Source of the DNA: Nitrospirae bacterium JdFR-81
Lineage (GTDB): Bacteria; Nitrospirota; Thermodesulfovibrionia; UBA6902
NCBI GenBank assembly: GCA_002011735.1
Contig: MTOQ01000011.1
Location: 2,761 to 66,760, forward strand
DNA length: 64,000 bases
Direction: 5' to 3'
Shown here: one piece after another, positions 1 through 64,000 of the stretch
How the letters are laid out: the number at the start of each line of letters is the position of its first letter
Position numbering within the stretch: the stretch's first letter is position 1
Position numbers and translations under genes: made by a program
Notes under the pieces: generated by a model
What the model saw: the letters and a program-made list of their open reading frames with translations, nothing else
Told to the model about the DNA's origin: nothing
Databases searched by the model: none

Positions 1-466
1 TTGGACCATCAGAGCTTTTATTATTTAAAAATTGGCTATTTTCAATAACTATGTCACCCTCTCCCATCTCAAGATAAACCCCTCCGATTACCGTGGCATA
101 GCCCCTTTGAAAGATGATATTTCTAATTGTAATAACCTGGCCAGCGTCTCCCTCGTTATCCGAGTCAAGGTCATTATCAATAAACATTACTCGCACCGTG
201 TCTCCTCCATCAAGGATGGGTAAATTTGATGGAACCTCGGCTTGAATAGTTAAGGAGCCATCACCATCACTTGTTTCATAGGTGAGTGTGGCGGTAAGAT
301 TATAAGTTCCAGGTGCAACATTGATGACATCATCCTCACCATTTGATTGTGCAGTTGTCAGCGCGTTCTGAAACTCCACCGGATTTGAAACATTAAAGAT
401 CGCCCCCTCTGAATAGCCGGTAAAAACAAAAGCCAAACAACATAGAACAAAGAATAATCTCTTCAT
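1..466 (-). CDS. Secreted protein, N-terminal part only (gene continues past window start). Signal peptide, then Gly/Asp/Asn-rich beta-helix-like (choice-of-anchor Q-like) region
   Basis: ATG at 464-466 (reverse complement) is preceded by AAGGAGGGAT RBS. It translates MKRLFFVLCCLAFVFTGYSEGAIFNVSNPVEFQNALTTAQSNGEDDVINVAPGTYNLTATL... with a hydrophobic signal peptide. The frame is open to position 1. It is absent from the ORF track only because it runs off the window. Confidence 0.6.
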   Translation of the reverse strand, partial: MKRLFFVLCCLAFVFTGYSEGAIFNVSNPVEFQNALTTAQSNGEDDVINVAPGTYNLTATLTYETSDGDGSLTIQAEVPSNLPILDGGDTVRVMFIDNDLDSDNEGDAGQVITIRNIIFQRGYATVIGGVYLEMGEGDIVIENSQFLNNKSSDGP

Positions 467-733
467 GATATCCCTCCTTCTTCAAGGATGGATTAGCCAG
501 AATACCAATATCTTGAACTTCCTCCCCCATTTTAAATTAATTATAGTATATCGTAAGGTCAATAAGATAAGGTGAATATAACAAAGATCCCTGCGGGTTA
601 ATGGTGCAGAATGGATGAGTGTGATCTGAATCACATTAATTTTTTCATATTTTTCTTGACAATAACTCTTAAATATGATTCAATTTTAAAGGTGTAATTA
701 AATCTTTAAATCTTAAAGAGAAAGGGGAAAAGG

Positions 734-2623
734 ATGAGGAAAATAGGCTATCTTCTCATGATACTCTTACTCATATCATGTGGGAGCAACATGACCACAT
801 CCACCAACCAGGACACAGGAACGGTCAGTGCCACCGGACAGAGTGGCACGGTTGAGAGACCCCGGATCACCGTTCAGTCGATCCTCTCAAATATGGCAAG
901 GGGAGAGTATGTCAAGGGTGAGGTGCTTGTGAAGTTCAAACCTGACGCACCCTCAGGCGTTATATCCGATCTGCATCAGAGAGTTGGTGTGGCCTCAAGG
1001 AAAGTGGTTGGCACGGTGCCAAACCTTGAGCGTGTCAGGCTTCCTGAGGGCGTTTCTGTAGAGGATGCAATAATTCAATATATGTCTGATCCAAATGTCG
1101 AATATGCAGAACCAAACTATATCATTCGTACATTCACCATGCCAAATGACACATACTTCCAGCCGAATCAGTGGGCCCTGCACAACACAGGCTCCTATGC
1201 AGGTGGCACACCTGACGCTGATATAGATGCCCCGGAGGCATGGGATACAACCACAGGGAGCAGTAATATAATCATTGCCATTACTGACACGGGCGTGGAT
1301 TACAACCACCCTGACCTTGTCGGGAATATATGGATAAATGAGGATGAGGACTGTAATGAAGAGGCAGGCGCCGAGGATGACGATGACATGAATGGATATG
1401 TGAATGACTGTGTGGGATGGGACTTTACAACCTGTGAGAGATATGTCTATGACGAAGAGAATATGGAATGGATCTGTGATGAGGCCAAAGACCCGGACAG
1501 TGACCCCATGGATGAACACGGGCATGGCACACATGTAGCAGGGATCATAGGGGCAAAGGGGAACAACGCGGAGGGCATAGCAGGCGTGATGTGGAATGTG
1601 AGACTGATGGCGCTGAGCTTTCTGAATGCACAGGGCGTTGGAGACATCGAGGGTGCTGTGAATGCCATAGAGTATGCGGTATCAAACGGCGCAAGGATCA
1701 TAAATGCAAGCTGGGGGAGCTATGATTATTCCTATTCGCTATATGAAGCCATAAGCACTGCCAACAGTGCAGGGGTCCTCTTCATAGCCGCTGCTGGCAA
1801 CGAGGAGAACAACAATGATGCAGAGAGCCCATTGTATCCTGCAAGCTATAACCTGCCGAATATAATAGCCGTTGCAGCAACCGACCAGAACGACATGAGG
1901 GCACACTTCAGCAATTATGGCCTGAGTTCTGTTGATGTTGCTGCACCTGGTGTATACATATTCAGTACTGTCCCGATATGGTGGAGTGGCTATCCAGGCT
2001 ATGGAGAGGTGGAGAGGTTCTCAGGCACCTCCATGGCAGCGCCCCATGTGGCAGGCATTGCAGGACTCATCTATAGCCATTATGATGGCGTCCATAATAC
2101 CGCCTTCACCTATACACAGGTCAGGGATACGATCCTGAGATATGTGGATATCCTCCCCTCACTGCAGGGGTGGATAAAGACAGGCGGAAGGGTGAACGCC
2201 CATCTTGCTGTCGCCTCACTGCTCATACCCACAGACCTCACGGCCATAGCCCAGTCACCAACAGAGGTAACCCTCTCATGGACGGACAACGCTACCGGAG
2301 AGGACGGATACATCCTGGAAAGAAGGACCACCGACGGGAACTTCTCTGTGATCGCAGATCTACCGCCTGACACCACCACATATACTGACACAGACCTCTA
2401 CCCACTAACCACCTATATCTACAGGATAAAGGTATACAACAATATCTCTGAGTCATTCTATTCAAACGAGGTATCTGTCACAACCCCTGAGACAGAGCCA
2501 AAGAGGGGCGGAGGCGGAGGATGCTCGCTTGTGACAGGCCCATCTGATCAGCCTGTCGATATAGCAATACTCCTGATACCAGCCCTGACCATACTTATCG
2601 CGCTGCGGAGAAAGGGAAGATAA
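734..2623 (+). CDS. S8 family subtilisin-like serine peptidase. Lipoprotein-type signal, I9-like propeptide, catalytic domain with an acidic Cys-rich insert, FN3-like domain, C-terminal Gly5-Cys/TM/basic sorting tag
   Basis: Catalytic triad motifs DTGVDYNHPDL, HGTHVAG and GTSMAAPHVAG are present. The N-terminus is MRKIGYLLMILLLISCGS (lipobox). RBS AAAGGGGAAAAGG lies before the ATG. The protein ends ...KRGGGGGCSLVTGPSDQPVDIAILLIPALTILIALRRKGR. Confidence 0.9.
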   Translation: MRKIGYLLMILLLISCGSNMTTSTNQDTGTVSATGQSGTVERPRITVQSILSNMARGEYVKGEVLVKFKPDAPSGVISDLHQRVGVASRKVVGTVPNLERVRLPEGVSVEDAIIQYMSDPNVEYAEPNYIIRTFTMPNDTYFQPNQWALHNTGSYAGGTPDADIDAPEAWDTTTGSSNIIIAITDTGVDYNHPDLVGNIWINEDEDCNEEAGAEDDDDMNGYVNDCVGWDFTTCERYVYDEENMEWICDEAKDPDSDPMDEHGHGTHVAGIIGAKGNNAEGIAGVMWNVRLMALSFLNAQGVGDIEGAVNAIEYAVSNGARIINASWGSYDYSYSLYEAISTANSAGVLFIAAAGNEENNNDAESPLYPASYNLPNIIAVAATDQNDMRAHFSNYGLSSVDVAAPGVYIFSTVPIWWSGYPGYGEVERFSGTSMAAPHVAGIAGLIYSHYDGVHNTAFTYTQVRDTILRYVDILPSLQGWIKTGGRVNAHLAVASLLIPTDLTAIAQSPTEVTLSWTDNATGEDGYILERRTTDGNFSVIADLPPDTTTYTDTDLYPLTTYIYRIKVYNNISESFYSNEVSVTTPETEPKRGGGGGCSLVTGPSDQPVDIAILLIPALTILIALRRKGR

Positions 2624-2785
2624 TCGAAGCTGAAGACGGCACGGGAGAAGGCATTATATACATACGCCATCCTTCTGATCCTGGTAATCATCCACTATGC
2701 CTTCTCCCGTGGCCTTTTTAAATACCTCATCCCCCTGTTCCTCGCAGTCACCCCCTATCTGATCCAGAAAAGGGTAAATATAAGG

Positions 2786-3187
2786 GTGAATCAGAGGGAT
2801 ACCCTGATCGGCCTGCTGGTCTCGTTCATCATACTCCTACCATCTCTGGTGTATCTGATATCCCACAGCGGTGATATCACCCTGCCCTCTATGGAGGTCA
2901 TCCTCTTCCACCTCTTTATCGTCTCGATACCGGAGGAGATATACTTCAGGGGGTTTCTTCAGGAGGTCATCGGCAACAACATAAAAGGGGTCGTTATGGT
3001 GAGCGTCCTCTTCTCCATCATCCACCTGCCCAAACTCATATTTGACGGTGACTTATCCTCGGCCCTCACATTCTTCCCCTCACTCGTCATGGGCTATCTC
3101 TATATGAAGACCTCAAACATCCTCCCCTCTGTCATCTTCCACTTCACGGCAAACATCGTATTCACCATGCTCCTGCTCATCTCGTAA
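2786..3187 (+). CDS. CPBP family (CAAX protease / Abi-like) intramembrane metalloprotease. True N-terminus may lie upstream
   Basis: CPBP motifs EEIYFRG (EExxxR), FSIIHL (FxxxH) and HFTAN (HxxxN) sit in predicted TM segments. The annotated start is GTG. The same frame is open back to 2624 and encodes two further hydrophobic helices, but with no ATG/GTG/TTG. Confidence 0.7.
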   Translation: MNQRDTLIGLLVSFIILLPSLVYLISHSGDITLPSMEVILFHLFIVSIPEEIYFRGFLQEVIGNNIKGVVMVSVLFSIIHLPKLIFDGDLSSALTFFPSLVMGYLYMKTSNILPSVIFHFTANIVFTMLLLIS

Positions 3188-6100
3188 ACAGGCCCTTTAT
3201 ATCCTCCATTATCCTGTAGCCACACGGCACCAGCACAAGGGTTATCAGGGTGGCAAAGAGTACACCTGACGCAAGGGTCAGCGCCATCGGAATCAAAAAC
3301 CTTGCCTGGACACTCCTCTCCGTGATGATGGGTATGAGGCCTGCAAAGGTCGTGAGGGTTGTGAGTATAACCGGCCTGAACCTCACAGAGGTGCCCCTGA
3401 TTATCGCATCAAATGTCTCAAGGCCCTCCCTTCTCAACCTGTTTATCTCGGCAAACAGTATGAGGGAGTCATTCACCACAACACCCGACAGGCCCACCAC
3501 ACCAAAGAGGCTCATTATACTGAGGTTCATGCCCATCACCATATGACCAAAGATGGCACCTATTATCCCGAAAGGTATGGCAGACATTATCACCACAGGC
3601 TGTCCAAAGCTCCTCAGGGGTATAGCGATCAGTGTGTATATAAGGATGAGTGCTATGACAAACCCCCTCATCACATCTGCCATCGACTCCCTCTGTTCCT
3701 TGCCCTCACCTGCAATGGTATACCTGAGGCCAGGATAACGGTCTTTCAACCGTGGAAGGATGTTCTCCTCTATCTCCTTCCTCAGCTCGTTTGCATTCAT
3801 AACATTCTCATCCACCTCTGCACTCACCGTCACTATCCTCTTGCGGTCGCGTCTCGTGATGGTAACATAACTGCGAGACTTCTTTAGAACCGCAACCTCT
3901 GAGAATGGCACCTCCCTGCCGTCAGGTGTTCGGATATACATCCTCAGGAGGCTCTCAAGGTGCCTCCTCTCCTCCTCAGGATACCTCACAAGCACCTTGA
4001 CCTCATCCAGCCCCCTCTGTATCCTCAGTGCCTCAACACCATAAAAGGCCGCCCTTACCTGCTGGGCAAGCTCAGAGAGGGTTATGCCAAGGCTCCTGGC
4101 AGAGGGCCTGAGCGAAAGACGGATCTCCTCCTTACCAGGGATGTAACTGTCCTCTATATCATATACACCGGGATACCTCTTGAGCTCTGCCTTCAGATCC
4201 TCCACGGCCCTGTGCAGGGCCTCCTCATCATGCATGGTGAGGTCAAAGGAGACGGCCTTCCCTGCACTGAATAGCTCACTGTAAAAACGAACACTCTCCG
4301 CACCGTGAACCTCTCCCACCTTCTCCCTCCACATCTTTGTAACCATTGATGTGCTCAGTTCCCTGCGTTTCTCAGAACCGATCAACTGGACGATCACCTG
4401 CCCCACATGGCTCCCGCTGGGTGAGGGGCTCGTGCTACTCCGATGACCCATGGGTATCTGGGAACCGAGGATGGAGTAGGTGTATCTGATGAGTGGCTCC
4501 GAGTGATCGTTCCTCATCCTCTCAGCCTCTTTGGCTGCCTCGATGGCTGCACGCTCCACCCTCTCGATCACCCTCAGGGTCTTGCTGTATGGTGTGCCTG
4601 GTGGCATGGTCACCTCACATATCATGCGATCGCTCTCAACCTTTGGGAAGAAGGTAAACTTTATCCTTCCCCCGAACCACAGCCCCAGTGACAGGATAAG
4701 GATAGAGAGCCCTGTTGCAATGGTCAGGTATCTCCATTCAAGGGCAAGCCTGAGGCCCTTTCTGAACGGTCCCTCAACAAAACCCCTGATACAGTCTGAC
4801 ACAAACCTCTCCTTCCTGCCCTTCGTGGGAGGAACCCTTGTCCTTGCAAGATGGGCAGGTAGCACGAGCAACGCCTCGATCAGTGAGCCTGAGAGCACGG
4901 CGATCACCACTATGGGGATGTTCTTTATGACCTTTCCCATCACACCACTGCCAAGCAGTAGCGGCCAGAACGCAGCGATCGTGGTCAGCACAGAGAACAC
5001 CACGGGCACCGCAACCTCCATCGTCCCCTCCACTGCTGCACGGAATGCAGGCATGCCCTCCTCACGCTTCCTGAAGACACTCTCTCCCACCACTATCGCA
5101 TCATCCACCACTATGCCGAGCACCATGATAAAGGCAAACAGGCTTATCATGTTGATTGATACATCATAAAAGGGCAGTATGGCGAGCCCGAAGGCAAATG
5201 CTATGGGGATGCCAAGGGTGATCCAGAAGGAGAGCCTCCTGTTGAGGAATAGGCCGAGGACGAGTATTACGAGCACCATACCATAGGACATGTTCTTGAG
5301 AAGTAGCGAGAGCCTTGCCTTGAGTATCTCCGAACGATCGCCGAATGTATCGACATGGATACTTGGAGGTAGCGTTGGGCGTAATTTGGCTATATACTCC
5401 TTAACCTCTGATGCCACGGTCAGGGCATTCTCCTGCCCTATCCTGTAGACCAGTATGCCAACAGATGGAAGGCCGTTAAACCTTGAGCCCCTCTCGTGCT
5501 CCTCAAAGGTGTCCTTTATTGTGGCTATGTCCGAGAGCCTGACCTCTGCACCATCAGGCCTGCTGAGAATGACGATGTCCCTGTACTCAGATGCACGATA
5601 CCTCTTCCCCTTTGCCCTCAGCAGGATGTATCCTGCACCCTCCTTTATCTCACCACCACCAAGATCAATACTCCACCTCCTGACGGCCTGTGCAACCTCA
5701 TTAAGCGTCAGATTATACTTGCGGAGGTTCTCCTCTGGTATCTCTATAGATATCTCCGGACCGGTCACCCCGAAGAGCTCTGCCTGTGTAACATGTGGCA
5801 GTCCTGCTATATCATCCCTTATCCTCTCGGCGTATTCCTTGAGGATGTGAATCGGCGCATCACCATAAACAGCCACATTCAGCACAGGCGCCTTGAAGAC
5901 GAACTTCTTTATCACGGGCCTCTCGGCATTCTCGGGCAGTGTGGTTAAACGGTTTATCTCTGACTTTATATCATCAAACAATTTATCAACATCCCAGCCC
6001 TTTACTGCCACAACCTCTATTATGGCCACACCCTCTGATGCGTATGCATTGACCTCCTTCACCCCATCAAGCCCTGAGACGGCGTCCTCGACCTTCTTCA

Positions 6101-6296
6101 CCACCCCCTCCTCAACCTCTCCAGGAGAGGCCCCAGGATACAGGACCGTAACCGTCACCTTGTCTGCTGCGGTCTCGGGGAATATCTCGACCTTTGCGTT
6201 TATGGCCATGAGCAGGCCCACAAGCAGGACAAAGGCCATGAGGAGGTTCGCTGCCACATGATTCTCTGTAAACCACGAGATCAGTTGCCTCATCAC
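3177..6296 (-). CDS. RND family efflux transporter permease (AcrB/CzcA superfamily)
   Basis: 1039 aa with 12-TM architecture and two large periplasmic loops. Typical RND N-terminus MMRQLISWFTENHVAANLLMAFVLLVG. Overlaps the upstream MFP gene by 4 nt. Confidence 0.9.
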   Translation of the reverse strand: MMRQLISWFTENHVAANLLMAFVLLVGLLMAINAKVEIFPETAADKVTVTVLYPGASPGEVEEGVVKKVEDAVSGLDGVKEVNAYASEGVAIIEVVAVKGWDVDKLFDDIKSEINRLTTLPENAERPVIKKFVFKAPVLNVAVYGDAPIHILKEYAERIRDDIAGLPHVTQAELFGVTGPEISIEIPEENLRKYNLTLNEVAQAVRRWSIDLGGGEIKEGAGYILLRAKGKRYRASEYRDIVILSRPDGAEVRLSDIATIKDTFEEHERGSRFNGLPSVGILVYRIGQENALTVASEVKEYIAKLRPTLPPSIHVDTFGDRSEILKARLSLLLKNMSYGMVLVILVLGLFLNRRLSFWITLGIPIAFAFGLAILPFYDVSINMISLFAFIMVLGIVVDDAIVVGESVFRKREEGMPAFRAAVEGTMEVAVPVVFSVLTTIAAFWPLLLGSGVMGKVIKNIPIVVIAVLSGSLIEALLVLPAHLARTRVPPTKGRKERFVSDCIRGFVEGPFRKGLRLALEWRYLTIATGLSILILSLGLWFGGRIKFTFFPKVESDRMICEVTMPPGTPYSKTLRVIERVERAAIEAAKEAERMRNDHSEPLIRYTYSILGSQIPMGHRSSTSPSPSGSHVGQVIVQLIGSEKRRELSTSMVTKMWREKVGEVHGAESVRFYSELFSAGKAVSFDLTMHDEEALHRAVEDLKAELKRYPGVYDIEDSYIPGKEEIRLSLRPSARSLGITLSELAQQVRAAFYGVEALRIQRGLDEVKVLVRYPEEERRHLESLLRMYIRTPDGREVPFSEVAVLKKSRSYVTITRRDRKRIVTVSAEVDENVMNANELRKEIEENILPRLKDRYPGLRYTIAGEGKEQRESMADVMRGFVIALILIYTLIAIPLRSFGQPVVIMSAIPFGIIGAIFGHMVMGMNLSIMSLFGVVGLSGVVVNDSLILFAEINRLRREGLETFDAIIRGTSVRFRPVILTTLTTFAGLIPIITERSVQARFLIPMALTLASGVLFATLITLVLVPCGYRIMEDIKGLFTR

Positions 6297-7489
6297 CTGC
6301 CCTCTTCCGTCCTGACCTTCATCCCCTCTGATGCCATCGGAGGGGGTGTGAGGACCACCCTATCACCATCTTCAAGACCACCCTTTATGATGTATCCACC
6401 GTCCCTTGAACCAGCGATCTCGACCATCCTCCTCCTCAGGCCTGCCTCATCATCCACCAGCCATACAAACGGTCTGCCATCGCCTGTCCACTGAACCGCC
6501 GCCCTGTCAAGGAGCACCGCACCATTGACGACCCTCCCCTTTATCCTCACCCTCACAAATGCCCCGACAGACAGGGGTGGCATGGTGGCATAGGGATTCC
6601 TCACCACCACAACAACAGGTATGGTCCTTGTCCTCCTGTCGATGATCTCCGCCCTCTCGATCCATCCCTCCCACTCATAGGGCCTGCCACCAAACCTTGC
6701 CTCAACCTCTGCATCCGAACCCCTGCCACCCTCTGTGTTAAAGCCAGGTATCTCTATATAGCGCGTATCCCTTTCATTGAGGCTCACCCTGATCTCAACC
6801 CTCTCATCAGAGAAGACCTCGGCCACTGACTGCCCTGCCCTCAGATACTGGCCTGCGTCAAGGTTCTCCGAGATCACCACACCACTGAAGGGTGCCCTTA
6901 TCTCCGTCCTCTGAAGATCAAGCCTCGCCCTCTGAAGGGACGCCCTTGCCGCCTCAATGGCAGCCTCTGTCGCCTCTATGTCAGGTATCCTGAGGAGGAG
7001 TGGAGGGGGATCGGCACCAGGGTCCACCTCCCTCCACTCCTCCTCTGCCTCCTTTGACTCCTCCTGTAACTGATGGAGCCTCGCCTCCTGCCTCTTCAGC
7101 TCTGCCTCTGCGGCCTTCAGTGCAGCGATGTAATCCGAGTCATCGATCTTTATGAGTAGCTCGCCCTTCCTGAACCTACCGCCCCTGACCAGGTTCTCAG
7201 AGACATACAGGGCCTTCCCGGAGACCTCCGGGACGAGCTCTATCCTCCTTGATGGCTCCACCGTCCCATCGGCATCCACAAACACCCTTACAGGCCCTGT
7301 CCTGACCGTCTCGACCCTCACCAGTGGTGCCACCTCACGGGCCTCCACCCTCTCTATCCTTGGCTTTGTGGCGATAAGTCCCCTGGCTATGAGCAATCCT
7401 GTCGAGACTATGACAACAACAAGAACAAACTGTATTAATCCCTTACCCCATCCCTTCATACAAACCCTCCTTATCCGTCCATGTGCCAC
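6293..7489 (-). CDS. Efflux RND periplasmic adaptor subunit (membrane fusion protein, HlyD/AcrA family)
   Basis: 398 aa with an N-terminal TM anchor, a coiled-coil hairpin (ELKRQEARLHQLQEE...LDLQRTEIRAPFSGVV) and a beta-barrel. Sits in the operon with the RND pump and the outer-membrane factor. Confidence 0.85.
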   Translation of the reverse strand: MAHGRIRRVCMKGWGKGLIQFVLVVVIVSTGLLIARGLIATKPRIERVEAREVAPLVRVETVRTGPVRVFVDADGTVEPSRRIELVPEVSGKALYVSENLVRGGRFRKGELLIKIDDSDYIAALKAAEAELKRQEARLHQLQEESKEAEEEWREVDPGADPPPLLLRIPDIEATEAAIEAARASLQRARLDLQRTEIRAPFSGVVISENLDAGQYLRAGQSVAEVFSDERVEIRVSLNERDTRYIEIPGFNTEGGRGSDAEVEARFGGRPYEWEGWIERAEIIDRRTRTIPVVVVVRNPYATMPPLSVGAFVRVRIKGRVVNGAVLLDRAAVQWTGDGRPFVWLVDDEAGLRRRMVEIAGSRDGGYIIKGGLEDGDRVVLTPPPMASEGMKVRTEEGR

Positions 7490-8840
7490 CGAGGGCCCTG
7501 TAGAGGAATACCCTGTTTGTCAATATCCCTGTCTCGACGTCAATAAGCCTCTCCCTGGTCTGGAACAGCCTCCTCTCAAGCTCAAGCACCCTCAGCAGGT
7601 CAACGAGCCCCCTCTGATACCTCGACATGGAGACATCATATGTCTTCTTGACCTGTTTAAGTAACCCCATGAGGCGATCCCTCTCCTCATAAAGCCTCTG
7701 CCTCTTCATCAAAGCATTCTCCACCTCGTAGAACGCCTGAAGCACCGTCTTTGCATAAGAGATGATCGCCTGACGATACCTTGATAGTGCCGCCTCCTCC
7801 GAGGCCCTGAGCCTGCCTGCATCGAACAGGGGGGTGAGTATCCCTGCCGAAACCTGCCATATCACGCTCTCGGGCCTGAAGAGGCTGTGAAGTGCATCGC
7901 TTGACCAGCCGTATCTACCCGTAAGGGTTATCTGTGGAAACCTCTTTGCCCTCGCCACCTTGAGCTCCTCAAAGACAGCCTCCATCCGTGCCCTCTCCTC
8001 CCTCAGATCAGGCCTCCTGAGCAGGAGGTCTGATGGAAGCCCTGCACCGATCGGCTCCAGTCTGCCAATATAATCGGCATCTATATCCCCCAGCTCTATC
8101 TCATCAGGATACCTGCCTGCTATGATGGATATCCTCTGCGATAGCTCCATCGCCTGTCTCCTGAGCGCAGGGACCGCCACCTCTGCCTCTGACAACTGGG
8201 TCTCTGCCTGGAGCAGATCCAGATAGGACGCAAGGCCCCTCCTGTATCGGCCCTTGATAATCCTGAGCGTCCTCTTAAGATTCTGGACCCTCAGGTGTGC
8301 AAGCTCGATCTTCCTCTCAAGGCCGATCCTCTGGAAATAGAGGCCCACAAGGTCTGCAATCACCGTGTGGATGACCGTCCTCCCTGCCTCCATCGAGGAG
8401 ACCAGCCTCTCACGGGATGCCCTTTCGGCAGAAGAGAGCCTCCCCCAGATGTCAAGCTCATACGAGGCAACAGGGGTGAGGCTGAATGCATCGAAGATGT
8501 ATGAACCACCCTGAGGCATGGAGAGAGACTGCCTCTGCCTGCTCAGGTCTGCCTGGAGATTGACGGTTGGGAATAGGTCAGCCCTGCTTATACCAAGACC
8601 TGCCCTTGCCTCGATCACCCTCTCGGTGGCAAGACGGATGTCATGGTTGCTCTGCAGGGCCTCCTCAACCAGCCCATCCAGCACAGGGTCGTTGAAGTCC
8701 TGCCACCACCTGCTCAGCTCAGGCGCCGTGCCTGATGGTGCATTCTTAAATGCCCCTGGGACATCAACCCCTGCCTCCTCCCTCACAACATGGGCACACC
8801 CGATGATCACCAGTATCAATAAGACCGACAGGTATCTCAT
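7443..8840 (-). CDS. Efflux outer-membrane factor lipoprotein (TolC/NodT family)
   Basis: 465 aa with lipoprotein signal MRYLSVLLILVIIGCAH and two tandem TolC-type coiled-coil repeats. First gene of the tetR-adjacent efflux operon. Confidence 0.85.
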   Translation of the reverse strand: MRYLSVLLILVIIGCAHVVREEAGVDVPGAFKNAPSGTAPELSRWWQDFNDPVLDGLVEEALQSNHDIRLATERVIEARAGLGISRADLFPTVNLQADLSRQRQSLSMPQGGSYIFDAFSLTPVASYELDIWGRLSSAERASRERLVSSMEAGRTVIHTVIADLVGLYFQRIGLERKIELAHLRVQNLKRTLRIIKGRYRRGLASYLDLLQAETQLSEAEVAVPALRRQAMELSQRISIIAGRYPDEIELGDIDADYIGRLEPIGAGLPSDLLLRRPDLREERARMEAVFEELKVARAKRFPQITLTGRYGWSSDALHSLFRPESVIWQVSAGILTPLFDAGRLRASEEAALSRYRQAIISYAKTVLQAFYEVENALMKRQRLYEERDRLMGLLKQVKKTYDVSMSRYQRGLVDLLRVLELERRLFQTRERLIDVETGILTNRVFLYRALGGTWTDKEGLYEGMG

Positions 8841-9460
8841 CTCTCCTCACCCATAAGACCGAATAGTGAAAAACTGACGATGTGCTCTATGAGGGTATCA
8901 ATAAAACCCTCGTCAAACCTCCTGCCTGTCACCCTGCTTATCATATTCCTTGAGAGATTGAAGTGCATGACCTGTGCGATGATGCTGAGGACATAAAGCA
9001 TCTGCTCATCCCTCTGTGTGCCCTCAGGCATGTACGGCCTGAGGAGCCCGATAAGGGCATTGAAGAACGGCATCACCACCTCGGAGTGGAATATCTCGAA
9101 TGCCTCGGTGGGCCTGCTGGCCTCCCTTGCCATCAGTTTATGATGCAGGAGCCTCTCCCTCTCAGAGAACGGGCTTTTAAGAAACGCCCTTGCAAGGGCC
9201 CTGATCACCCTCCTGGCATCAGGCCTCCTTTCGCCCTCAAGCTCCCTCCAGAAGGCCTCCTGGACCTTCCTCACCCTGCCCACCATCTTCTCCCTGAAGA
9301 CGGCAAGATAGAGCCCCTTTTTGCTGCCGAAATAGTAATTGATCGAGGCAACATTACAGCCTGCCTTCCCTGTTATCTCACGCACGCTCACACCCTCAAA
9401 GCCCTTCTCTGCAAAGAGCCTCTCGGCGGTATCCAGTATCCTCTGCCTTGCGGTCTTCAC
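8837..9460 (-). CDS. TetR/AcrR family transcriptional regulator
   Basis: N-terminal HTH MKTARQRILDTAERLFAEKGFEGVSVREITGKAGCNVASINYYFGSKKGLY. GTG start. Lies directly upstream of the efflux operon, with a 4-nt overlap. Confidence 0.85.
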   Translation of the reverse strand: MKTARQRILDTAERLFAEKGFEGVSVREITGKAGCNVASINYYFGSKKGLYLAVFREKMVGRVRKVQEAFWRELEGERRPDARRVIRALARAFLKSPFSERERLLHHKLMAREASRPTEAFEIFHSEVVMPFFNALIGLLRPYMPEGTQRDEQMLYVLSIIAQVMHFNLSRNMISRVTGRRFDEGFIDTLIEHIVSFSLFGLMGEER

Positions 9461-9520
9461 ACCCTGAATTTAAACAAACGTTTGATTGACTAATATAATC
9501 CGACAGGGCACCACAAGTCA
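9461..9520 (-). promoter_or_regulatory. Putative sigma70 promoter for tetR (TTGACT-N17-TTATAT) with a perfect 10-nt palindrome CAAACGTTTG between the -10 and the start codon (candidate TetR operator)
   Basis: Read directly from the minus strand upstream of the GTG start at 9460. The palindrome lies at 9472-9481. Confidence 0.35.
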
Positions 9521-9689
9521 ACCCAGACGGAGATCACCCTCGATGTGCAACTTTTTGGGCTTGACAAAAAATATGACCATGGTAATCTGCCCATGGGCAG
9601 GATAAAGGTGGAGGCAGGATATTGAGGAGGATGTCAGGATGCTGAATTATCCGCATGTTAAGACACTGTGGTAAAGACAGGGATACCCC

Positions 9690-9733
9690 CTCCCTAAAAC
9701 AGAAGGCCACCCTTCCGTTGGAGAAGGGTGGCC
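9690..9733 (-). terminator. Rho-independent terminator after the giant secreted protein gene
   Basis: Perfect 11-bp stem GGCCACCCTTC / GAAGGGTGGCC (9705-9733) with a 7-nt loop. On the minus strand it is followed by TTCTGTTTT. It sits 17 nt downstream of the stop at 9750. Confidence 0.55.
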
Positions 9734-9749
9734 TGAAGGGGATACGGGA

Positions 9750-12700
9750 TCAGGGATTTACAGTAACCTCAACGCTGTCATAGTATCCCTGACCGAGATT
9801 CAGTATGCAGTTCATGTTCATGTCCACGCCGAAGTAGAAGATGTATGTCCCTGACGGCATAACAGGTCCAAGCGGTAGCTGGGGCTCTGGGGCTGCTGTT
9901 GTGTTGAGGACAACAAAGTCACTCACACTGAAGAGCGGGGCCTGGTGTGAACATATCATCCCTGGCAGCCATAAATCGGTGACCGGATCATAGTAATACC
10001 AGCCCATTGGTGTGCTCACCAGCATCCACCAGTCTGCAGGGTCACCAGCCTTGCTTCCAGGATCAAGGCTGACGGTCACCACCAGCGGGTCTCCGGGGTT
10101 GAGTGTCACAGGGCCGTCTGAGTTATTCGCCTTTATGTCAGGAGCAGGGTCAAGCGGGTCAAACTGGGCCGTGCAGGTCAGGTCTGTGCTCATGGTCACA
10201 TTACAGGTCGTATTCGTACCACATGGAGCACAGTCCCCGCCCCATCCTGCGAATGTTGAGCCTGCGTCAGGGTTGGCTGTGAGGGTCACATCTGTATTAA
10301 GTGGATAGGATTCACTGCAATCAGCACCACAGTCAATGCCTCCGTCATTGCTCGTGACCGTTCCGGTGCCTCCACCTGTCAGATTCACCGTAAGGGTATA
10401 CTGCGGTGCTACACTCGTGCCCTTCAGTATGACCTCGAAGACAGGCTCGTCAGGGTCATTTGAGTTTATATACAGGAAGTATGGATCAAAGACACCCTCA
10501 TATGTCGGGTTGAAGTAGACCGTCACGGTGCAGGAAGAACCTCCAGAAAGTGAGTTGCCTGTACAGTTGTCCTCTGATATACCGAACGGGAAGCCAGGGT
10601 TGTCTATAGAGGTTATGGTCAGGACGTCACCGCCTGCATTTGTAATCGTAAGGATCTCATAATTGGTTGTATAAAGATCAACCGTGCCGAAGTCAATAGT
10701 TGTAGGGGTTACATCTATATCAGGGAAGAGGACACCATTACCTGTCAGGTTAACGGTTACAGTTGGTTCATCAGGGTCATCGGAGTTTATCACTATGTTT
10801 GATGATGTGGTGCCCTCGGATGTTGGAGCAAACTCTACCACGATCTGACAGCTACTACCCACACCAAGAACAGATGGTGCGAGCGGACAATTGTTGCTCA
10901 CAATGCTGAATGGTGCAACAGGTGGTGTGATGGAATTGATGGTCAGGTCAGCGGTCCCATCGTTGCTCACTGTGATCGTCTGCTGGCTACTATCACCCAC
11001 TGAGACATCTCCAAAGTCCACTGACGATGGGGTTACCGTGATGTCCTGGGCGCCAAGGCCTGTTCCAGCAAGTGGGACATCAAGGTCAGGTGTATCTGGA
11101 TCATTGGAATGGATGGTAAACTGTGAGTTGAATGTTCCTGCTGACAGCGGTGTGAAACGGACCACTATGTCGCACGTTGAGCCTGCCGCGACGTCCTGGC
11201 CAGAGCATCCATCAGAGTATATGGAGAATGGACTGCTGGGGCTGTCGATGGAGCTTATCCTGAGTGTTGCGAGCCCCAGGTTCTGGACAGTAAAGGTCTT
11301 CTCCCCATAGCTACCAACATAGACATTGCCAAAGTCCCATGTGGTTGGATCAATGGCGATATCGGCCTCTATTGCAAGGGCAGAGAGGTTGACCTGCGGG
11401 TTCCCACTGTTCGACTCTATTATGAAGCACTTGTTATATGTGCCACCTGCTAGGGGTGTGAACCTCACTGTAAGGGTGAGCTCTGCCCCTGGGACGAGGT
11501 CTATGGTCGTGTTTGGGTCACCATCTGAGAGCTCTGACGGGAGGCCATCAAAGGAGAACGGCGAGAGGTCTGTCTGCGTGCCACCACACGTCATGTCAAT
11601 CTCGGAGATCATCAGGGTCGTATCGCCTGTGCTGCGGATCTTGAAGGACTGGGTTGCATAGTCACCAACCGCCACACTGCCACTTCCTGGTGGATTCTCA
11701 AAGTCATCAAGCAGTGGTGGTGTGAGCGGGGTGTCATCCATGTTGAGGAGCGTGAGGGATGGTTGCTGTAGCGTGAATAGCTGGCCATAGACATCAGAGC
11801 CACACGGGTCGGAGCCTGTTCCAGGGCCATCTGTTGCACTGCATGTGGAGTCGTCGGCATTCCTTGCGTCCTTCCACACGGCAAGGAACTGCTGTAGATT
11901 GTCATCGTATGCAATGGCCGGATAATACTGGTTGGATGGGAGGGTGAACACCGCATAGTTGTTACCCCTCAGCGAGCCCTCTGCATCCACCTTCTGGCCG
12001 AATATGTCAAGGTTTTCAAGTGAGAGGGTGCTGTTTCGGCCGTCCTGCCACACCACAAAGAACCTCTGCTCTGCGTTGTCGTAGGAGACGAAGGGCTTTG
12101 TCTGTTTTGAGCTGGCAACATTGTCGTCCTGCTGGCCGTCTCCGTCCGTGTCCTGATAGGAGATTATGAAGTTATCGTTGTATAGTCCGCCACCTGAATA
12201 GAGTATCTGGCCGTATATCTTCGTGTTCGGGCCATCCCTCATGTCCTCCCACGCAACCAGGAACCTGTCTGTTATGGGATCAAAGCCTATCGATGGATAA
12301 TAGCCGTTTAAGGGGTTCGTGCTATCTATCATCGTGGAGTTTATAACACCCACATATATATCATCATTAAACAGCCCGTATATGTGGGTGAGCCCGTCGT
12401 CGTAGTCCGAGGTGGTGAATGTGCTCGTCACAGTTTCGCCGAGATCGCAGACATCGTTATTATTGCTATCCTCACAGCTACATGTGAGCACGCCCTTTCC
12501 GCGCCTTCCCTCCCAGGCCATAAGTGTGGCAGGTGATGTGGTGTCAGAGGCAACGGTTATGTTGTTGATGTTTGTGAAGTATTCGTATGTGTATTTCTCA
12601 ACAAGGCCTGTGCTACTGGAGGATATGAGCCTGTTTGTGCGGGTCAGGCCGTTCCTTATGATGTCAGCACCTGTTACGCCAAGGTCATTCGTAACATCTG

Positions 12701-13961
12701 CAAGGGTGTCGCCATCGAGCATCACATAGCCGGGGAATGAGCGGTCTCCGAACGACCAGGAGACAGGCATAAAGCCAAAGCAGAGCTCGGAGATCCTGTT
12801 GAGGATGTCTCTTGACTCTATCCATACGATCCAGAACCTGTCGTTTACAGGGTCATAGGAGACCCTTGGCCTTCTCCTTGAACGGAGCTCGTCACCAACC
12901 GATCCGGTTGTTGGAGGCCAGGGATTATAATATGAATAATACACCCCGATAGGATCGTCATCATCAGGAGGATTATCAAAGCTCACTCCAACAAACCCGC
13001 TTTCATAGTAGATATCTCCTGACCCATCACCTGTAAAACCGCCATTTCCATCATCTATAAGGGTCTGTGTCCCGTCAGTAACTACGACGGTGCCAGGGAC
13101 AAGTGGTCTATTCGAAAGGACACCACTGAAAGCCTTTGTGCTACCATTACCTGTCCCTATCGTCTCTTCATAGTAGGAATAATCTGCCGTGATATTAGCA
13201 CCATTTGGAGGGGCTGAATCAAAGGTGATGTTGAAAATGCCTGTTGAATAACCTATTATCCCCGAGCCATTGCCTGTAAAACCGCTGTTTCCATCGTCCG
13301 TGAGGGTCTGTGTGCCGTCGGTTATGGTAACAGAGCCTGGGACAATATCTTGATTTGCGAGTATCCCTGAAAAAGCACGCTGAGTCCCATTCCCTGTCCC
13401 TATAGACTCTCCTGTCACAGATATCGTTCCAACAGATGTGGTTGAATACCCATACTTCTCGATCTGATTATACCCCACAGGGGTCTCGGGGCCTACAGTG
13501 TAGCTTCCTGCACTACAGGTGCCATCCAGGGTGGTTACATCTATGTCTCTATAATAGACATATCCCCCTGTGGCATTACCCCTTGTATCCTGCCAGACTA
13601 TGAGGATCTTGCTATCCTCGGTGGGACTGAAAAGCTCCCCGTTCCTGTAGGCAGCGGTCGGTGCTGTCTGATTGCCTGTGGCATTGGTTATTATAATCTC
13701 GTCCCCGCAGAATGTGCCGTCTCCATTCATGAACCTTGCCCTTATGTCAGCCCCTGTTGTGGCCGTATCCCTCCAGTCCTCCCACACAACGAAGTAGAGG
13801 TTCTTATCAGGGAGGTAGATGACCTGTGGGTTCTGCTGGTCATAGGAGACTATTGAGATGGGTATGTTGTCGCCAACATAGCCTGCATGGGCATAAAGGG
13901 GTAATAGTATGGCTATAATGGATAATGCCAGTGATAGTATCATTAGATTTCTCTTCATCAT
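9750..13961 (-). CDS. Giant secreted repeat protein (1403 aa). Signal peptide; N-terminal half with six copies of a ~45-aa xYDxxNxxF(L/V)VVWxDxR repeat and an internal tandem duplication; four choice-of-anchor D / ASH-type beta-sandwich domains; an InlB B-repeat-like domain
   Basis: Signal peptide MMKRNLMILSLALSIIAILLPLYAHA. Four repeats of the pattern DFG.V.VG....TI.N.G...L.I.SI..P..PFSI....C......G.SC.IVV.F.P...G......I.SNDPD. One InlB-B-like segment YTLTVNLTGGGTGTVTSNDGGIDCGADCSESYPLNTDVTLTANPDAGSTFAGWGGDC. No C-terminal anchor. Confidence 0.85.
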   Translation of the reverse strand: MMKRNLMILSLALSIIAILLPLYAHAGYVGDNIPISIVSYDQQNPQVIYLPDKNLYFVVWEDWRDTATTGADIRARFMNGDGTFCGDEIIITNATGNQTAPTAAYRNGELFSPTEDSKILIVWQDTRGNATGGYVYYRDIDVTTLDGTCSAGSYTVGPETPVGYNQIEKYGYSTTSVGTISVTGESIGTGNGTQRAFSGILANQDIVPGSVTITDGTQTLTDDGNSGFTGNGSGIIGYSTGIFNITFDSAPPNGANITADYSYYEETIGTGNGSTKAFSGVLSNRPLVPGTVVVTDGTQTLIDDGNGGFTGDGSGDIYYESGFVGVSFDNPPDDDDPIGVYYSYYNPWPPTTGSVGDELRSRRRPRVSYDPVNDRFWIVWIESRDILNRISELCFGFMPVSWSFGDRSFPGYVMLDGDTLADVTNDLGVTGADIIRNGLTRTNRLISSSSTGLVEKYTYEYFTNINNITVASDTTSPATLMAWEGRRGKGVLTCSCEDSNNNDVCDLGETVTSTFTTSDYDDGLTHIYGLFNDDIYVGVINSTMIDSTNPLNGYYPSIGFDPITDRFLVAWEDMRDGPNTKIYGQILYSGGGLYNDNFIISYQDTDGDGQQDDNVASSKQTKPFVSYDNAEQRFFVVWQDGRNSTLSLENLDIFGQKVDAEGSLRGNNYAVFTLPSNQYYPAIAYDDNLQQFLAVWKDARNADDSTCSATDGPGTGSDPCGSDVYGQLFTLQQPSLTLLNMDDTPLTPPLLDDFENPPGSGSVAVGDYATQSFKIRSTGDTTLMISEIDMTCGGTQTDLSPFSFDGLPSELSDGDPNTTIDLVPGAELTLTVRFTPLAGGTYNKCFIIESNSGNPQVNLSALAIEADIAIDPTTWDFGNVYVGSYGEKTFTVQNLGLATLRISSIDSPSSPFSIYSDGCSGQDVAAGSTCDIVVRFTPLSAGTFNSQFTIHSNDPDTPDLDVPLAGTGLGAQDITVTPSSVDFGDVSVGDSSQQTITVSNDGTADLTINSITPPVAPFSIVSNNCPLAPSVLGVGSSCQIVVEFAPTSEGTTSSNIVINSDDPDEPTVTVNLTGNGVLFPDIDVTPTTIDFGTVDLYTTNYEILTITNAGGDVLTITSIDNPGFPFGISEDNCTGNSLSGGSSCTVTVYFNPTYEGVFDPYFLYINSNDPDEPVFEVILKGTSVAPQYTLTVNLTGGGTGTVTSNDGGIDCGADCSESYPLNTDVTLTANPDAGSTFAGWGGDCAPCGTNTTCNVTMSTDLTCTAQFDPLDPAPDIKANNSDGPVTLNPGDPLVVTVSLDPGSKAGDPADWWMLVSTPMGWYYYDPVTDLWLPGMICSHQAPLFSVSDFVVLNTTAAPEPQLPLGPVMPSGTYIFYFGVDMNMNCILNLGQGYYDSVEVTVNP
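12921..13433 (-). repeat. Intragenic tandem duplication (2 x ~255 nt, ~85 aa each) inside the giant protein gene
   Basis: Protein residues ~177-266 and ~267-347 are near-identical in pattern: IGTGNG(T/S).(R/K)AFSG(I/V)L.N...VPG(S/T)V.(I/V)TDGTQTL.DDGN.GFTG.GSG.I.Y..G. The DNA copies are visibly similar (for example GTAAAACCGCCATTTCCATCATC versus GTAAAACCGCTGTTTCCATCGTC). Confidence 0.7.
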
Positions 13962-14076
13962 CTTCCTCCCTCACCTTTCTAAAGGCATCATGCCTTTAAT
14001 ACACATCCTCATCTGCCAGGGCAGTCCCTGGCCCTTCCCTGAAAGAAGGGCCAGGCGATCCCTGATAGGAGAGGTC

Positions 14077-16236
14077 TTATTGTATATTGAGTGTTGCAGT
14101 TGTCTGCCTCCAGTCTGTTGTATCAAGCACCGTTATGGTAACGGTGCCGGTGGCAAGACCCTCTGCGGTGAATGAGCTTCCGCCCGTGTAGGTGATCTGC
14201 ACTGCAGACGGTAGATCAACGAATATCTGGAACGGTGGGTTACCACCGAATACAGTGAATGTCACGCTGTCACCCACATTTATCGTCACATTCTGCGGCA
14301 TTATGAAGAAGTCTGTCGGATTCACTATCACCGTGACGGTGGTGCTGTTGCCGAATGCATCGACCACGGTGAGGAGCACGGTCGTTGCCGTGGCCACTGA
14401 GTCAGGATCGATCGTGAATGTGTTACCGCTTACGGTCTGGTTCGGTATGATGTTCTGATAGTCTGATATCACCTCATACGGTGCCGTGCCACCATATATG
14501 GTGAACAGGATATCGTCTGTTGGATCTGTATCAGGGTTCTTTATACCGACCACACTCACCTGTGACGGTATCACCTCTATCGTGGTTTCAACCTTCAGAA
14601 CAAGGGTTGCTGTAGCTGATGAACCAAAGGCATCATATACCGTTATTGTTACGGTGGTGTTTTTGGTCGGGACGGCCTCAACTGTGGCAGTCAGTGTTGA
14701 GCCCGAGACATTCACACTCACCAGTGATGGGTTGTCGCTGTATGCTGCATAGGGCTCGACACCACCGAGTATGGTGTAGGTTGCCGTATCGCCAACCTGC
14801 GGGTTTGAGATGGTCTGGGACTCAGGTATTATCTTCAGCTCCTCGACCTGTGTAACGATATTCAGGGTGGCGGTAACAGAGGTCATTGCAGAATCTACTA
14901 TCGTGTAGGTCACGGTGGTATCAGGCGTTGCAGGGTCAACCGTAACCGTGAATGTCCCGCCACTCTCGGTGACACTCGATGGATTTGGCGGGAACTGAGG
15001 ATCATCAGAGAATATGGTGTAGGGTGGTATGCCTCCGTATATGGTATATGTGGCTGTCCCACCTGTTACGCCGTTGATGGTCTGGCTTTCTGGGAAGACC
15101 ATGAGGTCTGGGCTCACTGTCACATCAACCGTGCCGATAACCTCACCCCGCACCGTGGCGGTTATGGTACATACGCCTGGCACCTGTGGTGCTGTGAATG
15201 TTGCCTGTGCAACACCGCCTGTTGTCTGTGCAAAGGGTGTGACATAGCCACAGGGATCAGGATCGGTATCGGTCGCGGGTGAGACGGAGAAGTTGACGGT
15301 GAGGCCATCAAACACCGGCTCACCTGTATTCAGAAATATGATCGCGGTAATGGTGGATTCGCCCCCCGGGGCCACCACAGAGGGGCTTGCTGTAAGGTGT
15401 GAGAGGGTGGTGCTTATCTCGACAGGATTGAGGAAGAGTGAGATCATGTTTGCAGCACCAACCCCATCAACATACGGTGCAGAGGCATATATATTAAAGA
15501 AGGTAACGGTCTCCCTCAGTGAGAGGGGTATGGCCTTTATGAGTATCTTTGCCTGGCCATCGGTGTTGGTGGTGATATTACCGCTCCAGTCGGCTGATAT
15601 CTCAAACTGGTCAACCTGCCAGAGTATGGGCTCTCCTGCTGCCGGGGTGCCCCACCTGTTGTAGACCGTGGCGAGTATCTCTGCACTATCGTCATACGGG
15701 TTCTCAAAGAGGTAAAAATCGGACTCCTCATTATAAATCCCATTTCCAGGGAGGCTATCGACATCAAGGGTCAAATATGGCAATAGATATATATCCGTAT
15801 CGCTTGAGGTGAAGTAAACGGTCTTCCTGTCCCTCACCTTTCCTGTGCCTGAATCCACCTCGGCAAGGATGGTGATGAAACCAGGCTCGGAAGAGAAGAG
15901 CCTCATCGTCGCATAACCATATCCATCGGTGTATGCAACGGTGGAGCTCGACCTGACAGAGACCCCGCCCTGAGCGGTTATCGTGCCCTTCTGAGAGAGG
16001 TTCGTAAAGACAACAGGCACACCCGAAACCGGGCTGCCGTTGCCGTCAAGAACCCTTGCCTTGAAATAGAGGGAGGAGTTCGTCTGTGCAACATACTGGA
16101 GGGGCAGCAGTCTGACAATGGACGCTATCCCTGTGTTGACACCAGGAGGTGCACTTGAGGAACTCGTGCCACCTCCACAGCCTGCAAGAAATGCTGTAAG
16201 GATTATCAATGTTATCAATAATATGCCCTTTTTCAT
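14077..16236 (-). CDS. Cell-surface lipoprotein with an invasin-like Big_1 domain and at least four tandem Ig-like repeats (Y.I.GG.(P/A)PY motif)
   Basis: Lipobox LITLIILTAFLAGCGGG. Repeats include PESQTINGVTGGTATYTIYGGIPPYTIF, IPESQTISNPQVGDTATYTILGGVEPYAAY, FTIYGGTAPYEVIS and FTVFGGNPPFQIF. Lies 13 nt downstream of the preceding lipoprotein gene. Confidence 0.8.
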   Translation of the reverse strand: MKKGILLITLIILTAFLAGCGGGTSSSSAPPGVNTGIASIVRLLPLQYVAQTNSSLYFKARVLDGNGSPVSGVPVVFTNLSQKGTITAQGGVSVRSSSTVAYTDGYGYATMRLFSSEPGFITILAEVDSGTGKVRDRKTVYFTSSDTDIYLLPYLTLDVDSLPGNGIYNEESDFYLFENPYDDSAEILATVYNRWGTPAAGEPILWQVDQFEISADWSGNITTNTDGQAKILIKAIPLSLRETVTFFNIYASAPYVDGVGAANMISLFLNPVEISTTLSHLTASPSVVAPGGESTITAIIFLNTGEPVFDGLTVNFSVSPATDTDPDPCGYVTPFAQTTGGVAQATFTAPQVPGVCTITATVRGEVIGTVDVTVSPDLMVFPESQTINGVTGGTATYTIYGGIPPYTIFSDDPQFPPNPSSVTESGGTFTVTVDPATPDTTVTYTIVDSAMTSVTATLNIVTQVEELKIIPESQTISNPQVGDTATYTILGGVEPYAAYSDNPSLVSVNVSGSTLTATVEAVPTKNTTVTITVYDAFGSSATATLVLKVETTIEVIPSQVSVVGIKNPDTDPTDDILFTIYGGTAPYEVISDYQNIIPNQTVSGNTFTIDPDSVATATTVLLTVVDAFGNSTTVTVIVNPTDFFIMPQNVTINVGDSVTFTVFGGNPPFQIFVDLPSAVQITYTGGSSFTAEGLATGTVTITVLDTTDWRQTTATLNIQ

Positions 16237-16249
16237 TTATTTCCTCCTC

Positions 16250-16849
16250 TTAACAATTATCCCAATCTGCAAGATATATGGAATATTCTGCCTCAAATGT
16301 CCCTTCTTCACCATACTGATTTATGTATGTGCATTCATACTTCACTACATAATGGGTTGGATATGCTGGATCAAGGTTCAGGCCAAGAAGATCGTTCCAG
16401 TATTGCACCTTCCGGTCTATATCCATGATGCCTGCAGATATTCTGCACTCATTATCGCCATCCTCTATCGGACAGTTTGGATAAACGGTCTTGCCCTCTA
16501 TTATAGGGGCATCAGGATTTTCTGTGCCTTTCAGATATGTAACCTTGCATTCATCGATGGTTGCAGGGAATACATCAGGAAAACCAGTGGCAACGGCCCC
16601 TATGGTGAGGATGGCATCGTGTTCAAATAGACCATCCTCGTAATCTGTATAGTCAGGAGGGCACAGATGGATTGCAACATCCACCTCATCGTCTGAACTG
16701 GTGCCACTGTCCTCTCCGACGAGGGTAACATAGGTGATCCTTATCCCTGTATTTCCACTGTCTGAACCAGGGGCACCCCCCATGGCACCACAGCCAAGTA
16801 TCAGAATAGGGATGGTTAGGATAGCCAATATCAAGATATATCTCTTCAT
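16250..16849 (-). CDS. Cys-rich secreted lipoprotein, hypothetical
   Basis: MKRYILILAILTIPILILGCGAMGG lipobox. Six further Cys residues. Acidic. No recognisable family. Confidence 0.65.
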   Translation of the reverse strand: MKRYILILAILTIPILILGCGAMGGAPGSDSGNTGIRITYVTLVGEDSGTSSDDEVDVAIHLCPPDYTDYEDGLFEHDAILTIGAVATGFPDVFPATIDECKVTYLKGTENPDAPIIEGKTVYPNCPIEDGDNECRISAGIMDIDRKVQYWNDLLGLNLDPAYPTHYVVKYECTYINQYGEEGTFEAEYSIYLADWDNC

Positions 16850-16972
16850 ACTTCCTCCATAATGTTTATTTATAAATCTTAATCCACCCTTGCCTCAAGA
16901 CCCGTTCCACCCTTAAAAGGAGATCGTTTATCACTGCCTTCTTATGATCTTTTGATCTTTTTATGTCCATCT

Positions 16973-19063
16973 TTAACTCTCTACACCTGCAATCTGTGCA
17001 GACTGTTCTATAACCTTTGGTGTTATAAATATCAGGAGCTCTGTCTTGCTCTCCTGGATCGACCTCTTCTTGAAAAGCCAGCCAAGCACCGGAATCTTCC
17101 CAAGCAGTGGCACATACGAGTCACCCTTCTGAATGTTCGTCTTGTATATACCACCTATAACAAGGGTATCGTTGTTGTTCACAAGGACCTTTGTCTCTAT
17201 CTCCTTCTGCTCGATGATAAAGCCCGCTGCTGTCTCAGGCCCCTGCTCGTTCTTCTTTATCTTGATGTCCATCTGGATCATCTTTGAAGGGGTTATATGA
17301 GGGGTCACCGTTAGTTCGAGGCTGGCATCAATGAACTGTATCTGTGTTCCTCCCTCCGGAGCAGCAGATGCGTAGGGTATCTTCCTGCCCTGCTTGATGG
17401 TCGCCTCCTGATTGTCCGTGGTGATGATCTTCGGGTTTGATATGATCTTTCCCTCACCCGTGGTCTCCATAGCAGAGAGCTGAAGGTCAAGTGACCTCAG
17501 GGCACCAGCTCCTATGTAGCCAAACCCTATTGATCCACCTGTACCACTGCCAACCGCTGCAGGCAGGTTCACAAGGAACGGACTGCCTGACATACCTGTT
17601 CCACCACTGAGCTCCTCTATGCCTCCTATCTTCATGTGGGGGCTGAGTCTCGTCTCTGCACCCCACTGGATACCAAGGCCCTTGGCAAAGTCAGAGGTTA
17701 CCTCAACAACCCTTGCCTCTATCATCACCTGTGGAGTGGGTCTGTCGAGCCTCCTGATGACCCTTGCATACTCCTCGTGCATCTTCTCAACATCCCTTAT
17801 AATAAGGGTGTTGGTCCTCTTATCTATGCTGATGGTTGTCCTTGTGGGCACGCCCTTCTTCTTGGATATCTCCTCAATAATACCCTTTACTTCATCAGCA
17901 TCGGCAAAGTTTAGTGGATAGTGTTTTGTTATGAGGTCGCCTGCCTGGAGCTCTGCCTCCTTCCTCCTTGCAATCTCCTCCTCCTCCTTCACAACCTCGG
18001 CAGTAGGTGCTATGCGGATGATATTCCCCTCGACCTTCTTTGAAAGTCCATAGTTCCTGAGAATAACATCAAGCGCCTGATCCCACGGCACATCCCTGAG
18101 CCTCATCGTAAACTTCTCTGCCCTTCTAAGCACTGAAGGACTCACAACGATGTTGCATCCACTTATATCCGAAAAGAGCCTGAATATATGGACGAGCTCT
18201 GCATCCTGAAAATCGATGTTTATCTTCTCGCCCTCATATTCCTTTGAGGCAGCGATCCTGCCACACTCAGACGAGACAGAGGGCTCTTCTTCAGCCATCT
18301 CTCCACCAGGGGCTACCTCTTCACCACCGGCTACAGGTGCGGATGGAAGCCTGAATGAGACCACTATCTGATCATCCCCTGAGGAGACATCGTATTCCAC
18401 AGGCTCAAGGAGGTCAAAGACTATCCTCGTCTTATCAGGGTATGTAGCTATCCTCATGCCACCCATAGGGGGCTCATAGACCTTTGGTGCCTCCACAGAT
18501 GTGGTAACATCAGGTATGTCAATAACAACCTTGTTCGTCACAGGCTGTGAGACCTCTGGTGACATCATGCCGTCAGCCTTGATCGTCACAAGGAGGCTAT
18601 CCTCTGTCCTGGAGAAGTCGATTGCCTCTATCCTTGTGGCACCTTCTGCCTCTGCAGCAGTTATCTCCTCCTCAGGGTTAACAAAAGTTAACACAAGGGC
18701 ATTGTCCTTCTGAAGGGGCTTAACATCAGCAGGCACAGAGAGGGCTATCTCGAGCCTCACCATGTCCTCCATACCCTCAACCTTTGAGGGTGTTATCTCC
18801 CTGACACCTGCCCTGTCTATCACCATCTTATCCGTAAACCTGCCAAGTGTTACATCCCGAAGCTCCACCACAACCAGATAGGGGTCTGAAGGCTTGTAGA
18901 TCGTGTAGTTGAGAGGAGCCGTGCTATTGATACTTATCTCTGTTGAGCCATCAACATCTCTGACCTCGATATTCGTGATCTCCGAGACTGCAAATGCAGA
19001 TGTAATCAATCCTGACAGTAGGATAAATGCTAAAGACAATAAAAGGTTCTTTCTTTTAATCAT
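16973..19063 (-). CDS. pilQ: Type IV pilus secretin PilQ
   Basis: 696 aa. N-terminal signal, then AMIN-like domains, then the secretin C-terminal domain (...GGIYKTNIQKGDSYVPLLGKIPVLGWLFKKRSIQESKTELLIFITPKVI). Terminal gene of the pilMNOPQ run. Confidence 0.9.
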   Translation of the reverse strand: MIKRKNLLLSLAFILLSGLITSAFAVSEITNIEVRDVDGSTEISINSTAPLNYTIYKPSDPYLVVVELRDVTLGRFTDKMVIDRAGVREITPSKVEGMEDMVRLEIALSVPADVKPLQKDNALVLTFVNPEEEITAAEAEGATRIEAIDFSRTEDSLLVTIKADGMMSPEVSQPVTNKVVIDIPDVTTSVEAPKVYEPPMGGMRIATYPDKTRIVFDLLEPVEYDVSSGDDQIVVSFRLPSAPVAGGEEVAPGGEMAEEEPSVSSECGRIAASKEYEGEKINIDFQDAELVHIFRLFSDISGCNIVVSPSVLRRAEKFTMRLRDVPWDQALDVILRNYGLSKKVEGNIIRIAPTAEVVKEEEEIARRKEAELQAGDLITKHYPLNFADADEVKGIIEEISKKKGVPTRTTISIDKRTNTLIIRDVEKMHEEYARVIRRLDRPTPQVMIEARVVEVTSDFAKGLGIQWGAETRLSPHMKIGGIEELSGGTGMSGSPFLVNLPAAVGSGTGGSIGFGYIGAGALRSLDLQLSAMETTGEGKIISNPKIITTDNQEATIKQGRKIPYASAAPEGGTQIQFIDASLELTVTPHITPSKMIQMDIKIKKNEQGPETAAGFIIEQKEIETKVLVNNNDTLVIGGIYKTNIQKGDSYVPLLGKIPVLGWLFKKRSIQESKTELLIFITPKVIEQSAQIAGVES

Positions 19064-19067
19064 TATC

Positions 19068-19595
19068 TTAACCCTCCTTATGGAGCTCTAAAACCACCTC
19101 TCTGGGTTTTTTATTTCCTTTGTAATCAATGGTATATTCTACAATTACAACCCTATCCCTTGAAATCTCTTTAACCTTGCCATTATGGAGACCTATCGTG
19201 TCTCCCTCATTGACGGTAAAGGACTTATTGTCAGGTGCAAGGAGCAGGGCGTAATACCTGTCCCTCTTCTTCACGATCGCAAGCAGTGAGAAATCCCCTA
19301 TATCATAACTCTCAAGGGTTCCAGGGGGCCTTTTCGCCTCCTCAGCACCCTTGGCTTCCCTTCGCAATACGATAAGGGGTGCAAACGGGTCTCTCCTGCC
19401 TGCAGGATTATATACATAACCCTCACTCTTTTTAACCGGCTCCTCTGTCAGGGGCTTCAGTTCCTCGGGCTTAATCTCTATCTCCTTCTTAACCTCGGCC
19501 TTCTTCTTTGGTGGAGGAGGCTTCTTCTTACTACACCCTGAAAAGGGAAGGCCAAGCGCCACTATTATGAAAATAAAGATTAAGTATCTCCCCAT
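19068..19595 (-). CDS. pilP: Type IV pilus assembly lipoprotein PilP
   Basis: 175 aa with lipobox LGLPFSGCSKKK, a Pro/Lys-rich linker and a C-terminal beta domain. Position between pilO and pilQ. Confidence 0.7.
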   Translation of the reverse strand: MGRYLIFIFIIVALGLPFSGCSKKKPPPPKKKAEVKKEIEIKPEELKPLTEEPVKKSEGYVYNPAGRRDPFAPLIVLRREAKGAEEAKRPPGTLESYDIGDFSLLAIVKKRDRYYALLLAPDNKSFTVNEGDTIGLHNGKVKEISRDRVVIVEYTIDYKGNKKPREVVLELHKEG

Positions 19596-19600
19596 TATAC

Positions 19601-20212
19601 CTATCTTGTTCCTCCCTTCTTGGCCTCTAATTTGGCCTTCTCCTGCTGAGGGATGGCAGCAAAGGTAAGGGCAGTAAACCTCGCCTTGATAAGACCACCC
19701 TCGCCCCCCATTTTACTTGTAAGGTTAATATCCTTTATATTTACTATCCGAGAAAGCCTGCTTATATGGCTGAAGAAGGTGCCAAGGTTATGATAGCCTG
19801 TGGTTACCTCAATACTAACAGGTATCTCATAATAGAGATTGTTAGGACCAACCCTCCTTTGGCCGGGTTTCCACAGGAGTATCTCAAGTCCTGACTCAAT
19901 GCCAAGGTCAGAGATCTGCTTTAAGAGAGGAGAGACCTCCTGCTCCTGTGGCAATTGCTCCTGAAGCTTTGCGAGCTTTGCCTTGAGAATCTTGTTCTCG
20001 GCCTTGAGCTGTTCGAGTTTCCTTATCTTCACCTCTCCTGTGGCTATCTCATTATCAAGCTTGGATATACTTGCAGTCAGGTTATCTATCTCTTTCTTCT
20101 TGGGTGAATATACGAGGAATATAAATAAGACAACCAGCAGGATGGAAGGCAGGATTATAATAATTGCCTTTACATAAGGTGGTAGCTCCTTTATGTTTAT
20201 CTTCAGTGCCAT
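19601..20212 (-). CDS. pilO: Type IV pilus assembly protein PilO
   Basis: 203 aa. Single N-terminal TM, then a coiled coil (LKAKLAKLQEQLPQEQE), then a periplasmic domain. Operon position. Confidence 0.75.
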   Translation of the reverse strand: MALKINIKELPPYVKAIIIILPSILLVVLFIFLVYSPKKKEIDNLTASISKLDNEIATGEVKIRKLEQLKAENKILKAKLAKLQEQLPQEQEVSPLLKQISDLGIESGLEILLWKPGQRRVGPNNLYYEIPVSIEVTTGYHNLGTFFSHISRLSRIVNIKDINLTSKMGGEGGLIKARFTALTFAAIPQQEKAKLEAKKGGTR

Positions 20213-20216
20213 TTTA

Positions 20217-20753
20217 TCACCTCATCCTGAAGGAAATCCGAAACTCATATAGTGTATAACCCTCGAAGGTCTTCATCCTCGACTCAAGCAATGTAACATC
20301 CGTAAAATACTTGGAATTTTTGAGATTCTGGACATAATCCACGATATTCGGGTTTGTAAATGCAGTGCCCTGGATATTTATGGTTCCTCCATTGTCACTC
20401 AGGCTCTGGAGCCACACACCCTGTGGCAGTCTGGCACTCACTTCATCCAGAAGTCTGAGGGGCAATACCTGCCTGCTCTTGAGATCCTCTATCGTCCTTG
20501 CCATCTGCCTGTAAAGTTCGTTATCCCGCTCAAAGCTCTCGACCTGTTTGATGGCATCCTTTATCTCATTGAGCCTCTTCTCCTTCTCCGCCTTCTCGGC
20601 CTTAAGGGTGGTGATGTTGCTGTTCAGACTGAATGTATAGATACCAAGGACAACGAGGGTTATCACCGTGAGGGCCACGGCAGGGATAATAACCGCCTGA
20701 AGTGGCATGGCCTTCTTAACCTTTCTCTCTTTGAGCAGGTTTATCCTGATCAT
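20217..20753 (-). CDS. pilN: Type IV pilus assembly protein PilN
   Basis: 178 aa. MIRINLLKERKVKK, then a TM segment, then a coiled coil. The canonical PilN N-terminus (INLL motif). Overlaps pilM by 4 nt. Confidence 0.8.
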   Translation of the reverse strand: MIRINLLKERKVKKAMPLQAVIIPAVALTVITLVVLGIYTFSLNSNITTLKAEKAEKEKRLNEIKDAIKQVESFERDNELYRQMARTIEDLKSRQVLPLRLLDEVSARLPQGVWLQSLSDNGGTINIQGTAFTNPNIVDYVQNLKNSKYFTDVTLLESRMKTFEGYTLYEFRISFRMR

Positions 20754-21802
20754 CTATCCCCAACCCTCCTTAAGGCCAGCCCAACGGCGATCGCCACCAC
20801 AGGGCCTATCTTCTTCAGATAGCCCTTATCAAAGCTGTCAGGTATCTGTATGTTCGTGAATGGATCAACGATCCTCACATCCACACCCACCCTCTCCGAG
20901 AGGAGTGCAGGGAAGTCCTTGATAAGTGCACCACCGCCGCTCAGGACGATCTCCTTTATCTCCTCATGACCGAAGGAACTCCTGAAATACTCAAGTGAAC
21001 GGGATATCTCTGTCACTATCTCCTCAGAGGCCGACATCATCGCAGAGGAGACATCTTCCTGAGACACACCCTCTATGGTCTCACCCTGTTTCAGCCTCTC
21101 TGCATCCTCATATGAGAGGGTGAACTCCCTCTGCAATGCCTCTGTGATGATGTTGCATCCAACAGAGCTGTCCCGCGTGAACATGGAGTATCCACCCTTG
21201 AGGACATTGAGGGTGATCATGCTTGCACCAACATTGACGAGCGCTATATTCTCGTCCGCCTTCAGCTCGTAATTGATCTCATACATGTTCTCAAGGGCAA
21301 AGGCATCGACATCAACGATCACGGGGTTGAGCCCTGCATCCTTCACCACCGAGACATACTCGTTCACCTTATCCTTCTTCACCGCCACAAGGAGCACATC
21401 CATCTGGTTGCCCTCTTCCTTGAAGCCAACTATCTGGAAGTCGAGATTGACATCATTGATATCAAACGGTATGTATTGCTCTGCCTCGAACCTTATGGAC
21501 TCACTCAGTTCCTCTTCGGTCATCTGCGGCAGTGGTATCCTCTTTGTGATCACGGATGAATGGCCTGAGACACCTATGGTCACATCCTTTGCCTTGATAT
21601 GGGAGCTGGAGATCAACGACTTGATAGTGTCAACGACCCTGGGGGCATCGAGGATGGAGCCTTCAACTATCAATTCGGGCTGGAGGGGGGCAACACCCAG
21701 ATGTTCTAATTGATATCCACCGCTGACATCCTTGAGCTGGACAACCTTGATATTCCTTGAGCCGATATCCAGCCCTATTATGCCTTTCCTTTTAAAAACC
21801 AT
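20750..21802 (-). CDS. pilM: Type IV pilus assembly ATPase-like protein PilM (actin-like fold)
   Basis: The track ORF starts at TTG 21838. The internal ATG at 21802 gives the canonical PilM N-terminus MVFKRKGIIGLDIGSRNIKVVQL, so that start was chosen. Confidence 0.8.
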   Translation of the reverse strand: MVFKRKGIIGLDIGSRNIKVVQLKDVSGGYQLEHLGVAPLQPELIVEGSILDAPRVVDTIKSLISSSHIKAKDVTIGVSGHSSVITKRIPLPQMTEEELSESIRFEAEQYIPFDINDVNLDFQIVGFKEEGNQMDVLLVAVKKDKVNEYVSVVKDAGLNPVIVDVDAFALENMYEINYELKADENIALVNVGASMITLNVLKGGYSMFTRDSSVGCNIITEALQREFTLSYEDAERLKQGETIEGVSQEDVSSAMMSASEEIVTEISRSLEYFRSSFGHEEIKEIVLSGGGALIKDFPALLSERVGVDVRIVDPFTNIQIPDSFDKGYLKKIGPVVAIAVGLALRRVGDR

Positions 21803-21938
21803 TAAGATAATAAAATCAAAAAAAATAAATATTGTCAAGTAAAAAATTAATCTTTCCTTCCCAACACCCCTTAATCAGGAATTTTTCATACCCATAAGTT
21901 AGTTTATAAGATATCTTAAATATGTGATTTAGATCACA

Positions 21939-23387
21939 CTACTTACTCCAGAAGTGGGGTATAAACAGCACTATCACAGTGTATATCTCAAGCCTTCCAA
22001 TGAGCATACACAGGATGAGTATCCACTTTCCGGGAAGGGGGATCGAGGAGTAGTTGTCAGTGGGACCTGCCTCACCAAGGGCAGGGCCAACATTCGACAT
22101 AGAGGAGATCACCGTGCTTGCCGAGGTAATGAGGTCCACACCCAGTGCTGTCATCAACAGGGCGGCAAAGATGGTTATCAGGAGGAAGAGGAAGAGGAAG
22201 CCCCATATGCCTCCCAGTGTCTCCTTGGAGATGCCCTTGCCATCCAGCTTGAGCACACTCACTGCGTGGGGATGGATCAGGTGATAGAGCTCACGATATG
22301 CCTGCTTGAACATGAGCAGGACCCTGACCTGCTTCATCCCTCCGCCGGTTGAGCCAACCATACCCCCAAAGAACATGAGGCACAGCAGGAGCATCTGTGA
22401 GAGGACCGGCCACCTCTCATAGTCAGTGGTTACATAACCTGTGGTGGTCATTATGGAGACAACCTGGAATGATGAATACCTGAGGGCCTCAAGGGGTGAG
22501 TATCCATGGGAGAAGATGGTATTCAACGAGACGATGACGATCGAGATGAGTATTACAGAACAGTAAAACCTGAACTCCGTGCTCCTTGCAAACCTCCACA
22601 GCTGACCCCTGATCGCATAGTAATGGAGTGAGAAGTTTATGCCTGCCAGAAACATGAAGAAGGTGATGATCACATCTATATAACCGCTCTGGAAATATGA
22701 TATGCTCGCACTCTTTGTTGAGAACCCACCTGTTGCCATTGTTGTGAATGAATGGCAGAGCGCATCGAACAGGCTCATACCGCACAGCATCAACAGGATT
22801 GCAAGCACACCCGTGATCCCTGCATATACATACCAGAGGGACTTTGCCACATCGAGTATCCTTGGCCTTATCTTCTCGATCCCTATCTCAGGGACCTCTG
22901 CCTTGAAGAGCTGCATTCCTCCAACACCGAGCATCGGGAGTATGGCAATGGAGAGCACGATTATCCCCATACCGCCTATCCACTGGGTCAGACTCCTCCA
23001 GATGAGTATCCCCCTGGGAAGGGTCTCAAGGTTGCTGAGAATCGACGCCCCTGTGGTGGTGAAACCTGCCATGGACTCAAAATAGGCGTCGGTAAACGAA
23101 GGGGTAACTCCTGAGAGGATATACGGAAGGGAACCATAAAGGGACATGACCAGCCAGCTTATGGTCACAACCGCAAAGCCATCCCTGTGTCTGAGCTCAC
23201 CCTTCCTGTGCCTGCCCGTCAACAGATAGAGCACCACTCCTGAGGCGAATGTCAGGATGAGTGAGATGCCGATTGCAGATGATGCACCATCATTATAAAG
23301 CAGGGAGGTTATGAGGGGCACGAGCATAAATGCCGAGACAAATACAAGGACAATCCCTGTGAGATTAAAGATCAGACCGGGGTTCAT
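21939..23387 (-). CDS. trkH: Trk/Ktr-type potassium uptake transporter membrane subunit TrkH
   Basis: 482 aa polytopic membrane protein with repeated M1-P-M2 units and GxG selectivity-like loops (TTTGAS, ATGGFS, TTTGYV, GSTGGG). Overlaps trkA by 4 nt. Confidence 0.85.
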   Translation of the reverse strand: MNPGLIFNLTGIVLVFVSAFMLVPLITSLLYNDGASSAIGISLILTFASGVVLYLLTGRHRKGELRHRDGFAVVTISWLVMSLYGSLPYILSGVTPSFTDAYFESMAGFTTTGASILSNLETLPRGILIWRSLTQWIGGMGIIVLSIAILPMLGVGGMQLFKAEVPEIGIEKIRPRILDVAKSLWYVYAGITGVLAILLMLCGMSLFDALCHSFTTMATGGFSTKSASISYFQSGYIDVIITFFMFLAGINFSLHYYAIRGQLWRFARSTEFRFYCSVILISIVIVSLNTIFSHGYSPLEALRYSSFQVVSIMTTTGYVTTDYERWPVLSQMLLLCLMFFGGMVGSTGGGMKQVRVLLMFKQAYRELYHLIHPHAVSVLKLDGKGISKETLGGIWGFLFLFLLITIFAALLMTALGVDLITSASTVISSMSNVGPALGEAGPTDNYSSIPLPGKWILILCMLIGRLEIYTVIVLFIPHFWSK

Positions 23388-24718
23388 CTGAGGAGCTTTT
23401 CCACCTGTTTTACCGATTCCTTCAGGGTGAAGATAATCAATTTATCATTAACAGAGATACGGTCATCCCCTGAAGGTATGATTACATCCTTGCCCCTTAT
23501 AATGGCTCCTATGAGCGTCCTTTTCGGAAGCTCAACTTCACGGAGTGTCTTCCCTATAAGCACAGACCCCCTCCTCGCCTCTGCCTCCATTATCTCTGCC
23601 TTGCCCTCTGAGATGGTCGTGAGCGATATGATACCGCCTGCCCTCACATACCTGAGGATGGTGCTTGCGGTGATGAGCCTCGGGCTCAGGACGGCATCTA
23701 TTCCCAGGCTATCGGCAAGTGGAAGGTAGTCTGTCCTGTTGACGATGGTTATGACCTTCTTCACACCAAGCCTCTTTGCAAGCAGAGAGGACATTATATT
23801 GACCTCCTCGTTGTTGGATATGGCAACAAAGACATCCATATCCTTTATGTTCTCCTCCTCAAGCAGGCTCTGGTCAGAACCATCCCCATGGAGGATGATA
23901 CTCTTTTTAAGGGAGTTGAGGAGGAACTTGCACCTCTCTGCGCTCTTCTCTATCACCTTCACGCTCACATTCCTTGACTCCATCGTCTTTGCCACATAAT
24001 AACCTATCCTGCCCCCGCCTGATAGCATGATCCTCTTGACAGGCTCAAACAGGCCCCCTATCCTCCTTGACACCGCCTCTATGTCCTCTGCCCTGATGGC
24101 AAGGAAGATGGTGTCGTCCTTCTTTATGATATCCCTGCCTGAGGGGATTATTATCCTGTCACCCCTCCTTATGGCACCTATGATGACCTTTGGATCCGAG
24201 AGGTTGAGCTCCCTCAGTGTTCGTCCAAGGAGATCAGAGTCAGGTGGGACCCTGAAGCCTATGACCTTCACCCTCCCATCCTCAAAGTCCTCGACATCTG
24301 CCGCAAAGGGCACCTCAAGGAGACGGATAATGGCCTTGGCTGCCTCGACCTCGGGGCTTATGGCAGGGTTGATGCTGAGGCTCCTCAGGAGTTCCTCATT
24401 CCCTATATACTCCAGGTTCCTTATCCTGGCAACACTCCTTGGCAACTGGAACATCACCTTGGCAACGAGGCAGGATATCATGTTGGTCTCGTCTATATCC
24501 GTCACGGCAAGGAGTATGTCTGCCTCATCTGCCCCTGCCTCCTTCAGGACAGAGGGTGAGCCACCCTCCCCCTCAACCACCGCAACATCGAGCTCTTCAG
24601 AGATCCTCCTTATCTTCTGCCTGTCCCTGTCAACAACCACCACATCCACACCCTCTGCAGAAAGGAACCTTGCTATCTGGAATCCAACCTCCCCAGCACC
24701 AACGATAATCACACGCAT
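23384..24718 (-). CDS. trkA: Trk system potassium uptake protein TrkA (two RCK/NAD-binding domains)
   Basis: MRVIIVGAGEVGFQIARFL Rossmann motif at the N-terminus. A second copy MLSGGGRIGYYVAKTM mid-protein. 444 aa. Confidence 0.9.
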   Translation of the reverse strand: MRVIIVGAGEVGFQIARFLSAEGVDVVVVDRDRQKIRRISEELDVAVVEGEGGSPSVLKEAGADEADILLAVTDIDETNMISCLVAKVMFQLPRSVARIRNLEYIGNEELLRSLSINPAISPEVEAAKAIIRLLEVPFAADVEDFEDGRVKVIGFRVPPDSDLLGRTLRELNLSDPKVIIGAIRRGDRIIIPSGRDIIKKDDTIFLAIRAEDIEAVSRRIGGLFEPVKRIMLSGGGRIGYYVAKTMESRNVSVKVIEKSAERCKFLLNSLKKSIILHGDGSDQSLLEEENIKDMDVFVAISNNEEVNIMSSLLAKRLGVKKVITIVNRTDYLPLADSLGIDAVLSPRLITASTILRYVRAGGIISLTTISEGKAEIMEAEARRGSVLIGKTLREVELPKRTLIGAIIRGKDVIIPSGDDRISVNDKLIIFTLKESVKQVEKLLR

Positions 24719-24902
24719 GGTGTCAATTATATCACAGTAAACCTTGCAGTTGCATAAAACCCTCCTAACGGGCAGGCATCCTTATTTGATGGAAGATGGA
24801 AAATGGAAGATGGAAGATAGGAGGTGATTGATTTTGATAATGGTATTTTCTTATTATACTACTGTGGACGGTTTAACTGTTCACCGTTATAATCAGATAT
24901 CG

Positions 24903-24977
24903 GGCGATTAGCTCAGGGGGAGAGCGCTGCCTTCACACGGCAGAGGTCGGTGGTTCGAAACCACCATCGCCTACCAT
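24903..24977 (+). tRNA. tRNA-Val (anticodon CAC)
   Basis: A cloverleaf can be folded by hand. Acceptor GGGCGAT/ATCGCCT (G1-U72). D arm GCTC-AGGGGGA-GAGC. Anticodon stem CTGCC/GGCAG with loop TTCACAC. T arm GGTGG-TTCGAAA-CCACC. Discriminator A plus encoded CCA. TATAAT at 24888-24893 sits ~10 nt upstream. Confidence 0.9.
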
Positions 24978-25030
24978 TTGTATTTGACTTTCTGTCACCT
25001 TTGGGGTGCCCTTTATGTCTTCAGCTTAGA

Positions 25031-25123
25031 TCAATGAGCGACAGCTTCTTCTTCATTCCTCCATCCTGCCCTCTCAAAGGCCCTCACAACCCTCTCAGGC
25101 CTAAGATTATGCAGGCCGCTCAT
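25031..25123 (-). pseudogene. hicA-like toxin remnant (truncated at 30 aa)
   Basis: MSGLHNLRPERVVRAFERAGWRNEEEAVAH*. The first ~22 residues match the HicA N-terminus (the ...Sg.E..kaLek.Gw... pattern). The expected GSH-containing core is missing. The ATG overlaps the hicB-like stop (ATGA). Confidence 0.4.
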
Positions 25124-25392
25124 ACAGCGTTCTTAACCTTTCTCTTCTCCTTTACAACTTCCAGATGTCCTTCTATTGCATCCTTTATCATCTCAAGTGC
25201 CTCCTCCACTGTATCACCCTGAGAGGCACACCCTGGCAATGAAGGGCACTCAACCCAGAAACCACCATCCTCGGTATCTATATGAAGGACTACAGGATAT
25301 CTCTTCCCTCTTACTGTAACATGGTATTTCTTCTCTCTCTGTAAAGCAACAACTTCACCTTTCAGGTTCTCAACGATCTCACCTATTGCGAT
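25120..25392 (-). pseudogene. hicB-like antitoxin (UPF0150 family) lacking a canonical start codon
   Basis: The frame encodes ...KRYPVVLHIDTEDGGFWVECPSLPGCASQGDTVEEALEMIKDAIEGHLEVVKEKRKVKNAV*, the hallmark HicB/UPF0150 core. No in-frame ATG/GTG/TTG precedes the core, and the frame opens just after a TAA. Confidence 0.45.
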
Positions 25393-25500
25393 GGAGAAAA
25401 CAAGCTGACCGCCACATTATAACATAAAAGTTATATTATCAGGCCCTTGCAAACCTCGGAGGCGAGAATTTATAATTTCTAAAAAACAGAGGAGGACGTC

Positions 25501-25779
25501 ATGGCAACATTCTTTATGTTCGGGAAATACACACTTGAGGGCATCAAGGGGATGAGCGCAGCACGGACGAAGAAGATAATCAGGATCATCAAGAAGGCCG
25601 GTGGAGAGGTAAGATCAATGCATGCACTGCTTGGAGAGAAGGACCTGGTATTCATCGTTGATTTCCCCGGTAACGAGGAGGCCATAAAGGCGTCTGTTGC
25701 CATCACAAAGTTGACCGGAATCGCCTTCACCACATCCCCTGCCGTGACCGTGGAGGAGTTTGACAGGATAGTGTCATAA
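25501..25779 (+). CDS. GYD domain-containing protein
   Basis: 92 aa. MATFFMFGKYTLEGIKGMSAARTKKIIRIIKKAGGEVRSMHALLGEKDLVFIVDFPGNEEAIKASVAITKLTGIAFTTSPAVTVEEFDRIV matches the GYD family pattern. RBS GAGGAGGACGTC lies before the ATG. Confidence 0.7.
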   Translation: MATFFMFGKYTLEGIKGMSAARTKKIIRIIKKAGGEVRSMHALLGEKDLVFIVDFPGNEEAIKASVAITKLTGIAFTTSPAVTVEEFDRIVS

Positions 25780-25868
25780 TATTTTTCTCGCGGATTAACT
25801 GATTAAGAGGTATTCAGGGTTTCTGAAAAGGGACCTTTCGTGCCCCCTGTTTATGATAAAATATCCTT

Positions 25869-26873
25869 GTGAAAATACTCATAATAAAGCCCAGTTCACT
25901 CGGTGATGTAATCCATGCGTTACCCTTCCTCAAGGCAGTAAAGGATACCTTCCCTGAGTCGACCATCGACTGGATAATAAGCAGCGGGCTTGAGGGTCTG
26001 CTTGAGGGCAACCCGCTGATCAACGAGCTCATCGTTATCAACAAGGATTCCTGGAAGAGGCCCAAAAATATCAGAAGGACATCAAGAGAGCTGATCAACC
26101 TCAGAAGGAGACTGAGCAGCAGGGGATATGACCTCGTAATAGACCTCCAGGGGCTTCTCAGGAGCGGGGTCATCTCACGGTTTGCCACATCTTCTCTGAA
26201 GATAGGTTTTGCCGATGCGAGGGAGGGGAGCAGGTATCTATATGACAGGAGGGTCTCTGTCAACGGGATAGCCCATGCTGTGGATAAAAACCTTGCGGTC
26301 GCAAGGGCAATAGGTGCAAGGATAAGGGCCGTTAAGTTCCCGCTCTTCATCGATCATAAGGCAAGAGAGAGTATCAGACGCCTGCTCAACGGGATTGAGG
26401 AGTATATCGTGATCATCCCGTCTGCAAGATGGCCTACAAAGAGGTGGCCTGAGGAGGGGTTTGCCAGGCTCATAGAGCGCGTTTCACTGCCGTGTGTCAT
26501 TGCCGGTGGTGGACAGGACAGGCACATTGCACAGAGGATCTCACGCCTGTCCAGGGGAAGACCCATCAACATATGTGGAGAGACCAGTCTGAAGGAGCTC
26601 TCTGCCCTGATCTCAGGTGCAAGGGTCGTCGTGAGCCCTGACACAGGACCCATGCATATAGCAGTGGCCCTTGGTGTGCCTGTTGTTGCGCTATACGGTC
26701 CAACAGACCCTGTAAGGACAGGCCCCTATGGATGGCAGTGGAAGGATAATATAAGGGTTATAAGCTCAGGCGCACCATGCAGCCCGTGCCTCAAGAAGAG
26801 GTGTAAGGAACCACTCTGCATGACCGGCATAGGCGTGGACATGGTCGTCAAGGAGGTGGAGGGCCTCATTTAA
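25869..26873 (+). CDS. Glycosyltransferase family 9 (ADP-heptose:LPS heptosyltransferase-like)
   Basis: MKILIIKPSSLGDVIHALPFLKAVKDTFPESTIDWI is the typical GT9 N-terminus. The C-terminal region carries GPMHIAVALGVPVVALYGPTDP. Confidence 0.8.
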   Translation: MKILIIKPSSLGDVIHALPFLKAVKDTFPESTIDWIISSGLEGLLEGNPLINELIVINKDSWKRPKNIRRTSRELINLRRRLSSRGYDLVIDLQGLLRSGVISRFATSSLKIGFADAREGSRYLYDRRVSVNGIAHAVDKNLAVARAIGARIRAVKFPLFIDHKARESIRRLLNGIEEYIVIIPSARWPTKRWPEEGFARLIERVSLPCVIAGGGQDRHIAQRISRLSRGRPINICGETSLKELSALISGARVVVSPDTGPMHIAVALGVPVVALYGPTDPVRTGPYGWQWKDNIRVISSGAPCSPCLKKRCKEPLCMTGIGVDMVVKEVEGLI

Positions 26874-27622
26874 TGCTCTCTGTTGCCATCATCACATACA
26901 ACGAAGAGGACAACATAAGGGATGCCCTTGAGAGTGTTAAATGGGCAGATGAGATAGTGGTTGTTGACTCATTCAGTAAGGACAGGACGGTGGAGATATG
27001 CAGGGAATATACTGATAAGGTCTTCTCCATGGAGTGGTCAGGGTTCTCGCACCAGAAGAACAAGGCCATCTCACTGACCACCATGCCATGGATCCTTGTG
27101 CTCGATGCGGATGAGCGGGTCACAGGACCACTGAGGGATGAGATAACCACCCTTTTAAGGGATGAGCCCACCATGGCAGGGTATTACATCCCGAGGAAGA
27201 ACTTCTTCTCAAACAGATGGATAAGACACGGTGGATGGTGGCCTGATTATACACTGAGGCTCTTCAGGCGCAACAAAGGGAGGATCGAGGAGAGGGAGGT
27301 GCATGAGGCCATAAGGGTTGATGGCGAGGTGGGTTATCTCAAGAGCCCGCTTGAACACTACACATACAGGGATGTCAGCGACTTCCTGAAGAGGATGGAG
27401 CTGTATTCAGGCCTTGCTGCAAAGGAACTCTATAAGAATAACCGTCGGGCAACCGTGATGGACCTCCTCCTGAGACCGCCTGCCACATTCCTGAGGATGC
27501 TGATCCTTCGGATGGGCATCCTTGACGGCATCTATGGCATAATATTAGCCTGGTTGTATTCTGTCTATACATACAAAAAATATTCGAAGCTCAGGGGGAT
27601 GAATAAGGCTCAAAAGGATTGA
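26873..27622 (+). CDS. Glycosyltransferase family 2 (LPS core biosynthesis-type)
   Basis: MLSVAIITYNEEDNIRDALESVKWADEIVVVDSFSKDRT is the GT2 signature with a DxD-like motif. The start codon overlaps the GT9 stop (ATGA-type coupling). Confidence 0.8.
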   Translation: MLSVAIITYNEEDNIRDALESVKWADEIVVVDSFSKDRTVEICREYTDKVFSMEWSGFSHQKNKAISLTTMPWILVLDADERVTGPLRDEITTLLRDEPTMAGYYIPRKNFFSNRWIRHGGWWPDYTLRLFRRNKGRIEEREVHEAIRVDGEVGYLKSPLEHYTYRDVSDFLKRMELYSGLAAKELYKNNRRATVMDLLLRPPATFLRMLILRMGILDGIYGIILAWLYSVYTYKKYSKLRGMNKAQKD

Positions 27623-27643
27623 GGGCTATTGGAGGTATGAACG

Positions 27644-28957
27644 ATGCATATATCTGTTATAGGGACAGGGTATGTTGGCCTTGTTACAGGGGTGTGCTTT
27701 GCCGAGTTCGGGCTCAATGTCACCTGTGTTGATAAGGACAGGAAGAAGATAACGCAGTTGAGGAGGGGTGTTGTGCCGTTTTATGAGCCAGGTGTCGAGG
27801 AGCTCCTCCAGAGGAACCTCAAGGCAGGCAGGATACACTTCACAACGAACATCGGGGATGCGGTTGACTCCTCCCTTGTCATATTCATAGCGGTCGGCAC
27901 ACCTCCAAGGGGTGATGGCTCTGCTGATATGAAGTATGTGGAGGAGGTGGCCATCGAGATAGCCCGCCATATAAAGAGCTATAAGGTGATAGTAACAAAG
28001 AGCACGGTCCCTGTTGGCACAGGAGAGAGGCTCCGCAAGATAATATCCGCACACCTCAAGGAGAATGTCGACTTCGATATCGTCTCAAACCCCGAGTTCC
28101 TCAGGGAAGGGGCAGGTATCGAGGACTTCATGAGGCCCAACAGGGTGGTGATCGGCGCATCGAGCGCACAGGCGATAGCGATCATGAAGGACCTTTACAG
28201 GCCACTTTATCTCATAGAGACGCCCTTCGTCATCACTGACATAAAGACCGCTGAACTCATAAAGTATGCCTCCAATGCATTCCTTGCCACAAAGATATCC
28301 TTCATCAACGAGATAGCAAACCTCTGTGAGGATGTCGGTGCTGATGTCAAGACCGTTGCAAAGGCGATGGGGCTTGACCAGAGGATAGGACCGAAGTTCC
28401 TCCATCCAGGCCCTGGCTATGGAGGCTCGTGCTTCCCGAAGGACACGCGTGCACTCCTGCAGATCGCAAGGGAAAACGAGGTGAATCTGGGTATAGTGGA
28501 AGCGGTTGTAAAGGCGAATGAGCACCAGAGGCAGAGGTGTGTGAGGAAGATAAGGGAGGCCATGGGCAGGCTCAGGGGCAAAACCATCTGTATACTGGGC
28601 CTCTCCTTCAAACCAAACACCAACGACATGAGGGAGGCACCATCAGTGTATATAATCAATGAACTCCTGAAGTCAGGTGCAAAGATAAGGGCCTATGACC
28701 CTGCTGCGATGGGAGAGGCGAGGAGGATATTCTCAAGAAGGATAACCCTCTGCAAGGATGCCTATGATGCGGCAAAGGGTGCGGACGCACTCGTAATAGT
28801 GACCGAATGGAACCAGTTCAGGAACCTTGATTTAAGAAAGATCAAGAGGAATCTGAAGGGCAACTTCTTCTTTGACCTGAGAAACATATATGAGCCTGAT
28901 AAGATGGTGGAGATGGGCTTTGTGTATTCCTGCGTGGGGAGGAAGCCTACTCGATAA
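27644..28957 (+). CDS. ugd: UDP-glucose 6-dehydrogenase (nucleotide-sugar dehydrogenase family)
   Basis: [35 protein letters not shown]-binding N-terminus. The catalytic-Cys region GGSCFPKD is present. 437 aa. Confidence 0.85.
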
Positions 28958-30431
28958 ATATCTTCAGCCGTTTGCTCCTTGCAGGATGCCTCAGCTTTCT
29001 CAGGATGTTGGCCTCTATCTGCCTCACCCTCTCCCTTGTGATGTTGAACTCCTTACCCACCTCCTCAAGGGTGAACGGCCTGTTGTTGCCTATACCGTAG
29101 CGCATCCTGATGATATCGGCCTCTTTATAGGGAAGGGTGCTGATCACCTTCTCCAGCTGTTCCTTTAGATCGTGCTCTATGGCTATGTCAAGCGGAGACC
29201 TCACGGTCGTGTCCTCTATGAGGTCCCTCAGTATATTGTCTGCGTCATCGCCAACAGGGTCTTCAAGGGAGAGGGGCTCCCTGTCTATCCCCATCGCCAG
29301 CCTCACCCTGTGCACAGGGATGCCTGACTCCTCTGCCACCTCCTCAATAGTCGGTTCCCTGCCATATTCCTGGACAAGCCTCCTTGAGACCCTCATCACC
29401 GCACCTATGGTATCCACCATATGGACAGGCAGTCTCACGGTCCTTGACTGATCTGCGAGCGAACGGGTAATGGCCTGCCTTATCCACCATGTTGCATAGG
29501 TGCTGAACTTGTATCCCCTGCTGTATTCAAACCTGTCCACCGCCTTCATGAGGCCGATATTGCCCTCCTGTATCAGATCGGACAGGCTCAGGCCCCTCCC
29601 GAGGCACCTCTTTGCTATGCTTATCACGAGCCTGAGATTGGACTCTATGAGCCTCCTCTTCGCCTCAAAGACCTTCTTTTCATAATAGCCAAGGAGCCTC
29701 AGGGACTTTTTTATCTCCAGCCTCTCCAGGCCAATGGTTGTCTCGATGCCCTTTATCTCCCTCTCAAGCCTCCTGAGCTCTTTGAGCCTGTTGGCATCCT
29801 CTCGGCCCTCCAGCCTCCTCTTCTTAAGATTCAGGAACCTCCTGTAGAGGCCATCCATCTTTGAGGCCATTATCCTGAGCTGTTCTATAAATGCCTCGAC
29901 CACATCCTCCTTAAGGCCAATCCTTGATACGGCCTCGAACAGCTCCTCCCTGTTTCTATTGAGTCTGTCAAGCGATTCCTTCCTTGTTGATGACTTGAGG
30001 TTCCTCCTCCTGAGCCTCCTCAACAGCAGGAGCCTCTCATCATACAGGGCCTTTACGGCCTCGGTATTCCTGATAAGCCCTGCGCGTGCCTCTTCCCTCT
30101 CCTCCTCTGTCATATCCTCCCATTCGGATATCAGGTCTGACATCCCGAGCCTGCCCTCCCTGAGCATGTCCCTGAAGCCGATGACCTTCTTGATGGCAAA
30201 GGGCATATTAAAGATCAAACCCTGTATCTTCCTCTTGCCCTCCTGTATCCTCCTTGCAACATTGATCTCTTCTTCCTTTGTCAGGAGCGAGAACGCACCC
30301 ATCTGCCTGAGATACAGGGATATCGAGTCATCATGTATGCCCTCGTCCTCAGACCTCCTGTCTGGTTCGGTCTCCGGTGACTCTGTGGTATCCGCCTCCT
30401 CAATCGGAAGGTCCTCGGGATATCCCTCCAT
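28947..30431 (-). CDS. rpoD: RNA polymerase sigma-70 factor RpoD
   Basis: Region 2 [38 protein letters not shown]. Region 4 [31 protein letters not shown]. Acidic N-terminal region. Confidence 0.95.
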
Positions 30432-30434
30432 TCC

Positions 30435-32129
30435 TCATGCCCTCCTGCCCTTTAAGATGGCCTCCTGTTTCAACTGCAGGAGCCTCAATAATCTATCACT
30501 ATCGCCCTTCTGTTCTGCCTCCCTTATCTGGGATTGCAGGTCCTCAAGCATCGCCCTCTGCCTCTTGATCACCATCCTGTTGAGGCAATCCCTCAGCACC
30601 TTGTCAGGCTCTTCAAAGTCATCCATCAACATCACCTCTGAAAGGACCCTCTTCTCCTCCTCGTGACACTCAAGCAACAGCCTGTCTGGATCTGGCACAC
30701 CACGCCTCATCCTGTTAAATATGGATCTTAACAGATCGTCGCTGAAATCCTCGGGGGAGATGGTCTCAAAGACATCGGCAACCCTCTCAGGCATCTGGAG
30801 TAACAATCTGATAATGTATATCTCATCAAGGGGCCTCTTACCGTGAGAGTCAACAGGCCCCTCCGCAGCCTCTCCCCTCCTGACCCTCCCCCTCACCTTC
30901 TTGAGCTCCTCTATGATGAAGAACTCGTTTATACCAAGCCTCTCTGAAAGCATCTTTATATACGAACCCTGGATGAGGGCATCCGGTATCTTTGAGAGCA
31001 TCTCGATGGCATCCCGTGCGATCGTCAGTCTGTCCTTTCCATACCTCATGAGGAAATCGACTATGGACAGGGGCCTCTCAAGCAGGTCTCTGAAGGCATC
31101 GGCACCATCCCTCCTCAGAAAGCTATCAGGATCATCACCCTCTGGAAGACAGAGGAGCCTCACATCAACACCGGCAAGGAGGAGGAGCGATGTGGCCCTC
31201 TTCGCCGCCATTATACCTGCCTGATCACCATCAAACACCAGGACCACCCTGTCCGTGAACCTCTTTATCAGCCTCCCGTGATCCTCGGTGATGGCGGTGC
31301 CAAGGGGGGCAACCGCATTTGTAAAACCATAAAGATGGGATATGATCACATCGATGTAGCCCTCCATGAGGAGTGCATAACCTGTCCTTCTTATAGAGTC
31401 CCTTGCCAGATTGAGCCCGTAAAGGACCCTGCCTTTATTGAAGAGGACGGTCTCAGGGGAGTTCAGATACTTGGGCATTGAATCATCCAGCGCCCTCCCT
31501 CCAAAGGCAACCACATCCCCCCTGAGGCTATATATGGGAAAGATGAGCCTGTTACGGAATACATCATAATACCCCTTCGTCCCCTTTGCGATGAAACCCG
31601 CCTTTATGAGTAACTCGGTTCTGTAACCCCTGCCCTCCAGATAGGACCTCAATGCATCCCATGACGCAGGGGCAAAGCCTATAGAGAACATCCTCTGGGC
31701 ATCCCTGCCTATCCCCCTCTCCTCAAGATACCCCCTCGCCCTCTGATCCTTCATAAGGGACTCCTGGAAGAAGGTGAGGGCATCCCTGTTGAGCTTAAGG
31801 AGGAGGGCCTTTTCATCCCTGCCTGCCTCTCCCTTAAACCCCTTCAGCTCAACCCCTGCCCTGCTGGCGAGCTCCTTCACGGCCTCCCTGTATGTCAGGC
31901 CCTCATGCTTTATGAGGAAGGTGAATATATCACCACCCTCACCACATCCAAAGCAGTGGAATATCTGTTTTGCAGGGCTGACTACAAAGGACGGGGTCTT
32001 CTCGGAGTGGAACGGGCAGAGTGCCTTAAAGTTCTGCCCTGCCCTCTTGAGGTTAACATACTGGGAGATGAGATCAACAATATCAATCCTGCTCTTTATC
32101 TCCTCTAAGAGGCTATCATACGATGACAT
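30435..32129 (-). CDS. dnaG: DNA primase DnaG
   Basis: Zinc-ribbon CPFHSEKTPSFVVSPAKQIFHCFGCGEGGD, followed by a TOPRIM domain (VVLVFDGDQAG). Lies 3 nt upstream of rpoD. Confidence 0.9.
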   Translation of the reverse strand: MSSYDSLLEEIKSRIDIVDLISQYVNLKRAGQNFKALCPFHSEKTPSFVVSPAKQIFHCFGCGEGGDIFTFLIKHEGLTYREAVKELASRAGVELKGFKGEAGRDEKALLLKLNRDALTFFQESLMKDQRARGYLEERGIGRDAQRMFSIGFAPASWDALRSYLEGRGYRTELLIKAGFIAKGTKGYYDVFRNRLIFPIYSLRGDVVAFGGRALDDSMPKYLNSPETVLFNKGRVLYGLNLARDSIRRTGYALLMEGYIDVIISHLYGFTNAVAPLGTAITEDHGRLIKRFTDRVVLVFDGDQAGIMAAKRATSLLLLAGVDVRLLCLPEGDDPDSFLRRDGADAFRDLLERPLSIVDFLMRYGKDRLTIARDAIEMLSKIPDALIQGSYIKMLSERLGINEFFIIEELKKVRGRVRRGEAAEGPVDSHGKRPLDEIYIIRLLLQMPERVADVFETISPEDFSDDLLRSIFNRMRRGVPDPDRLLLECHEEEKRVLSEVMLMDDFEEPDKVLRDCLNRMVIKRQRAMLEDLQSQIREAEQKGDSDRLLRLLQLKQEAILKGRRA

Positions 32130-32144
32130 GATAGATCAGGACCT

Positions 32145-33119
32145 TCACTGCCGGCCACGGCCCTTAGGTCTCCTGAATCTCCTGAAACCAGAACAGGGGA
32201 TAACCTCCAGGTCTCCCTTCTTCTGTATCTCGTCAAGCAGGAGGTTCATGCCCAGGTTGTCACTGGATATGTGTCCTGCTATGACCACGTTTATGTGGTG
32301 CTTCTCTGCCTCTTTCCTGTGATCCTCGCTCAGGTGCATACCAACAATCGTCCCAACACCTGAATTTGCAAGGCTCTCAAAGATGTTCTTTGCACCTTCG
32401 GTGCCCCCTGTCATATCAACAAATATCTTTCCGGCCCTCCTCTCGCTACTGCCGATGAGTATCCTTGGCCCGGCATTGTTCCTTGACGCCTCCTGGTATT
32501 CTGGTATCTCCCTGAGGATCTTTATTATATCGCCCAGTGTCTCAGGTGCCCTCCTGTCAAAGAGCCTCTGTAGATAGCTTGTTACCATGTTGTCTGCGGG
32601 CGTATGGGCACAGATAAAGGGGATGTCCAGCAGCCTTGCGGCATCCACTGCCCTGGTATGGTTTACAGGCGAGACCCTCCTTGCAACCTCCTTTATCCTC
32701 CCTTCAAGGAGGTCTTCAGCGACATTTATCGGGACACCAAACTTATTCAATATATCGGCCTGCATATGCATGACCTCATAGAAATTCGCATATGCCCTTC
32801 CCTCGGGATGATGTGATATGAGCAGATCAACCCTCTTGCCCCTTGATGAGAGCCTATCGGCAAGGAGGACCTCCTGGACCTCAAGGTCTATCCCGACAAG
32901 TGCGGTCTTTATCTCCTCGCTGCCATCTCCATGGAGTATGCGTGTATCATCATAGGGGTTGGTGAGCCTCTCCGTGTCATAGAACTCCCTCTCCTCCTTC
33001 TTCATCTCCTCATACGCCTTTTTACGGCGATCCAGGAACAGCCTTACGCCCTTCTTCCCCCTTGGGTCTGTCTCGATGCCCTTCTCAACTATGGTCTCAT
33101 ATATCTGCCTCAGCCTCAT
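32145..33119 (-). CDS. Nif3-family dinuclear metal-centre protein (GTP cyclohydrolase 1 type 2 / YqfO-like) with an N-terminal extension
   Basis: Segments align by eye to E. coli YbgI: RVDLLISHHPEG vs ADAVIVHHG; ICAHTPADN vs WHLPLDA; VIAGHISSDNLG vs AAGHHATERGG. Position between yqeY and dnaG, as in Firmicutes-type MMS operons. Confidence 0.6.
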   Translation of the reverse strand: MRLRQIYETIVEKGIETDPRGKKGVRLFLDRRKKAYEEMKKEEREFYDTERLTNPYDDTRILHGDGSEEIKTALVGIDLEVQEVLLADRLSSRGKRVDLLISHHPEGRAYANFYEVMHMQADILNKFGVPINVAEDLLEGRIKEVARRVSPVNHTRAVDAARLLDIPFICAHTPADNMVTSYLQRLFDRRAPETLGDIIKILREIPEYQEASRNNAGPRILIGSSERRAGKIFVDMTGGTEGAKNIFESLANSGVGTIVGMHLSEDHRKEAEKHHINVVIAGHISSDNLGMNLLLDEIQKKGDLEVIPCSGFRRFRRPKGRGRQ

Positions 33120-33565
33120 CCTCCCTGAAGCACCTCCTTCACAATGGTATTGACCATCCTTCCATCTGCCCTGCCCTTCACCCTTGGCATGATCACCTTC
33201 ATAACCCTTCCGAGGTCTCCCATGCCGCTTGCACCGACCTCCTCGATCACCTCCCTGACCATCCCCTTCAGCTCCTCCTCTGATAACTGCTCTGGCAGAT
33301 AAGCCTGTATTATCCTGAGCTCCTCCCTCTCCTTCTCTGCAAGGTCTGTCCTGCCCCCCTTTGAAAACTGATCTATCGACTCCCTCGCCCGTTTCACAAA
33401 GGAGCTCAACACACCATAGATCTCCTCATCGCTCAGGGACGCCCCCTTCTCTATCTCACGGTTCTTGATCGCCGCCTTCAGCATCCTGAGGATGGAGACC
33501 CTCCTGTCGTCCCTTGCCTTGAGTGCCTCTTTGAAATCGTTCTCAAGCCTCTCAAACAGTGACAC
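33116..33565 (-). CDS. GatB/YqeY domain-containing protein
   Basis: 149 aa. MSLFERLENDFKEALKARDDRRVSILRMLKAAIKNREIE ... LPEQLSEEELKGMVREVIEEVGASGMGDLGRVMKVIM matches the YqeY pattern. Confidence 0.8.
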   Translation of the reverse strand: MSLFERLENDFKEALKARDDRRVSILRMLKAAIKNREIEKGASLSDEEIYGVLSSFVKRARESIDQFSKGGRTDLAEKEREELRIIQAYLPEQLSEEELKGMVREVIEEVGASGMGDLGRVMKVIMPRVKGRADGRMVNTIVKEVLQGG

Positions 33566-33568
33566 CTT

Positions 33569-33769
33569 TTACCTCGATGAATAGAGCTTCATCCTCTTGA
33601 GTGCCTTCTTCCTTGCTGCCATCAATTTCTTCTTCCTCTTCACACTGGGTTTATCGTAATGCTCCCGCTTCTTTATCTCCGAGAGTATACCCTCCCTCTC
33701 GCACTGCTTCTTGAACTTCTTCAGCGCATTCTCAAAAGACTCATTCTCACCCACCCTCACAACAGGCAT
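33569..33769 (-). CDS. rpsU: 30S ribosomal protein S21
   Basis: [59 protein letters not shown]. 66 aa. Confidence 0.9.
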
Positions 33770-33915
33770 CCTGACTCACCTCCCCCCTTCACCTCTATCT
33801 GAAACCCGCCTGTGGCGGAGAATGATTGTTTGATGAATAATATAACCTTTTGATCCCCATTTAGGCAAGCAGCTTAACACAGGGACGGAGACAAACAGGG
33901 CGAGATAAGGTGTTC

Positions 33916-34269
33916 TTAAGAGCCTATAATCCTGTTATTCTTATCGAGCCTGACGATCTTGGTGGAGAAGTCCTTCAGCTCCTCCTCTGTGTAGTAGCAA
34001 TAGCAGAATATTATGATCTCGTCACCGACAACCCCTTTCCTTGCAGTCGGGCCATTCAGGCAGACTATCCCGGAGCCCCTCTCGCCAGGTATGACATACG
34101 TCTCGAACCTCTCTCCATTATTCAGATTGCTCACCAGGACCTGCTCGTATGGCATTATACCGGCAGCCTCGATGATCTCTTCATCGATGGTGAGGCTACC
34201 CTCATATGCTATATTTGACTCTGTAACCGTTGCCCTGTGAATCTTGGATTTGAGCATACACCTCAGCAT
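33916..34269 (-). CDS. panD: Aspartate 1-decarboxylase PanD
   Basis: MLRCMLKSKIHRATVTESNIAYEGSLTIDEEIIEAAGI...GERGSGIVCLNGPTARKGVVGDEIII aligns with E. coli PanD MIRTMLQGKLHRVKVT... including the pro-enzyme cleavage context. The ATG 4 codons into the track ORF was chosen. Confidence 0.85.
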   Translation of the reverse strand: MLRCMLKSKIHRATVTESNIAYEGSLTIDEEIIEAAGIMPYEQVLVSNLNNGERFETYVIPGERGSGIVCLNGPTARKGVVGDEIIIFCYCYYTEEELKDFSTKIVRLDKNNRIIGS

Positions 34270-34281
34270 AACGGCAACCAC

Positions 34282-34557
34282 CTACTCTATGATCTTTGGA
34301 ACCTTGTAGAACCCCCCTTTTTTAGAAGGGGCGTTCCTGAGGATCTCATCCCTCTCAGATGATACCCCCTGTCTGTCCTCCCTGAAGACATTCTTTATGG
34401 GCAGGACATGGGAGGTGGGTTCGACATCTGATGTGTCCAGCCGATTCAGTTTATTGATATAGTCGATGATACTGCCCAGTTGCCTGCTGAAGAGCTCCTT
34501 CTCCTCTTCTGTGAGCCTCAACCTTGCGAGCAAGGCGATATATTCGATCTCCATCAT
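34282..34557 (-). CDS. gatC: Asp-tRNA(Asn)/Glu-tRNA(Gln) amidotransferase subunit GatC
   Basis: 91 aa. MMEIEYIALLARLRLTEEEKELFSRQLGSIIDYINKLNRLDTSDVEPTSHVLP is the canonical GatC. Confidence 0.85.
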   Translation of the reverse strand: MMEIEYIALLARLRLTEEEKELFSRQLGSIIDYINKLNRLDTSDVEPTSHVLPIKNVFREDRQGVSSERDEILRNAPSKKGGFYKVPKIIE

Positions 34558-36680
34558 ATCCTTTCAAGATGAGCGAATCTGAGCGAGAGCCTCTTCACCC
34601 CCACAGACGGGAAGTTCACCATGACCTTCATATCGTCGTCATCACCATAACTCTCCCTTACAACCCCTATCCCCCACTTTGGATGCCTCACCCTCACCCC
34701 TGCAACAAAGGGTGTGCTCGCCACAGGCTCAAGATGCACCTTTGTCTCTATAGCAATGGAACCCCTGCCGTGCCTCTTCTCATAACACTGATAACACCCT
34801 GTCGGGATCTCGTCAAGGAACCGCGATGGCTTGAGCTCCTTGACCGAGGTGTAGAACTTCCTCCTCTTTGCCCTTGTGATAAAGAGCCTGTCCTTTGCCC
34901 TTGTGATCCCGACATACAGGAGCCTCCTCTCCTCCTCAAGCTCCTCCTGCCTCTTTATCGCATGGAAGTATGGGACAAGGCCATCCTCTGCACCTGCTAT
35001 GAATACCACCGGAAACTCCAGCCCCTTTGCACAGTGCAGGGTCATCAGGGAGACGGCATCACCATCCTGGGATTCGTCAATGGGTGTGTATAACGATGCA
35101 GTGTCTATGAAGCCCTTTATGTCCTTGCCCTCCACCGAGTGGAGGAGTTCTGTAAGGTTCTCGGCCCTCTCCTCCCCTACCCACTCAAGGTATCCCGTCC
35201 TCTCGTATATCAGCTCCAGTAGCCTTGATAGCTCTCCATCCTTCTGGCTGTTCAGGTCTTCTATCAGCTCAACAAAATCCCTGATCTTCTCCTTGAGCGA
35301 GGCAGAATATCCATTACTGCTTATGATTATCTTCATCATCTCGAAGAGCCCCTTGTCCTTCTTCCTCGCCTCGTTCTCGATCCTTCCGAGTGTGGCGGCA
35401 CCGATCCCCCTTGGAGGAGAGTTGATGATCCTCCTGAGGTTTACAGAATCATCGGGATTAACGATCACCTTGAGATATGAGATGATATCCTTTATCTCCT
35501 TCCTCTGATAAAAACTGAGGCTACCTATCACCTTATAGGGGATGCCACTGTCCCTCATCGCGTCCTCTATAACCCTCGCCTGCTGGTTGACCCTGTAGAG
35601 GACGGCAAAGTCCTTATAAGAGTATCTGCCCTTGAGATAAAGCTCCTTTATCGTCCTGGCTATATACCCTGCCTCATCCCTCTCTGTGTTGGTTATACAG
35701 TAGAGGACCTTCTCCCCGTCCGTCCTGTCGGTCCACAGCCTCTTTGGCATCCTCATGGAGTTGCAGGAGATGACACCGCCTGCGGCATCCAATATATGCT
35801 TCGTGGATCTGTAGTTCTGCTCAAGCCTTATGACCTTTGCCTTTGAAAAGTCATTCTTAAAGGCAAGGATGTTCTTCACATTTGCGCCCCTGAACCTGTA
35901 GATGCTCTGATCATCATCACCGACAACACATATGTTCTTATCCCTTGAGGCAAGGAGTTTGGAGAGCCTGTACTGGGAGATATTGGTATCCTGAAACTCG
36001 TCTATCATTATGTAGGGGAACTCGTCCTGATACTTCCTCAGTACCTTTGGATACTCTTCAAAGAGCCTGACGGTATACATTATAAGATCATCGAAGTCAA
36101 GGGCATTGTTCCTCCTGAGCTCCTCCTGATATCTGACATATACCCTTGCAAACTTCTCATCAAAGTCATAGCTGTCTTCATTCTTCAGTAGATCCTCAGG
36201 ACCGATAAGTGAGGCCTTGAGTGTGGACAGCCTTGATGATATACCCTTATAAAGTGCCTCATGCATATTGAACGCCTTGAGGATCGAACGGATCAGGTCA
36301 TAGGTGTCATGCTCATCATATATACAGAAGTCTCTCTTAAAGCCAAACCTCTCGATCTCCCTCCTGAGGATCCTGCAGCACAGGGAATGAAACGTCCCTA
36401 TCCATAAACCCTTTATAGACCTGCCAAGGAGGCCCTCTATCCTCTCCTTCATCTCATCAGCGGCCTTGTTGGTGAAGGTCATCGTGAGTATGGATGTGGG
36501 CGGGACCTTCTTGACCGTGCTCAGGTAGGCAAACCTGTGGGTTATGACCCTTGTCTTACCACTGCCTGCACCTGCCAGCACAAGGAGTGGCCCCTCTGAG
36601 TGGAGGACCGCCTCCCTCTGCTGGGGGTTGAGATCTTTTAGCATATCATGTCGGGACATAACAGACCTGGGTAAAGACAA
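34554..36680 (-). CDS. pcrA: ATP-dependent DNA helicase PcrA/UvrD family
   Basis: LNPQQREAVLHSEGPLLVLAGAGSGKTRVITHRFAYL (motifs Q and I). Downstream motif TFTNKAADEM (TxTNKAAxEM). Confidence 0.9.
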   Translation of the reverse strand: MSLPRSVMSRHDMLKDLNPQQREAVLHSEGPLLVLAGAGSGKTRVITHRFAYLSTVKKVPPTSILTMTFTNKAADEMKERIEGLLGRSIKGLWIGTFHSLCCRILRREIERFGFKRDFCIYDEHDTYDLIRSILKAFNMHEALYKGISSRLSTLKASLIGPEDLLKNEDSYDFDEKFARVYVRYQEELRRNNALDFDDLIMYTVRLFEEYPKVLRKYQDEFPYIMIDEFQDTNISQYRLSKLLASRDKNICVVGDDDQSIYRFRGANVKNILAFKNDFSKAKVIRLEQNYRSTKHILDAAGGVISCNSMRMPKRLWTDRTDGEKVLYCITNTERDEAGYIARTIKELYLKGRYSYKDFAVLYRVNQQARVIEDAMRDSGIPYKVIGSLSFYQRKEIKDIISYLKVIVNPDDSVNLRRIINSPPRGIGAATLGRIENEARKKDKGLFEMMKIIISSNGYSASLKEKIRDFVELIEDLNSQKDGELSRLLELIYERTGYLEWVGEERAENLTELLHSVEGKDIKGFIDTASLYTPIDESQDGDAVSLMTLHCAKGLEFPVVFIAGAEDGLVPYFHAIKRQEELEEERRLLYVGITRAKDRLFITRAKRRKFYTSVKELKPSRFLDEIPTGCYQCYEKRHGRGSIAIETKVHLEPVASTPFVAGVRVRHPKWGIGVVRESYGDDDDMKVMVNFPSVGVKRLSLRFAHLERI

Positions 36681-36785
36681 AAGGGTCTACACGCCTCATT
36701 ACACATTCTGTAATAAACCCCTCTCGGTTAAAGAGAAACAAGACCACTTACTTAAAGGCTATTAATCTATTATAACAGTTTTTTT

Positions 36786-36817
36786 GTAAAAAATAAGCCT
36801 TTTATAACGTTAAAAGG
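36786..36817 (-). terminator. Possible intrinsic terminator after glmS
   Basis: Stem CCTTTTA/TAAAAGG (36798-36817) with loop TAACGT. On the minus strand it is followed by TTATTTTTT (36786-36796). The stem is AT-rich, so the call is weak. Confidence 0.3.
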
Positions 36818-36828
36818 AAAACTTATAG

Positions 36829-38658
36829 TTACTCTACCGTCACACTCTTGGCGAGGTTTCTTGGCTGGTCAACATTACATTTCCTGAGCACTGCTATATG
36901 ATAGGCAAGGAGGTGCATCGGGATGGAGAATATGACAGGCATCAGGTAGTAGTTGCTCTCAGGCAGGAAGATCGTCCATGAGGCGACATCCGATATCCTC
37001 TTGTTATCGCCTGTGGTCACCGCTATCACCCTTCCACCCCTGCTCCTCACCTCCTCGATATTGGAGAGCATCTTCTCGTAGAGCTCGTCATTCGGCACGA
37101 TGGTGAGCACAGGGACATTATCGTCTATAAGGGCGATGGGGCCGTGTTTCATCTCGCCTGCAGGATAGCCCTCTGCATGGATATAGGATATCTCCTTCAG
37201 CTTCAGTGCACCCTCAAGGGCGATGGGATAGTTTATCCCCCTGCCGAGGTAGAGGAAGTCCCTGACCTTATAGAACCTCCTTGCTATCTTCTTGATATAG
37301 TCGTTCAGTCCAAGGGCCTTTTCCACCTTCTCTGGCAGTGAGAGGAGCTCGTTGAATAGCTCCACCGCCTCAGCTGCATCCAGCACCCCCCTCGCCCTTG
37401 CGAGGGCGATCGATAATATATACAGGGCCACAAGCTGTGAGGTGAACGCCTTTGTCGATGCAACCCCTATCTCAGGGCCTGAATGGGTATAGAAGACCGC
37501 ATCTGCCTCCCTTGATGATGTACTCCCCACCACATTGCATATGCTCAACACCATTGCACCCTGACGCCTCGCCTCCCTCTGGGCGGCGAGGGTATCCGCC
37601 GTCTCACCTGACTGGGTGATAACGATGACAAGGCAATCCTCGGGTATTATGGGCCTCCTGTATCGGAACTCTGAGGCTATATCCACCTCACATGGCACCC
37701 GTGCCATACCCTCTATCATATACTTTCCCACAAGTGCAGCATGCCATGATGTGCCACAGGCAACCAGGAATATCTTCTTGAACCCCCTCAGCATCCTGCT
37801 GTCGAGTGAGAACTCCTTGAGGTTCACCTCTCCCTTCTCAGGGAAGACCCTACCCCTTATGGTATCGGCGATCGCCCTTGGCTGTTCAAATATCTCCTTG
37901 AGCATGAAGTGCCTGTATCCACCCTTCTCAGCCATCCTCGGGCTCCATGTGATCCTCAATGTCTTCTTCTTGAGGGGCCTGCCATCCATATCTGTGAATC
38001 TCACCCCTTGACCTGTGACGACCGCTATCTCACCATTGTCAGGGATCACCACATCCCTGGTATGATTCAGAAATGCAGGTATATCCGAGGCGACAAAGAA
38101 CTCATCCCTGCCAAGCCCTATCACAAGGGGACTGTCCTTCTTCACGGCGATAATCTTATCAGGCTCGGATTCGCTGATAATGGCGAGGGCATAGGCACCC
38201 CTTATATGCCTCAGTGCCTCCCTTGTTGCCTCCTCCAGATTGAGACCCTTCTGCAGGCAACTGCTTATAAGGTGACACGCAACCTCTGTGTCTGTCTCTG
38301 AACGAAAACGATGCCCCCTCTTTATAAGGGACTCCTTCAGTTCAAGATAGTTCTCGATGATCCCGTTATGCACGACAACCACACCACCTGCCCTGTGTGG
38401 ATGGGCATTCTCCTCTGTTGGCCTTCCATGTGTTGCCCATCTGGTGTGTCCTATCCCAAGTGGCCCCCTGAGCCTCTGACCCTTTATGGAGGATTCAAGA
38501 TCCTTGATCTTTCCGGCACACCGCCTCATCTCTATCCTGCCGTTCATGAAGAAGGCTATGCCGGCAGAGTCATAACCCCTGTATTCAAGCCTTTTAAGGG
38601 AGCTTATCAGTATGGGAACGGCGTTCCTTCTGCCTATGTAGCCGATTATCCCGCACAT
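36829..38658 (-). CDS. glmS: Glutamine--fructose-6-phosphate aminotransferase GlmS
   Basis: MCGIIGYIG N-terminal nucleophile Cys. Two SIS domains. C-terminal ...KSVTVE. 609 aa. Confidence 0.95.
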   Translation of the reverse strand: MCGIIGYIGRRNAVPILISSLKRLEYRGYDSAGIAFFMNGRIEMRRCAGKIKDLESSIKGQRLRGPLGIGHTRWATHGRPTEENAHPHRAGGVVVVHNGIIENYLELKESLIKRGHRFRSETDTEVACHLISSCLQKGLNLEEATREALRHIRGAYALAIISESEPDKIIAVKKDSPLVIGLGRDEFFVASDIPAFLNHTRDVVIPDNGEIAVVTGQGVRFTDMDGRPLKKKTLRITWSPRMAEKGGYRHFMLKEIFEQPRAIADTIRGRVFPEKGEVNLKEFSLDSRMLRGFKKIFLVACGTSWHAALVGKYMIEGMARVPCEVDIASEFRYRRPIIPEDCLVIVITQSGETADTLAAQREARRQGAMVLSICNVVGSTSSREADAVFYTHSGPEIGVASTKAFTSQLVALYILSIALARARGVLDAAEAVELFNELLSLPEKVEKALGLNDYIKKIARRFYKVRDFLYLGRGINYPIALEGALKLKEISYIHAEGYPAGEMKHGPIALIDDNVPVLTIVPNDELYEKMLSNIEEVRSRGGRVIAVTTGDNKRISDVASWTIFLPESNYYLMPVIFSIPMHLLAYHIAVLRKCNVDQPRNLAKSVTVE

Positions 38659-38671
38659 GGATTGATCTCCG

Positions 38672-40054
38672 TCACTGCCTCTTCAGCCTTTTCTTCCTCT
38701 TTTCTGCCCATCCCTCTATATTCCTCTGCCTGGCCCTGGTTATCGCAAGGGCCTCGGGCGGGACATCCCTTGTAATCGTTGAACCTGCTGCAACATATGC
38801 ACCCCTGCCGATACGGACAGGTGCAACAAGCTGTGAGTCACTCCCTATAAATACACCATCGTCTATTACCGTCCTGTGCTTCTTCACACCGTCATAATTA
38901 CAGGTGATGGTGCCGGCACCAACATTCACATCCCTGCCGATGATGGAATCACCTATATAGCTCAGGTGCTGGGCCTTTGTCCCGTCCCTTATCATGGACT
39001 TCTTGACCTCAACAAAGTTGCCTATCTTCACATTCCGTCCTATAATACTCTCGGGCCTCAGGTGTGCAAATGGGCCGATGGTGGCACCATCGGAGATCCT
39101 GCTCTCCTCTATAAGGGTATTGTCCTTGATGACCACATTGTCTCCGATAACACTGTCATATATCCTTGTGCCAGGATATATAATGCATCTCTCGCCTATT
39201 GATGTCCTCCCCTCAAGATAGGTATTCGGGTAGATGATCGTGTCCATCCCTATCTTGACAGTGGGATGAAGGATCGTTGTCTCGGGGTCGATAAATGTAA
39301 CCCCTTTCTTCATCCATCCTGATATTATCCGCCTCCTCATTATCTCCGAGACAGCATAGAGCTCCTCCCTTGTGTTGACGCCCATGACCTCTTCATAAGA
39401 CAGTGGATATGCCCCTATCTTCAGACCATTCCTTGAGATTATCCGCACGATGTCTGTGAGATAATACTCGCCTGAGACCCTGTTCTTTCTGATCCTCTTT
39501 AGATAGCCAAGCACATCATGCTCGATGAGATAGACCCCTCCGTTAAGCTCCTTGAACCGCTCCTTCTCTTCTGGGGTTGTATGTTTGTCCTCGATTATGC
39601 CCGTGATCCTGCCGTCACCATCCCTCACTATCCTTCCATATCCTGAGAGTGAGTCGTTTGTAAAGGAGACCAGTGAGAGTGCATTCCTGCTGGATCTGTG
39701 CATCCTGAAGAACCCCTTGAGCGTGGCAGTGGTTATAAGGGGGCAATCACCATTCAGGACGAGCAGTGTGGTTGCATTAAGTGGGATCGACCTCCTTACG
39801 GTCTCAAGGGCATGGGCTGTGCCCAGCAACCTCTTCTGTAAGACAAAATCCACACCTGTGCCAGAAAGGCTCTCCTTCACCGCCTCGGCACCATTGCCCA
39901 CAACCACTATGATGCTGTCAGGCCTCAAACCCCTTACAGCATCCACAACATAATGGATCATGGGTCTGCCAAGGACATGGTGTAACACCTTTGGGATGGA
40001 GGAGGACATCCTTTCTCCTCGACCTGCGGCAAGTATAACAGTGAATAGGCCCAT
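38672..40054 (-). CDS. glmU: Bifunctional UDP-GlcNAc pyrophosphorylase / GlcN-1-P N-acetyltransferase GlmU
   Basis: MGLFTVILAAGRGERMSSSIPKVLH (LAAGxGTRM-type motif). C-terminal left-handed beta-helix hexapeptide repeats. Confidence 0.95.
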   Translation of the reverse strand: MGLFTVILAAGRGERMSSSIPKVLHHVLGRPMIHYVVDAVRGLRPDSIIVVVGNGAEAVKESLSGTGVDFVLQKRLLGTAHALETVRRSIPLNATTLLVLNGDCPLITTATLKGFFRMHRSSRNALSLVSFTNDSLSGYGRIVRDGDGRITGIIEDKHTTPEEKERFKELNGGVYLIEHDVLGYLKRIRKNRVSGEYYLTDIVRIISRNGLKIGAYPLSYEEVMGVNTREELYAVSEIMRRRIISGWMKKGVTFIDPETTILHPTVKIGMDTIIYPNTYLEGRTSIGERCIIYPGTRIYDSVIGDNVVIKDNTLIEESRISDGATIGPFAHLRPESIIGRNVKIGNFVEVKKSMIRDGTKAQHLSYIGDSIIGRDVNVGAGTITCNYDGVKKHRTVIDDGVFIGSDSQLVAPVRIGRGAYVAAGSTITRDVPPEALAITRARQRNIEGWAEKRKKRLKRQ

Positions 40055-40116
40055 TATTGATGTGGGATCCCTCGTTGGTTATATTATACTATTAGATACC
40101 CACAGGGGTTGTCAAT

Positions 40117-40566
40117 TTATCTCGATCGTGTGATCACCTCTATCTCCTTTGAGGGTGGGCCTTCTGTCTCAGTAACTGCGGTCACCCTGTAGAGGTATCT
40201 CCTGTCGGGCTTCACATCCCTGTCTATAAACGCAGGCGTGATGGACCTTCCTATGAGCTCGAACTCACCATCAGATGATCGATACACCCTGTAGGCCCTT
40301 ATCTCCTGGCCAGCAACCTCATCCCACGTAAGCACAACACCCCTGCCGGTATAAACACCTGCAAGACCTGCTGGCGGGCCTGGTGCAGTGCCCTCAACAC
40401 CCTGCTCGGCAGGCCCTTCAGGCCCTTTTACCACACCCTCTACTGGCCTCTTAATAGGGGACCCTCCTGCACCCATCACGGGGACAGGCTCACCCCTCCT
40501 GCCACAGCCGATGAGGCAGAGAAACAGAAGGGATAGGATGGTAAGGGATATAAGAGTCTTGATCAT
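40117..40566 (-). CDS. Small lipoprotein with a Gly/Pro-rich linker and an FN3-like domain, hypothetical
   Basis: Lipobox LLFLCLIGCGRRG. C-terminal ...VLTWDEVAGQEIRAYRVYRSSDGEFELIGRSITPAFIDRDVKPDRRYLYRVTAVTE is FN3-like. Confidence 0.6.
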   Translation of the reverse strand: MIKTLISLTILSLLFLCLIGCGRRGEPVPVMGAGGSPIKRPVEGVVKGPEGPAEQGVEGTAPGPPAGLAGVYTGRGVVLTWDEVAGQEIRAYRVYRSSDGEFELIGRSITPAFIDRDVKPDRRYLYRVTAVTETEGPPSKEIEVITRSR

Positions 40567-40575
40567 CCTTTTATA

Positions 40576-41955
40576 TCAGATCCTCTTCAACCTTGTCTTG
40601 AGCGTCTTTATCCTCTTGAGCACCTCTGCCCTGGATGTCCCGCCCTTTGAAGACCTTGAATTGACAGAGCCCTCTGCAGAGAGGAGATGGAACACATCCT
40701 CATCGAACAGCCCCGAGAATCTCCTCAGCTCTCTAATACCTAAATCAGGTAGCGACCTGCCCCTGTCTATACAGTATCTTACAACCCTGCCCACCAGCCT
40801 GTGTGCATCCCTGAACGGCATACCCTTTCTGACCAGATACTCAGCGAGGTCTGTAGCGGTTGAGAACCCATCCTCTGCCGCTCTCCTCATGGCCTCCTTC
40901 TTAAACCTGACCGCTGGCATCACCTCATTAAGGACCGAGAGGCACGACCTTATGGTATCAACGGCATCAAACAGTGGCTCCTTATCCTCCTGCATGTCCC
41001 TGTTATAGGCCAGAGGTAGTGCCTTCATCATGCTCAGGAGCGTCATAAGTGAACCAAAGACCCTGCCTGCCTTGCCCCTTATCAACTCAAACACATCGGG
41101 GTTCTTCTTCTGTGGCATTATGCTTGAACCTGTTGAGAATGCATCAGGCAACTCAATAAAGCCAAACTCTGCACTGTTCCACAGGATAAACTCCTCTGAA
41201 AGCCTTGACAGGTGGACCATCAGTACTGAGGAGGCCGAGAGGAACTCGATCACAAAGTCCCTGTCAGAGACCGCGTCTATACTGTTTTCAGAGACAGCAG
41301 AGAAACCCAGCAGTTCTGCCACATACCCCCTGTCAACAGGAAGCGATGTGCCTGCAAGTGCAGCAGAGCCAAGGGGCAATACATTCACCCTTTTAAGGCA
41401 ATCACCGAGCCTCTCCACATCCCTCTCAAACATCTCGTAATAGGCGAGCAGGTGATGGGAGAGCAATACAGGCTGTGCCCTCTGCAGGTGCGTATACCCT
41501 GGCATGATGGTATCAATATTCTCCTCAGCCATATGGACGATAACCCTTTGCAGTGACCTGAGCAGTCTGACTATCCCCTTAATCTCATCCCTCAGGTAGA
41601 GTCTCAGGTCAAGGGCTATCTGATCATTCCTGCTCCGTGCGGTATGCAGCATCCCGCCGATCGGGCCGACCTTCCTGATAAGTGCATGTTCGATATTCAT
41701 ATGCACATCCTCAAGACCCTCAAGGAACCGGAACTTACCAGCCTCGATCTCCTCCTTTATCTCCTCCAGCGCCTTTATTATAAGGGTTGCATCCCTTTGA
41801 GGGATTATCCCCTGTCTTCCGAGCATCTTTGCATGGGCAATACTGCCCTCTATATCGTATCTCCAGAGGCGTGCATCAAATGAGACAGAGGAGGTGAATC
41901 CTTCAACGGCCTTTGAGGTCTTGCCCTTAAACCTTCCTGCCCATGGCTTCTTCAT
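40576..41955 (-). CDS. argH: Argininosuccinate lyase ArgH
   Basis: Fumarate-lyase signature GSSIMPQKKNPDVFELIRGK. 459 aa. Confidence 0.95.
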   Translation of the reverse strand: MKKPWAGRFKGKTSKAVEGFTSSVSFDARLWRYDIEGSIAHAKMLGRQGIIPQRDATLIIKALEEIKEEIEAGKFRFLEGLEDVHMNIEHALIRKVGPIGGMLHTARSRNDQIALDLRLYLRDEIKGIVRLLRSLQRVIVHMAEENIDTIMPGYTHLQRAQPVLLSHHLLAYYEMFERDVERLGDCLKRVNVLPLGSAALAGTSLPVDRGYVAELLGFSAVSENSIDAVSDRDFVIEFLSASSVLMVHLSRLSEEFILWNSAEFGFIELPDAFSTGSSIMPQKKNPDVFELIRGKAGRVFGSLMTLLSMMKALPLAYNRDMQEDKEPLFDAVDTIRSCLSVLNEVMPAVRFKKEAMRRAAEDGFSTATDLAEYLVRKGMPFRDAHRLVGRVVRYCIDRGRSLPDLGIRELRRFSGLFDEDVFHLLSAEGSVNSRSSKGGTSRAEVLKRIKTLKTRLKRI

Positions 41956-42027
41956 GGAGTAAGCATAAAATAACTTTAAAATGTAGTCAACCCTCGATCA
42001 TCGCTCAGGCATATATGATATAATACG

Positions 42028-42705
42028 GTGCAGAGGATAAATATCATGTATTTTCTTCCGATATCACTTACCATATTCCTGCTCTTCCTCCTCCTGATAC
42101 CATTCCTCATATTCATGCTTCCTGCCGTTGCCTTTGCAAAATTGGGGTTGAGTCCCTTTGCAGGCTTCCTCTTCTTCTTCCTCTGCCTCTGGGGGAGCAT
42201 GATAAACATCCCTGTATACAGAAAAGAGCTTGATTATTATTATGACGAGGATGAAAGGGTTATAGAGGTCTTCAACAGGTTCTTCGGTATAAGGATACCA
42301 CCCGTGCATGAGAAGGTCATAGCCCTCAATCTTGGAGGGGCGATACTACCTGGGTTACTATCAATATATCTCTTTACAAAGGTGAACCCTGCACCTGTGA
42401 TAATGGCAACGATCATAACGACCACCTTCTCCTATTTCCTGAGCAAACCTGTAAGGGGCGTTGGCATAGTCATCCCCGCATTTATACCACCCATAATCGC
42501 TGCCACGGCTGCATTGATACTGGCGGACAGGGCGAATGCCCCTGCTGTCGCATATATCTCAGGTGTGATGGGCACCCTCATCGGGGCAGACCTGCTGAGG
42601 ATCAACCAGGTAAAGAGGGTGGGTTTATCATTCCTCAGCATCGGAGGTGCCGGTGTCTTTGATGGCATATTCATAGTGGGTATCATCTCTGTCCTGCTTG
42701 CATAG
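42028..42705 (+). CDS. Polytopic membrane protein, DUF1614-like
   Basis: 225 aa with 6-7 predicted TM helices. The C-terminal GGAGVFDGIFIVGI motif is what I recall from DUF1614. Family assignment is tentative. Confidence 0.45.
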   Translation: MQRINIMYFLPISLTIFLLFLLLIPFLIFMLPAVAFAKLGLSPFAGFLFFFLCLWGSMINIPVYRKELDYYYDEDERVIEVFNRFFGIRIPPVHEKVIALNLGGAILPGLLSIYLFTKVNPAPVIMATIITTTFSYFLSKPVRGVGIVIPAFIPPIIAATAALILADRANAPAVAYISGVMGTLIGADLLRINQVKRVGLSFLSIGGAGVFDGIFIVGIISVLLA

Positions 42706-42788
42706 AAACGGGTTTAAATATTTAAGGATTAGAAGATGATAATCCCTTTACCCATCACGCATCACGATATTTTATAAGGAGGTGTATC

Positions 42789-43319
42789 ATGAAGGAGCTT
42801 GACAGACACGAGGCATTTGAGCTTGCCTCACCCTTCCCCTATGTCCTCGCTGTTACACTGGATAAAAGGGATAGACCGAACATCATAGGCCTTTCGTGGT
42901 GGATGTTTACATCGTGGAACCCCCTGATGATAGCCATATCCGTGGGGCATAAGAGATACTCCCATGAATGTCTTGAACACCATAAGGAATTCGTCCTCTG
43001 TTTCCCATCAGAGGGGCAGGAGAAGGATGCATGGTTCTGCGGGACGAAATCTGGCAGGGATGTGGACAAGTTTCAGAGGACCTCTTTTAGACCCGTGAAT
43101 TCAAAGGTTGTGAAACCACCGATTATCGATGGTGTGACCGTTGCATATGAATGCAAGATTGTGAATCAGGTCGATACAGGAGACCATACGATCTATATCG
43201 CTGATGTGGTCGCCATCCACGGAAACCCTGACAGGGCAAGACACCTCTACTCCATACACTACCGCAAACTCCTGAGCATAGACTGTAAGGGGAACATAAA
43301 CCTCGATCTGGAATATTGA
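42789..43319 (+). CDS. Flavin reductase-like domain protein (FMN-binding split barrel)
   Basis: FPYVLAVTLDKRDRPNIIGLSWWMFTSWNPLMIAISV...HTIYIADVVAIH matches the flavin reductase fold pattern. RBS AAGGAGGTG lies before the ATG. Confidence 0.8.
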   Translation: MKELDRHEAFELASPFPYVLAVTLDKRDRPNIIGLSWWMFTSWNPLMIAISVGHKRYSHECLEHHKEFVLCFPSEGQEKDAWFCGTKSGRDVDKFQRTSFRPVNSKVVKPPIIDGVTVAYECKIVNQVDTGDHTIYIADVVAIHGNPDRARHLYSIHYRKLLSIDCKGNINLDLEY

Positions 43320-43528
43320 TGTCCGTTACTGGTTCAAGAGTCGTTCAAAGGGGACTTCGATAACAAGGACTCTTCATGCACACCAGCAGCCCTACTGGGA
43401 TGAAAACGGCCGGGCCTTAAAACCACCTTTGAATGATTGGTGTAAGGCCTGCCCCTTATGTGGTGGACAGACAGCGTAGCGGTTGAGGAGATTGAAGGCT
43501 TAAGAGTGGACCATGATATAATGGACTG

Positions 43529-43797
43529 GTGAGGAGGGGTGCGGAGAAATGGCTCAAGCAGGCAGAGGCTGACTTAAAGGCCGCAGAGGACAGCCTTGAA
43601 GATGGACATATGAATGGAGCTGTTTCCAGTCCCAGCAGGCCGCTGAAAAGGCCCTTAAGGCCTTTCTTTACGAAAAGGGATATACTTCAATAATGACTCA
43701 TTCACTGAAAGAGATGAATTTGCTCGCCTGGCAACTGAGGCCAGGAGACTGGAGAGGTGTATCTTTACGGCTCCTTTGCAAAGGGGGAGATTCATGA
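43529..43797 (+). pseudogene. HEPN-domain (PF05168-type) toxin gene disrupted by a 1-nt frameshift near 43610
   Basis: Frame 2 reads VRRGAEKWLKQAEADLKAAEDSLEDGH then stops. Frame 1 continues YEWSCFQSQQAAEKALKAFLYEKGYTSIMTHSLKEMNLLAWQLR. Together they make a canonical HEPN. GGACATATGAATGG versus the expected GGACATTATGAATGG implies a single T deletion. Confidence 0.5.
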
Positions 43798-43990
43798 AGG
43801 CAGTGATATAGATCTTATAATAGTGGGTGATTTTAAGGGGTTCTTTTTTGAAAGGATAGGCAAGGTCCTTGACCTTACTGAATTACCAGTAGAGCCGCTG
43901 GTATATACCGTAGGAGAATTTAACCATCTGAGGGATTCTGGAAACCCCTTTATTACCGAGGTGCTTAAGACGGCAAAAAGACTTCTTTAG
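43757..43990 (+). CDS. Minimal nucleotidyltransferase (MNT, Pol-beta superfamily) partner of the HEPN gene
   Basis: (GTG)YLYGSFAKGEIHEGSDIDLIIVGDF is the GS-x(9-13)-DxD nucleotidyltransferase signature. It overlaps the HEPN 3' end by ~40 nt. It is short for an MNT (77 aa) and may be N-terminally eroded. Confidence 0.6.
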   Translation: MYLYGSFAKGEIHEGSDIDLIIVGDFKGFFFERIGKVLDLTELPVEPLVYTVGEFNHLRDSGNPFITEVLKTAKRLL

Positions 43991-44128
43991 AGATGTTGTT
44001 CCCACCAACCCTGTGCCTGGTTTGATGAATTTGAAGGGATAAATCTCGTTAAAAACCTTGATAGAGTTAATCCCAGAAACAGCAGATAGCACTAATAATG
44101 CTAATCAGATCGATCAGGAGCATTAAAA

Positions 44129-44308
44129 GTGCAGAGATATAGATTTACAAGGCAATTTGAAAAATCCTTTGCAAAACTCCCCGAAGAGGCAGTAGCACTC
44201 TTTGAAAGAAAACTGCCATTATTTTTAGAGAATATACACCATCCTTCCTTTAGAACAAAAGAGATCGAAGGATTCAAAAATCCATATATCCGGGATTTGA
44301 TATCTTAA
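44129..44308 (+). pseudogene. Truncated RelE/ParE-family toxin remnant
   Basis: (GTG)QRYRFTRQFEKSFAKLPEEAVALFERKLPLFLENIHHPSFRTKEIEGFKNPYIRDLIS* matches the N-terminal two-thirds of the RelE/ParE pattern (Y.I.FT..F.K....L....Q..I...I..L..NP..P...K.L.G...). The C-terminal catalytic portion is lost. No cognate antitoxin was recognised upstream. Confidence 0.4.
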
Positions 44309-44408
44309 ATTCAAGATAATCCCCGGACGAGAGATTTAACCTCTCCATAATCTCCTTTGGTATCCTGACCTGTCCTGTTGGGCTTATCTTTACAATTGTC
44401 TTTATGTA

Positions 44409-45542
44409 TTAAACCTCCTGCTCCCTCAGCTCCTCATTCGCCCTCCGCATAAAGGCAGGTATCTCAAGGACATTCTCGTCATCTATCATATCCTTTGAGA
44501 GTATCCTGTTTGAACCCTTCAGGGTGTTGACCTCCCTTGACGGTCTCCACTTCTCATACGACGGCATCACAGGCCTTGGCTTGTCCTCAAAGCCAGTGGC
44601 TATGACCGTAACAACGACCTCTTCATCAAGGTCGTTATCAATGACAGAACCAAAGATTATCTCTGCATCTTCATGCGCACAGTCCCTTATCAGGGTGGCT
44701 GCATCATTGATCTCATGATAGGAGAGGGAGGGACCTCCAGTGATGTTGATCAGCACGCCCTTTGCACCATCAATGGAGGTCTCCTCCAGCAGGGGGCTAT
44801 TGATTGCCATCCTCGCGGCATCCACTGCCCTGTTGCCACCCCTCGCGGTGCCTGTTCCCATGAGTGCCCTTCCGCTTCCCTTGAGGATGGTCCTTATGTC
44901 TGCGAAATCATGATTTATAAGGCCTGGCACGAGTATCAGATCGGTGATCCCTTTTACCGCCTGCTTCAGGACATCATTGGCAAGGTTTAATGCCTGAATC
45001 CAAGGGGTGCTCCTGTCCGTGATATTGAGGAGCCTGTTGTTATGAACGATTATTATTGCATCAACATGCTTCTTCAACTCCTTTATCCCCTGTTCTGCAT
45101 TCCTTGCCCTCTTGCTCCCCTCAAATAGGAATGGGCGCGTAACAACCGCGGTCGTGAGGATGTCATGTTCCCTTGCTATCTCTGCAACCACTGGGGCCGC
45201 ACCTGTGCCTGTGCCACCACCCATGCCTGCCGTTATGAAGACCATATCGGCGCCTGTTATGGCATCTTCGATGAGGTCCCTGTCATCGATGGCAGCCTGC
45301 CTGCCGATCTCTGGGTCTGCACCTGCACCAAGCCCCTTTGTCAACGCACTGCCTATCTGCACCTTCTGGTGTGCAAGGGAGGATTCAAGGGCCTGGGCAT
45401 CTGTGTTGATGACAACAAACTCCACACCCTCCAGGCTCGACACTATCATGCTGTTTACAGCGTTCCCACCTCCTCCACCAACTCCTACCACCTTGATCCT
45501 TGCACCCCTGTCCCTTATCTCTTCCATGTCAAAGATGTTCAT
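44409..45542 (-). CDS. ftsZ: Cell division GTPase FtsZ
   Basis: Tubulin signature GGGTGTG (AGMGGGTGTGAAPVVAEIA). N-terminus MNIFDMEEIRDRGARIKVVGVGGGGGNAV. C-terminal conserved peptide EIPAFMRR. Confidence 0.97.
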   Translation of the reverse strand: MNIFDMEEIRDRGARIKVVGVGGGGGNAVNSMIVSSLEGVEFVVINTDAQALESSLAHQKVQIGSALTKGLGAGADPEIGRQAAIDDRDLIEDAITGADMVFITAGMGGGTGTGAAPVVAEIAREHDILTTAVVTRPFLFEGSKRARNAEQGIKELKKHVDAIIIVHNNRLLNITDRSTPWIQALNLANDVLKQAVKGITDLILVPGLINHDFADIRTILKGSGRALMGTGTARGGNRAVDAARMAINSPLLEETSIDGAKGVLINITGGPSLSYHEINDAATLIRDCAHEDAEIIFGSVIDNDLDEEVVVTVIATGFEDKPRPVMPSYEKWRPSREVNTLKGSNRILSKDMIDDENVLEIPAFMRRANEELREQEV

Positions 45543-45601
45543 ATCATACCTCCTTCTTTATTAAGATTGGATCTTTTAAAAATTCAAAACCGACAGATTC
45601 C

Positions 45602-46882
45602 TCAGGCACCAAGCAGCCCCCCTGTCCATTCCCTGAGCCTTGATATCACGCCCCTCAGGAAACCACCATTGCCACCCTGGGTCACCTTCAGCATCTCCCT
45701 GGCACCATAAAGGACGAGACCTATACTGCTTGTAAAGGCAGGGCTGTCCAATGGCCCTGGTATATCCCTGCCAGCAATCAAGGAGCCCGTCCTTACAGGA
45801 AGTTCCAGCATATTCTCTGCCATTATATCCATACCCCCAAGGAGGGCACCCCCACCGGTCAGCACCACACCGGATGCGAGCATCCCATAATACCCGCTCT
45901 TATTCAGGTCGTCCATCACAAGGCCCATGAGCTCCTCAGCCCTTGGCTGTATAATCTCTATCAGGTGTCTCCTTGGCAGCATCCTCAGGTGCCTGCTGTC
46001 TGCATAACCAACCTCTATCTCCTCTGACTCACCAACCAACGAAAGCATCGATGTGCCGTATCTCTTCTTTATCTCCTCGGCATCCTTTGTTGTGGTCCTC
46101 AGCCCTATGGCTATGTCATTGGTGAAGTTGGTGCCACCCACGGGAAGGATGGATGTATGGCACAGGTTACCCTCAAAGAAGACGGCTATGTCTGTCGTCC
46201 CGCCACCTATATCAACCAATGCAACCCCCATCTCCTTCTCATCCTCATCAAGCACCACCATGGCCGTTGCAATGGGTTCAAATACCACCTCGATGACCTC
46301 AACCCCTGCCTTCTCGCATGCCTTCTTAAGGTTATGCACGCTCATGGCGTCTGCCGTGATTATCCTCACGCCTGTCTCGAGCCTCACCCCCTCCATCCCC
46401 CGCGGATCATGGATGCCGTTCTGACCGTTTATAGTAAAGCCTGTTGGCACAACATGGAGTATGCTCCTGTCAAAGGGGATGGCGACCGCCCTTGCAGAAT
46501 TGATCACCCTGTCAACATCATCCTGGGTGACCTCTGCGCCGCTGATCGCTATGACACCATGACTGTTTATATAATCTATATGCCTGCCCTTCAGCCCTGC
46601 ATAGACGGCCTTTATCTCAACACCCGAGCTATCCTCTGCCTGTCTGATCGCATCCCTGATAGAGCCGATCACCTCCTCCATATTCACAACGACACCCTTC
46701 CTTGTGCCCCTTGAAGGCACAAGACCGAAGCCTATGATATCGATACCGATATCACCGCTCTGGATCATGTATGTCCTGGTATCACCATCCCCTGTGTGAT
46801 GTGCCTCTGCCACGACCACACAAGTCCTTGTGGTCCCCACATCAAGACTGACTATTAACTCTCCCCTCTTCCTCATACTCAT
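45602..46882 (-). CDS. ftsA: Cell division protein FtsA
   Basis: Actin-like fold. LIVSLDVGTTRTCVVVAE, DIGGGTTDIAVF, VLTGGGALLGG. Confidence 0.95.
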   Translation of the reverse strand: MSMRKRGELIVSLDVGTTRTCVVVAEAHHTGDGDTRTYMIQSGDIGIDIIGFGLVPSRGTRKGVVVNMEEVIGSIRDAIRQAEDSSGVEIKAVYAGLKGRHIDYINSHGVIAISGAEVTQDDVDRVINSARAVAIPFDRSILHVVPTGFTINGQNGIHDPRGMEGVRLETGVRIITADAMSVHNLKKACEKAGVEVIEVVFEPIATAMVVLDEDEKEMGVALVDIGGGTTDIAVFFEGNLCHTSILPVGGTNFTNDIAIGLRTTTKDAEEIKKRYGTSMLSLVGESEEIEVGYADSRHLRMLPRRHLIEIIQPRAEELMGLVMDDLNKSGYYGMLASGVVLTGGGALLGGMDIMAENMLELPVRTGSLIAGRDIPGPLDSPAFTSSIGLVLYGAREMLKVTQGGNGGFLRGVISRLREWTGGLLGA

Positions 46883-47637
46883 TTCTTTGCGATATTCAGT
46901 GGCTTCACCACCACATCCTTGAACCTGAGGTCAACATACTGGATCTCCATGCCCATGCGCCTCAGCTCTGGCTCAAGCTCCATCCACCTCCGGAGCTTCT
47001 TCCTGTAGCCTCCGTACCCTATCTTTATCGCCTCACCGTCAACCTTCAAGAACAGGCCATAGGGCTCAAGACCTATCTCCACGGAGTTGCTCCTGTCAAG
47101 GAGTCCACTCTCATCAAGGGCATCGATCAGCCTCAATGACTCCTTAAACCCCTTATGGTTACGTTCAGGGTCTATATTAATGACAGGCAGAAACCTGTTG
47201 ACATCATCCCTTATCTCCTGCAGGATATTCCCCTCGTCATCTATGAGGAAGAGCCTGCCATGGAGGCTCAACAGTGCCTCTGGCCTTGCCTCCTCAATCC
47301 TTATCATGAGGGTATAGGGGAACCGTTTCTTGAGGGAGACCCTCTTTATCCATGGGTTCTGCCTGAGCCTCCTGTCAACCTCATCCAGGTGGAGCTTGAG
47401 GAGGTTCATCCCATCATACAGGCCCGCACCTTTAAGGACCTCCTGCCTGTCAAGATAATGATTGCCCGTCACCTCTATCTGTCTGAGTGTCATCAGGCCT
47501 GCAGAGACCCTGAATATGAACATCCCTAACAATACGACTCCAGCGATGGAGACAAGGATGATCCCGTATCTCAGGAACCTTATCACCCTCTCGCTGCCCC
47601 TATAAGCTGCCTTTTTCTTCTTAGCCCTTGAGCGCAA
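46879..47637 (-). CDS. ftsQ: Cell division protein FtsQ/DivIB (POTRA domain)
   Basis: Basic N-terminal tail, one TM ([17 protein letters not shown]), then a POTRA-like region [23 protein letters not shown]. Position between ddl and ftsA. Confidence 0.8.
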
Positions 47638-48550
47638 GCCTGATCATCTCCTCTATAAGGTCATTAAAACTCATGCCCGCAGAGTTTGCTATCTTCGGGA
47701 GGAGGCTGGTCGTGGTCATCCCAGGAATCGTGTTCACCTCAAGCACATAGGGTGTCCCCCCATCATCTATCCGCAGGTCGACCCTGCTCGCCCCTGAACA
47801 GCCGATGGCCCTGTGGGCACTGAGTGCAACCTCCTTGGCCCTCTCGTATACACCTGCATCCAGCTCAGGAGGAAGTATGTATTCAGTAAGGCCTGATGTG
47901 TATTTGGCCTCGTAATTGTAGAACTCAAGGGATGGCCTCACCTCAACACCACCAAGCACCCTGTCGCCAAGTATCCCTATATGGATCTCCTTCCCTTCAA
48001 TAAACCTCTCTATAAGCACCCTGTCACTGTATGAGAATGCCTTATCAAGTGCAGGCCTGAGGGACTCTATATTCCTTACGATATTGACTCCTATGCTTGA
48101 GCCTTCTGTTGCCGGCTTTACAACCCATGGCAGTGGAAAGCCCGCGGTCTCCTGTGTGACACCATTTTTGTCTTTCTTATAAATGGTCACAAACTCTGCC
48201 ACAGGCAGGCCATGATACCTGAAGAGCTTCTTTGAGACCTCCTTGTCCATCGCAATAGCAGAGGCCAGTATGCCCGAGCCTGTGTAAGGGATGCCAAGCA
48301 CCTCAAGCAGGCCCTGTATAGCGCCATTCTCACCCATGCCACCATGGAGTGCCAGGAAGGCAAACCTCACCTTCTCCTTCTTGAGGACATTCACCACATC
48401 CCTGCCAACGTCTATGAGTGAGCAGTTATAACCCAGTTCCTGGAGTGCCTGATATATGGCGAGACCGCTCCTTATCGATACATCCCTCTCGGCAGAGAGG
48501 CCTCCCATCAGTACCCCTATCTTCTTTGTTGTAACAGGTCTCTTTGTCAT
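47621..48550 (-). CDS. ddl: D-alanine--D-alanine ligase
   Basis: ATP-grasp. [57 protein letters not shown]. Confidence 0.95.
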
Positions 48551-48551
48551 C

Positions 48552-49532
48552 CTATATCTCTCCTATGATCCTTATTTCAGGCTCAAGCACAACTCCGCTG
48601 AGCCTCCTCACCCTCTCCCTGACCTGTGCCATGAGTCTTATAAAATCCCTGCATGTGCCATTCCCCCTGTTTATGAAGTAGTTTGCATGCATCCTGCTGA
48701 CCTCTATATCACCAACCCTCATCCCCTTACACCCTGCCTCATCAATGAGCCTGCCTGCCGTGTCTCCCTCAGGGTTTTTAAAGACACAGCCTGCAGATGG
48801 CTCAGAGAGCGGTTGTGTCATCGCCTTCTTGTGGAGAAACTCCTTTATCCGCATCTTGACTGCCTCAGGGTCATCCCTCCTGAGGACGATGCTGGCGCTG
48901 AGTATTATGTGGTCATCAGGGAGGTTCGAGCTCCTGTATGAGAAGTCCATCTCCTGGATGTTAAAGACCCTTATCCTCCCCTCGCCATCCATGGTCACGA
49001 CCGAGGAGATCACGTCCTTGATCTCCGTCCCGAACGAACCTGCATTGCAGCATACCGCACCACCGAATGTCCCAGGGATACCTGCCAGCGGTTCAATACC
49101 TGAATAACCATACCTCCTTGTATAATTTATAAGGCTTCCAAGGGGGATGCCTGCCTCAACAGACAGCATGACCTCTCCGTTGCCTGTATCCTTGAGCAGC
49201 TCCACATTCCTGAAGGACCTCAATGATATAGCCATACCCCTTATTCCCCTGTCACCAACAAGGAGGTTGCTGCCACCACCGAGGACAAAGCTCTGTATGT
49301 GTTCCCTCTTTGTAAGGAGAAGGAGCTCCTTCAGTGCTACCACGCTCTCAGGGAAGACCATCACGTCGACCGGTCCCCCGATCTTCAGGGTCGTATGCAG
49401 CGACATGAACTCGCCAAACCTCACCTCTCCCTTAAATACATCCTTGATCTTCCTCTTCAGGTCTTCCATCTCCAGCTCTATATTTATCGTCTTCATCCCT
49501 TCAGCCTTATAAACTCCTCCCCTATCTTCCAT
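48552..49532 (-). CDS. murB: UDP-N-acetylenolpyruvoylglucosamine reductase MurB
   Basis: FAD-binding [13 protein letters not shown]-terminal [32 protein letters not shown]. The true start is possibly an internal Met. Confidence 0.9.
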
Positions 49533-50908
49533 ACATCCCCTGCACCAAGGGTGAGGAGGACATCTCCACTATGGAGGTCGCTCATAAGATAATCAATGAT
49601 ATCCTCCCTCCTCCTTATATACTCGACGTCCTTTCCGGTCTCCTTTATCCCCCTGTATAAGAGGCCCGAGTCTATGCCATTTATCGGCCTCTCCCCTGCA
49701 GGATATATATCCATCAGTATCACCTTGTCTGCGTCCACAAAGGCATCATAAAATTCACCCAGCAGGTCCCTCGTCCTTGTGTATCTATGGGGCTGAAACA
49801 GGACAACCAGCCTGCCCCTGCTGATCCCCGATGCACCCTCTGCCCCCTTCCCATTGCCTGCTATTTGAGATATCGCCTCCCTTGCTGCCCTCAGTGTGGC
49901 CCTTATCTCTGTGGGGTGATGGCCATAGTCGTCAATCACCCGTATCCCATCAACCACGCCCTTTGTCTCAAACCTCCTCTGGACCCCACTGAAGTCCCTG
50001 AGCGACTTCCTGACCCTCTCCATATCAATACCCAGCTCCCTTGCGACCGCGATGGAGGCAAGACAGTTCTGGACATTGTGTTCGCCTATAAGAGGGACCT
50101 CAAAGCGCCCGAGGTGTTCTCCATTAAGGAAGGCATCGAAGCGTGTCCTCATCCCTTCCCTCACGATACCCCTTGCAACAAGATCCAGCCCTTCGGTAAG
50201 CCCATAGGTTATGTGCCTCCTCCTGACATCAGGGATGAGGCCCTGTACGTGCCTGTCATCACCACATAATATGGAGAGGCCATAAAAGGGCACCTTGTTT
50301 ATGAATGCGAGGAATGCCGATTTTAATTCACCCATGTCCTTGAAGAAGTCCATGTGTTCACGGTCTATACTGGTAACCACCGAGATCGTGGGTGTAAGCC
50401 TCAGGAACGAGCCATCACTCTCGTCAGCCTCTGCAACAAGGAATTCACCCTGCCCAAGCTTTGCACTGCTGCCGGTGCCCCTCAGCCTGCCTCCGATAAT
50501 GACGGTTGGGTCAAGACCACCATCTGCAAGGATGCCAGCGATAAGGGATGTTGTGGTCGTCTTGCCGTGTGAGCCTGCAACGAGTATCCCGTATTTAAGC
50601 CTTCCAAGTTCTGCGAGCATCTCCGCCCTTGGTATCACAGGGATCGCCCTCTTCTTCGCCTCCAAAACCTCTACATTCTCAGACGGGATGGCTGAAGAGA
50701 CGACCACCACATGGGCATCCCTGATATTGTCAGCACTATGCCCTATGGTTATCTCAATCCCCAGGTCCCTGAGCCTCATGGTGGTCTCTGTCTCCTTTAT
50801 GTCAGAGCCTGTAACAACATAGCCCATATTCTTGAGGACCTCCGCAATCCCGCTCATGCCTGAACCACCGATGCCCACCAGGTGTATCCTTTCAAACTTC
50901 TTATACAT
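49493..50908 (-). CDS. murC: UDP-N-acetylmuramate--L-alanine ligase MurC
   Basis: IHLVGIGGSGMSGIAEVLKNMGYVVTGSD. Mur ligase P-loop AGSHGKTTTTSLIA. Confidence 0.95.
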   Translation of the reverse strand: MYKKFERIHLVGIGGSGMSGIAEVLKNMGYVVTGSDIKETETTMRLRDLGIEITIGHSADNIRDAHVVVVSSAIPSENVEVLEAKKRAIPVIPRAEMLAELGRLKYGILVAGSHGKTTTTSLIAGILADGGLDPTVIIGGRLRGTGSSAKLGQGEFLVAEADESDGSFLRLTPTISVVTSIDREHMDFFKDMGELKSAFLAFINKVPFYGLSILCGDDRHVQGLIPDVRRRHITYGLTEGLDLVARGIVREGMRTRFDAFLNGEHLGRFEVPLIGEHNVQNCLASIAVARELGIDMERVRKSLRDFSGVQRRFETKGVVDGIRVIDDYGHHPTEIRATLRAAREAISQIAGNGKGAEGASGISRGRLVVLFQPHRYTRTRDLLGEFYDAFVDADKVILMDIYPAGERPINGIDSGLLYRGIKETGKDVEYIRRREDIIDYLMSDLHSGDVLLTLGAGDVWKIGEEFIRLKG

Positions 50909-50925
50909 AAACCAACCACCAAAAG

Positions 50926-52056
50926 CTAAGGCGTCAAGCCTGTATACTGTATCCTGAACCTTGAATCTATTATCCCCATCATGACATCTATCACCTTCTT
51001 TGTTGCGTCATGCCCACCCAGTGACCTGCTCACCCTCTCCATCTCCTCAAGCACATCAGGGTCCTCGAGTATATATCTTATATGCTCTGAGAGTGTCTTC
51101 CCATTGAGCTCGTCATCCAGTATCATCTGGGCTGCGCCCATCTCACAGAGCTTCTTTGCATTTGAGACCTGATGATCAGAGGCCGCAAAGGGATAGGGTA
51201 TGAGTATCGCAGGCTTGCCACAGGCGGTAAGCTCTGCGAGTGTTGTTGCCCCTGCCCTTGATACAACAAGGTCTGCCACCGCATATGCATCGGCCATCTC
51301 ATGGATGAAGGGGATGATGGTCCCCTTGAAGCCATAACGATGATACATCTGCCTGACTGCCTCAAGATCACGTTCGCCTGTCTGATGGAGAAACTGTATC
51401 TTATCTTTATAGTCCCTCAGATATGTGAGGGACTCAACTACCGCTGTGTTGATCTGGCTTGCACCCCTGCTACCACCAAATACAAATATGGTGAAGTATC
51501 TACTGTCAAGGTTGAATACCCTGTATCCCCTCTGCCTGTCTCCGTGTCTTATCTCCTCACGCACTGGATTGCCGGTGAGATGGGTCTTGTGTGCAGGAAA
51601 GAACGACATGCTCTCGTGATATGTCACGGCTATCGCCTTCACGAATCTGCCCAGTATCTTGTTTGTGGTGCCGGGGATGCTGTTCTGCTCGTGTATCATC
51701 GTGGGTATCCTCTTCAGGAAGGCGCTCAGCAGGATCGCACCTGAACTGTAGCCACCAAGGCCAAGGACGACATCAGGCCTTATCTGCCTGAGTATGCTGA
51801 ATGAGTCCACAAAGGACAACGGTATCTTCAGCAAAGACCTCAGCTTCCTCAATATGCCGTATCCAACCATCCCCTCTGCCCTTATAAACCTCAATTCAAA
51901 GCCCTCTCTCGGGACAACCTTTGCCTCGATCCCCTCTGCCGTGCCCACAAACACGATCCGTGCATCAGGGATGAGCTCCTTCAGTCTCCTCGCAATGGCT
52001 ATTCCAGGGTAGACATGCCCTCCTGTACCTCCACCTGCTATTATGATATTCATCAC
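50926..52056 (-). CDS. murG: UDP-GlcNAc--undecaprenyl-PP-MurNAc-pentapeptide GlcNAc transferase MurG
   Basis: MMNIIIAGGGTGGHVYPGIAIA (GT28 G-loop). C-terminal RAGATTLAELTACGKPAILIPYP. Confidence 0.95.
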   Translation of the reverse strand: MMNIIIAGGGTGGHVYPGIAIARRLKELIPDARIVFVGTAEGIEAKVVPREGFELRFIRAEGMVGYGILRKLRSLLKIPLSFVDSFSILRQIRPDVVLGLGGYSSGAILLSAFLKRIPTMIHEQNSIPGTTNKILGRFVKAIAVTYHESMSFFPAHKTHLTGNPVREEIRHGDRQRGYRVFNLDSRYFTIFVFGGSRGASQINTAVVESLTYLRDYKDKIQFLHQTGERDLEAVRQMYHRYGFKGTIIPFIHEMADAYAVADLVVSRAGATTLAELTACGKPAILIPYPFAASDHQVSNAKKLCEMGAAQMILDDELNGKTLSEHIRYILEDPDVLEEMERVSRSLGGHDATKKVIDVMMGIIDSRFRIQYTGLTP

Positions 52057-53174
52057 AGTCTCTTATGCCCTATAACCAACGCCCTCCTCTTGTTGTGCTC
52101 GGAGATATTTATCAATATCCCCACCGCTATCATATTGACAAGCAGTGAAGAGCCACCGTAACTTATAAATGGCAATGGTAACCCCTTTGTCGGCATGAGC
52201 CCTGTTGCCACCGCGATATTTATGATCGCCTGAACCCCGATCATCATGGTCAATCCCATTGAGAGATAGTAGCTGAAGTGATCCTCTGTGCCCCCTGCTA
52301 TATGCATGCCCTTTGCGATCAGCCATACAAACAGGCCGATAACGATGATCGCCCCAACCAGTCCCATCTCCTCGCCAACAAGGGAGAAGATGAAGTCTGT
52401 ATGGGCCTCTGGAAGGAAGAAGAGCTTCTGCCTGCTGTTGCCTATGCCTGTGCCGAATATGCTACCCCTTCCAAAGGCTATGAATGACTGGACAAGCTGG
52501 AACCCGCTACCAAAGGGATCGGCCCATGGGTCTAAGAAGGCCATGACCCTCTTCCACCTGTATGGTGAGGAGACTATGAGTATGTATACGGCTGGAAGGG
52601 CCGCCAGGACCATCGAGATGAGATACCTCAGCCTTGTGCCACCAAGGTAAAGGAGCGCTATGGTGAGTAGCCCTATATTCATGACACCACCAAAGTCAGG
52701 TTGCAGGAGTATGACCAGCTGGAAGAGGACCATCACCCCTGCAGGTATCAATATCCCGTATCTGAGCTCCTTCATCCTGTAGATGTTCCCTGACATATAG
52801 CCTGCAAGGAATATCACCATCGATATCTTCGCAAGCTCTGAGGGCTGGAAGGTGGTTGGCCATAGCCTTATCCACCTCCTCGCACCATTAACAGACAGCC
52901 CGACATGGGGGACAAAGACAAGGAGGAGCAGAAGCAGGGAGAAGCAGAGGAGGGGTATCCCGAGACCCCTGAGCCTCTGATGATCAACCCTTGAGACCCC
53001 GAACATGGCCGAGACCCCGATAAGGACCGTGAAGAGATGGTTCAACAGGTAATGGAAGCTATTCCCATACTGTCTTGTTGACAACACGGCTGTTGAACTA
53101 TACACCATCAGGAGCCCGATCCCTGTCAGGAGAAACACCGGAATTATGATGCCCCTTGTCCCCTTAAGAGTCAT
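52053..53174 (-). CDS. ftsW: Peptidoglycan glycosyltransferase FtsW (SEDS family)
   Basis: 373 aa, 10-TM SEDS protein with QPDFG- and GSSLL-containing loops. Lies between murD and murG as in canonical dcw clusters. Confidence 0.9.
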   Translation of the reverse strand: MTLKGTRGIIIPVFLLTGIGLLMVYSSTAVLSTRQYGNSFHYLLNHLFTVLIGVSAMFGVSRVDHQRLRGLGIPLLCFSLLLLLLVFVPHVGLSVNGARRWIRLWPTTFQPSELAKISMVIFLAGYMSGNIYRMKELRYGILIPAGVMVLFQLVILLQPDFGGVMNIGLLTIALLYLGGTRLRYLISMVLAALPAVYILIVSSPYRWKRVMAFLDPWADPFGSGFQLVQSFIAFGRGSIFGTGIGNSRQKLFFLPEAHTDFIFSLVGEEMGLVGAIIVIGLFVWLIAKGMHIAGGTEDHFSYYLSMGLTMMIGVQAIINIAVATGLMPTKGLPLPFISYGGSSLLVNMIAVGILINISEHNKRRALVIGHKRL

Positions 53175-54582
53175 ACCTCAACCCCTTTACGGCCTCCTTA
53201 AACCTCCTGCCCCTTTCTTCAAAGTCCCTGAACATATCAAAGCTCGCACAGCCTGGCGAGAGGAGGACGGTGTCCCCTGCCGACGCCATTGAGAAAGCGA
53301 GGTTAACGGCCTCATCCATATCATCAACCATGAATGTATCAACCACATCACCAAGCACCCCTTTAATCTTCTCCCTTGCCTGCCCAAGGAGTATCAGTGT
53401 CCTCACCCTATCCCTCACGACATCCTTGAGCACAGAGAAGTCCTCGCCCTTGTCCATACCACCCATTATAAGGATGACCCTGTCAAGCCCCTCGAGTGAC
53501 TTCCTCACCGCGCCTGTGTTTGTGCCCTTTGAATCATTTATGAACCTCACGCCACCAATCTCACCGACATACTCCAGCCTGTGCTCAAGCCCCCTGAACC
53601 TCCCAAGCACCCTCCTTATCACATCCACAGGCACACCACATAGGAGTGCTATCAGGGATGCTGCCATGGCGTTCTCAAGGTTATGCACACCCCTGATCCC
53701 TATTTCCTCTTCTTTTATAAGGTGGAAGGGAGGGGGAAGGAAGGAGGGGAGACTGGCATAGATCACGCCGTCTCTAAAATGCATCCCTTCCACCTCTTTC
53801 TTGAGACTGAAACAAAGGAGCCCTGGCCTGTCAACCCTTGCCTTCAGCCTCTTATCTATGAGCCCCTCTATCACCACATCGTCTGCATTGACTATGAGAT
53901 AATCACCCTCCTGCTGGTTCTCGAATATCCTTGCCTTTGCATTTATGTATTCATCCATATCCTCATATCTGTCAAGGTGATCAGGCGTTATATTAAGGAT
54001 CGCTGATATATAAGGCCTGAACGTGCTTATGGACTCAAGCTGGAAGCTTGATACCTCAGCCACTATAAATTCGATACCCGAGATTTGAGATTCGAGATCT
54101 AAGATCATCTCGCTCAGTGCGTTGCCGATGTTACCCCCGAAGAGGCTCTTCAGCCCTGCCTCCCTGAGCATCAGGTGCACAAGGGTCGTGGTGGTGGACT
54201 TCCCATTCGTCCCTGTAACTGCTATGAACCTCTGCCGTCCATCACCCATACCCTTTATCACCTGATATGCAAGCTCAAGCTCCCCTATCACAGGCACACC
54301 CCTGATCATCGCACTCAATATCTGGGGCATGTCCATGGGCACACCAGGACTCACCACGATCATATCAGATTCATAGAACAGATGATCGGGATGCTCACCT
54401 GTTATGACCTCGATGGAATCGTCGAGCCTCTCTATATAACCTGAGAGGGCCTCACGGCTGTCCCTGTCGTTCACCGTGACCCTCGCACCCAGGCCATGAA
54501 GGAGATTCGCAGCACCAAGGCCGCTCCTCTTAAGGCCCACCACAAGCACCCTCTTGTCTTTGAATGTGTTTATACCCTCCAT
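53164..54582 (-). CDS. murD: UDP-N-acetylmuramoylalanine--D-glutamate ligase MurD
   Basis: VLVVGLKRSGLGAANLL N-terminal Rossmann. P-loop VTGTNGKSTTTTLV. Confidence 0.95.
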   Translation of the reverse strand: MEGINTFKDKRVLVVGLKRSGLGAANLLHGLGARVTVNDRDSREALSGYIERLDDSIEVITGEHPDHLFYESDMIVVSPGVPMDMPQILSAMIRGVPVIGELELAYQVIKGMGDGRQRFIAVTGTNGKSTTTTLVHLMLREAGLKSLFGGNIGNALSEMILDLESQISGIEFIVAEVSSFQLESISTFRPYISAILNITPDHLDRYEDMDEYINAKARIFENQQEGDYLIVNADDVVIEGLIDKRLKARVDRPGLLCFSLKKEVEGMHFRDGVIYASLPSFLPPPFHLIKEEEIGIRGVHNLENAMAASLIALLCGVPVDVIRRVLGRFRGLEHRLEYVGEIGGVRFINDSKGTNTGAVRKSLEGLDRVILIMGGMDKGEDFSVLKDVVRDRVRTLILLGQAREKIKGVLGDVVDTFMVDDMDEAVNLAFSMASAGDTVLLSPGCASFDMFRDFEERGRRFKEAVKGLRYDS

Positions 54583-54632
54583 CTAAGTGATCGTTCATTA
54601 TCCAAGATTCCTGTCCGGGCATTCATATACCC

Positions 54633-55715
54633 TCACCTTATCTTCAATGTTGTCAGGCTTAACAGTGCCAGTATGATACCCACTATCCAGAACCTCACTA
54701 TCACCTTAGGCTCTGGCCACCCCTTCTCCTCAAAGTGGTGATGAAGGGGTGCCATCTTAAAGACCCTCCTCCCTGTAAGTTTGAATGAGACGACCTGGAT
54801 GATCACCGAGAAGGTCTCTATGACAAATATCCCGCCAACAACGGCAAGGACAAGCTCATGCTTTGTTATCACGGCCAGTGTGCCCAGCGCACCACCGAGG
54901 CCGAGTGAACCAACATCCCCCATAAACACCTCTGCAGGATAGCTGTTATACCACAGGAACCCAAGGGCTGCTCCGAACATGGCACCACAGAAGACCGTAA
55001 GCTCACCTGTGCCAGGGAGATAGAGGACATGGAGATAACGGGCAAAGCCTGAATGGCCTGATATATACACAAGGGCACCATTGGCAAGGGTTGCGATACC
55101 CACAAGCCCTATGGCAAGTCCGTCTATACCATCTGTGAGGTTAACGGCATTGGATGCGCCAACTATAACGAGTATGGCGAAGGGTATATAGAACCATCCC
55201 ATGTTTATCAGCCATTTCTTGAAGAACGGGATGCTCAGCATGGAGGGATAGGGGTCGGCAGGGTTATGATAGAAGATAAGGCCGATGATGAGTGCAAGGA
55301 TGATCTGGAGTCCAAACTTATACCTTGCCCTCAGGCCCTTCGGGCTCCTTCTCATCGTCTTCAGGTAGTCATCGGCCAGGCCGATGAGGCCAAAGCCCAT
55401 TATGGCTGCAAGCATAACAAGTATGTATCTGTTGGCGAGGTCACCCCACAGTATCACACTCACGACTACAGAGAGGATGATCATGACCCCTCCCATGGTG
55501 GGTGTGCCCTCCTTGTTAAAGTGGCTCTTTGGGCCATCATCCCTCACATACTGCGTAAAACTCATCCTCCTCAGCATCTCTATCACCCTTGGTGCGATTA
55601 TAAAGGTGATGGCCATCGCCGTCATGGCGGCAAGGGCCGTCCTGAAGGTTATATACCTGAAGACATTAAATGGAAAGAATATCTCATGCAGCGGATAGAG
55701 TAACTTATACAGCAT
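54633..55715 (-). CDS. mraY: Phospho-N-acetylmuramoyl-pentapeptide transferase MraY
   Basis: NAVNLTDGIDGLA and MGDVGSLGLGGALG signatures. 360 aa, 10 TM. Confidence 0.95.
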   Translation of the reverse strand: MLYKLLYPLHEIFFPFNVFRYITFRTALAAMTAMAITFIIAPRVIEMLRRMSFTQYVRDDGPKSHFNKEGTPTMGGVMIILSVVVSVILWGDLANRYILVMLAAIMGFGLIGLADDYLKTMRRSPKGLRARYKFGLQIILALIIGLIFYHNPADPYPSMLSIPFFKKWLINMGWFYIPFAILVIVGASNAVNLTDGIDGLAIGLVGIATLANGALVYISGHSGFARYLHVLYLPGTGELTVFCGAMFGAALGFLWYNSYPAEVFMGDVGSLGLGGALGTLAVITKHELVLAVVGGIFVIETFSVIIQVVSFKLTGRRVFKMAPLHHHFEEKGWPEPKVIVRFWIVGIILALLSLTTLKIR

Positions 55716-57063
55716 CCCTTATCACCCCTAAGAGCCTCTCCATGCCCATGATGCGTGAACCCTTCAGGAGGATGATGTCATCAGGCCTGATTATATGTCT
55801 GAGATGTGCCCCTGCCTCATCCACATCCCTGAAGCTATGGACCCTGACACCGCTGTTTGTTGAGGCCTCCTGTGCGGCATGGGCCATCATCTCACCAATC
55901 GCTATGAACTCATCAATCCCGATATCGCCTATCATCCTTCCAATATCCCTGTGGGCATCCTCTGCGAGATCACCCAGTTCATGCATGTCCCCGAGTATCG
56001 CCACCGCCCTCCTGTCCCCCTTCATCTCCACAAGCCCATTCAATGCCTCACGCATGGAGACCGGATTGGCATTATAGGAATCGTTTATGATCGTCAGACT
56101 CCCTTCTGTTATCACATCAAACCTCATGGGGAACGCATGATAGGACTGAAGGCCTTCCCTCACCTCTGCCATCTTCATACCGAGGCAGAGGCCAACAGCA
56201 GAGGCAGCAAGGGCATTGTAGATATTGAACACACCATGAAGCGGCAGATCCACATCCACCCCCTCACCCCTCCATCTCAGCCTGAACCTGCTCCCCCTGT
56301 CGGTCCTCACTATATCCCCTGCCATGACATCACCCTCATTCTTTATGGAGAATGTCACCATCATGCCTTTAAAGCCCCTCACCCCATCCATCAGGAGGTC
56401 ATCATCGGCATTAACGATCAGGCCCCTGAGCCCCTCCATTATCTCCAGTTTTGCATCCCTTATCGCCTCGATGCTCCCGAGCATGCCTATATGGGCAGGG
56501 CCTATATTTGTCACGACTCCATACTCTGGCATCCCTATCTCACATAACCGCCTTATCTCACCCTTTGCGTTCATCCCCATCTCAAGCACGACCACCTCGA
56601 CCTCGGGAGAGAGCCTGAGTATACTCAATGGCAGGCCGATGTGATTATTCAGATTACCCTCGTTCCTCTCACACACGAACCTCTTTGACAGGATCGTATA
56701 GGCCATCTCCTTTGTGGTCGTCTTGCCATTGCTGCCTGTTATTGCAACCACCCTTGCCCTGAGCCTCTTTCTATAGAAATGTGCAAGATCCTGTAATGCC
56801 CTGAGTGTATCCCTGACCTTTATCACTACCCTGCCTTCAGGCAGCACATCAGGCTCCTCCTCAACCACCGCACCCCCGCCCTTTTTAAGGGCCTCTGTAA
56901 CAAACCGGTGGCCATCGAACCTCTCACCCCTCAATGCAAAGAACAGTTCCCCCTCGGATATGGTCCGAGAGTCTATGGAGACACCTGTAAACCCTGTCTC
57001 ATCACCGCATAACAACTCACCACAGGTGGCCTCAAGTATCTCCTCGAGACTCAGACCCTTCAT
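55705..57063 (-). CDS. murF: UDP-MurNAc-tripeptide--D-alanyl-D-alanine ligase MurF
   Basis: P-loop ITGSNGKTTTKEM. Mur ligase middle and C-terminal domains. Overlaps mraY by 11 nt. Confidence 0.9.
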   Translation of the reverse strand: MKGLSLEEILEATCGELLCGDETGFTGVSIDSRTISEGELFFALRGERFDGHRFVTEALKKGGGAVVEEEPDVLPEGRVVIKVRDTLRALQDLAHFYRKRLRARVVAITGSNGKTTTKEMAYTILSKRFVCERNEGNLNNHIGLPLSILRLSPEVEVVVLEMGMNAKGEIRRLCEIGMPEYGVVTNIGPAHIGMLGSIEAIRDAKLEIMEGLRGLIVNADDDLLMDGVRGFKGMMVTFSIKNEGDVMAGDIVRTDRGSRFRLRWRGEGVDVDLPLHGVFNIYNALAASAVGLCLGMKMAEVREGLQSYHAFPMRFDVITEGSLTIINDSYNANPVSMREALNGLVEMKGDRRAVAILGDMHELGDLAEDAHRDIGRMIGDIGIDEFIAIGEMMAHAAQEASTNSGVRVHSFRDVDEAGAHLRHIIRPDDIILLKGSRIMGMERLLGVIRDAV

Positions 57064-58553
57064 CTCCCTCCGATCCTCTCCTTGAGGGCCTCCCTCAAGA
57101 CCTCTCGGTCGTCGAAATGGACCCTCGTCCCCTTTATCTCCTGGTAGTCTTCGTGCCCCTTGCCTGCAATCAACAGTGTATCACCCTTCTTGGCCATTGA
57201 GACCGCCTTTTTTATGGCCTCTGCCCTGTCAGGCTCTACAATGTGGTTGTCCCCTCCCATGCCTTCCATGATATCCCTGATGATATCCATGGGCTCCTCA
57301 TCCCTGGGGTTGTCAGATGTCACGATCACCATATCGCTAAGCTCAGAGGCCACAGCACCCATCAACGGCCTCTTTGTCCTGTCCCTGTTGCCACCACAGC
57401 CAAAGACGGTGATCACCCTTCCTCCTGTTGTGAGGCGCCTCGCCTCCTGCAGGAGGTTCCTCAGGGCATCCTCTGTATGGGCATAGTCAACGACGCAGAG
57501 GAAATCCTGTCCCTCATCGATCACCTCAAAACGGCCCGGCACAGGCACTGTATTGTTTATACCACTCTGGATGGCCTCTTTATTTATACCGAGTGCATGG
57601 GCAATCGCAGCAGATATGAGTATGTTATAGACATTGAACATCCCGTAGAGCGGACTTTCAACCTCGAAGACGCCGTCAGGCGTATGCAGATCAAACCTGA
57701 GTCCACCACCATTGCCCCTTATATTAATGGCCCTCACCATCGCACCCTCCTGGAGCCCGCAGGTTATCACATCGCAATCCAGCCTCCCATAGAGGCCCCT
57801 TATCCTCGGGTCATCATAATTCAACACCGCAAGGCCATCCCTCCTCAGGTAGTCAAAGAGCCTCGTCTTGGCATTGAAATACTCATCCATATCCCCGTGA
57901 AAATCGAGATGGTCCTGAGAAAAACTGGTGAATGCAGCCACCTTGAATGAACAGCACTCAACCCTCTCAAGCGCAAGCGCATGAGAGGAGACCTCAAGGA
58001 TGGAGCACTCTACACCGCTATTGACCATCTCCCGCAGATACCTCTGTAGATCAAGGGACTCAGGGGTGGTGTGTAGGGCCTTGATGGTCCTGTCACCGAT
58101 TATGTAATTTATCGTCCCTATAAGGCCAACCTTCCTGCCCCATCTCTCAATGATACTCTTGGTTATATAACTCGTGGTGGTCTTGCCGTTTGTCCCCGTG
58201 ATGCCTATAAGGTCCAGTTCCCGGGACGGCTCACCATAGAATGCCGCTGACAGATAGGCGAGGGCCTTCCTGCTATGAGTGGTAACAATATGAGCGATCC
58301 TCTCATGACCGGCAAGACCTGTTAAGAATCCCTTTTCTACCGCATCCTCTGTAAGCACAGCGGTAGCCCCCCTGCTTATCGCATCGTTTATATAATTGTG
58401 ACCGTCTCTTGAAAAACCCCTGATCGATACAAATAGATATCCATCCCTGACAACCCTTGAGTCATATGCAATCCCCCTTATCTCTACATCAGCCGTCCCG
58501 CTCCTCAGATGTATCTCTATATCGAGCCCCTCTAACAGCTCCCTCAGGGTCAT
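57060..58553 (-). CDS. murE: UDP-MurNAc-L-Ala-D-Glu--2,6-diaminopimelate ligase MurE
   Basis: P-loop ITGTNGKTTTSYI. The DNPR motif (SDNPRDEEP), typical of meso-DAP-adding MurE, is present. Confidence 0.9.
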   Translation of the reverse strand: MTLRELLEGLDIEIHLRSGTADVEIRGIAYDSRVVRDGYLFVSIRGFSRDGHNYINDAISRGATAVLTEDAVEKGFLTGLAGHERIAHIVTTHSRKALAYLSAAFYGEPSRELDLIGITGTNGKTTTSYITKSIIERWGRKVGLIGTINYIIGDRTIKALHTTPESLDLQRYLREMVNSGVECSILEVSSHALALERVECCSFKVAAFTSFSQDHLDFHGDMDEYFNAKTRLFDYLRRDGLAVLNYDDPRIRGLYGRLDCDVITCGLQEGAMVRAINIRGNGGGLRFDLHTPDGVFEVESPLYGMFNVYNILISAAIAHALGINKEAIQSGINNTVPVPGRFEVIDEGQDFLCVVDYAHTEDALRNLLQEARRLTTGGRVITVFGCGGNRDRTKRPLMGAVASELSDMVIVTSDNPRDEEPMDIIRDIMEGMGGDNHIVEPDRAEAIKKAVSMAKKGDTLLIAGKGHEDYQEIKGTRVHFDDREVLREALKERIGGR

Positions 58554-60334
58554 CTACTGACAAGGAGTATATGGTTCTCATTCCTCTCCATGGGTACCTC
58601 AAGGTATGTAAGTGTATGCTCAACGATCCTCCTGAATACAGGTGCAGCAACGACCCCACCATACCTTGCACCCTTAGGCTCATATATAACCACTATAAGG
58701 GCTATCACAGGATCGTCTGCCGGGACAAAACCCACAAACGAGCTTGCATATCTATCCCTTGAGTAACGGCCTGTCTCAGGGTCCACCATCTGTGCGGTGC
58801 CGGTCTTGCCTGCCACAAGGTTCCCCTTGATATAGGCCCTCCTGCCTGTGCCACCTTCCTCCACCACGGTCTTTAATATATCCCTTACGGTCTCCGCAGT
58901 CTCAGGAGAGATCACCCTCCTGATGACCTGTGGGGTGAACCTCTTTATAACCTCTCCCTGAGGGGAGATTATCTCGGATACTACATATGGCCTCATCAGG
59001 AGCCCACCATTCGCTATGGCACAATAGGCCGTGAGTATCTGCAGTGGCGTCACCCCTATCTCCTGCCCTATGGAGAGGGCCGCAATGGATGTGCCTGACC
59101 ACCTCTCGGGCCTCCTCAATATCCCCCTCACCTCACCTGGCAGATCGATACCTGTCCTATCACCAAAGCCAAACCTCTTCATATATTCGTAATACCTCTC
59201 CTTACCAAGCCTGAGGCCTATCTGGACAGCCCCTACATTCGATGACTTCTGGATTACCTCCCTGAATGTGAGTGTCTCATGCCTGTGGACATCCCTGATC
59301 GCCTTGCCACCAACCACTATGTATCCCCTTGAGACATCAAACTCCTCGTCAACATCAACGAGGCCCTCCTCAAGTGCTGCTGACGCAAGGATGCTCTTGA
59401 AGGTCGAGCCAGGTTCATATATGTCTGTGATCGCCCTGTTCCTCCTGTAATCTGCAGGATACCTTGATGGATGGTTTGGATCATAAAACGGGGTGTTTGC
59501 CATCGCGAGTATCTCCCCCGAGACAGGGTTCATCATTATGGCGGTCGCTGCCTTTGCCCTCCACTTCTCCACAGCCCTCTCGATCTCCCTCTCAACGATA
59601 TACTGGATGGTCTCGTCAATGGTGAGGATTATGTTGTTTCCGGCTATCGCCTCCTCAAACCCGCTGGAGAGGCTCCTGCCACGGGCATCCCTGCTGTTGA
59701 GGATCTTCCTGACCTTCCCCCTTAGATACTCGTCATACTGGAGTTCAATCCCCTCCAGGCCCCTGTCATCGATATCCGTAAAGCCAAGGATATGGGATGC
59801 GGTATGGCCCTTTGGATAGAAGCGCCTCGTCTCTGTTATAAGGCCTATGGAGTCAATACCATATATCTTCTTGAACTTGACCAGCTTATGAGAGGTCTGC
59901 TGGTCGATCTTCCTCTTCAGCCATATGAAGTCCCTCTCCTTCTTCTTCAAGAGCCTGTCCCTGATGGCATCTGCCGATATCTCTATGATCGGCGAGAGCC
60001 TCTGTGAGAGGTAATCGACATCCTCGATCTTCGAGGGCACGGCATACAGGGAGTCCACCTCAAGATTGACCGCCATCTCCCTCATCCTCCTGTCCCATAT
60101 AAAACCCCTCTGCGGGTGCAGTGTCCTGACAGTGAGATATTGTGTGTAGGCCCTCCTTGCAAGGTTCCTGTGATCGAGGATCATGAGGTCAGCAAGCCTC
60201 AGGACGATTATGAGGAAGCCAAAATACAGGATGGTGGATATGATTACAGCCCTCTTCCTGCTCTTCTTAAGCTGTATCTTCGTGAGGTCCTCATCCCAGA
60301 GCTTCCTTATCCTCTCTCTCCCCCTGCCTCTCAT
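58550..60334 (-). CDS. ftsI: Penicillin-binding protein 2/3-type transpeptidase FtsI
   Basis: N-terminal TM (IISTILYFGFLIIVLRLADLMIL). Active site STFK (YEPGSTFKSI). SSN (SSNVG). KTGT (AGKTGTAQ). Confidence 0.9.
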   Translation of the reverse strand: MRGRGRERIRKLWDEDLTKIQLKKSRKRAVIISTILYFGFLIIVLRLADLMILDHRNLARRAYTQYLTVRTLHPQRGFIWDRRMREMAVNLEVDSLYAVPSKIEDVDYLSQRLSPIIEISADAIRDRLLKKKERDFIWLKRKIDQQTSHKLVKFKKIYGIDSIGLITETRRFYPKGHTASHILGFTDIDDRGLEGIELQYDEYLRGKVRKILNSRDARGRSLSSGFEEAIAGNNIILTIDETIQYIVEREIERAVEKWRAKAATAIMMNPVSGEILAMANTPFYDPNHPSRYPADYRRNRAITDIYEPGSTFKSILASAALEEGLVDVDEEFDVSRGYIVVGGKAIRDVHRHETLTFREVIQKSSNVGAVQIGLRLGKERYYEYMKRFGFGDRTGIDLPGEVRGILRRPERWSGTSIAALSIGQEIGVTPLQILTAYCAIANGGLLMRPYVVSEIISPQGEVIKRFTPQVIRRVISPETAETVRDILKTVVEEGGTGRRAYIKGNLVAGKTGTAQMVDPETGRYSRDRYASSFVGFVPADDPVIALIVVIYEPKGARYGGVVAAPVFRRIVEHTLTYLEVPMERNENHILLVSR

Positions 60335-60416
60335 AATATTTGCGATGCTAACCCGTGATATGTAACGGGCTCCTACACGGTATCTTCATCCCAGAATATT
60401 ATTATCCTCATAACCC

Positions 60417-60785
60417 CTATCTCCAGAGCAAATCCTCCCTGCGTGTGGATTCTGACAAAGGCATAGAGGCGACATAGGCCCCTGCCTGTCTTGTCCTCTT
60501 CACATAAAATATGTTCTCCCTGTCAGGCAGATCCATGCCCAGCCTCTTTGTGGCTATATCCTCAACCCTCTTTGCAGAATACAGGCTCGCCCTCTCCGCC
60601 AGTAAATACCTCTCCTCCTTTAAGAGGGCAAGCTTCTCTGCATTGAGTTCTGCCAGCTCATACTCCATATTGACGATCTTGGCCCTCAACCACACAAGGA
60701 CAAAGAGACCCACCACGAGATACAAGAGCAGGCCCAACTTCAGCAGAAGCCAGCTCTTCGACCTCTTTATCCTCCTTGCCGTCAT
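60417..60785 (-). CDS. ftsL: Cell division protein FtsL-like (septum formation initiator)
   Basis: 122 aa. Short basic N-terminus, one TM (LLLKLGLLLYLVVGLFVLVWL), then a coiled coil (EYELAELNAEKLALLKEERYLLAE). Conserved position between rsmH and ftsI. Confidence 0.6.
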   Translation of the reverse strand: MTARRIKRSKSWLLLKLGLLLYLVVGLFVLVWLRAKIVNMEYELAELNAEKLALLKEERYLLAERASLYSAKRVEDIATKRLGMDLPDRENIFYVKRTRQAGAYVASMPLSESTRREDLLWR

Positions 60786-61669
60786 ATCCTCTCAGCCACC
60801 CTAAGCCTTGCACTCCTTGAAGAGGGGTTTGCCCTCTTCTCCTCTGTGCCAGGCCTCAATGGTTTCTTGGTGATGATCCTGAACATCCCCTGCTGTGCAA
60901 GCCTCTTGAATGCGTTCTTCACGATCCTGTCCTCAAGTGAATGATACGAAAGCACACAGAACCTGCCACCACTCCTCAACAGCCCTGCACCCTCATCAAT
61001 GGCGGTTGAGAGCTCATCAAGTTCCCTGTTCACCTCTATCCTTAATGCCTGAAATGTCCTTGTTGCAGGGTGTATCCTGCCCCTGCGGCCCACCGCCTTC
61101 TGGATTATCTCGGCGAGCCTCCTGCAGGAGTCGATCCTGCCCTTCTGCCTCGCCCTCACAATAGCCCTTGCTATCCGCCTGCTGAACCTCTCCTCACCAT
61201 ATCTGTATATGATTGAAGCAAGAGCCTCCTCTGAATACCCGTTCACTATATCCGAGGCCGTAAGGGACTGTCTCCTGTCCATCCTCATATCCAGGGGTTC
61301 ATCCTTCAAAAAACTGAAACCCCTCCCCTCCTCCCTGAGCTGGAGTGTCGACAGCCCAAGGTCAAGGAGTATGCCATCAACCTCATCATATCCGATCGAC
61401 CTGACGAGATCCTTTATATTCGAGAATCTGTCCCTGATGAGATGGACAGTGTATCCACACAGCCTCTCCCTTGCCACCTCTATCGCCCTCTCGTCCCTGT
61501 CAATCCCTATCAAGACACACCCCTCTGCACCCTTTAATATCCCCTCTGCATGGCCACCCGTCCCAACCGTTGCATCAACATAGACACCTCTCTCCCTCAC
61601 CTTCAGGGCCTTGACAACCTCCTTTAACATAACAGGGATATGGACTATCCCTGAATCCTTACAATCCAA
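60782..61669 (-). CDS. rsmH: 16S rRNA (cytosine1402-N4)-methyltransferase RsmH (MraW)
   Basis: HIPVMLKEVVKALKVRERGVYVDATVGTGGHAEGIL...GIDRDERAI is the RsmH SAM-binding region. The true start is probably the internal Met giving MDCKDSG... or later. Confidence 0.9.
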   Translation of the reverse strand: MDCKDSGIVHIPVMLKEVVKALKVRERGVYVDATVGTGGHAEGILKGAEGCVLIGIDRDERAIEVARERLCGYTVHLIRDRFSNIKDLVRSIGYDEVDGILLDLGLSTLQLREEGRGFSFLKDEPLDMRMDRRQSLTASDIVNGYSEEALASIIYRYGEERFSRRIARAIVRARQKGRIDSCRRLAEIIQKAVGRRGRIHPATRTFQALRIEVNRELDELSTAIDEGAGLLRSGGRFCVLSYHSLEDRIVKNAFKRLAQQGMFRIITKKPLRPGTEEKRANPSSRSARLRVAERI

Positions 61670-62111
61670 GGTTAGAGAGTTGCTCCATATAGGATTTCCT
61701 GTCTATCTTCTTCGGATCAGCAACCTTCTCCAGCTCCTCCCTGTCCCATATGTCTATCCTGTTGCCCTGACCCAACAGGACGACCTCGCTGTTAAGGCCC
61801 CCATCTATCCTCAGGGCAGAGGGTATAAGCACCCTGCCCTGTTTATCTATCTCACACTCTATTGCCGAGCCGATCACCCTCCTCATGAAATACCTGACTG
61901 CATCGAGCGTCTGGGGCATGGCCTTCACCTTCTCCATCAATGCATTCCACTCATCCACAGGATAGGCGTTAAGACACCGATCGAACACATCATTTGTAAA
62001 GATCAGTTTTGAGGTATAATTGGAGGCGAGTATCTCACGGAATGGGGCAGGGATGATTACCCTGCCTTTTTGATCAAGGGTGTAATAGTATTTTCCAGAG
62101 AACCCAGGCAC
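61659..62111 (-). CDS. mraZ: Transcriptional regulator MraZ
   Basis: The start was reassigned to the GTG at 62111, giving (M)PGFSGKYYYTLDQKGRVIIPAPFREIL, which fits the MraZ N-terminal pattern MF.G.....D.KGR..IP. Two DXXXR-containing halves are present. GGAGGGG RBS lies upstream. The track start at 62132 would leave only ~6 nt of leader after the predicted -10. Confidence 0.8.
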   Translation of the reverse strand: MPGFSGKYYYTLDQKGRVIIPAPFREILASNYTSKLIFTNDVFDRCLNAYPVDEWNALMEKVKAMPQTLDAVRYFMRRVIGSAIECEIDKQGRVLIPSALRIDGGLNSEVVLLGQGNRIDIWDREELEKVADPKKIDRKSYMEQLSNLGL

Positions 62112-62173
62112 ATCCCCTCCACTTTCTCCCACTTATACCCACCAGTATAAGACCCTTTGGATACACTTGTCAA
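62107..62173 (-). promoter_or_regulatory. dcw cluster promoter (TTGACA-N17-TATACT, minus strand) with GTGGG-N5-GTGGA direct repeats downstream (MraZ-operator-like)
   Basis: Reverse complement of 62145-62173 gives TTGACAagtgtatccaaagggtcTTATACT. Downstream, the minus strand reads GTGGGagaaaGTGGAggggaTGTGC (62107-62132). Confidence 0.4.
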
Positions 62174-62346
62174 GGAAAAAATTGGATTTTTCTCCACATA
62201 CACAATATATTGTATGTTCATAATCTTATAAATACTATTTATAGGCCGCCCTCCAGGCCCGACAAACTCCCAGGGCCCATCAAATCCCACACCCTGACAC
62301 ACAGATGCCGGTTGAATCTTGTCTCTATATCTTGTATCCTGAAGAT

Positions 62347-63223
62347 AATGGTCGAGGTGGTCGAAAGGTTTCTGGATTATCTGAGCGTTGAAAAGGGGCT
62401 ATCCATGAACACCATTGAGGCATACAGGAGGGATATATATAAATTTATTGAACACCTGAGAAAGAGGGGCAGGGACATAACCAGGTTCAAAAGGGATGAC
62501 CTGATCTCATATATCAATGAATTAAGGGACAGAGGCATTCAGACATCAAGCATCGCGAGGAACATCTCAAGCCTCAGGGGCCTGTGTAGATTCCTCTTGC
62601 TTGATGGGATAATCGATGAAGACCCCATTGAAAACGTCTCCACCCCCAGGGGATGGAAGAGGGTCCCCAGGGTTATAGGGGTCGAGGAGGTATTGGAGCT
62701 ACTGGACAGGATACATGGTGAGAGATTCTCATTGAGGGACAGGGCACTCCTTGAGATAATCTATTCCTCGGGCCTGAGGGTGAGCGAGGTGATAGGCATA
62801 GAGATGACCGATATAAATTTTGATGCAGGCTTTATAACGGTGAGGGGAAAGGGGGCGAAGGAGAGGGTTGTGCCTGTCAGTGAGAGGACGCTCCAGACCG
62901 TGAAGAGGTATATAGAGGAGTTGAGGCCCAAGATACTGGGCAAGAGAAGCAGTCCTGTGCTCTTCCTTGCAAGGGGTGGCAAACCCATGACAAGACAGAG
63001 GGTCTGGCAGCTGATAAAGAGGTATTCAAAGGGCCTGTCCATCACCATATCGCCACATACATTGAGGCATTGCTTTGCCAGCCACCTCCTTGATGGTGGC
63101 GCAGACCTGAGGGCCCTGCAGAAGATGCTCGGACATGCTGACATATCGACTACCCAGATATACACCAAGGTGACACCGGAGAGGCTCAAGAAGATCCACA
63201 GGGAGTATCATCCAAGGGGTTGA
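62347..63223 (+). CDS. xerD: Site-specific tyrosine recombinase XerC/XerD family
   Basis: MVEVVERFLDYLSVEKGLSMNTIEAYRRDIYKFIEHL (core-binding domain). Catalytic region ...RHCFASHLLDGGADLRALQKMLGHADISTTQIYTKV (R..H..R/LGH..Y). Internal ATG chosen. The upstream part of the track ORF has no homology. Confidence 0.85.
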
Positions 63224-63332
63224 GATGGATAGCGACTGATGGTGCCTTAGCAGACCCTCTAATACCTGAAAAGCTTGAATCTTCTGCCCTTTTTCTTGTA
63301 TCATGCATCATGCATAACAGGGAGGAATGCAT

Positions 63333-64000
63333 ATGATCAGGAGGATCACAAAGGACGAACTGTATCACTGCTGTGACCCGTCCACACTACCCTTCAAGAC
63401 AACAAAGGAGCTGTCCATCCTCAAGGAGACCATAGGCCAGGAGAGGGCCTTAAGGGCACTCGACTTCGGCCTCGGCATAGAGAGCAAAGGGTTCAATATC
63501 TATATCCTTGGTGAGAGCGGGACAGGTAAGATGACCACCATCAAGACCATCCTTGAGAAGAAGGCAAAGGAAGAGCCTGTACCAAGCGACTGGTGCTATG
63601 TGTATAACTTCAAGAACCCTGATGAACCACAGGCCCTTGAACTGCCACCTGGCACAGGGGTTGTGTTCCAGAAGGATATGCAGGAGCTGATAAACACCCT
63701 CAGACAGGAGATACCAAAGATATTTGAGTCAAAGGAGTACGAGAGGCAGAGGACAAAGATCATCGAGGAGTTCCAGGAGAAGCAGAAGAGGCACTTTGCT
63801 GAACTTGAGAAGGAGGCACGGGAGAAGGACTTCGCCCTCAGAAAGACCGCCACAGGCCTTGTCATAGGGCCTGTCAAGAAGACAGGCGAGACACTGAGCG
63901 AGGAGGAGTATGAGAGATTAGAGCCAGAGGTGAAGAAGAGGATAGAGGAGATCGGCAAACAGCTCCAGGAGAGGCTTGACGATGTGATAAGGATCGCAAG
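63333..64000 (+). CDS. Lon-like (LonB-type / lon-related) AAA+ ATP-dependent protease, N-terminal part (continues past window end)
   Basis: ATG at 63333 with GGAGG 8 nt upstream. MIRRITKDELYHCCDPSTLPFKTTKELSILKETIGQERALRALDFGLGIESKGFNIYILGESGTGKMTTIKTILEKK... shows a Walker A GESGTGK. Resembles the archaeal-type Lon-related proteases. Confidence 0.6.
   Translation, partial: MIRRITKDELYHCCDPSTLPFKTTKELSILKETIGQERALRALDFGLGIESKGFNIYILGESGTGKMTTIKTILEKKAKEEPVPSDWCYVYNFKNPDEPQALELPPGTGVVFQKDMQELINTLRQEIPKIFESKEYERQRTKIIEEFQEKQKRHFAELEKEAREKDFALRKTATGLVIGPVKKTGETLSEEEYERLEPEVKKRIEEIGKQLQERLDDVIRIA

Follow-up and report, generated by a model that had tools for sequence, protein, structure and literature searches.

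A tagged subtilisin and its adjoining CPBP protease as a probable myxosortase-type sorting cassette in Nitrospirota

The window, that is, the whole 64-kb stretch of DNA analysed here, probably carries a sorting cassette of two genes that is of the myxosortase type and specific to Thermodesulfovibrionia/Nitrospirota, in which an S8 (subtilisin-family) peptidase ends in a tripartite tag with one Cys and the following gene encodes a CPBP/Rce1-like glutamic intramembrane protease. By analogy with characterised systems, the CPBP protein most likely cuts the tail off the S8 protease. The general principle has already been published, as the cleavage of Cys-type C-terminal signals by Rce1-like proteases was proposed in 2023 (Haft 2023, bioRxiv 10.1101/2023.06.07.544157) and proven for MrtX in 2025 (Guo, Haft and Wall 2025, PMC11980579); the novelty lies in the tag and enzyme family and in the lineage. 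Since all scores of the window proteins fall below the curated cut-offs, the tag and the enzyme are placed outside the described subfamilies and regarded as a new version of the Cys-tag/myxosortase kind already known. A literature search for such a tag/CPBP system in Nitrospirota returned no paper.

Few pairs of Cys tag and enzyme have been defined so far, and the Nitrospirota pair adds a clean and compact case from a deep-branching, mostly uncultured phylum, giving a Nitrospirota version to a recently discovered mode of anchoring proteins on the surface of bacteria. Its assets are a client that is easily assayed, being a protease, the adjoining position of the two genes and a neighbourhood that links the tag, the enzyme and type II secretion (T2SS). 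A cassette as small as this lends itself well to reconstitution in E. coli, which bears on the Cys modifier of the whole class, the exact cut site and the recognition of the product by the T2SS.

The S8 client and its C-terminal tag

The features of both genes are collected in Table 1. Along the S8 precursor, a lipoprotein-type signal peptide is followed by a propeptide, a catalytic domain, an fn3 domain and, at the C-terminus, the sorting tag. In Pfam, a Fervidolysin_NPro-like region covers residues 53-128, Peptidase_S8 residues 177-470 (PF00082, 201 bits, above the threshold) and fn3 residues 499-582. The Asp/His/Ser triad is present, and its DTG, HGTH and GTSMA columns are conserved at 90% or more in an alignment of 50 tagged relatives. 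The Cys-Gly column of the lipobox is nearly invariant in the same 50 proteins, and a lipobox-like motif occurs within the first 40 residues in 111 of the 120 best S8 homologues.

Table 1. Features of the S8 client gene and the proposed CPBP enzyme gene (positions in the window)
Feature	Position	Strand	Basis or remark
S8 (subtilisin-family) peptidase precursor, client	734..2623	+	ORF, 629 aa
Lipobox-like motif L-I-S-C, end of signal peptide (Cys16)	770..781	+	read from sequence, MRKIGYLLMILLLISCGS...
Tag signature motif GGGGG-C-S (first Gly at 2507; Cys597, codon TGC, at 2522-2524)	2507..2527	+	sequence and alignment of 50 tails
Polar spacer of the tag, LVTGPSDQP	2528..2554	+	tail alignment
Transmembrane helix of the tag, VDIAILLIPALTILIAL	2555..2605	+	tail alignment
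Basic cluster RRKGR, then TAA stop	2606..2623	+	sequence
CPBP/Rce1-like glutamic intramembrane protease gene, myxosortase type (proposed, 185 aa)	2630..3187	+	conserved CTG start
CPBP motif 1, EEIYFRG (catalytic Glu-Glu and Arg)	2933..2953	+	E, E, F, R, G invariant in 21 family members
CPBP motif 2, FSIIHL	3011..3028	+	F, H invariant in 21 family members
CPBP motif 3, HFTAN	3140..3154	+	H, N invariant in 21 family members

The S8 product ends in ...PETEPKRGGGGGCSLVTGPSDQPVDIAILLIPALTILIALRRKGR*, which is the Gly5-Cys, transmembrane and RRKGR sequence described in the first-pass annotation. A profile built from 50 related tails gives this tag 52 bits and finds no other tagged protein in the window. 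True tails score 43-87 bits on the profile and the best unrelated tail among 9,230 six-frame ORFs only 12 bits; the tail is therefore more than a chance pattern. Two residues never vary across the 50 tails, namely the Cys (C16 in the window tail) and the Gly at the second position ahead of it (G14). The Gly immediately preceding the Cys, the Ser that follows the Cys and one more Gly (G13) are each conserved at 90% or more. The helix opens with a conserved Asp, and the Pro seven residues on is likewise conserved (P35 of the window tail), the two forming a D-x6-P pattern whose columns are each kept in at least 90% of the tails. Regarding the spacer, the window form is shorter than the family consensus IGARQNTPTAxA, and this short form is common to the nearest relatives.

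Among the 50 tag carriers, 47 are S8-fn3 proteases, and the others are ASH/HYDIN and He_PIG Ig-repeat proteins and a Vgb_lyase-type propeller. The tag is modular, being carried by three unrelated protein architectures. It is wholly missed by current annotation. The public records of these proteins are named only "S8 family serine peptidase" or "CPBP family intramembrane glutamic endopeptidase". A tail-alignment search of a 5.8-billion protein set returned only short fragments, with a candidate selection that favours short proteins.

The adjoining CPBP protease gene

The first-pass annotation placed the next gene of the same strand either 162 nt or 0 nt downstream, and both values agree with the sequence: the called ORF runs from GTG 2786 to 3187 (+, 133 aa), 162 nt past the S8 stop, and the frame, which is that of the S8 gene, is open from the first base after this stop. 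Gene callers may also start the ORF later, giving 98 aa. Judged from sequence conservation, the real start is most likely the conserved CTG at 2630, 6 nt past the S8 stop, resulting in a protein of 185 aa. The "very small" CPBP protein of the first-pass annotation is an artefact of gene calling, as homologues and fold extend the protein upstream to about 2630. The short form from GTG 2786 was rejected because the 52 upstream codons are conserved as protein, with 11 synonymous changes relative to locus L085 and both other frames closed; in the structure model, they also make two helices of the Rce1 fold.

The purine-rich codons of RRKGR (AGAAAGGGAAGA) lie about 10 nt ahead of the proposed start and may double as the ribosome-binding site of the CPBP gene, and the string AAGGRAAGATA ahead of the conserved CTG is common to loci L084, L085 and L086. 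The sister clades start this gene with the usual ATG or GTG. Read-through of the S8 stop into an S8-CPBP fusion was also considered, since both genes share one frame in the window and in L084, L085 and L086. It was ruled out by two tandem TAA stops in L084, by the frames of most other loci, where the CPBP frame differs from or overlaps that of the S8 gene, and by the ATG/GTG starts of the sister clades. No terminator-like site was found between the two genes at the window locus. A CTG start just past the client stop, to which the observed conservation of the codon points, would give a low expression of the CPBP protein, coupled to client translation. It would also explain why the existing gene models of the enzyme are too short, at 98-143 aa for a protein of about 185 aa. 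With new curated models of the tag and the enzyme, hundreds of records would be mended.

The CPBP motifs named in the first-pass annotation were all located, and EExxxR, FxxxH and HxxxN are invariant among 21 CPBP relatives. The protein scores 66.5 bits on the Rce1-like Pfam model PF02517 (threshold 22.4), and the structure model of the 185-aa form has the full 8-helix Rce1 fold. However, the best structural match of the model is SpdC, a non-proteolytic partner protein with the CPBP fold, which counts against a role in cleavage. Following this likeness, the tail could be a permanent, uncleaved membrane anchor and the CPBP protein a partner, regulator or immunity factor, comparable to SpdC or to the bacteriocin-immunity Abi proteins. 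This is considered unlikely, as the catalytic residues are all invariant across the CPBP family and cleaved Cys-type tags characteristically have an invariant Cys at the edge of the membrane. In addition, the T2SS association described below implies that the clients leave the inner membrane. The tag with Gly-Cys-Ser is also present on unrelated, non-protease clients beside a CPBP gene, and a tag-directed enzyme consequently fits better than a regulator specific for the protease.

Pairing across genomes and the type II secretion link

In the core CPBP clade that contains the window protein (neighbour-joining tree), 35 of 36 species-level Nitrospirota genomes have a tagged gene at a distance of about 1.2 kb or less from the CPBP gene, and the remaining locus stands at a contig end with only 313 nt upstream. 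Counting all species-level genomes with a CPBP relative, the proportion is 40/80. A Thermodesulfobacteriota/Dadabacteria CPBP clade has a tagged neighbour in 0/23, and a tagged gene is absent up to a distance of 8 kb from about 15 CPBP relatives of the Thermodesulfovibrio-like kind. In the reverse direction, a CPBP gene was found within 1 kb of 24 of the 44 informative tagged ORFs on metagenome contigs, in a scan that was made with 12 consensus-type tails and thereby favours tags of the consensus form. The 20 tagged genes that have no CPBP gene within this distance count against the proposed cassette, as do the Thermodesulfovibrio-like CPBP relatives standing apart from any tagged gene.

The S8-CPBP pair is kept despite changed flanks, as seen when comparing L084 with L085 and L086, and it is also kept in convergent orientation (L111, L114, L117 and L045). 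At many loci, a single CPBP gene is surrounded by two or three tagged genes. In the window and the 16-kb loci, the count of tagged genes was one for the window, and one metagenome contig carried two, 15 kb apart. The pairing of the S8 tag with the CPBP gene is not due to chance, and the genetic association claimed at first pass is supported by the counts in both directions. Meanwhile, the conserved synteny could partly reflect inheritance and not selection, because a single S8 family in one phylum supplies most of the clients, as paralogues. The first-pass idea of substrate and enzyme as neighbouring genes stands as to adjacency; a strict pair with a single substrate does not, considering the two or three tagged genes per CPBP gene and the further S8 paralogues at T2SS operons.

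Most tagged genes that have no CPBP neighbour head a type II secretion operon, with tagged S8 paralogues upstream of gspC-gspD-gspE in 8-12 loci. At one locus (L044), the CPBP gene is located between gspD and gspE of a full gsp operon. Around the tagged genes without a CPBP gene, nothing recurs except T2SS components and an Ig-like lipoprotein. Looking at the 64-kb window and the 16-kb loci, no other intramembrane protease, rhomboid or rhombosortase was found among the recurring neighbours of tagged genes.

These neighbourhoods also bear on the suggestion that the processing of the Gly-rich tag falls to an enzyme encoded elsewhere, such as a rhombosortase, an exosortase/archaeosortase or some other protease, the CPBP gene being adjacent by accident. 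The Gly run is superficially like GlyGly-CTERM, and 20/44 tagged genes stand apart from any CPBP gene, as this suggestion would expect. Judged on the window and the 16-kb loci, it is nevertheless highly improbable: the adjacency is complete in every informative CPBP locus of the core clade, and the recurring neighbours of the unpaired tagged genes include no intramembrane protease. Moreover, the GlyGly-CTERM model (TIGR03501) gave no match at E<=1 with the window tail and the 50 related tails, and the PEP-CTERM models gave no match of any weight in the 50 tails. The GlyGly-CTERM/rhombosortase and PEP-CTERM/exosortase readings were dropped on this lack of model support, and with them the description of the tag as a GlyGly-CTERM-like hybrid, given also that no rhombosortase is a recurring neighbour.

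Returning to the CPBP protein as the processing enzyme, a sequence of steps can be proposed. The S8 precursor would be exported through Sec, with the helix of the tag retaining it in the inner membrane and RRKGR in the cytoplasm, as the tripartite architecture suggests. The invariant Cys past the Gly run would be modified, probably lipidated by a housekeeping enzyme, by analogy with MYXO-CTERM. The glutamic intramembrane protease would then cut just past this Cys, freeing the helix and the basic tail; it is the conserved adjacency and the experimentally proven activity of MrtX that suggest this cut, next to the motifs, fold and family affinity observed in the CPBP protein. The mature protease, held C-terminally, would be moved to the surface of the cell by the T2SS, a transport to which the observed gene neighbourhoods point. 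As the propeptide that follows the N-terminal lipobox is removable, it is the C-terminal anchor that would keep the active enzyme on the cell.

A broader and somewhat doubtful proposal, put forward tentatively, is that Thermodesulfovibrionia possess a self-contained, undescribed display module of three parts: the Gly5-Cys-Ser-tagged S8 proteases with a few Ig-repeat and propeller proteins, a CTG-started CPBP subfamily resembling myxosortases, and a dedicated T2SS with a secretin that carries, at its end, a copy of the propeptide domain of the protease. If this is true, the output of the enzyme would be tied to that of its substrate and far below it, and the propeptide-like end of the secretin could dock the protease or keep it inactive during export.

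Family placement and comparison with known systems

Among the NCBIfam models, the CPBP protein ranks MrtS first (65.3 bits against a cut-off of 130, NF040589), followed by Mrt_core (62.7 against 100, NF040914), MrtP (56), MrtC (47) and MrtJ (45.3 against 75, NF033192), with MrtX at 31.5 (180, NF040593). As the NCBIfam scores of the window proteins are all below the curated cut-offs, their family placement is a ranking and not a passed threshold. Mrt models are also the best-ranked in all 21 CPBP relatives, none of which passes any Mrt cut-off. The co-occurrence with invariant-Cys tripartite tags that characterises the myxosortase family is present, as counted above. Regarding the tail, its single NCBIfam match is JDVT-CTERM, at 20.4 bits (NF033191, cut-off 27). 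The same model matches 23 of the 50 related tails and MYXO-CTERM 8; ten representative tails score 0-25.1 bits on NF033191, with the closest relatives at 25.1, and one of the 50 tails reaches E=1.2e-6, probably just above the cut-off. Consensus tails score higher on MYXO-CTERM (TIGR03901), up to 19.2 bits with a cut-off of 20, than on JDVT-CTERM. Synerg-CTERM (TIGR04564) gave no match at E<=1 in the 50 tails. Of the three models that the first-pass annotation had proposed to run, PF02517 was passed, and neither TIGR03901 nor TIGR03501 matched the window tail. Its suggestion of an undescribed variant of the MYXO-CTERM/myxosortase type is supported, the best models being those of the myxosortase family for the enzyme and JDVT-CTERM or MYXO-CTERM for the tails.

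Given these rankings, the cassette might merely be one of the systems already described, JDVT-CTERM/MrtJ or Synerg-CTERM/MrtS, with nothing new. JDVT-CTERM as the sole match of the tail, the near-threshold scores of its closest relatives, the one tail that probably passes, MrtS as the top match of the enzyme and the adjoining client and protease genes, as in the JDVT system, all speak for this. It is decidedly unlikely, however, as the tail, MrtJ and MrtS scores fall short of their cut-offs, 0/21 relatives pass any Mrt model, and the public names of the proteins are only generic S8 and CPBP labels. The Asp-Pro nine residues past the Cys is nearly invariant in JDVT-CTERM (Haft 2023, bioRxiv 10.1101/2023.06.07.544157), whereas the window tail has D at +8, Q at +9 and P at +10, with the D-x6-P further downstream instead, and the consensus tails favour MYXO-CTERM. 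In addition, the lineage is neither Pseudomonadota nor Synergistota, several clients may surround one CPBP gene, and the polar spacer of 9-13 residues has no counterpart between the Cys and the helix of Synerg-CTERM.

Taking the Nitrospirota cassette as a separate variant, one of its closest known systems is JDVT-CTERM/MrtJ. The tripartite tail has, in the two systems alike, one invariant Cys, conserved Asp and Pro in the helix region and an Arg/Lys end, and in both a dedicated CPBP protease gene directly adjoins the client. They differ, besides the scores on both models, in the D-x6-P replacing the DP at +9, in the Gly5 run before the Cys and the Ser after it, and in the host phylum, JDVT-CTERM being found in Pseudomonadota. 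The Nitrospirota clients are overwhelmingly S8 proteases, unlike those of JDVT-CTERM. Their number may differ too, with often two or three per CPBP gene and more at the T2SS operon, JDVT-CTERM having typically one client per genome.

Synerg-CTERM/MrtS shares the Gly/Ser-rich cluster that stops abruptly at one invariant Cys, the association with type II secretion, also found here, and the top-ranked enzyme model. In Synerg-CTERM, though, the helix follows the Cys with no spacer, while about 9-13 polar residues intervene in the Nitrospirota tag; the enzyme reaches only half of the MrtS cut-off, and the phylum of that system is Synergistota. With type II CAAX proteases such as Rce1/MmRce1 (PF02517; PDB 4CAD), the sequence identity is 15%, and their substrate is a three-residue AAX, compared to a long C-terminal helix and tail in the Nitrospirota clients.

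MYXO-CTERM, with MrtX, MrtC and MrtP (NF040593, NF040594 and NF040674), is the system that has been proven experimentally: MrtX cuts the tag of its client TraA in a Cys-dependent manner, also in E. coli, and the sorting requires the T2SS (Guo, Haft and Wall 2025, PMC11980579). By analogy, the Nitrospirota cassette would share the Cys-dependent, Rce1-like cut and the T2SS-dependent surface display, and its consensus tails come close to the MYXO-CTERM cut-off. Nevertheless, the Nitrospirota enzyme falls short of the Mrt_core cut-off and differs from MrtX in its N-terminal region, and its tag has one Cys only. The myxosortase of MYXO-CTERM is a housekeeping enzyme with dozens of unlinked clients, whereas the Nitrospirota enzyme is encoded beside the client or clients that it would process.

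The tagged protease and the start of the CPBP gene

Pfam identifies three parts of the S8 peptidase precursor: an N-terminal propeptide of the Fervidolysin type, Peptidase_S8 (201 bits) and fn3. The protein carries both an N-terminal lipobox-like motif (LISC) and a C-terminal tag consisting of a Gly run, Cys597, a spacer, a membrane helix and RRKGR. The lipobox Cys is nearly invariant among 50 relatives, and such a motif is present in 111 of the 120 best S8 homologues, 117 of which have the tag at their very C-terminus, the remaining three looking truncated. Because the propeptide that follows the lipobox is removable, the N- and C-terminal anchors may operate in succession, and it would be the C-terminal one that keeps the processed enzyme attached to the cell.

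Downstream on the same strand, an ORF with the motifs EEIYFRG, FSIIHL and HFTAN matches PF02517 (Rce1-like/CPBP; 66 bits, Pfam), bearing out the family named in the first-pass annotation, whose description of the tail, the motifs and a 162-nt gap is also correct. This gap leads to a mechanically called GTG at 2786. The CPBP frame, identical to that of S8, is open from the base right after the S8 stop, and in the window it holds no ATG, GTG or TTG before 2786. Regarding three relatives, the first such codon of L085 and L086 is the called internal start, and L084 has one TTG within the first helix. A CTG in the frame of S8 lies 6 nt past the S8 stop in all four sequences (stops TAA, TAA TAA or TAG), and on its 5' side the RRKGR codons read AAGGRAAGATA. 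A Leu stands six residues ahead of the K in the conserved 'KALYTY', and its codon is CTG, or in two or three loci TTG, in 33/35 subclade loci, a count overstating independent events because the loci are related; the background of CTG plus TTG in the same genes is 36% of Leu codons. Most of these codons are placed 1-26 nt past the client stop. In sister subclades, an ATG or GTG is found three residues later ('MKKKAL...'). Compared to L085, the 5' extension has 11 synonymous and 26 non-synonymous codon differences, the other two frames being closed. We conclude that the gene has this CTG as its predicted start, probably used by ribosomes fresh from terminating on the client gene, and at a predicted 185 aa it is not the 'very small' protein first proposed. 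CPBP gene calls differ between identical contigs (133 aa vs 98 aa), and relatives have calls of 140-143 aa, indicating that the publicly available models are too short.

No terminator-like site was found between S8 and CPBP. A read-through fusion of both genes is unlikely, given the two tandem stops in L084 and the different frames elsewhere. The 3' end of CPBP overlaps that of a convergent RND efflux pump gene by 11 nt, and no terminator-like site was found at this overlap either.

Coordinates of the features in the window and in the relative loci (about 16 kb each)
Feature	Sequence	Positions	Strand	Remark
S8 peptidase precursor, 629 aa	window	734-2623	+	ORF; C-terminal end PETEPKRGGGGGCSLVTGPSDQPVDIAILLIPALTILIALRRKGR
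N-terminus with lipobox-like LISC	window	734-781	+	MRKIGYLLMILLLISCGS
C-terminal Cys tag	window	2507-2620	+	
Tag Cys codon	window	2522-2524	+	sequence
S8 stop through CTG	window	2621-2632	+	
S8 stop through CTG	L084; L085; L086	5875-5886; 5860-5871; 4193-4204		
CPBP gene	window	2630-3187	+	predicted CTG start
RND pump	window	3177-6296	-	overlap with CPBP 3177-3187
MFP; OEP; TetR	window	6293-7489; 7443-8840; 8837-9460		
HYDIN/ASH/DUF1573 Ig-like repeat protein, 1,403 aa	window	9750-13961	-	domain types as in some non-S8 tagged clients
Big_1/Invasin_D3 lipoprotein, 719 aa	window	14077-16236	-	adjoins 1,403-aa protein
Other stretches	window	16973-21838; 21939-24718; 28947-32129; 44409-60334	-	
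Other stretch	window	62210-63223	+	
T2SS operon	L044	4544-16322		one Nitrospiraceae MAG
CPBP homologue in T2SS operon	L044	7950-8534		
CPBP-less tagged S8 directly upstream of gspC (PDZ)-gspD-gspE	L091, L094, L103, L105, L106, L112, L115, L116			
GspD secretin with S8-propeptide-like end	L116; L044; L091; L103; L106; L115	6194-8536; 5454-7712; 6296-8614; 6169-8436; 1338-3596; 2683-4899		
Distant-clade CPBP	L067	2669-3175		
ORF of 527 aa, about 4 kb from distant-clade CPBP	L079	2210-3793		Thermodesulfobacteriota; ends ...TTTGGGCTISSDAGAGNTSQGTIFNLLLIMSALLAVSWKNPLKAV

The tag is absent from the 1,403-aa and 719-aa proteins of the window, both ends being ordinary sequence. The remaining window is ordinary chromosome, with a type IV pilus cluster including pilQ (AMIN domains), pilP and pilM (Pfam-confirmed), trkH/trkA, rpoD, dnaG, uvrD, glmS, glmU, argH, ftsZ/ftsA, followed by ORFs that would belong to the dcw cluster, and a tyrosine recombinase. 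A pilus secretin cluster is likewise near the S8-CPBP pair in L085 and L086, the closest relatives.

Pairing of tag, enzyme and type II secretion

CPBP relatives of 165-200 aa are present in Thermodesulfovibrionia/Nitrospirota metagenome-assembled genomes. A scan of one genome per species gave 80 loci, of which 40 had a protein of ~580-1,090 aa with a same-type tail within ~1.2 kb of CPBP, in most cases immediately upstream in the same orientation, and often immediately downstream too. The tail consensus is GGGGGCS(I/V)GARQNxPTAxADxAVLLxPL...RRRR, and a profile of 50 tails scores true ones at 43-87 bits, against 12 bits for the highest-scoring unrelated ORF tail. A neighbour-joining tree of CPBP cores places the window in a clade with a tagged neighbour in 35/36 genome loci; in the exception, just 313 nt lie upstream. 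The Thermodesulfovibrio-like intermediate group is mixed, about 15 of its CPBPs having no tagged gene within 8 kb, and the Thermodesulfobacteriota/Dadabacteria clade has no tagged neighbour (0/23 loci). In the three closest relatives (73-77% identity), the genes beyond the S8-CPBP pair differ but the pair itself persists.

In this more distant Thermodesulfobacteriota/Dadabacteria clade (202-aa CPBP; L060-L083), an unrelated conserved membrane protein of 417-439 aa (e.g. 422), ending ...GYRYALDFYPF...WYKLY, always precedes the enzyme, both forming a different, uncharacterised conserved pair. One ORF in L079 has a helix after a Gly-Cys motif, scoring only 9.8 bits on the tag profile, and may be a remote variant or chance.

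Seen from the tag, a metagenome scan restricted to consensus-type tails gave 48 loci, and CPBP lies within 1 kb of 24 of the 44 tagged ORFs with enough flank (three convergent). The proposed tag-CPBP pairing is therefore conserved from either side. Recurring neighbours of the other 20 are T2SSC+PDZ (GspC, 12 loci), the GspD secretin (8), the GspE ATPase (5) and an Ig-like lipoprotein, suggesting that further tagged S8 paralogues form a separate set located at the head of a type II secretion operon; the lipoprotein gene (Big_1) is often upstream of these CPBP-less, T2SS-linked S8s. In L044, which has no tagged gene within 8 kb, the operon order is gspC-gspD-CPBP-gspE-gspF-gspG...gspJ...gspL, with pseudopilins after gspG. 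Through these neighbourhoods, tag, enzyme and T2SS are pairwise linked.

The C-terminal ~80 residues of six GspD secretins are homologous to the S8 propeptide (Fervidolysin_NPro-like, 40-51 bits; '...GELLVKFK...VEYAEPNYIMKMQ'), at the position of the S-domain in classical secretins. The domain may dock or inhibit the protease; we know of no description of a secretin ending in a protease-propeptide copy.

Near CPBP genes, 47 of 50 tagged proteins are S8-fn3 proteases, 43-58% identical to the window's S8; most clients are paralogues inside one phylum. The other three are Ig-repeat proteins (ASH/HYDIN/Cep192-type, He_PIG), and two metagenome loci have a tagged Vgb_lyase-type propeller. The S8 homologues are publicly named only 'S8 family serine peptidase', 'subtilisin family serine protease' or 'hypothetical protein', and the CPBPs 'CPBP family intramembrane ... 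endopeptidase' or 'YdiL', so existing annotation misses the system.

Relation to known Cys-type sorting systems

Against NCBIfam release 20, the best matches of the window's CPBP are all myxosortase-family: MrtS 65 bits (curated cut-off 130), Mrt_core 63 (100), MrtP 56 (250), MrtC 47 (195) and MrtJ 45 (75). The order of the models is identical for all 21 aligned relatives, whose scores all stay below the cut-offs. An enzyme profile searched against 1.84 billion representatives retrieved 5,363 CPBP-like matches, 285 at E<=1e-10 and 38 at E<=1e-30, with scores dropping steeply from ~120 to ~80 bits, which marks out a compact, distinct subfamily.

The window tail (47 residues) matches only JDVT-CTERM, at 20.4 bits (cut-off 27), and its sub-form, CS(L/I)xxG...D..P.D, scores 19-25 bits there. 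Among ten representatives scored singly, none passed a cut-off, the consensus-form tails having hardly any JDVT-CTERM score; one of the 50 tails probably passes that of JDVT-CTERM (E=1.2e-6). The MYXO-CTERM likeness first noted holds for consensus tails, reaching 19.2 bits, but falls short of the cut-off of 20 and does not extend to the window tail. The supposed GlyGly-CTERM character was not recovered, since the window tail and 50 related tails gave no GlyGly-CTERM, Synerg-CTERM or meaningful PEP-CTERM match. The JDVT-CTERM hallmark, DP nine residues past the Cys, is absent from the Nitrospirota tag, which instead has a conserved Asp at the helix start and a Pro seven residues later. The tail scores, the missing DP and the unmatched models place the tag in the Cys-type class but in none of its described members.

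The proposed mechanism is based on the tripartite tag with invariant Gly-Cys-Ser, the two-way adjacency, the unrelated clients and the T2SS links. CPBP has the Rce1 fold and myxosortase affinity, and it is apparently catalytically competent. The S8 precursor would be exported by Sec and retained by its tag helix, Cys597 would be modified, CPBP would cut just past it, and the client would be transferred to the surface in a T2SS-dependent manner.

Four Cys-containing tripartite signals (MYXO-, JDVT-, Synerg- and CGP-CTERM) and their cognate Rce1-like proteases were described by Haft (bioRxiv 10.1101/2023.06.07.544157), from which the NCBIfam models stem. MrtX cleaves MYXO-CTERM in a Cys-dependent manner, E. 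coli included, and surface display depends on T2SS (PMC11980579). The first-pass reading of a sorting pair is essentially right, and we regard the tag as a fifth Cys-type signal, paired in Nitrospirota with an Mrt-like enzyme subfamily of its own and having S8 proteases as main clients. Three features add to the system: the predicted CTG start coupled to the client stop, CPBP inside a T2SS operon, and secretins with a propeptide-like end. From both the MYXO-CTERM and Synerg-CTERM systems, a trio of tag, enzyme and T2SS is expected, and the neighbourhood links found here match it.

Follow-up and report, generated by a model that had tools for sequence, protein, structure and literature searches.

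The locus and its two genes

In the window (the whole 64-kb stretch of DNA that was analysed), a gene for a subtilisin-family (S8) peptidase is directly followed by a gene for a CPBP intramembrane protease (Table 1). The S8 protein carries a lipobox signal peptide (MRKIGYLLMILLLISCGS) at its N-terminus, a Fervidolysin-type prodomain, an S8 domain, an fn3 domain, and a C-terminal sorting tail; its Pfam matches are PF00082 (201 bits), PF22148, and PF00041. Its orthologues also have lipobox N-termini and ATG starts. The tail (GGGGGCS...RRKGR) lies immediately 5' of the CPBP gene and contains one Cys; no second such tail occurs within the window. Against JDVT-CTERM (NF033191; cutoff 27 bits), scores stay below threshold: 14.7 bits for the whole S8 protein, 20.6 for its tail alone, and 21.4 for the tail of orthologue L083. 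In 55 fetched loci, which represent 40 lineages (85% nucleotide clusters with a tail-bearing substrate gene upstream), an equivalent tail type is found 5' of the CPBP gene. The tRNA content of the window is tRNA-Val only.

The downstream protein matches the CPBP protease family with 65.1 bits (Pfam PF02517, gathering score 22.4). Across 93 sequences, E102, E103, R107, F128, H132, and H171 are invariant and N175 nearly so; the EExxxR, FxxxH, and HxxxN motifs are thus all present. The ORF called mechanically from GTG 2786 has only 133 aa.

Table 1. Features of the S8–CPBP locus, with positions in the window
Feature	Position	Strand	Details
S8 (subtilisin-family) peptidase ORF, presumed substrate	734..2623	+	629 aa
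Cys-containing tripartite C-terminal sorting signal, GGGGGCSLVTGPSDQPVDIAILLIPALTILIALRRKGR	2507..2620	+	Gly-rich/Cys motif, TM helix, basic cluster
Purine-rich Shine-Dalgarno (SD)-like stretch, GGAGAAAGGGAAG	2607..2619	+	in the last subtilisin codons, 10-22 nt 5' of the CTG
TAA stop of the S8 gene	2621..2623	+	shares the CPBP reading frame
Proposed full-length CPBP (Rce1-like, myxosortase-family) intramembrane glutamic protease gene	2630..3187	+	185 aa plus stop
CTG, proposed initiation codon of the CPBP/Mrt-like protease	2630..2632	+	codon conservation, onset of periodicity
Basic N-terminal tail and TM helix 1 (TM1), KTAREKALYTYAILLILVIIHYAF	2633..2704	+	residues 2-25 (CTG numbering), AF2 helix 2-25
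TM helix 2 (TM2), LFKYLIPLFLAVTPYLI	2714..2764	+	residues 29-45, AF2 helix 29-45
GTG, mechanically called start of the 133-aa ORF	2786..2788	+	called ORF ends at 3187
Catalytic EExxxR motif (EEIYFR)	2933..2950	+	on helix 4 (residues 88-114), three helices before it in the full-length model

An open stretch upstream of the called start

An earlier note on this DNA, made from the letters alone, reported that the 54 codons between the two called ORFs (2624-2785) are open and lack ATG, GTG, and TTG. This holds, and the translation, SKLKTAREKALYTYAILLILVIIHYAFSRGLFKYLIPLFLAVTPYLIQKRVNIR, is exactly the one given there. Positions 734, 2624, and 2786 share one reading frame. From composition alone, 54 codons would be free of stops with a chance of about 0.10 and free of canonical starts with a chance of about 0.07-0.10; a leader of at least 54 codons occurs in 7 of the 80 long stop-to-stop ORFs of the window. 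By composition the raw statistic is unremarkable; it is conservation that lets the observation count as real.

The stretch 2624-2785 is coding, is conserved at the protein level in orthologues from Nitrospirota/Thermodesulfovibrionia, and forms part of the fold. When the extended protein (187 aa) serves as query, the orthologues returned are mostly of 165-200 aa and cover 84-96% of it, and tblastn matches in 160 fetched loci often extend to query residues 1-10. The consensus of the extension is VxxYHAFSxxxFxYLIPLFLxxxPY, with two nearly invariant prolines (P37 and P44 in TM2, 187-aa query numbering); a KALYTY motif near TM1 is conserved as well. Codon-position entropy is 0.89/0.61/1.27 in the extension and 0.82/0.46/1.40 in the remainder of the gene. 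This coding-type periodicity begins at the CTG, and the eight codons before it have no pattern (1.42/1.60/1.47). Where codon pairs differ in a MAFFT codon alignment, the synonymous fraction is 0.33 across the extension (0.37 in TM1) and 0.44 across the rest of the gene; the two shifted frames give 0.11 and 0.07. In every lineage examined the extension stays open with coding-type substitutions.

Structural comparison agrees with the alignment. AlphaFold places both extension helices within a confident CPBP/Rce1 fold, and the full-length model has the helices N-terminal to the EExxxR helix that an Rce1 fold contains. Alignment with solved CPBP folds takes in 176-177 of the 185 residues, both N-terminal helices included. 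The column of GTG 2786 is mostly Phe in orthologues, with some Leu or other residues (consensus RINxRF), and the start is unconserved. The suspicion that the 133-aa ORF is N-terminally short, with both upstream helices belonging to the protein, is therefore borne out: orthologues conserve the stretch, and the fold includes the helices. The pattern named in advance as contrary, orthologues uniformly starting at the equivalent of 2786 with conservation upstream at the nucleotide level alone, is clearly not the one seen.

CTG 2630 as the probable initiation codon

The N-terminus must fall within the nine codons 2624-2650. The only translation table 11 start before helix 1 is CTG 2630-2632; ATC, ATA, and the other CTGs lie inside or after this helix. 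Among the four mechanisms proposed earlier (a non-canonical start, translational coupling or reinitiation, a sequencing error at the TAA, and readthrough), a start at CTG 2630 is the one backed by comparative data. The gene probably encodes a CPBP/Rce1-like, myxosortase-family protease of about 185 aa, with TM1 and TM2 in 2633-2764 and CTG 2630-2632 as its most likely start, a reading that rests on sequence comparison.

CTG is the sole table 11 start before TM1 in 20 of the 40 lineages: in 15 at the column of the window, in 2 one codon off, and in 3 four codons upstream. The other 20 have ATG, GTG, or TTG before TM1 (14), only ATH (5), or none of these (1), so that a canonical start is missing there in 26 of 40. 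The lineages are related, and these codon counts are only partly independent. At the conserved Leu column corresponding to 2630, CTG is used in 19 of 27 representatives, compared with a 27% share of CTG in Leu codon usage (binomial P 4e-6); in none of the other conserved Leu columns does CTG rise above 11 of 25. The codons flanking the CTG vary among orthologues.

The remaining representatives show how this position changes. The same column is TTG in three of the 27 (L009, L016, and L093) and in one of the 40 lineages; start codons interchange at one column as ATG, TTG, and CTG in L045, L051, and L038. L065 has an ATG two codons upstream and CTA for the corresponding Leu. The closest relative (L161), with the same synteny, reads TAA TAA GAG CTG AAG ACA..., with one open codon before the CTG. 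Where the CTG is absent, there is only an ATH two codons downstream (L004, L008, L013, and L027), a CTC (L002), or a CTA (L034). In cluster 18 (L023/L028), a TTG or ATG farther upstream could serve as start. The substrate gene of the same operons begins with ATG in essentially all lineages, and the start-codon oddity is therefore specific to the protease gene.

The junction between the genes

The gap between the substrate stop and the CTG is 6 nt in the window, 1 nt in some relatives, and 107-177 nt in others. Translational coupling to the S8 stop, another of the earlier proposals, may operate at the 6-nt junction, but it cannot account for the orthologues in general: in some of them more than 100 nt separate the stop from a retained CTG. 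SD spacing in the window is over the ideal (AAGG scored at a spacer of 14). AAGGA lies 5 nt before the CTG in L006, L011, and L020, which have long intergenic gaps, and 8 of 20 representatives have no SD-like sequence.

An RNA element or attenuator was also considered as an explanation of the junction. RNAalifold predicts no conserved pairs in 20 junctions, and the junction RNA of the window folds no better than shuffles (z +0.84); the element was dropped because there are neither conserved pairs nor excess folding. An Rfam scan of 2300-3300 gave chance matches alone, far under gathering scores. A frameshift from the upstream gene was rejected, as frames and gaps differ among orthologues.

Alternative explanations

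If the extension is translated, its start might lie instead at a near-cognate codon (AAG 2627, 2633, or 2648, or ACG 2636), or reinitiation independent of a start codon might follow TAA 2621-2623. The stop is just 6 nt 5' of the CTG, and termination-reinitiation operates over such short distances (PMC10666635). AAG 2648 is invariant in 20 of 20 CTG-type lineages and is preceded by purine-rich SD-like sequence, and at a position that is ATH in many orthologues the window carries ACG. We nevertheless consider this unlikely. Upstream of TM1, what stays invariant is the C/TTG triplet, and the SD-to-AAG 2648 spacing of 0-3 nt is too short. Reinitiation is not required, because orthologues keep CTG with a good SD across gaps of 107-177 nt. 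In work by Hecht et al. from 2017, initiation at AAG and ACG reportedly falls far below that at CUG in E. coli, a further point against such a start.

Functional initiation at GTG 2786, or at some other internal codon, giving a 133-aa protease, is improbable; the 54 codons would then be the recently orphaned remnant of an ancestral N-terminus. GTG 2786 is the first canonical start and has AAGGG 5' of it, and joint loss of TM1 and TM2 would keep the orientation of the other helices. The mostly Phe column, the coding-type substitutions, and the match of solved folds to both N-terminal helices all point the other way, and independent decay would not predict the missing canonical start in 26 of 40 lineages. 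A short isoform from this GTG, with its SD-like AAGGG, could nonetheless be made alongside the full-length protein. Initiation at an ATC, ATA, or CTG within helix 1 (e.g. ATC 2669) is very unlikely: many database orthologues are annotated from M or V within TM1 (e.g. MVxVYHAFS), but internal TM1 start codons are positionally unconserved and are absent in the window and in L002, L011, L020, and L100. With such a start, one helix would be missing and the topology reversed compared with orthologues that have an unambiguous ATG before TM1, among them L021 (stop-ATG AAG AAA AAG); the KALYTY region upstream is also conserved at the protein level. Hardly credible at all is a subtilisin–CPBP fusion through a sequencing error at TAA 2621-2623 or its readthrough, the two remaining earlier suggestions. 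A single stop does separate two ORFs of the same frame. The same arrangement, however, recurs in dozens of independent assemblies. Upstream and CPBP genes share a frame in just 10 of 31 tight loci, as chance predicts, and are out of frame in 21; the shared frame in the window is coincidental. Stop identity varies among the 31 loci (TAA 19, TAG 8, TGA 4), the closest relative has two tandem stops, gaps exceed 100 nt in several orthologues, and the basic cluster that closes the S8 tail is what a complete tripartite sorting signal typically has.

Proposed mechanism and significance

With CTG 2630 as the start, the codon in actual use would be a CTG decoded as fMet, six bases past the subtilisin TAA. 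The protease is predicted to cleave the Cys-containing C-terminal tail of the S8 lipoprotein, its presumed single substrate, encoded directly upstream. Weak initiation at CTG would keep the protease low relative to this substrate, and initiation at the 6-nt junction may be aided by ribosomes that finish translating the substrate gene there. As a tentative proposal, the weak start, CUG or in a few lineages AUH, may be a selected and conserved translational attenuator of this Nitrospirota sorting module that holds the protease far below its S8 substrate, with tight junctions tying protease synthesis to completion of the substrate gene.

Non-AUG initiation is known in bacteria (e.g. infC starts with AUU), and CUG is listed in translation table 11. 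Shared with such cases is a weak near-cognate start conserved in a gene family and plausibly limiting expression. We know of no description of a CUG start conserved over about 20 lineages of one family for CPBP/Mrt genes. In E. coli, CUG has about 0.9-1% of the efficiency of AUG; among annotated bacterial starts its share is 0.024%, lower than that of the other three NUG codons (PMC11497404). The preprint of Haft on the JDVT-CTERM system makes no mention of start codons (10.1101/2023.06.07.544157). If the proposal is true, the family would make evolutionarily maintained, family-wide use of the rarest bacterial NUG start. A CUG start over about 20 lineages beside an ATG-started substrate gene would offer a clean natural system for studying enzyme-to-substrate ratios set by weak starts, with or without termination-reinitiation.

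There are consequences for annotation as well. Most database entries of this CPBP protease family are N-terminally truncated, called from an ATG, GTG, or TTG in TM1 or TM2. Such entries drop one or two helices, affecting family models, topology predictions, and structure predictions, and gene finders blind to CTG will go on truncating this protease.

Relation to known sorting systems

The protease is related to the myxosortase family and belongs to no curated subfamily; as in that family, it lies adjacent to a protein with a Cys-containing tripartite tail. Of the NCBIfam models (Mrt_core NF040914 and the equivalogs MrtS, MrtJ, MrtC, MrtP, and MrtX), none of the scores reaches its cutoff: Mrt_core 62.7 of 100, MrtS 65.3 of 130, MrtJ 45.3 of 75, and MrtX 31.5 of 180. 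The top scores for the catalytic half are those of MrtS/Synerg-CTERM and Mrt_core (NF040589, NF040914). The MrtS profile (170 aa, catalytic region 72-161) is similar in overall size, but the N-terminal region of the window protease is about 15 residues longer, and its partner's tail has no match to Synerg-CTERM.

The best NCBIfam match of the tail is JDVT-CTERM. The MrtJ/JDVT-CTERM system (NF033192, NF033191) likewise has one tripartite-tail protein beside a small Rce1-like CPBP protease, and its signal consists of a single invariant Cys, a TM helix, and an Arg/Lys cluster, with a nearly invariant Asp-Pro nine residues past the Cys (10.1101/2023.06.07.544157). The tail in the window lacks this DP motif, reading CSLVTGPSDQPVD (SDQP), as does the orthologue consensus, CSIGARQNTPTAxAD. 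The host of MrtJ is Pseudomonadota, whereas here it is Nitrospirota with an S8 lipoprotein as substrate, and the protease gene here is without a canonical start in most lineages.

MrtX/MYXO-CTERM of Myxococcus xanthus also uses an intramembrane CPBP protease to process Cys-containing C-terminal tags (mBio 2025, PMC11980579), and consensus-type orthologue tails match MYXO-CTERM weakly (16.7, cutoff 20). MrtX, however, has a housekeeping role and serves dozens of clients whose genes are unlinked to it; in the present locus one client is encoded directly upstream. MmRce1 (PDB 4CAD) and SpdC (PDB 6U0O), CPBP proteins of solved structure, have 15-16% identity, about 250 aa rather than 185, and another substrate class. 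Judged from their sequences, the S8 lipoprotein and its dedicated protease form a putative myxosortase-type sorting pair outside the curated Mrt subfamilies. The pair would extend Cys-CTERM sorting of this type to Nitrospirota/Thermodesulfovibrionia with a tail/protease subfamily beyond the curated models, and its S8 client bears a lipobox at the N-terminus as well as a Cys tag at the C-terminus.

Genomic context of the junction

Features of the subtilisin-CPBP junction and its neighbours, in window coordinates
Feature	Position	Strand	Remarks
ORF running off the window start	1-467	minus	Signal-peptide-like N-terminus (MKRLFFVLCCLAFVFTG...); read from the reverse complement; C-terminal end beyond the window
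Subtilisin-family (S8) ORF	734-2623	+	TAA at 2621-2623
Lipoprotein signal of the S8 peptidase	734-790	+	Lipobox LISCGS
C-terminal tail of the S8 peptidase	2507-2620	+	GGGGGCSLVTGPSDQPVDIAILLIPALTILIALRRKGR; single Cys
Extension	2624-2785	+	54 codons
Candidate protease start	2630-2632	+	CTG; 185-aa CPBP
CPBP ORF as mechanically called	2786-3187	+	GTG start at 2786; 133 aa; stop at 3185-3187
Overlap of protease and transporter 3' ends	3177-3187		11 nt, convergent
RND/AcrB-type transporter gene	3177-6296	minus	1039 aa; neighbour also in the closest relative, L161

The subtilisin ORF and the called CPBP ORF share one frame. The 54 intervening codons translate exactly as the earlier note gave them and contain neither a stop nor any ATG, GTG or TTG. 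From composition, the chance of 54 stop-free codons is ~0.10 and that of no canonical start ~0.07-0.10; equally long start-less leaders occur in 7 of the 80 long ORFs of the window. The open, start-less stretch is unremarkable by composition alone, so the status of the extension had to be decided by comparison with relatives.

Coding status of the extension

A search with an extended 187-aa sequence yields 114 relatives, most of the close ones 165-200 aa long with 84-96% query coverage. Their alignment is conserved across the extension (consensus VxxYHAFSxxxFxYLIPLFLxxxPY), the two prolines being nearly invariant. At the DNA level, 160 related loci were fetched from genomes (Nitrospirota/Thermodesulfovibrionia MAGs) and metagenomes, together with L161. 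Among 20 representative lineages, entropy at the three codon positions is 0.89/0.61/1.27 in the extension and 0.82/0.46/1.40 in the rest of the gene, the same coding pattern, which the eight codons preceding the CTG lack (1.42/1.60/1.47). Synonymous changes make up 33% of differing codon pairs in the extension and 44% elsewhere in the gene, versus 11% and 7% in shifted frames. AlphaFold2 models the 185-aa version with a pLDDT of 95.6 and a pTM of 0.91, placing helices at residues 2-25, 29-45, 55-80 and 88-114, the last carrying EExxxR.

Several independent lines, from comparison and modelling, indicate that the extension is coding, and its coding and structural character is considered established. 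Together, the coding signals and predicted helices imply two extra helices (TM1 and TM2) within the canonical fold and a truncated 133-aa ORF. The earlier suspicion that this ORF is N-terminally short is thus borne out, and the extension is conserved among orthologues as protein. The GTG at 2786 is ruled out as a conserved start: orthologues mostly have Phe, some Leu, in that column, and they do not all begin there.

Start of the protease

The earlier note also considered a sequencing error at the TAA or readthrough producing a fusion. Across 55 loci, which form 40 lineages at 85% nucleotide identity, the protease gene follows a tail-bearing protein of ~550-1090 aa ending GGGCS[IV]G..QN.PTA.AD.AVLL.PLLL.A.LRRRR. 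Of 31 tight-junction loci, only 10 have this upstream gene in the frame of the protease, the chance expectation; its stop in tight loci varies (TAA, TAG or TGA); more than 100 nt separate substrate stop and protease start in some lineages; and L161, with the same synteny (S8, CPBP and convergent RND-transporter genes), has tandem stops at its junction (TAA TAA GAG CTG). These findings lead us to reject readthrough, a fusion and a sequencing error, and the shared frame in the window is coincidental. Translational coupling, another option raised there, may contribute at some junctions. Termination-reinitiation is feasible at 6-nt spacing and decays sharply by ~20 nt (PMC10666635), so it may help in the window, whose spacing is 6 nt, and in L083 and L161, but given the long gaps elsewhere it cannot be the general mechanism. 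A start inside TM1 is very unlikely too: it would invert the topology, and orthologues with an unambiguous ATG begin just ahead of TM1 (e.g. L021, stop-ATG AAG AAA AAG GCC...). TM1 must be included in the protein, which leaves nine candidate codons in the window (TCG AAG CTG AAG ACG GCA CGG GAG AAG).

Before TM1, CTG is the only table-11 start in 20 of 40 lineages; the others have ATG/GTG/TTG (14), only ATH, that is ATA/ATC/ATT (5), or none (1). In 15 lineages the homologous Leu codon is CTG in the window's own column; 2 more have the CTG shifted by one codon, and in 3 it lies four codons upstream. Among 27 representatives the Leu column reads CTG in 19 and TTG in 3; against a 27% CTG share of Leu codons in these genes, 19/27 gives a binomial P of 4e-6, although shared ancestry makes such codon statistics overstate independence. 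Other conserved Leu columns have CTG in at most 11/25. Non-CTG cases mostly have another start close by; L065 has an ATG two codons upstream and CTA as the Leu codon. In the DNA alignment, flanking codons vary freely and C/TTG is the sole invariant island before TM1. TTG occupies exactly the CTG column in L009, L016 and L093, and in another subclade ATG (L045), TTG (L051) and CTG (L038/L113) interchange in one column. Lineages with long intergenic gaps carry AAGGA five bases ahead of their CTG. The substrate gene of the same operons starts with ATG in essentially every lineage; the start anomaly is therefore gene-specific and not a property of the assemblies.

A non-canonical protease start is considered established, as is its family-wide character. 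The CTG at 2630, one of the options listed earlier, gains support from these codon counts and is our preferred, fairly probable start. In E. coli, CUG is a very poor start (~0.9% of AUG), and it makes up 0.024% of the starts annotated in bacteria (PMC11497404). In the window, the SD-like GGAGAAAGGGAAG sits within the last subtilisin codons, 10-22 nt ahead of the CTG, which is further than optimal. L004, L008, L013 and L027 offer no near-cognate start before TM1 other than an ATH two codons downstream of the CTG column, which suggests that start codons have switched between CUG and AUH within the protease family. L002 (CTC) and L034 (CTA; a 1.5x-coverage MAG) have neither; in L023 and L028 a start further upstream, overlapping the substrate gene, is possible.

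Nucleotide patterns around the start

Orthologous loci often have an Ile codon (ATC/ATT/ATA) two codons past the CTG; the window has ACG at 2636-2638. Nucleotides at 2648-2665 (AAG GCA TTA TAT ACA TAC) are conserved beyond protein need: in the homologous stretch Lys is AAG in 20/20 lineages and Leu is TTA in 12/20, versus a 9.5% share for TTA among the Leu codons of these genes. Conserved RNA pairing was looked for in this stretch and none was found; the conservation may reflect a need for the initiation region to stay unstructured and A/U-rich. A further arrangement, TAAnCTG, places TAA or TAG one base before the CTG in 10/22 lineages (e.g. L001, L006, L020, L023, L082, L088) and is absent from the window. 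In 7/10 this triplet, at 2-4 nt before the CTG, lies in the frame of the substrate gene and forms a second stop; the substrate gene itself terminates there in L088 and, judging by an identical 94-nt spacing, in L015 and L086. The arrangement may be left over from a stop-start junction of 1 nt, or act as a backup for one.

Translation model and annotation

In the proposed mechanism, fMet-tRNA would initiate at CUG 2630, and the weak start would hold the enzyme at sub-stoichiometric levels relative to its one client. At tight junctions, ribosomes terminating on the client gene would assist initiation. Non-AUG initiation is a known kind of exception; the unusual aspects are that one family has conserved a CUG and has been systematically mis-annotated as a result. 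Because gene callers ignore CTG, most family members are annotated from an internal ATG, GTG or TTG in TM1 or TM2. Public annotations are systematically N-terminally truncated (e.g. P0003, P0007, P0020, P0024): the P0003 entry (143 aa) begins at a TM2 GTG, and those of P0020 and P0024 begin at an ATG inside TM1. TM1 is complete in only ~1/3 of close orthologues (alignment A1).

The sorting module and related systems

Upstream lies the S8 peptidase, which also has a Fervidolysin-type prodomain and an fn3 domain. Nearly all its orthologues (loci L001-L100) begin with MKK..LL(A/V)SCGS and use ATG as their start codon. Since it carries both an N-terminal lipoprotein signal and a C-terminal Cys tail, it could be lipid-anchored or processed at both ends.

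The protease belongs to the CPBP/Rce1-fold superfamily (Rce1-like PF02517, 65 bits). Its best NCBIfam matches are myxosortase (Mrt) family models (MrtS 65.3, Mrt_core 62.7, MrtP 56.4, MrtC 47.4 and MrtJ 45.3 bits), every score falling below its curated cutoff; it is related to the curated Mrt proteins, yet outside them. With these matches and the single-Cys tripartite tail, the pair reads as a dedicated substrate and sorting-protease module of myxosortase type, outside the curated subfamilies.

Haft described the tripartite single-Cys architecture for MYXO-, JDVT-, Synerg- and CGP-CTERM signals in a preprint that does not mention start codons (10.1101/2023.06.07.544157), and the window tail has the same layout. 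The module's resemblance to dedicated myxosortase pairs of the JDVT type is established; the tail lacks the DP motif of JDVT-CTERM and scores below its cutoff (14.7-20.6 bits; cutoff 27). The protease and tail are best described as a new subfamily within a known kind of sorting system.

Follow-up and report, generated by a model that had tools for sequence, protein, structure and literature searches.

The window analysed here, a stretch of 64,000 nucleotides from Nitrospirae bacterium JdFR-81 (contig MTOQ01000011.1), carries on its minus strand the gene order pilM-N-O-P-Q, a small lipoprotein, an Ig-like lipoprotein (a member present in only some loci) and a gene for a 1403-aa exported protein, the N-terminal half of which is predicted to be a seven-bladed beta-propeller; the propeller gene is the last of the series and is followed by a strong predicted terminator. 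JGI contig Ga0314848_000159 has a gene call for an identical protein, and the closest relative found is only ~60% identical. Blades were placed using the strands of an AF2 model and profile A4, a blade profile made from unrelated canonical proteins only. The features are as follows.

16973..21838, minus: pilM, pilN, pilO, pilP and pilQ (secretin), upstream (Pfam PilM_2, PilN, PilO, PilP, Secretin/AMIN/STN)
16250..16849, minus: 199-aa lipoprotein between pilQ and the propeller gene, no named family (ORF list, Pfam)
14077..16236, minus: 719-aa Big_1/invasin-like Ig-repeat lipoprotein (Pfam Big_1, E 6e-14)
9750..13961, minus: whole gene of the 1403-aa exported multidomain protein (ORF list)
13884..13961, minus: Sec-type signal peptide, aa 1-26 (MMKRNLMILSLALSIIAILLPLYAHA, cleavage before G), without lipobox (read from the sequence; cleavage site inferred by eye)
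13665..13865, minus: predicted blade 1, aa 33-99, its first strand probably closing blade 7 (A4 at 35-98, iE 6e-19; AF2 strands)
13464..13664, minus: predicted blade 2, aa 100-166, with KILIVWQDTRG (A4 profile, AF2 strands)
13176..13403, minus: predicted Ig-like beta-sandwich module, copy 1, aa 187-262 (module HMM, 94 bits)
12933..13160, minus: predicted Ig-like beta-sandwich module, copy 2, aa 268-343 (module HMM, 92.5 bits)
12633..12893, minus: predicted blade 3, aa 357-443 (RVSYDPVNDRFWIVWIESRD), with a long internal elaboration (A4 profile, AF2 strands)
12306..12632, minus: predicted blade 4, aa 444-552, degenerate motif ITVASDTTSPATLMAWEGRRG (AF2 strands, weak A4 match at 469-487)
12105..12305, minus: predicted blade 5, aa 553-619 (A4 iE 1.5e-15)
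11931..12104, minus: predicted blade 6, aa 620-677 (A4 iE 2.7e-21)
11763..11930, minus: predicted blade 7, aa 678-733, with a Cys-flanked insertion (A4 iE 3.8e-11)
10422..11714, minus: four choice-of-anchor D / HYDIN-ASH Ig-like domains, aa about 750-1180 (NF012200 E 7e-58 and PF22544 E 3e-41, four stretches each)
10158..10391, minus: divergent InlB B-repeat, aa 1191-1268 (PF18998, Flg_new_2, E 5.5e-10)
9753..10154, minus: C-terminal 134-aa domain without detectable relatives among the orthologs (Pfam, blast)
9704..9734, minus: intrinsic-terminator-like hairpin, 13-bp stem with 8 GC pairs, starting 16 nt past the propeller-gene stop

The AF2 model of aa 27-745 (pLDDT 87.8, pTM 0.80) is read as seven four-stranded antiparallel sheets round one axis. 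Profile A4 located the same number of blades, one of them weakly, and its whole-protein E-value of 2.8e-63 places the blade match far beyond chance; its positions are aa 35-98, 91-133, 363-387, 469-487 (the weak one), 551-603, 616-678 and 673-702 together with 721-730, and the modelled strands of blade 4 span 454-472, 479-497, 510-519 and 526-531. The earlier note, concerned with 11886-13850 (residues 38-692 of the protein), had counted six copies of an apparently unnamed ~45-aa repeat, likened them to propeller blades and asked for a structure prediction of a six-bladed propeller. All six quoted motif strings are present and the likeness to blades is borne out by fold and profile, but a seventh, degenerate copy (ITVASDTTSPATLMAWEGRRG, aa 467-487) had escaped notice, the unit measures about 53-67 aa, and both AF2 and A4 give seven blades. 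The repeat is indeed unnamed, in that no Pfam or NCBIfam model is significant on it in the 1403-aa protein, even at E <= 10.

Over aa 27-745 the only Pfam family found at E <= 10 was DUF2460 (PF09343), a sub-threshold match to the inserted module (14.9-16.4 bits against a threshold of 30.4), and none of the Pfam propeller repeats (WD40, Kelch, FG-GAP, SBBP, PQQ, NHL, BNR and others) exceeded its gathering threshold. TIGR04275 (beta_prop_Msarc), which has a whole-protein cut-off of 85 bits, did not match the 1403-aa protein at E <= 1. The blade repeat is common, not rare, and belongs to a very large family that lacks a curated model. Its consensus, nQxxPaVAYnxxxnqYLVVWxDxRnxxxxgxDIYGQrxxxxGxlxGxNFxIS, has a period of ~53 aa, and blade profile A2 matches 24,534 representative proteins (protein clusters at 50% identity) at E <= 1e-3 and 2,855 at E <= 1e-30. 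Most of these matches comprise 7 or 13-14 stretches (about 14 blades); in a local count of 152 saved sequences from the A2 search, the number of blades per protein peaks at 7 and 12-13. Profile matches to the individual blades and profile-profile homology (A2 against canonical A4: hhalign probability 99.9%, E 1.7e-31) place the 1403-aa protein in this uncurated YLVVW-D-R / DIYGQ family, the canonical relatives of which carry the name 'hypothetical protein' or take their names only from other domains (S-layer homology, T9SS, CFI-box-CTERM).

The two Ig-like modules are inserted where blade 2 connects to blade 3, at the place where a tandem module had been reported by eye. The near-identity then claimed at the DNA level is wrong, the copies being 53-55% identical in protein and ~63% in DNA overall, with a best DNA core of 85 nt that is 75% identical at 243 nt spacing; Tandem Repeats Finder (TRF) reports no repeat at the modules. 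Because identity is so low (55% protein, at most 75% DNA) and TRF is empty, the copies are neither recent nor slippage-prone, contrary to what had been proposed. Each copy has the other as its best match. The number of modules does vary, as the suggested comparison among relatives was meant to check, from 0 to 4 among 79 orthologs, but the differences found are between species and genera, in proteins at most 60% identical. The two modules would represent an old lineage-specific duplication at a loop that repeatedly gains and loses such modules. The module is predicted to be a small beta-sandwich like phage decoration or insertion domains, which it resembles in both sequence and fold: copy 1 matches phrog_6128 (region 480-630; E 2.4e-14), itself without assigned function, and the AF2 model of the module (pLDDT 97.4) is similar in fold to domains from the capsid, sheath and baseplate of phages.

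The C-terminal half agrees with its first description as four choice-of-anchor-D/ASH domains and an InlB-B-like repeat, both assignments being well above their cut-offs (NF012200, 193.7 bits vs 45; PF18998, 39.5 bits vs 23.6). For the 134-aa domain that ends the protein there was no Pfam match at E <= 10 and no blast match in 36 homologs or 85 loci. Two Cys are invariant among 34 orthologs, which, with the Sec signal peptide, suggests that the protein stays outside the cytoplasm. Many orthologs are anchored by an N-terminal lipobox (lipoprotein Cys) and/or a C-terminal hydrophobic sorting tail annotated CFI-box-CTERM; unlike them, the 1403-aa protein has no lipobox and no hydrophobic or basic tail, and no sorting domain (LPXTG, PEP-CTERM, T9SS, autotransporter or CFI-box-CTERM) was detected in it with NCBIfam and Pfam, which upholds the remark that it has no obvious anchor. 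The adhesin-like architecture suggested earlier is also supported, as an exported binding or adhesin-type layout.

The pilMNOPQ operon counts as a well-defined unit of five genes. The place of the propeller gene after it is kept across several phyla: pilQ precedes the propeller gene directly and on its own strand in 49 of the 68 informative GTDB loci (those with at least 4 kb of upstream sequence), the outer flanks differing; in 15 loci there is no pilQ inside 10 kb, and in 4 it is encoded on the other strand. The pilMNOPQ-propeller order was seen in six of the seven places with gene calls, the present contig included, and loci that pair pilQ with the propeller gene occur in Nitrospirota, Geobacterales, Aquificota and others. 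At the position of the 199-aa lipoprotein a small lipoprotein gene is found in nearly all syntenic loci; the 719-aa Ig-repeat lipoprotein is found at its position in a subset, with homologs in L004, L005, L011, L013, L049 and L061. This conserved position is absent from the earlier note, and a literature search for a propeller downstream of pilQ returned nothing.

From the fold, the domain layout and the gene order we infer a function for the propeller protein, and we assign a probability of roughly 0.6 to the reading that it is an exported propeller on an Ig-like stalk, binding a ligand in the envelope or at the surface and cooperating with the type IV pilus machinery. In this reading the ligand-binding head would be the propeller together with the Ig-like modules inserted in it, the putative ligand most likely being a glycan or other polymer, and the Ig-like domains would act as a stalk that holds the head in the envelope or at the cell surface. 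The protein and the secretin complex of the type IV pilus would be produced jointly and would work together in attachment or in the capture of a substrate; what ties the protein to the pilus is gene order only. The 1403-aa protein has no recognisable anchor, a point against its retention at the surface. More tentatively, and at less than even odds, it may be an unrecognised accessory of type IVa pili at or beside PilQ, with an Ig stalk and a lipoprotein encoded upstream, that serves substrate capture or attachment, and its blade may stand for a major uncurated family of more than 24,000 clusters. Such an accessory component would extend over Nitrospirota, Geobacterales/Desulfuromonadales, Aquificota (Hydrogenothermaceae), Syntrophorhabdaceae and others.

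A position immediately behind pilQ across phyla would also suit a periplasmic accessory of the PilQ secretin, that is, an assembly, stabilising or gating factor like TsaP or a pilotin that is not surface-exposed and whose propeller would dock on PilQ, PilP or peptidoglycan. The small lipoprotein gene that accompanies the propeller gene and the many orthologs that are lipoproteins fit such a role, which we nevertheless consider unlikely: a size of 0.8 to 2 kaa, strings of Ig-like domains, and variable C-termini and module numbers point to an exposed, diversifying surface protein, and the propeller gene is not known from well-studied pilMNOPQ operons. Poorer still are the prospects of a cargo like TcpF of the Vibrio toxin-coregulated pilus, secreted via the type IV pilus or via a T2SS-like system. 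Solubility outside the cell would account for the missing anchor, and the type I signal peptide, the lack of a lipobox or C-terminal anchor and the location in the operon of a secretin are all in keeping with it, but many orthologs are membrane-anchored at one or both ends, which argues against release as the function of the family.

Slightly more improbable again is that the propeller works on an extracellular polymer as an enzyme (lyase, alkylating enzyme or glycoside-hydrolase-like): what is conserved from blade to blade is a structural repeat signature and not an asymmetric active site, the identities of 8-11% amount to generic propeller similarity, and PF22847 (Glyco_hydro_43_rel), which has only 'faint' precomputed matches in relatives, was not recovered by hmmscan at E <= 10. 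Almost no weight remains for six blades combined with a recent, slippage-prone duplication varying between strains, as the earlier note had it, for although six motifs are obvious by eye and module copy number differs among relatives, the model and the profile give seven blades, the divergence of the copies and the lack of a TRF array contradict recent expansion, and the copy-number differences separate proteins no more than 60% identical.

Under the favoured reading of a ligand-binding head acting with the pilus, the extra conserved gene pair behind pilQ in metal-reducing Geobacterales, Nitrospirota and Aquificota is a candidate for coupling pili to attachment or substrate capture, one that is open to experiment because cultured species carry the propeller gene (Geomonas diazotrophica, Geomesophilobacter sediminis and Geobacter sp. 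OR-1). With a curated blade model, exported proteins would become annotated by the tens of thousands, and the loop between blades 2 and 3 clearly illustrates how a cellular protein can gain and multiply Ig-like domains of phage type.

The nearest known counterparts are the canonical YLVVWxDxR...DIYGQ propeller proteins (e.g. P0037, P0048 and P0145), which have homologous blades (hhalign 99.9%) in seven-blade units and, like the 1403-aa protein, are exported and combined with Ig-like, SLH, T9SS or CFI-box-CTERM parts. Their blades are regular, ~53 aa long and often 14 in number, whereas in the 1403-aa protein blades 2-4 are heavily elaborated, the motif of blade 4 is almost lost and two foreign domains are inserted; P0048, the canonical member checked, does not adjoin pilQ. 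TIGR04275 matches the WxDxRNG..D segment of canonical relatives partially (model positions 21-34 of 40), with relative P0038 over the cut-off (122 vs 85 bits) and nine of ten canonical relatives far below it. In the PDB the blade profile has a single sequence match, to the seven-bladed lectin CV39L (E 4.9e-6, one 9-residue strand motif), a hint at a lectin, and likeness to the PLL-family lectins (CV39L 6gxs, BP39L 6gxr, PLL 5c9o), which are small stand-alone proteins, is confined to that strand, with ~10% identity overall. The phage Ig-like domains (P1 Gp23 and S6 ORF12 capsid, tail sheath, baseplate J / T4 gp6) have an insertion or decoration role in virion proteins, whereas the module described here occupies a loop in a cellular propeller protein. 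PilY1, the tip adhesin of type IV pili, has a C-terminal propeller and is encoded with minor pilins, not behind pilQ. The 1403-aa protein does not match PilY1, having no Pfam PilY1/PilC match and a different genomic position, and one Geobacteraceae locus has a separate PilY1 homolog besides the propeller protein; what the two share is export, a propeller and a genetic tie to type IV pili.

The propeller gene, which holds the whole of the repeat feature described in the earlier note, comes last in a pilMNOPQ unit kept across phyla, and this genomic context is the main addition to the earlier observation. The features concerned, in window positions, are the following:

16973-21838, minus strand: pilM, pilN, pilO, pilP, and the secretin gene pilQ, upstream of the propeller gene and sharing its strand
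16250-16849, minus strand: gene of a 199-aa lipoprotein of no family, between pilQ and the 719-aa lipoprotein gene
14077-16236, minus strand: gene of a 719-aa Big_1/invasin-like lipoprotein, directly before the propeller gene
9750..13961, minus strand: propeller gene, encoding 1403 aa
13176-13403: Ig-like module copy 1 (aa 187-262 of the propeller protein)
12933-13160: Ig-like module copy 2 (aa 268-343)
9704-9734, minus strand: strong terminator-like hairpin with a 13-bp GC-rich stem (8 GC pairs) and a T-rich tail, starting 16 nt past the propeller gene's stop codon

The gaps from pilQ through the 199-aa and 719-aa lipoprotein genes to the propeller gene are 123, 13, and 115 nt; the only terminator-like stem inside the unit is a weak 5-bp one in the 115-nt spacer that separates the 719-aa Ig-like lipoprotein gene from the propeller gene, and the strong hairpin marks the unit's end, beyond which lies a TetR-regulated RND efflux operon. 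The same order of pilMNOPQ, small protein(s), and propeller was found at the loci of the orthologs P0007, P0015 (Geobacteraceae), P0027, P0004 (Nitrospirae), and P0002, with P0023 as an exception, and the outer flanks of these syntenic loci have nothing in common, carrying trkAH, truB, tmk, minor pilins together with PilY1, or aro genes. We surveyed 80 loci from species-representative genomes, 68 of which had at least 4 kb of upstream sequence; pilQ lies directly upstream on the same strand in 49 of the 68, at a distance of 0.13-4.3 kb (typically ~0.8 kb), a pil cluster lies nearby on the opposite strand in 4, and no pilQ lies within 10 kb in 15. The surveyed taxa included Nitrospirota/Thermodesulfovibrionales, Geobacterales, Desulfuromonadales, Hydrogenothermaceae, and Syntrophorhabdaceae, with Geomesophilobacter sediminis, Geobacter sp. 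OR-1, and Geomonas diazotrophica as cultured carriers among the Geobacterales/Desulfuromonadales, and MAGs of Deferribacterales and Desulfobulbia yielded further orthologs. No pil linkage is seen for a canonical member of the wider repeat family, which indicates that the association is specific to the orthologous group of the propeller protein. Our literature search found no paper on a propeller gene behind or downstream of pilQ.

In almost all syntenic loci (L003-L085), pilQ is separated from the propeller gene by an ORF for a small lipoprotein of 125-230 aa, in which a lipobox is followed by a Gly-rich linker; it belongs to no Pfam family, and its sequence is so poorly conserved that tblastn recovered it in only four loci. 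Within the 719-aa lipoprotein a unit of ~90 aa, marked by the motif (T/I)Y.I.GG.(P/E)PY, occurs four times, and some Nitrospirota loci (L004, L005, L011, L013, L049, and L061) have a homolog of this lipoprotein at the equivalent place. Six Geobacterales loci (L025, L029, L041, L074, L078, and L079) carry, between pilQ and the small lipoprotein gene, a tandem run of one to four genes for 194-aa proteins (motif YADYLTWPDDERWEIIDG); these may be Uma2-family endonuclease genes, and their presence in several loci suggests a recurrent insertion site. At window positions 734-2623, ~7 kb past the 3' end of the propeller gene and opposite to it in strand (plus), a gene was called for a subtilisin-like S8 peptidase of 629 aa, which has an fn3 domain and, at its N-terminus, a fervidolysin-like propeptide.

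All six repeat strings quoted in the earlier note were found in the propeller protein, together with a seventh, degenerate copy, ITVASDTTSPATLMAWEGRRG at aa 467-487, that had been overlooked. A blade profile built only from unrelated canonical proteins (A4) recovers all seven blades, with a whole-protein E of 2.8e-63. The front half of the protein is modelled as a propeller with seven blades, not the six proposed, and its repeats belong to a large family that is uncurated. The fold has no specific likeness to any solved family, and from strand order and secondary structure blade 7 appears to be closed by the N-terminal strand (IPISIV).

The size of the family was estimated with a 56-column profile (A2) built from blades 1, 5, 6, and 7 of the propeller protein and 15 orthologs, which was run exhaustively against 1.84 billion representative proteins; the canonical member P0048 was also used as a search query. 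A2 matched 24,534 proteins at E<=1e-3, a number that fell to 11,989 at E<=1e-10 and to 2,855 at E<=1e-30. Most of the top matches have 7 or 13-14 matched stretches, and a local count in 152 sequences from this search gave blade numbers peaking at 7 and 12-13. In canonical members (e.g., P0037, P0048, and P0145) the blade recurs with striking regularity every ~53 aa, with the consensus Q..P.VAYN...N.YLVVW.D.RN..T.G.DIYGQR..A.G.L.G.NF.IS, and A4 is homologous to A2 (hhalign probability 99.9%, E 1.7e-31). The repeat of the propeller protein is thus not peculiar to it, but a divergent representative of a propeller family that ranks among the larger uncurated ones.

The supposition that no name exists for the repeat was borne out: the blades have no significant match in Pfam (E<=10) or NCBIfam (E<=1), the sole match of these databases within residues 1-745 being a sub-threshold DUF2460 at 176-264, and a PDB sequence search with the N-terminal half returned nothing significant for the blades. 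Pfam gave no match above noise on ten canonical members, and the only NCBIfam model touching them was TIGR04275 (beta_prop_Msarc), through positions 21-34 of its 40 and above its cut-off in one of the ten; we rejected it as the blade family, as it has no match in the propeller protein and matches relatives over part of the motif only. PF22847 (Glyco_hydro_43_rel) was likewise rejected, being listed at a 'faint' level in precomputed lists and not reproduced at E<=10. Where sources name them, canonical relatives are called 'hypothetical protein' or are named after other domains (S-layer homology, T9SS sorting, CFI-box-CTERM), and the blade family is not named in the searched passages of the Lupas-lab propeller survey (PMC9218822).

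Behind the propeller stands an Ig-like stalk. Pfam and NCBIfam bear out the earlier description of the C-terminal half: Ig-like domains of the choice-of-anchor D/HYDIN-ASH type, four in number, were matched by NF012200 (193.7 bits) and PF22544 (E 3e-41), and a single, divergent InlB B-repeat by PF18998 (E 5.5e-10). The last 134 aa have no Pfam match and no counterpart in any ortholog. Only the propeller and at least one choice-of-anchor D domain are conserved in the ortholog group, the parts C-terminal to these being variable. The N-terminal sequence, MMKRNLMILSLALSIIAILLPLYAHA|GY, has the features of a type I signal peptide of the Sec pathway but no lipobox, and no recognisable anchor was found, in keeping with the earlier note. 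Many orthologs have an N-terminal lipobox, and in many the C-terminus is a hydrophobic segment followed by basic residues, named CFI-box-CTERM by NCBI; literature searches on CFI-box-CTERM and on choice-of-anchor D yielded nothing relevant. Two cysteines, C85 and C149 in full-protein numbering, show no variation among 34 orthologs, consistent with a protein that lies outside the cytoplasm and is disulfide-bonded. A gene call for a protein identical to the propeller protein was also found on a JGI metagenome contig of 55.9 kb (sample 3300037583). At the locus of P0002 (L087), an Rce1-like/CPBP intramembrane protease gene (13720-14364) directly follows the propeller gene, and given this adjoining gene and the GGGCS...hydrophobic...RRF tail of the P0002 product, the protease may sort or process that product; a 133-aa Rce1-like ORF also lies ~6.5 kb downstream in the window's contig (20775-21176 in the numbering of locus L001).

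Both copies of the tandem module lie within 12921-13433, where they had been placed. The claims that they are nearly identical at the DNA level, recently duplicated, and slippage-prone are unsupported: the copies are 53-55% identical in protein and ~63% in DNA, only 24 of 45 identical residues share a codon, the best ungapped stretch is 85 nt at 75% identity (243-nt spacing), and Tandem Repeats Finder detected no array on 11000-17000, which rejects a slippage-type repeat. The two copies are each other's closest relatives (55% vs <=50% to any other module), so that the duplication is lineage-specific but old. The connection between blades 2 and 3 measures 21-31 aa (no module), ~120-140 aa (one), or ~205-215 aa (two) in the 33 database homologs closest to the protein, one homolog carrying a third copy elsewhere in its sequence; of the 79 species-representative orthologs above 600 aa in length, 50 have no module, 20 have one, 7 have two, and one each has three and four. 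The closest relative found of the propeller protein is only ~60% identical to it.

The module matches phrog_6128 (E 2.4e-14), a family of unknown function, and falls below threshold against DUF2460; its profile has a weak PDB match to Gp23, a capsid protein of phage P1. A very confident module-only model (pLDDT 97.4) had its best fold matches in domains of phage structural proteins, namely insertion domains of a tail sheath protein and of major capsid proteins in BFVD (TMq 0.83-0.86, 25-39% identity) and, with lower scores, T4 gp6 and a distal tail protein, which identifies the module as a small Ig-like beta-sandwich that serves as a decoration or insertion domain in tailed phages. Three non-propeller proteins (P0034, P0035, and P0036) share only this module, at 45-50% identity to copy 1, P0034 having two tandem copies and matching phrog_6128; all three may be structural proteins encoded by phages or prophages, and the module may have been donated by such proteins.

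The earlier observation was confirmed in part, and its interpretation is supported in part. We infer that the product is an exported envelope or surface binding protein, lectin- or adhesin-like, acting with the type IV pilus machine. Rival, less probable readings would make it a periplasmic accessory of the secretin, an enzyme, or a cargo that is secreted.

Exported proteins that combine a propeller with Ig-like domains are already known as a kind; the uncurated propeller family and the conserved pilQ linkage are what make this one worth following up. The only solved structure with sequence similarity to the blades is the seven-bladed lectin CV39L (E 1e-4 with A2, 4.9e-6 with A4), which has YLVxWQD in all seven blades, and this similarity may be taken as a lead towards the PLL lectin lineage rather than as membership. 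Tailed phages use the Ig-like sandwich as a decoration or insertion domain, whereas in the propeller protein two old copies of this phage-type module are inserted in one loop, the connection between blades 2 and 3.
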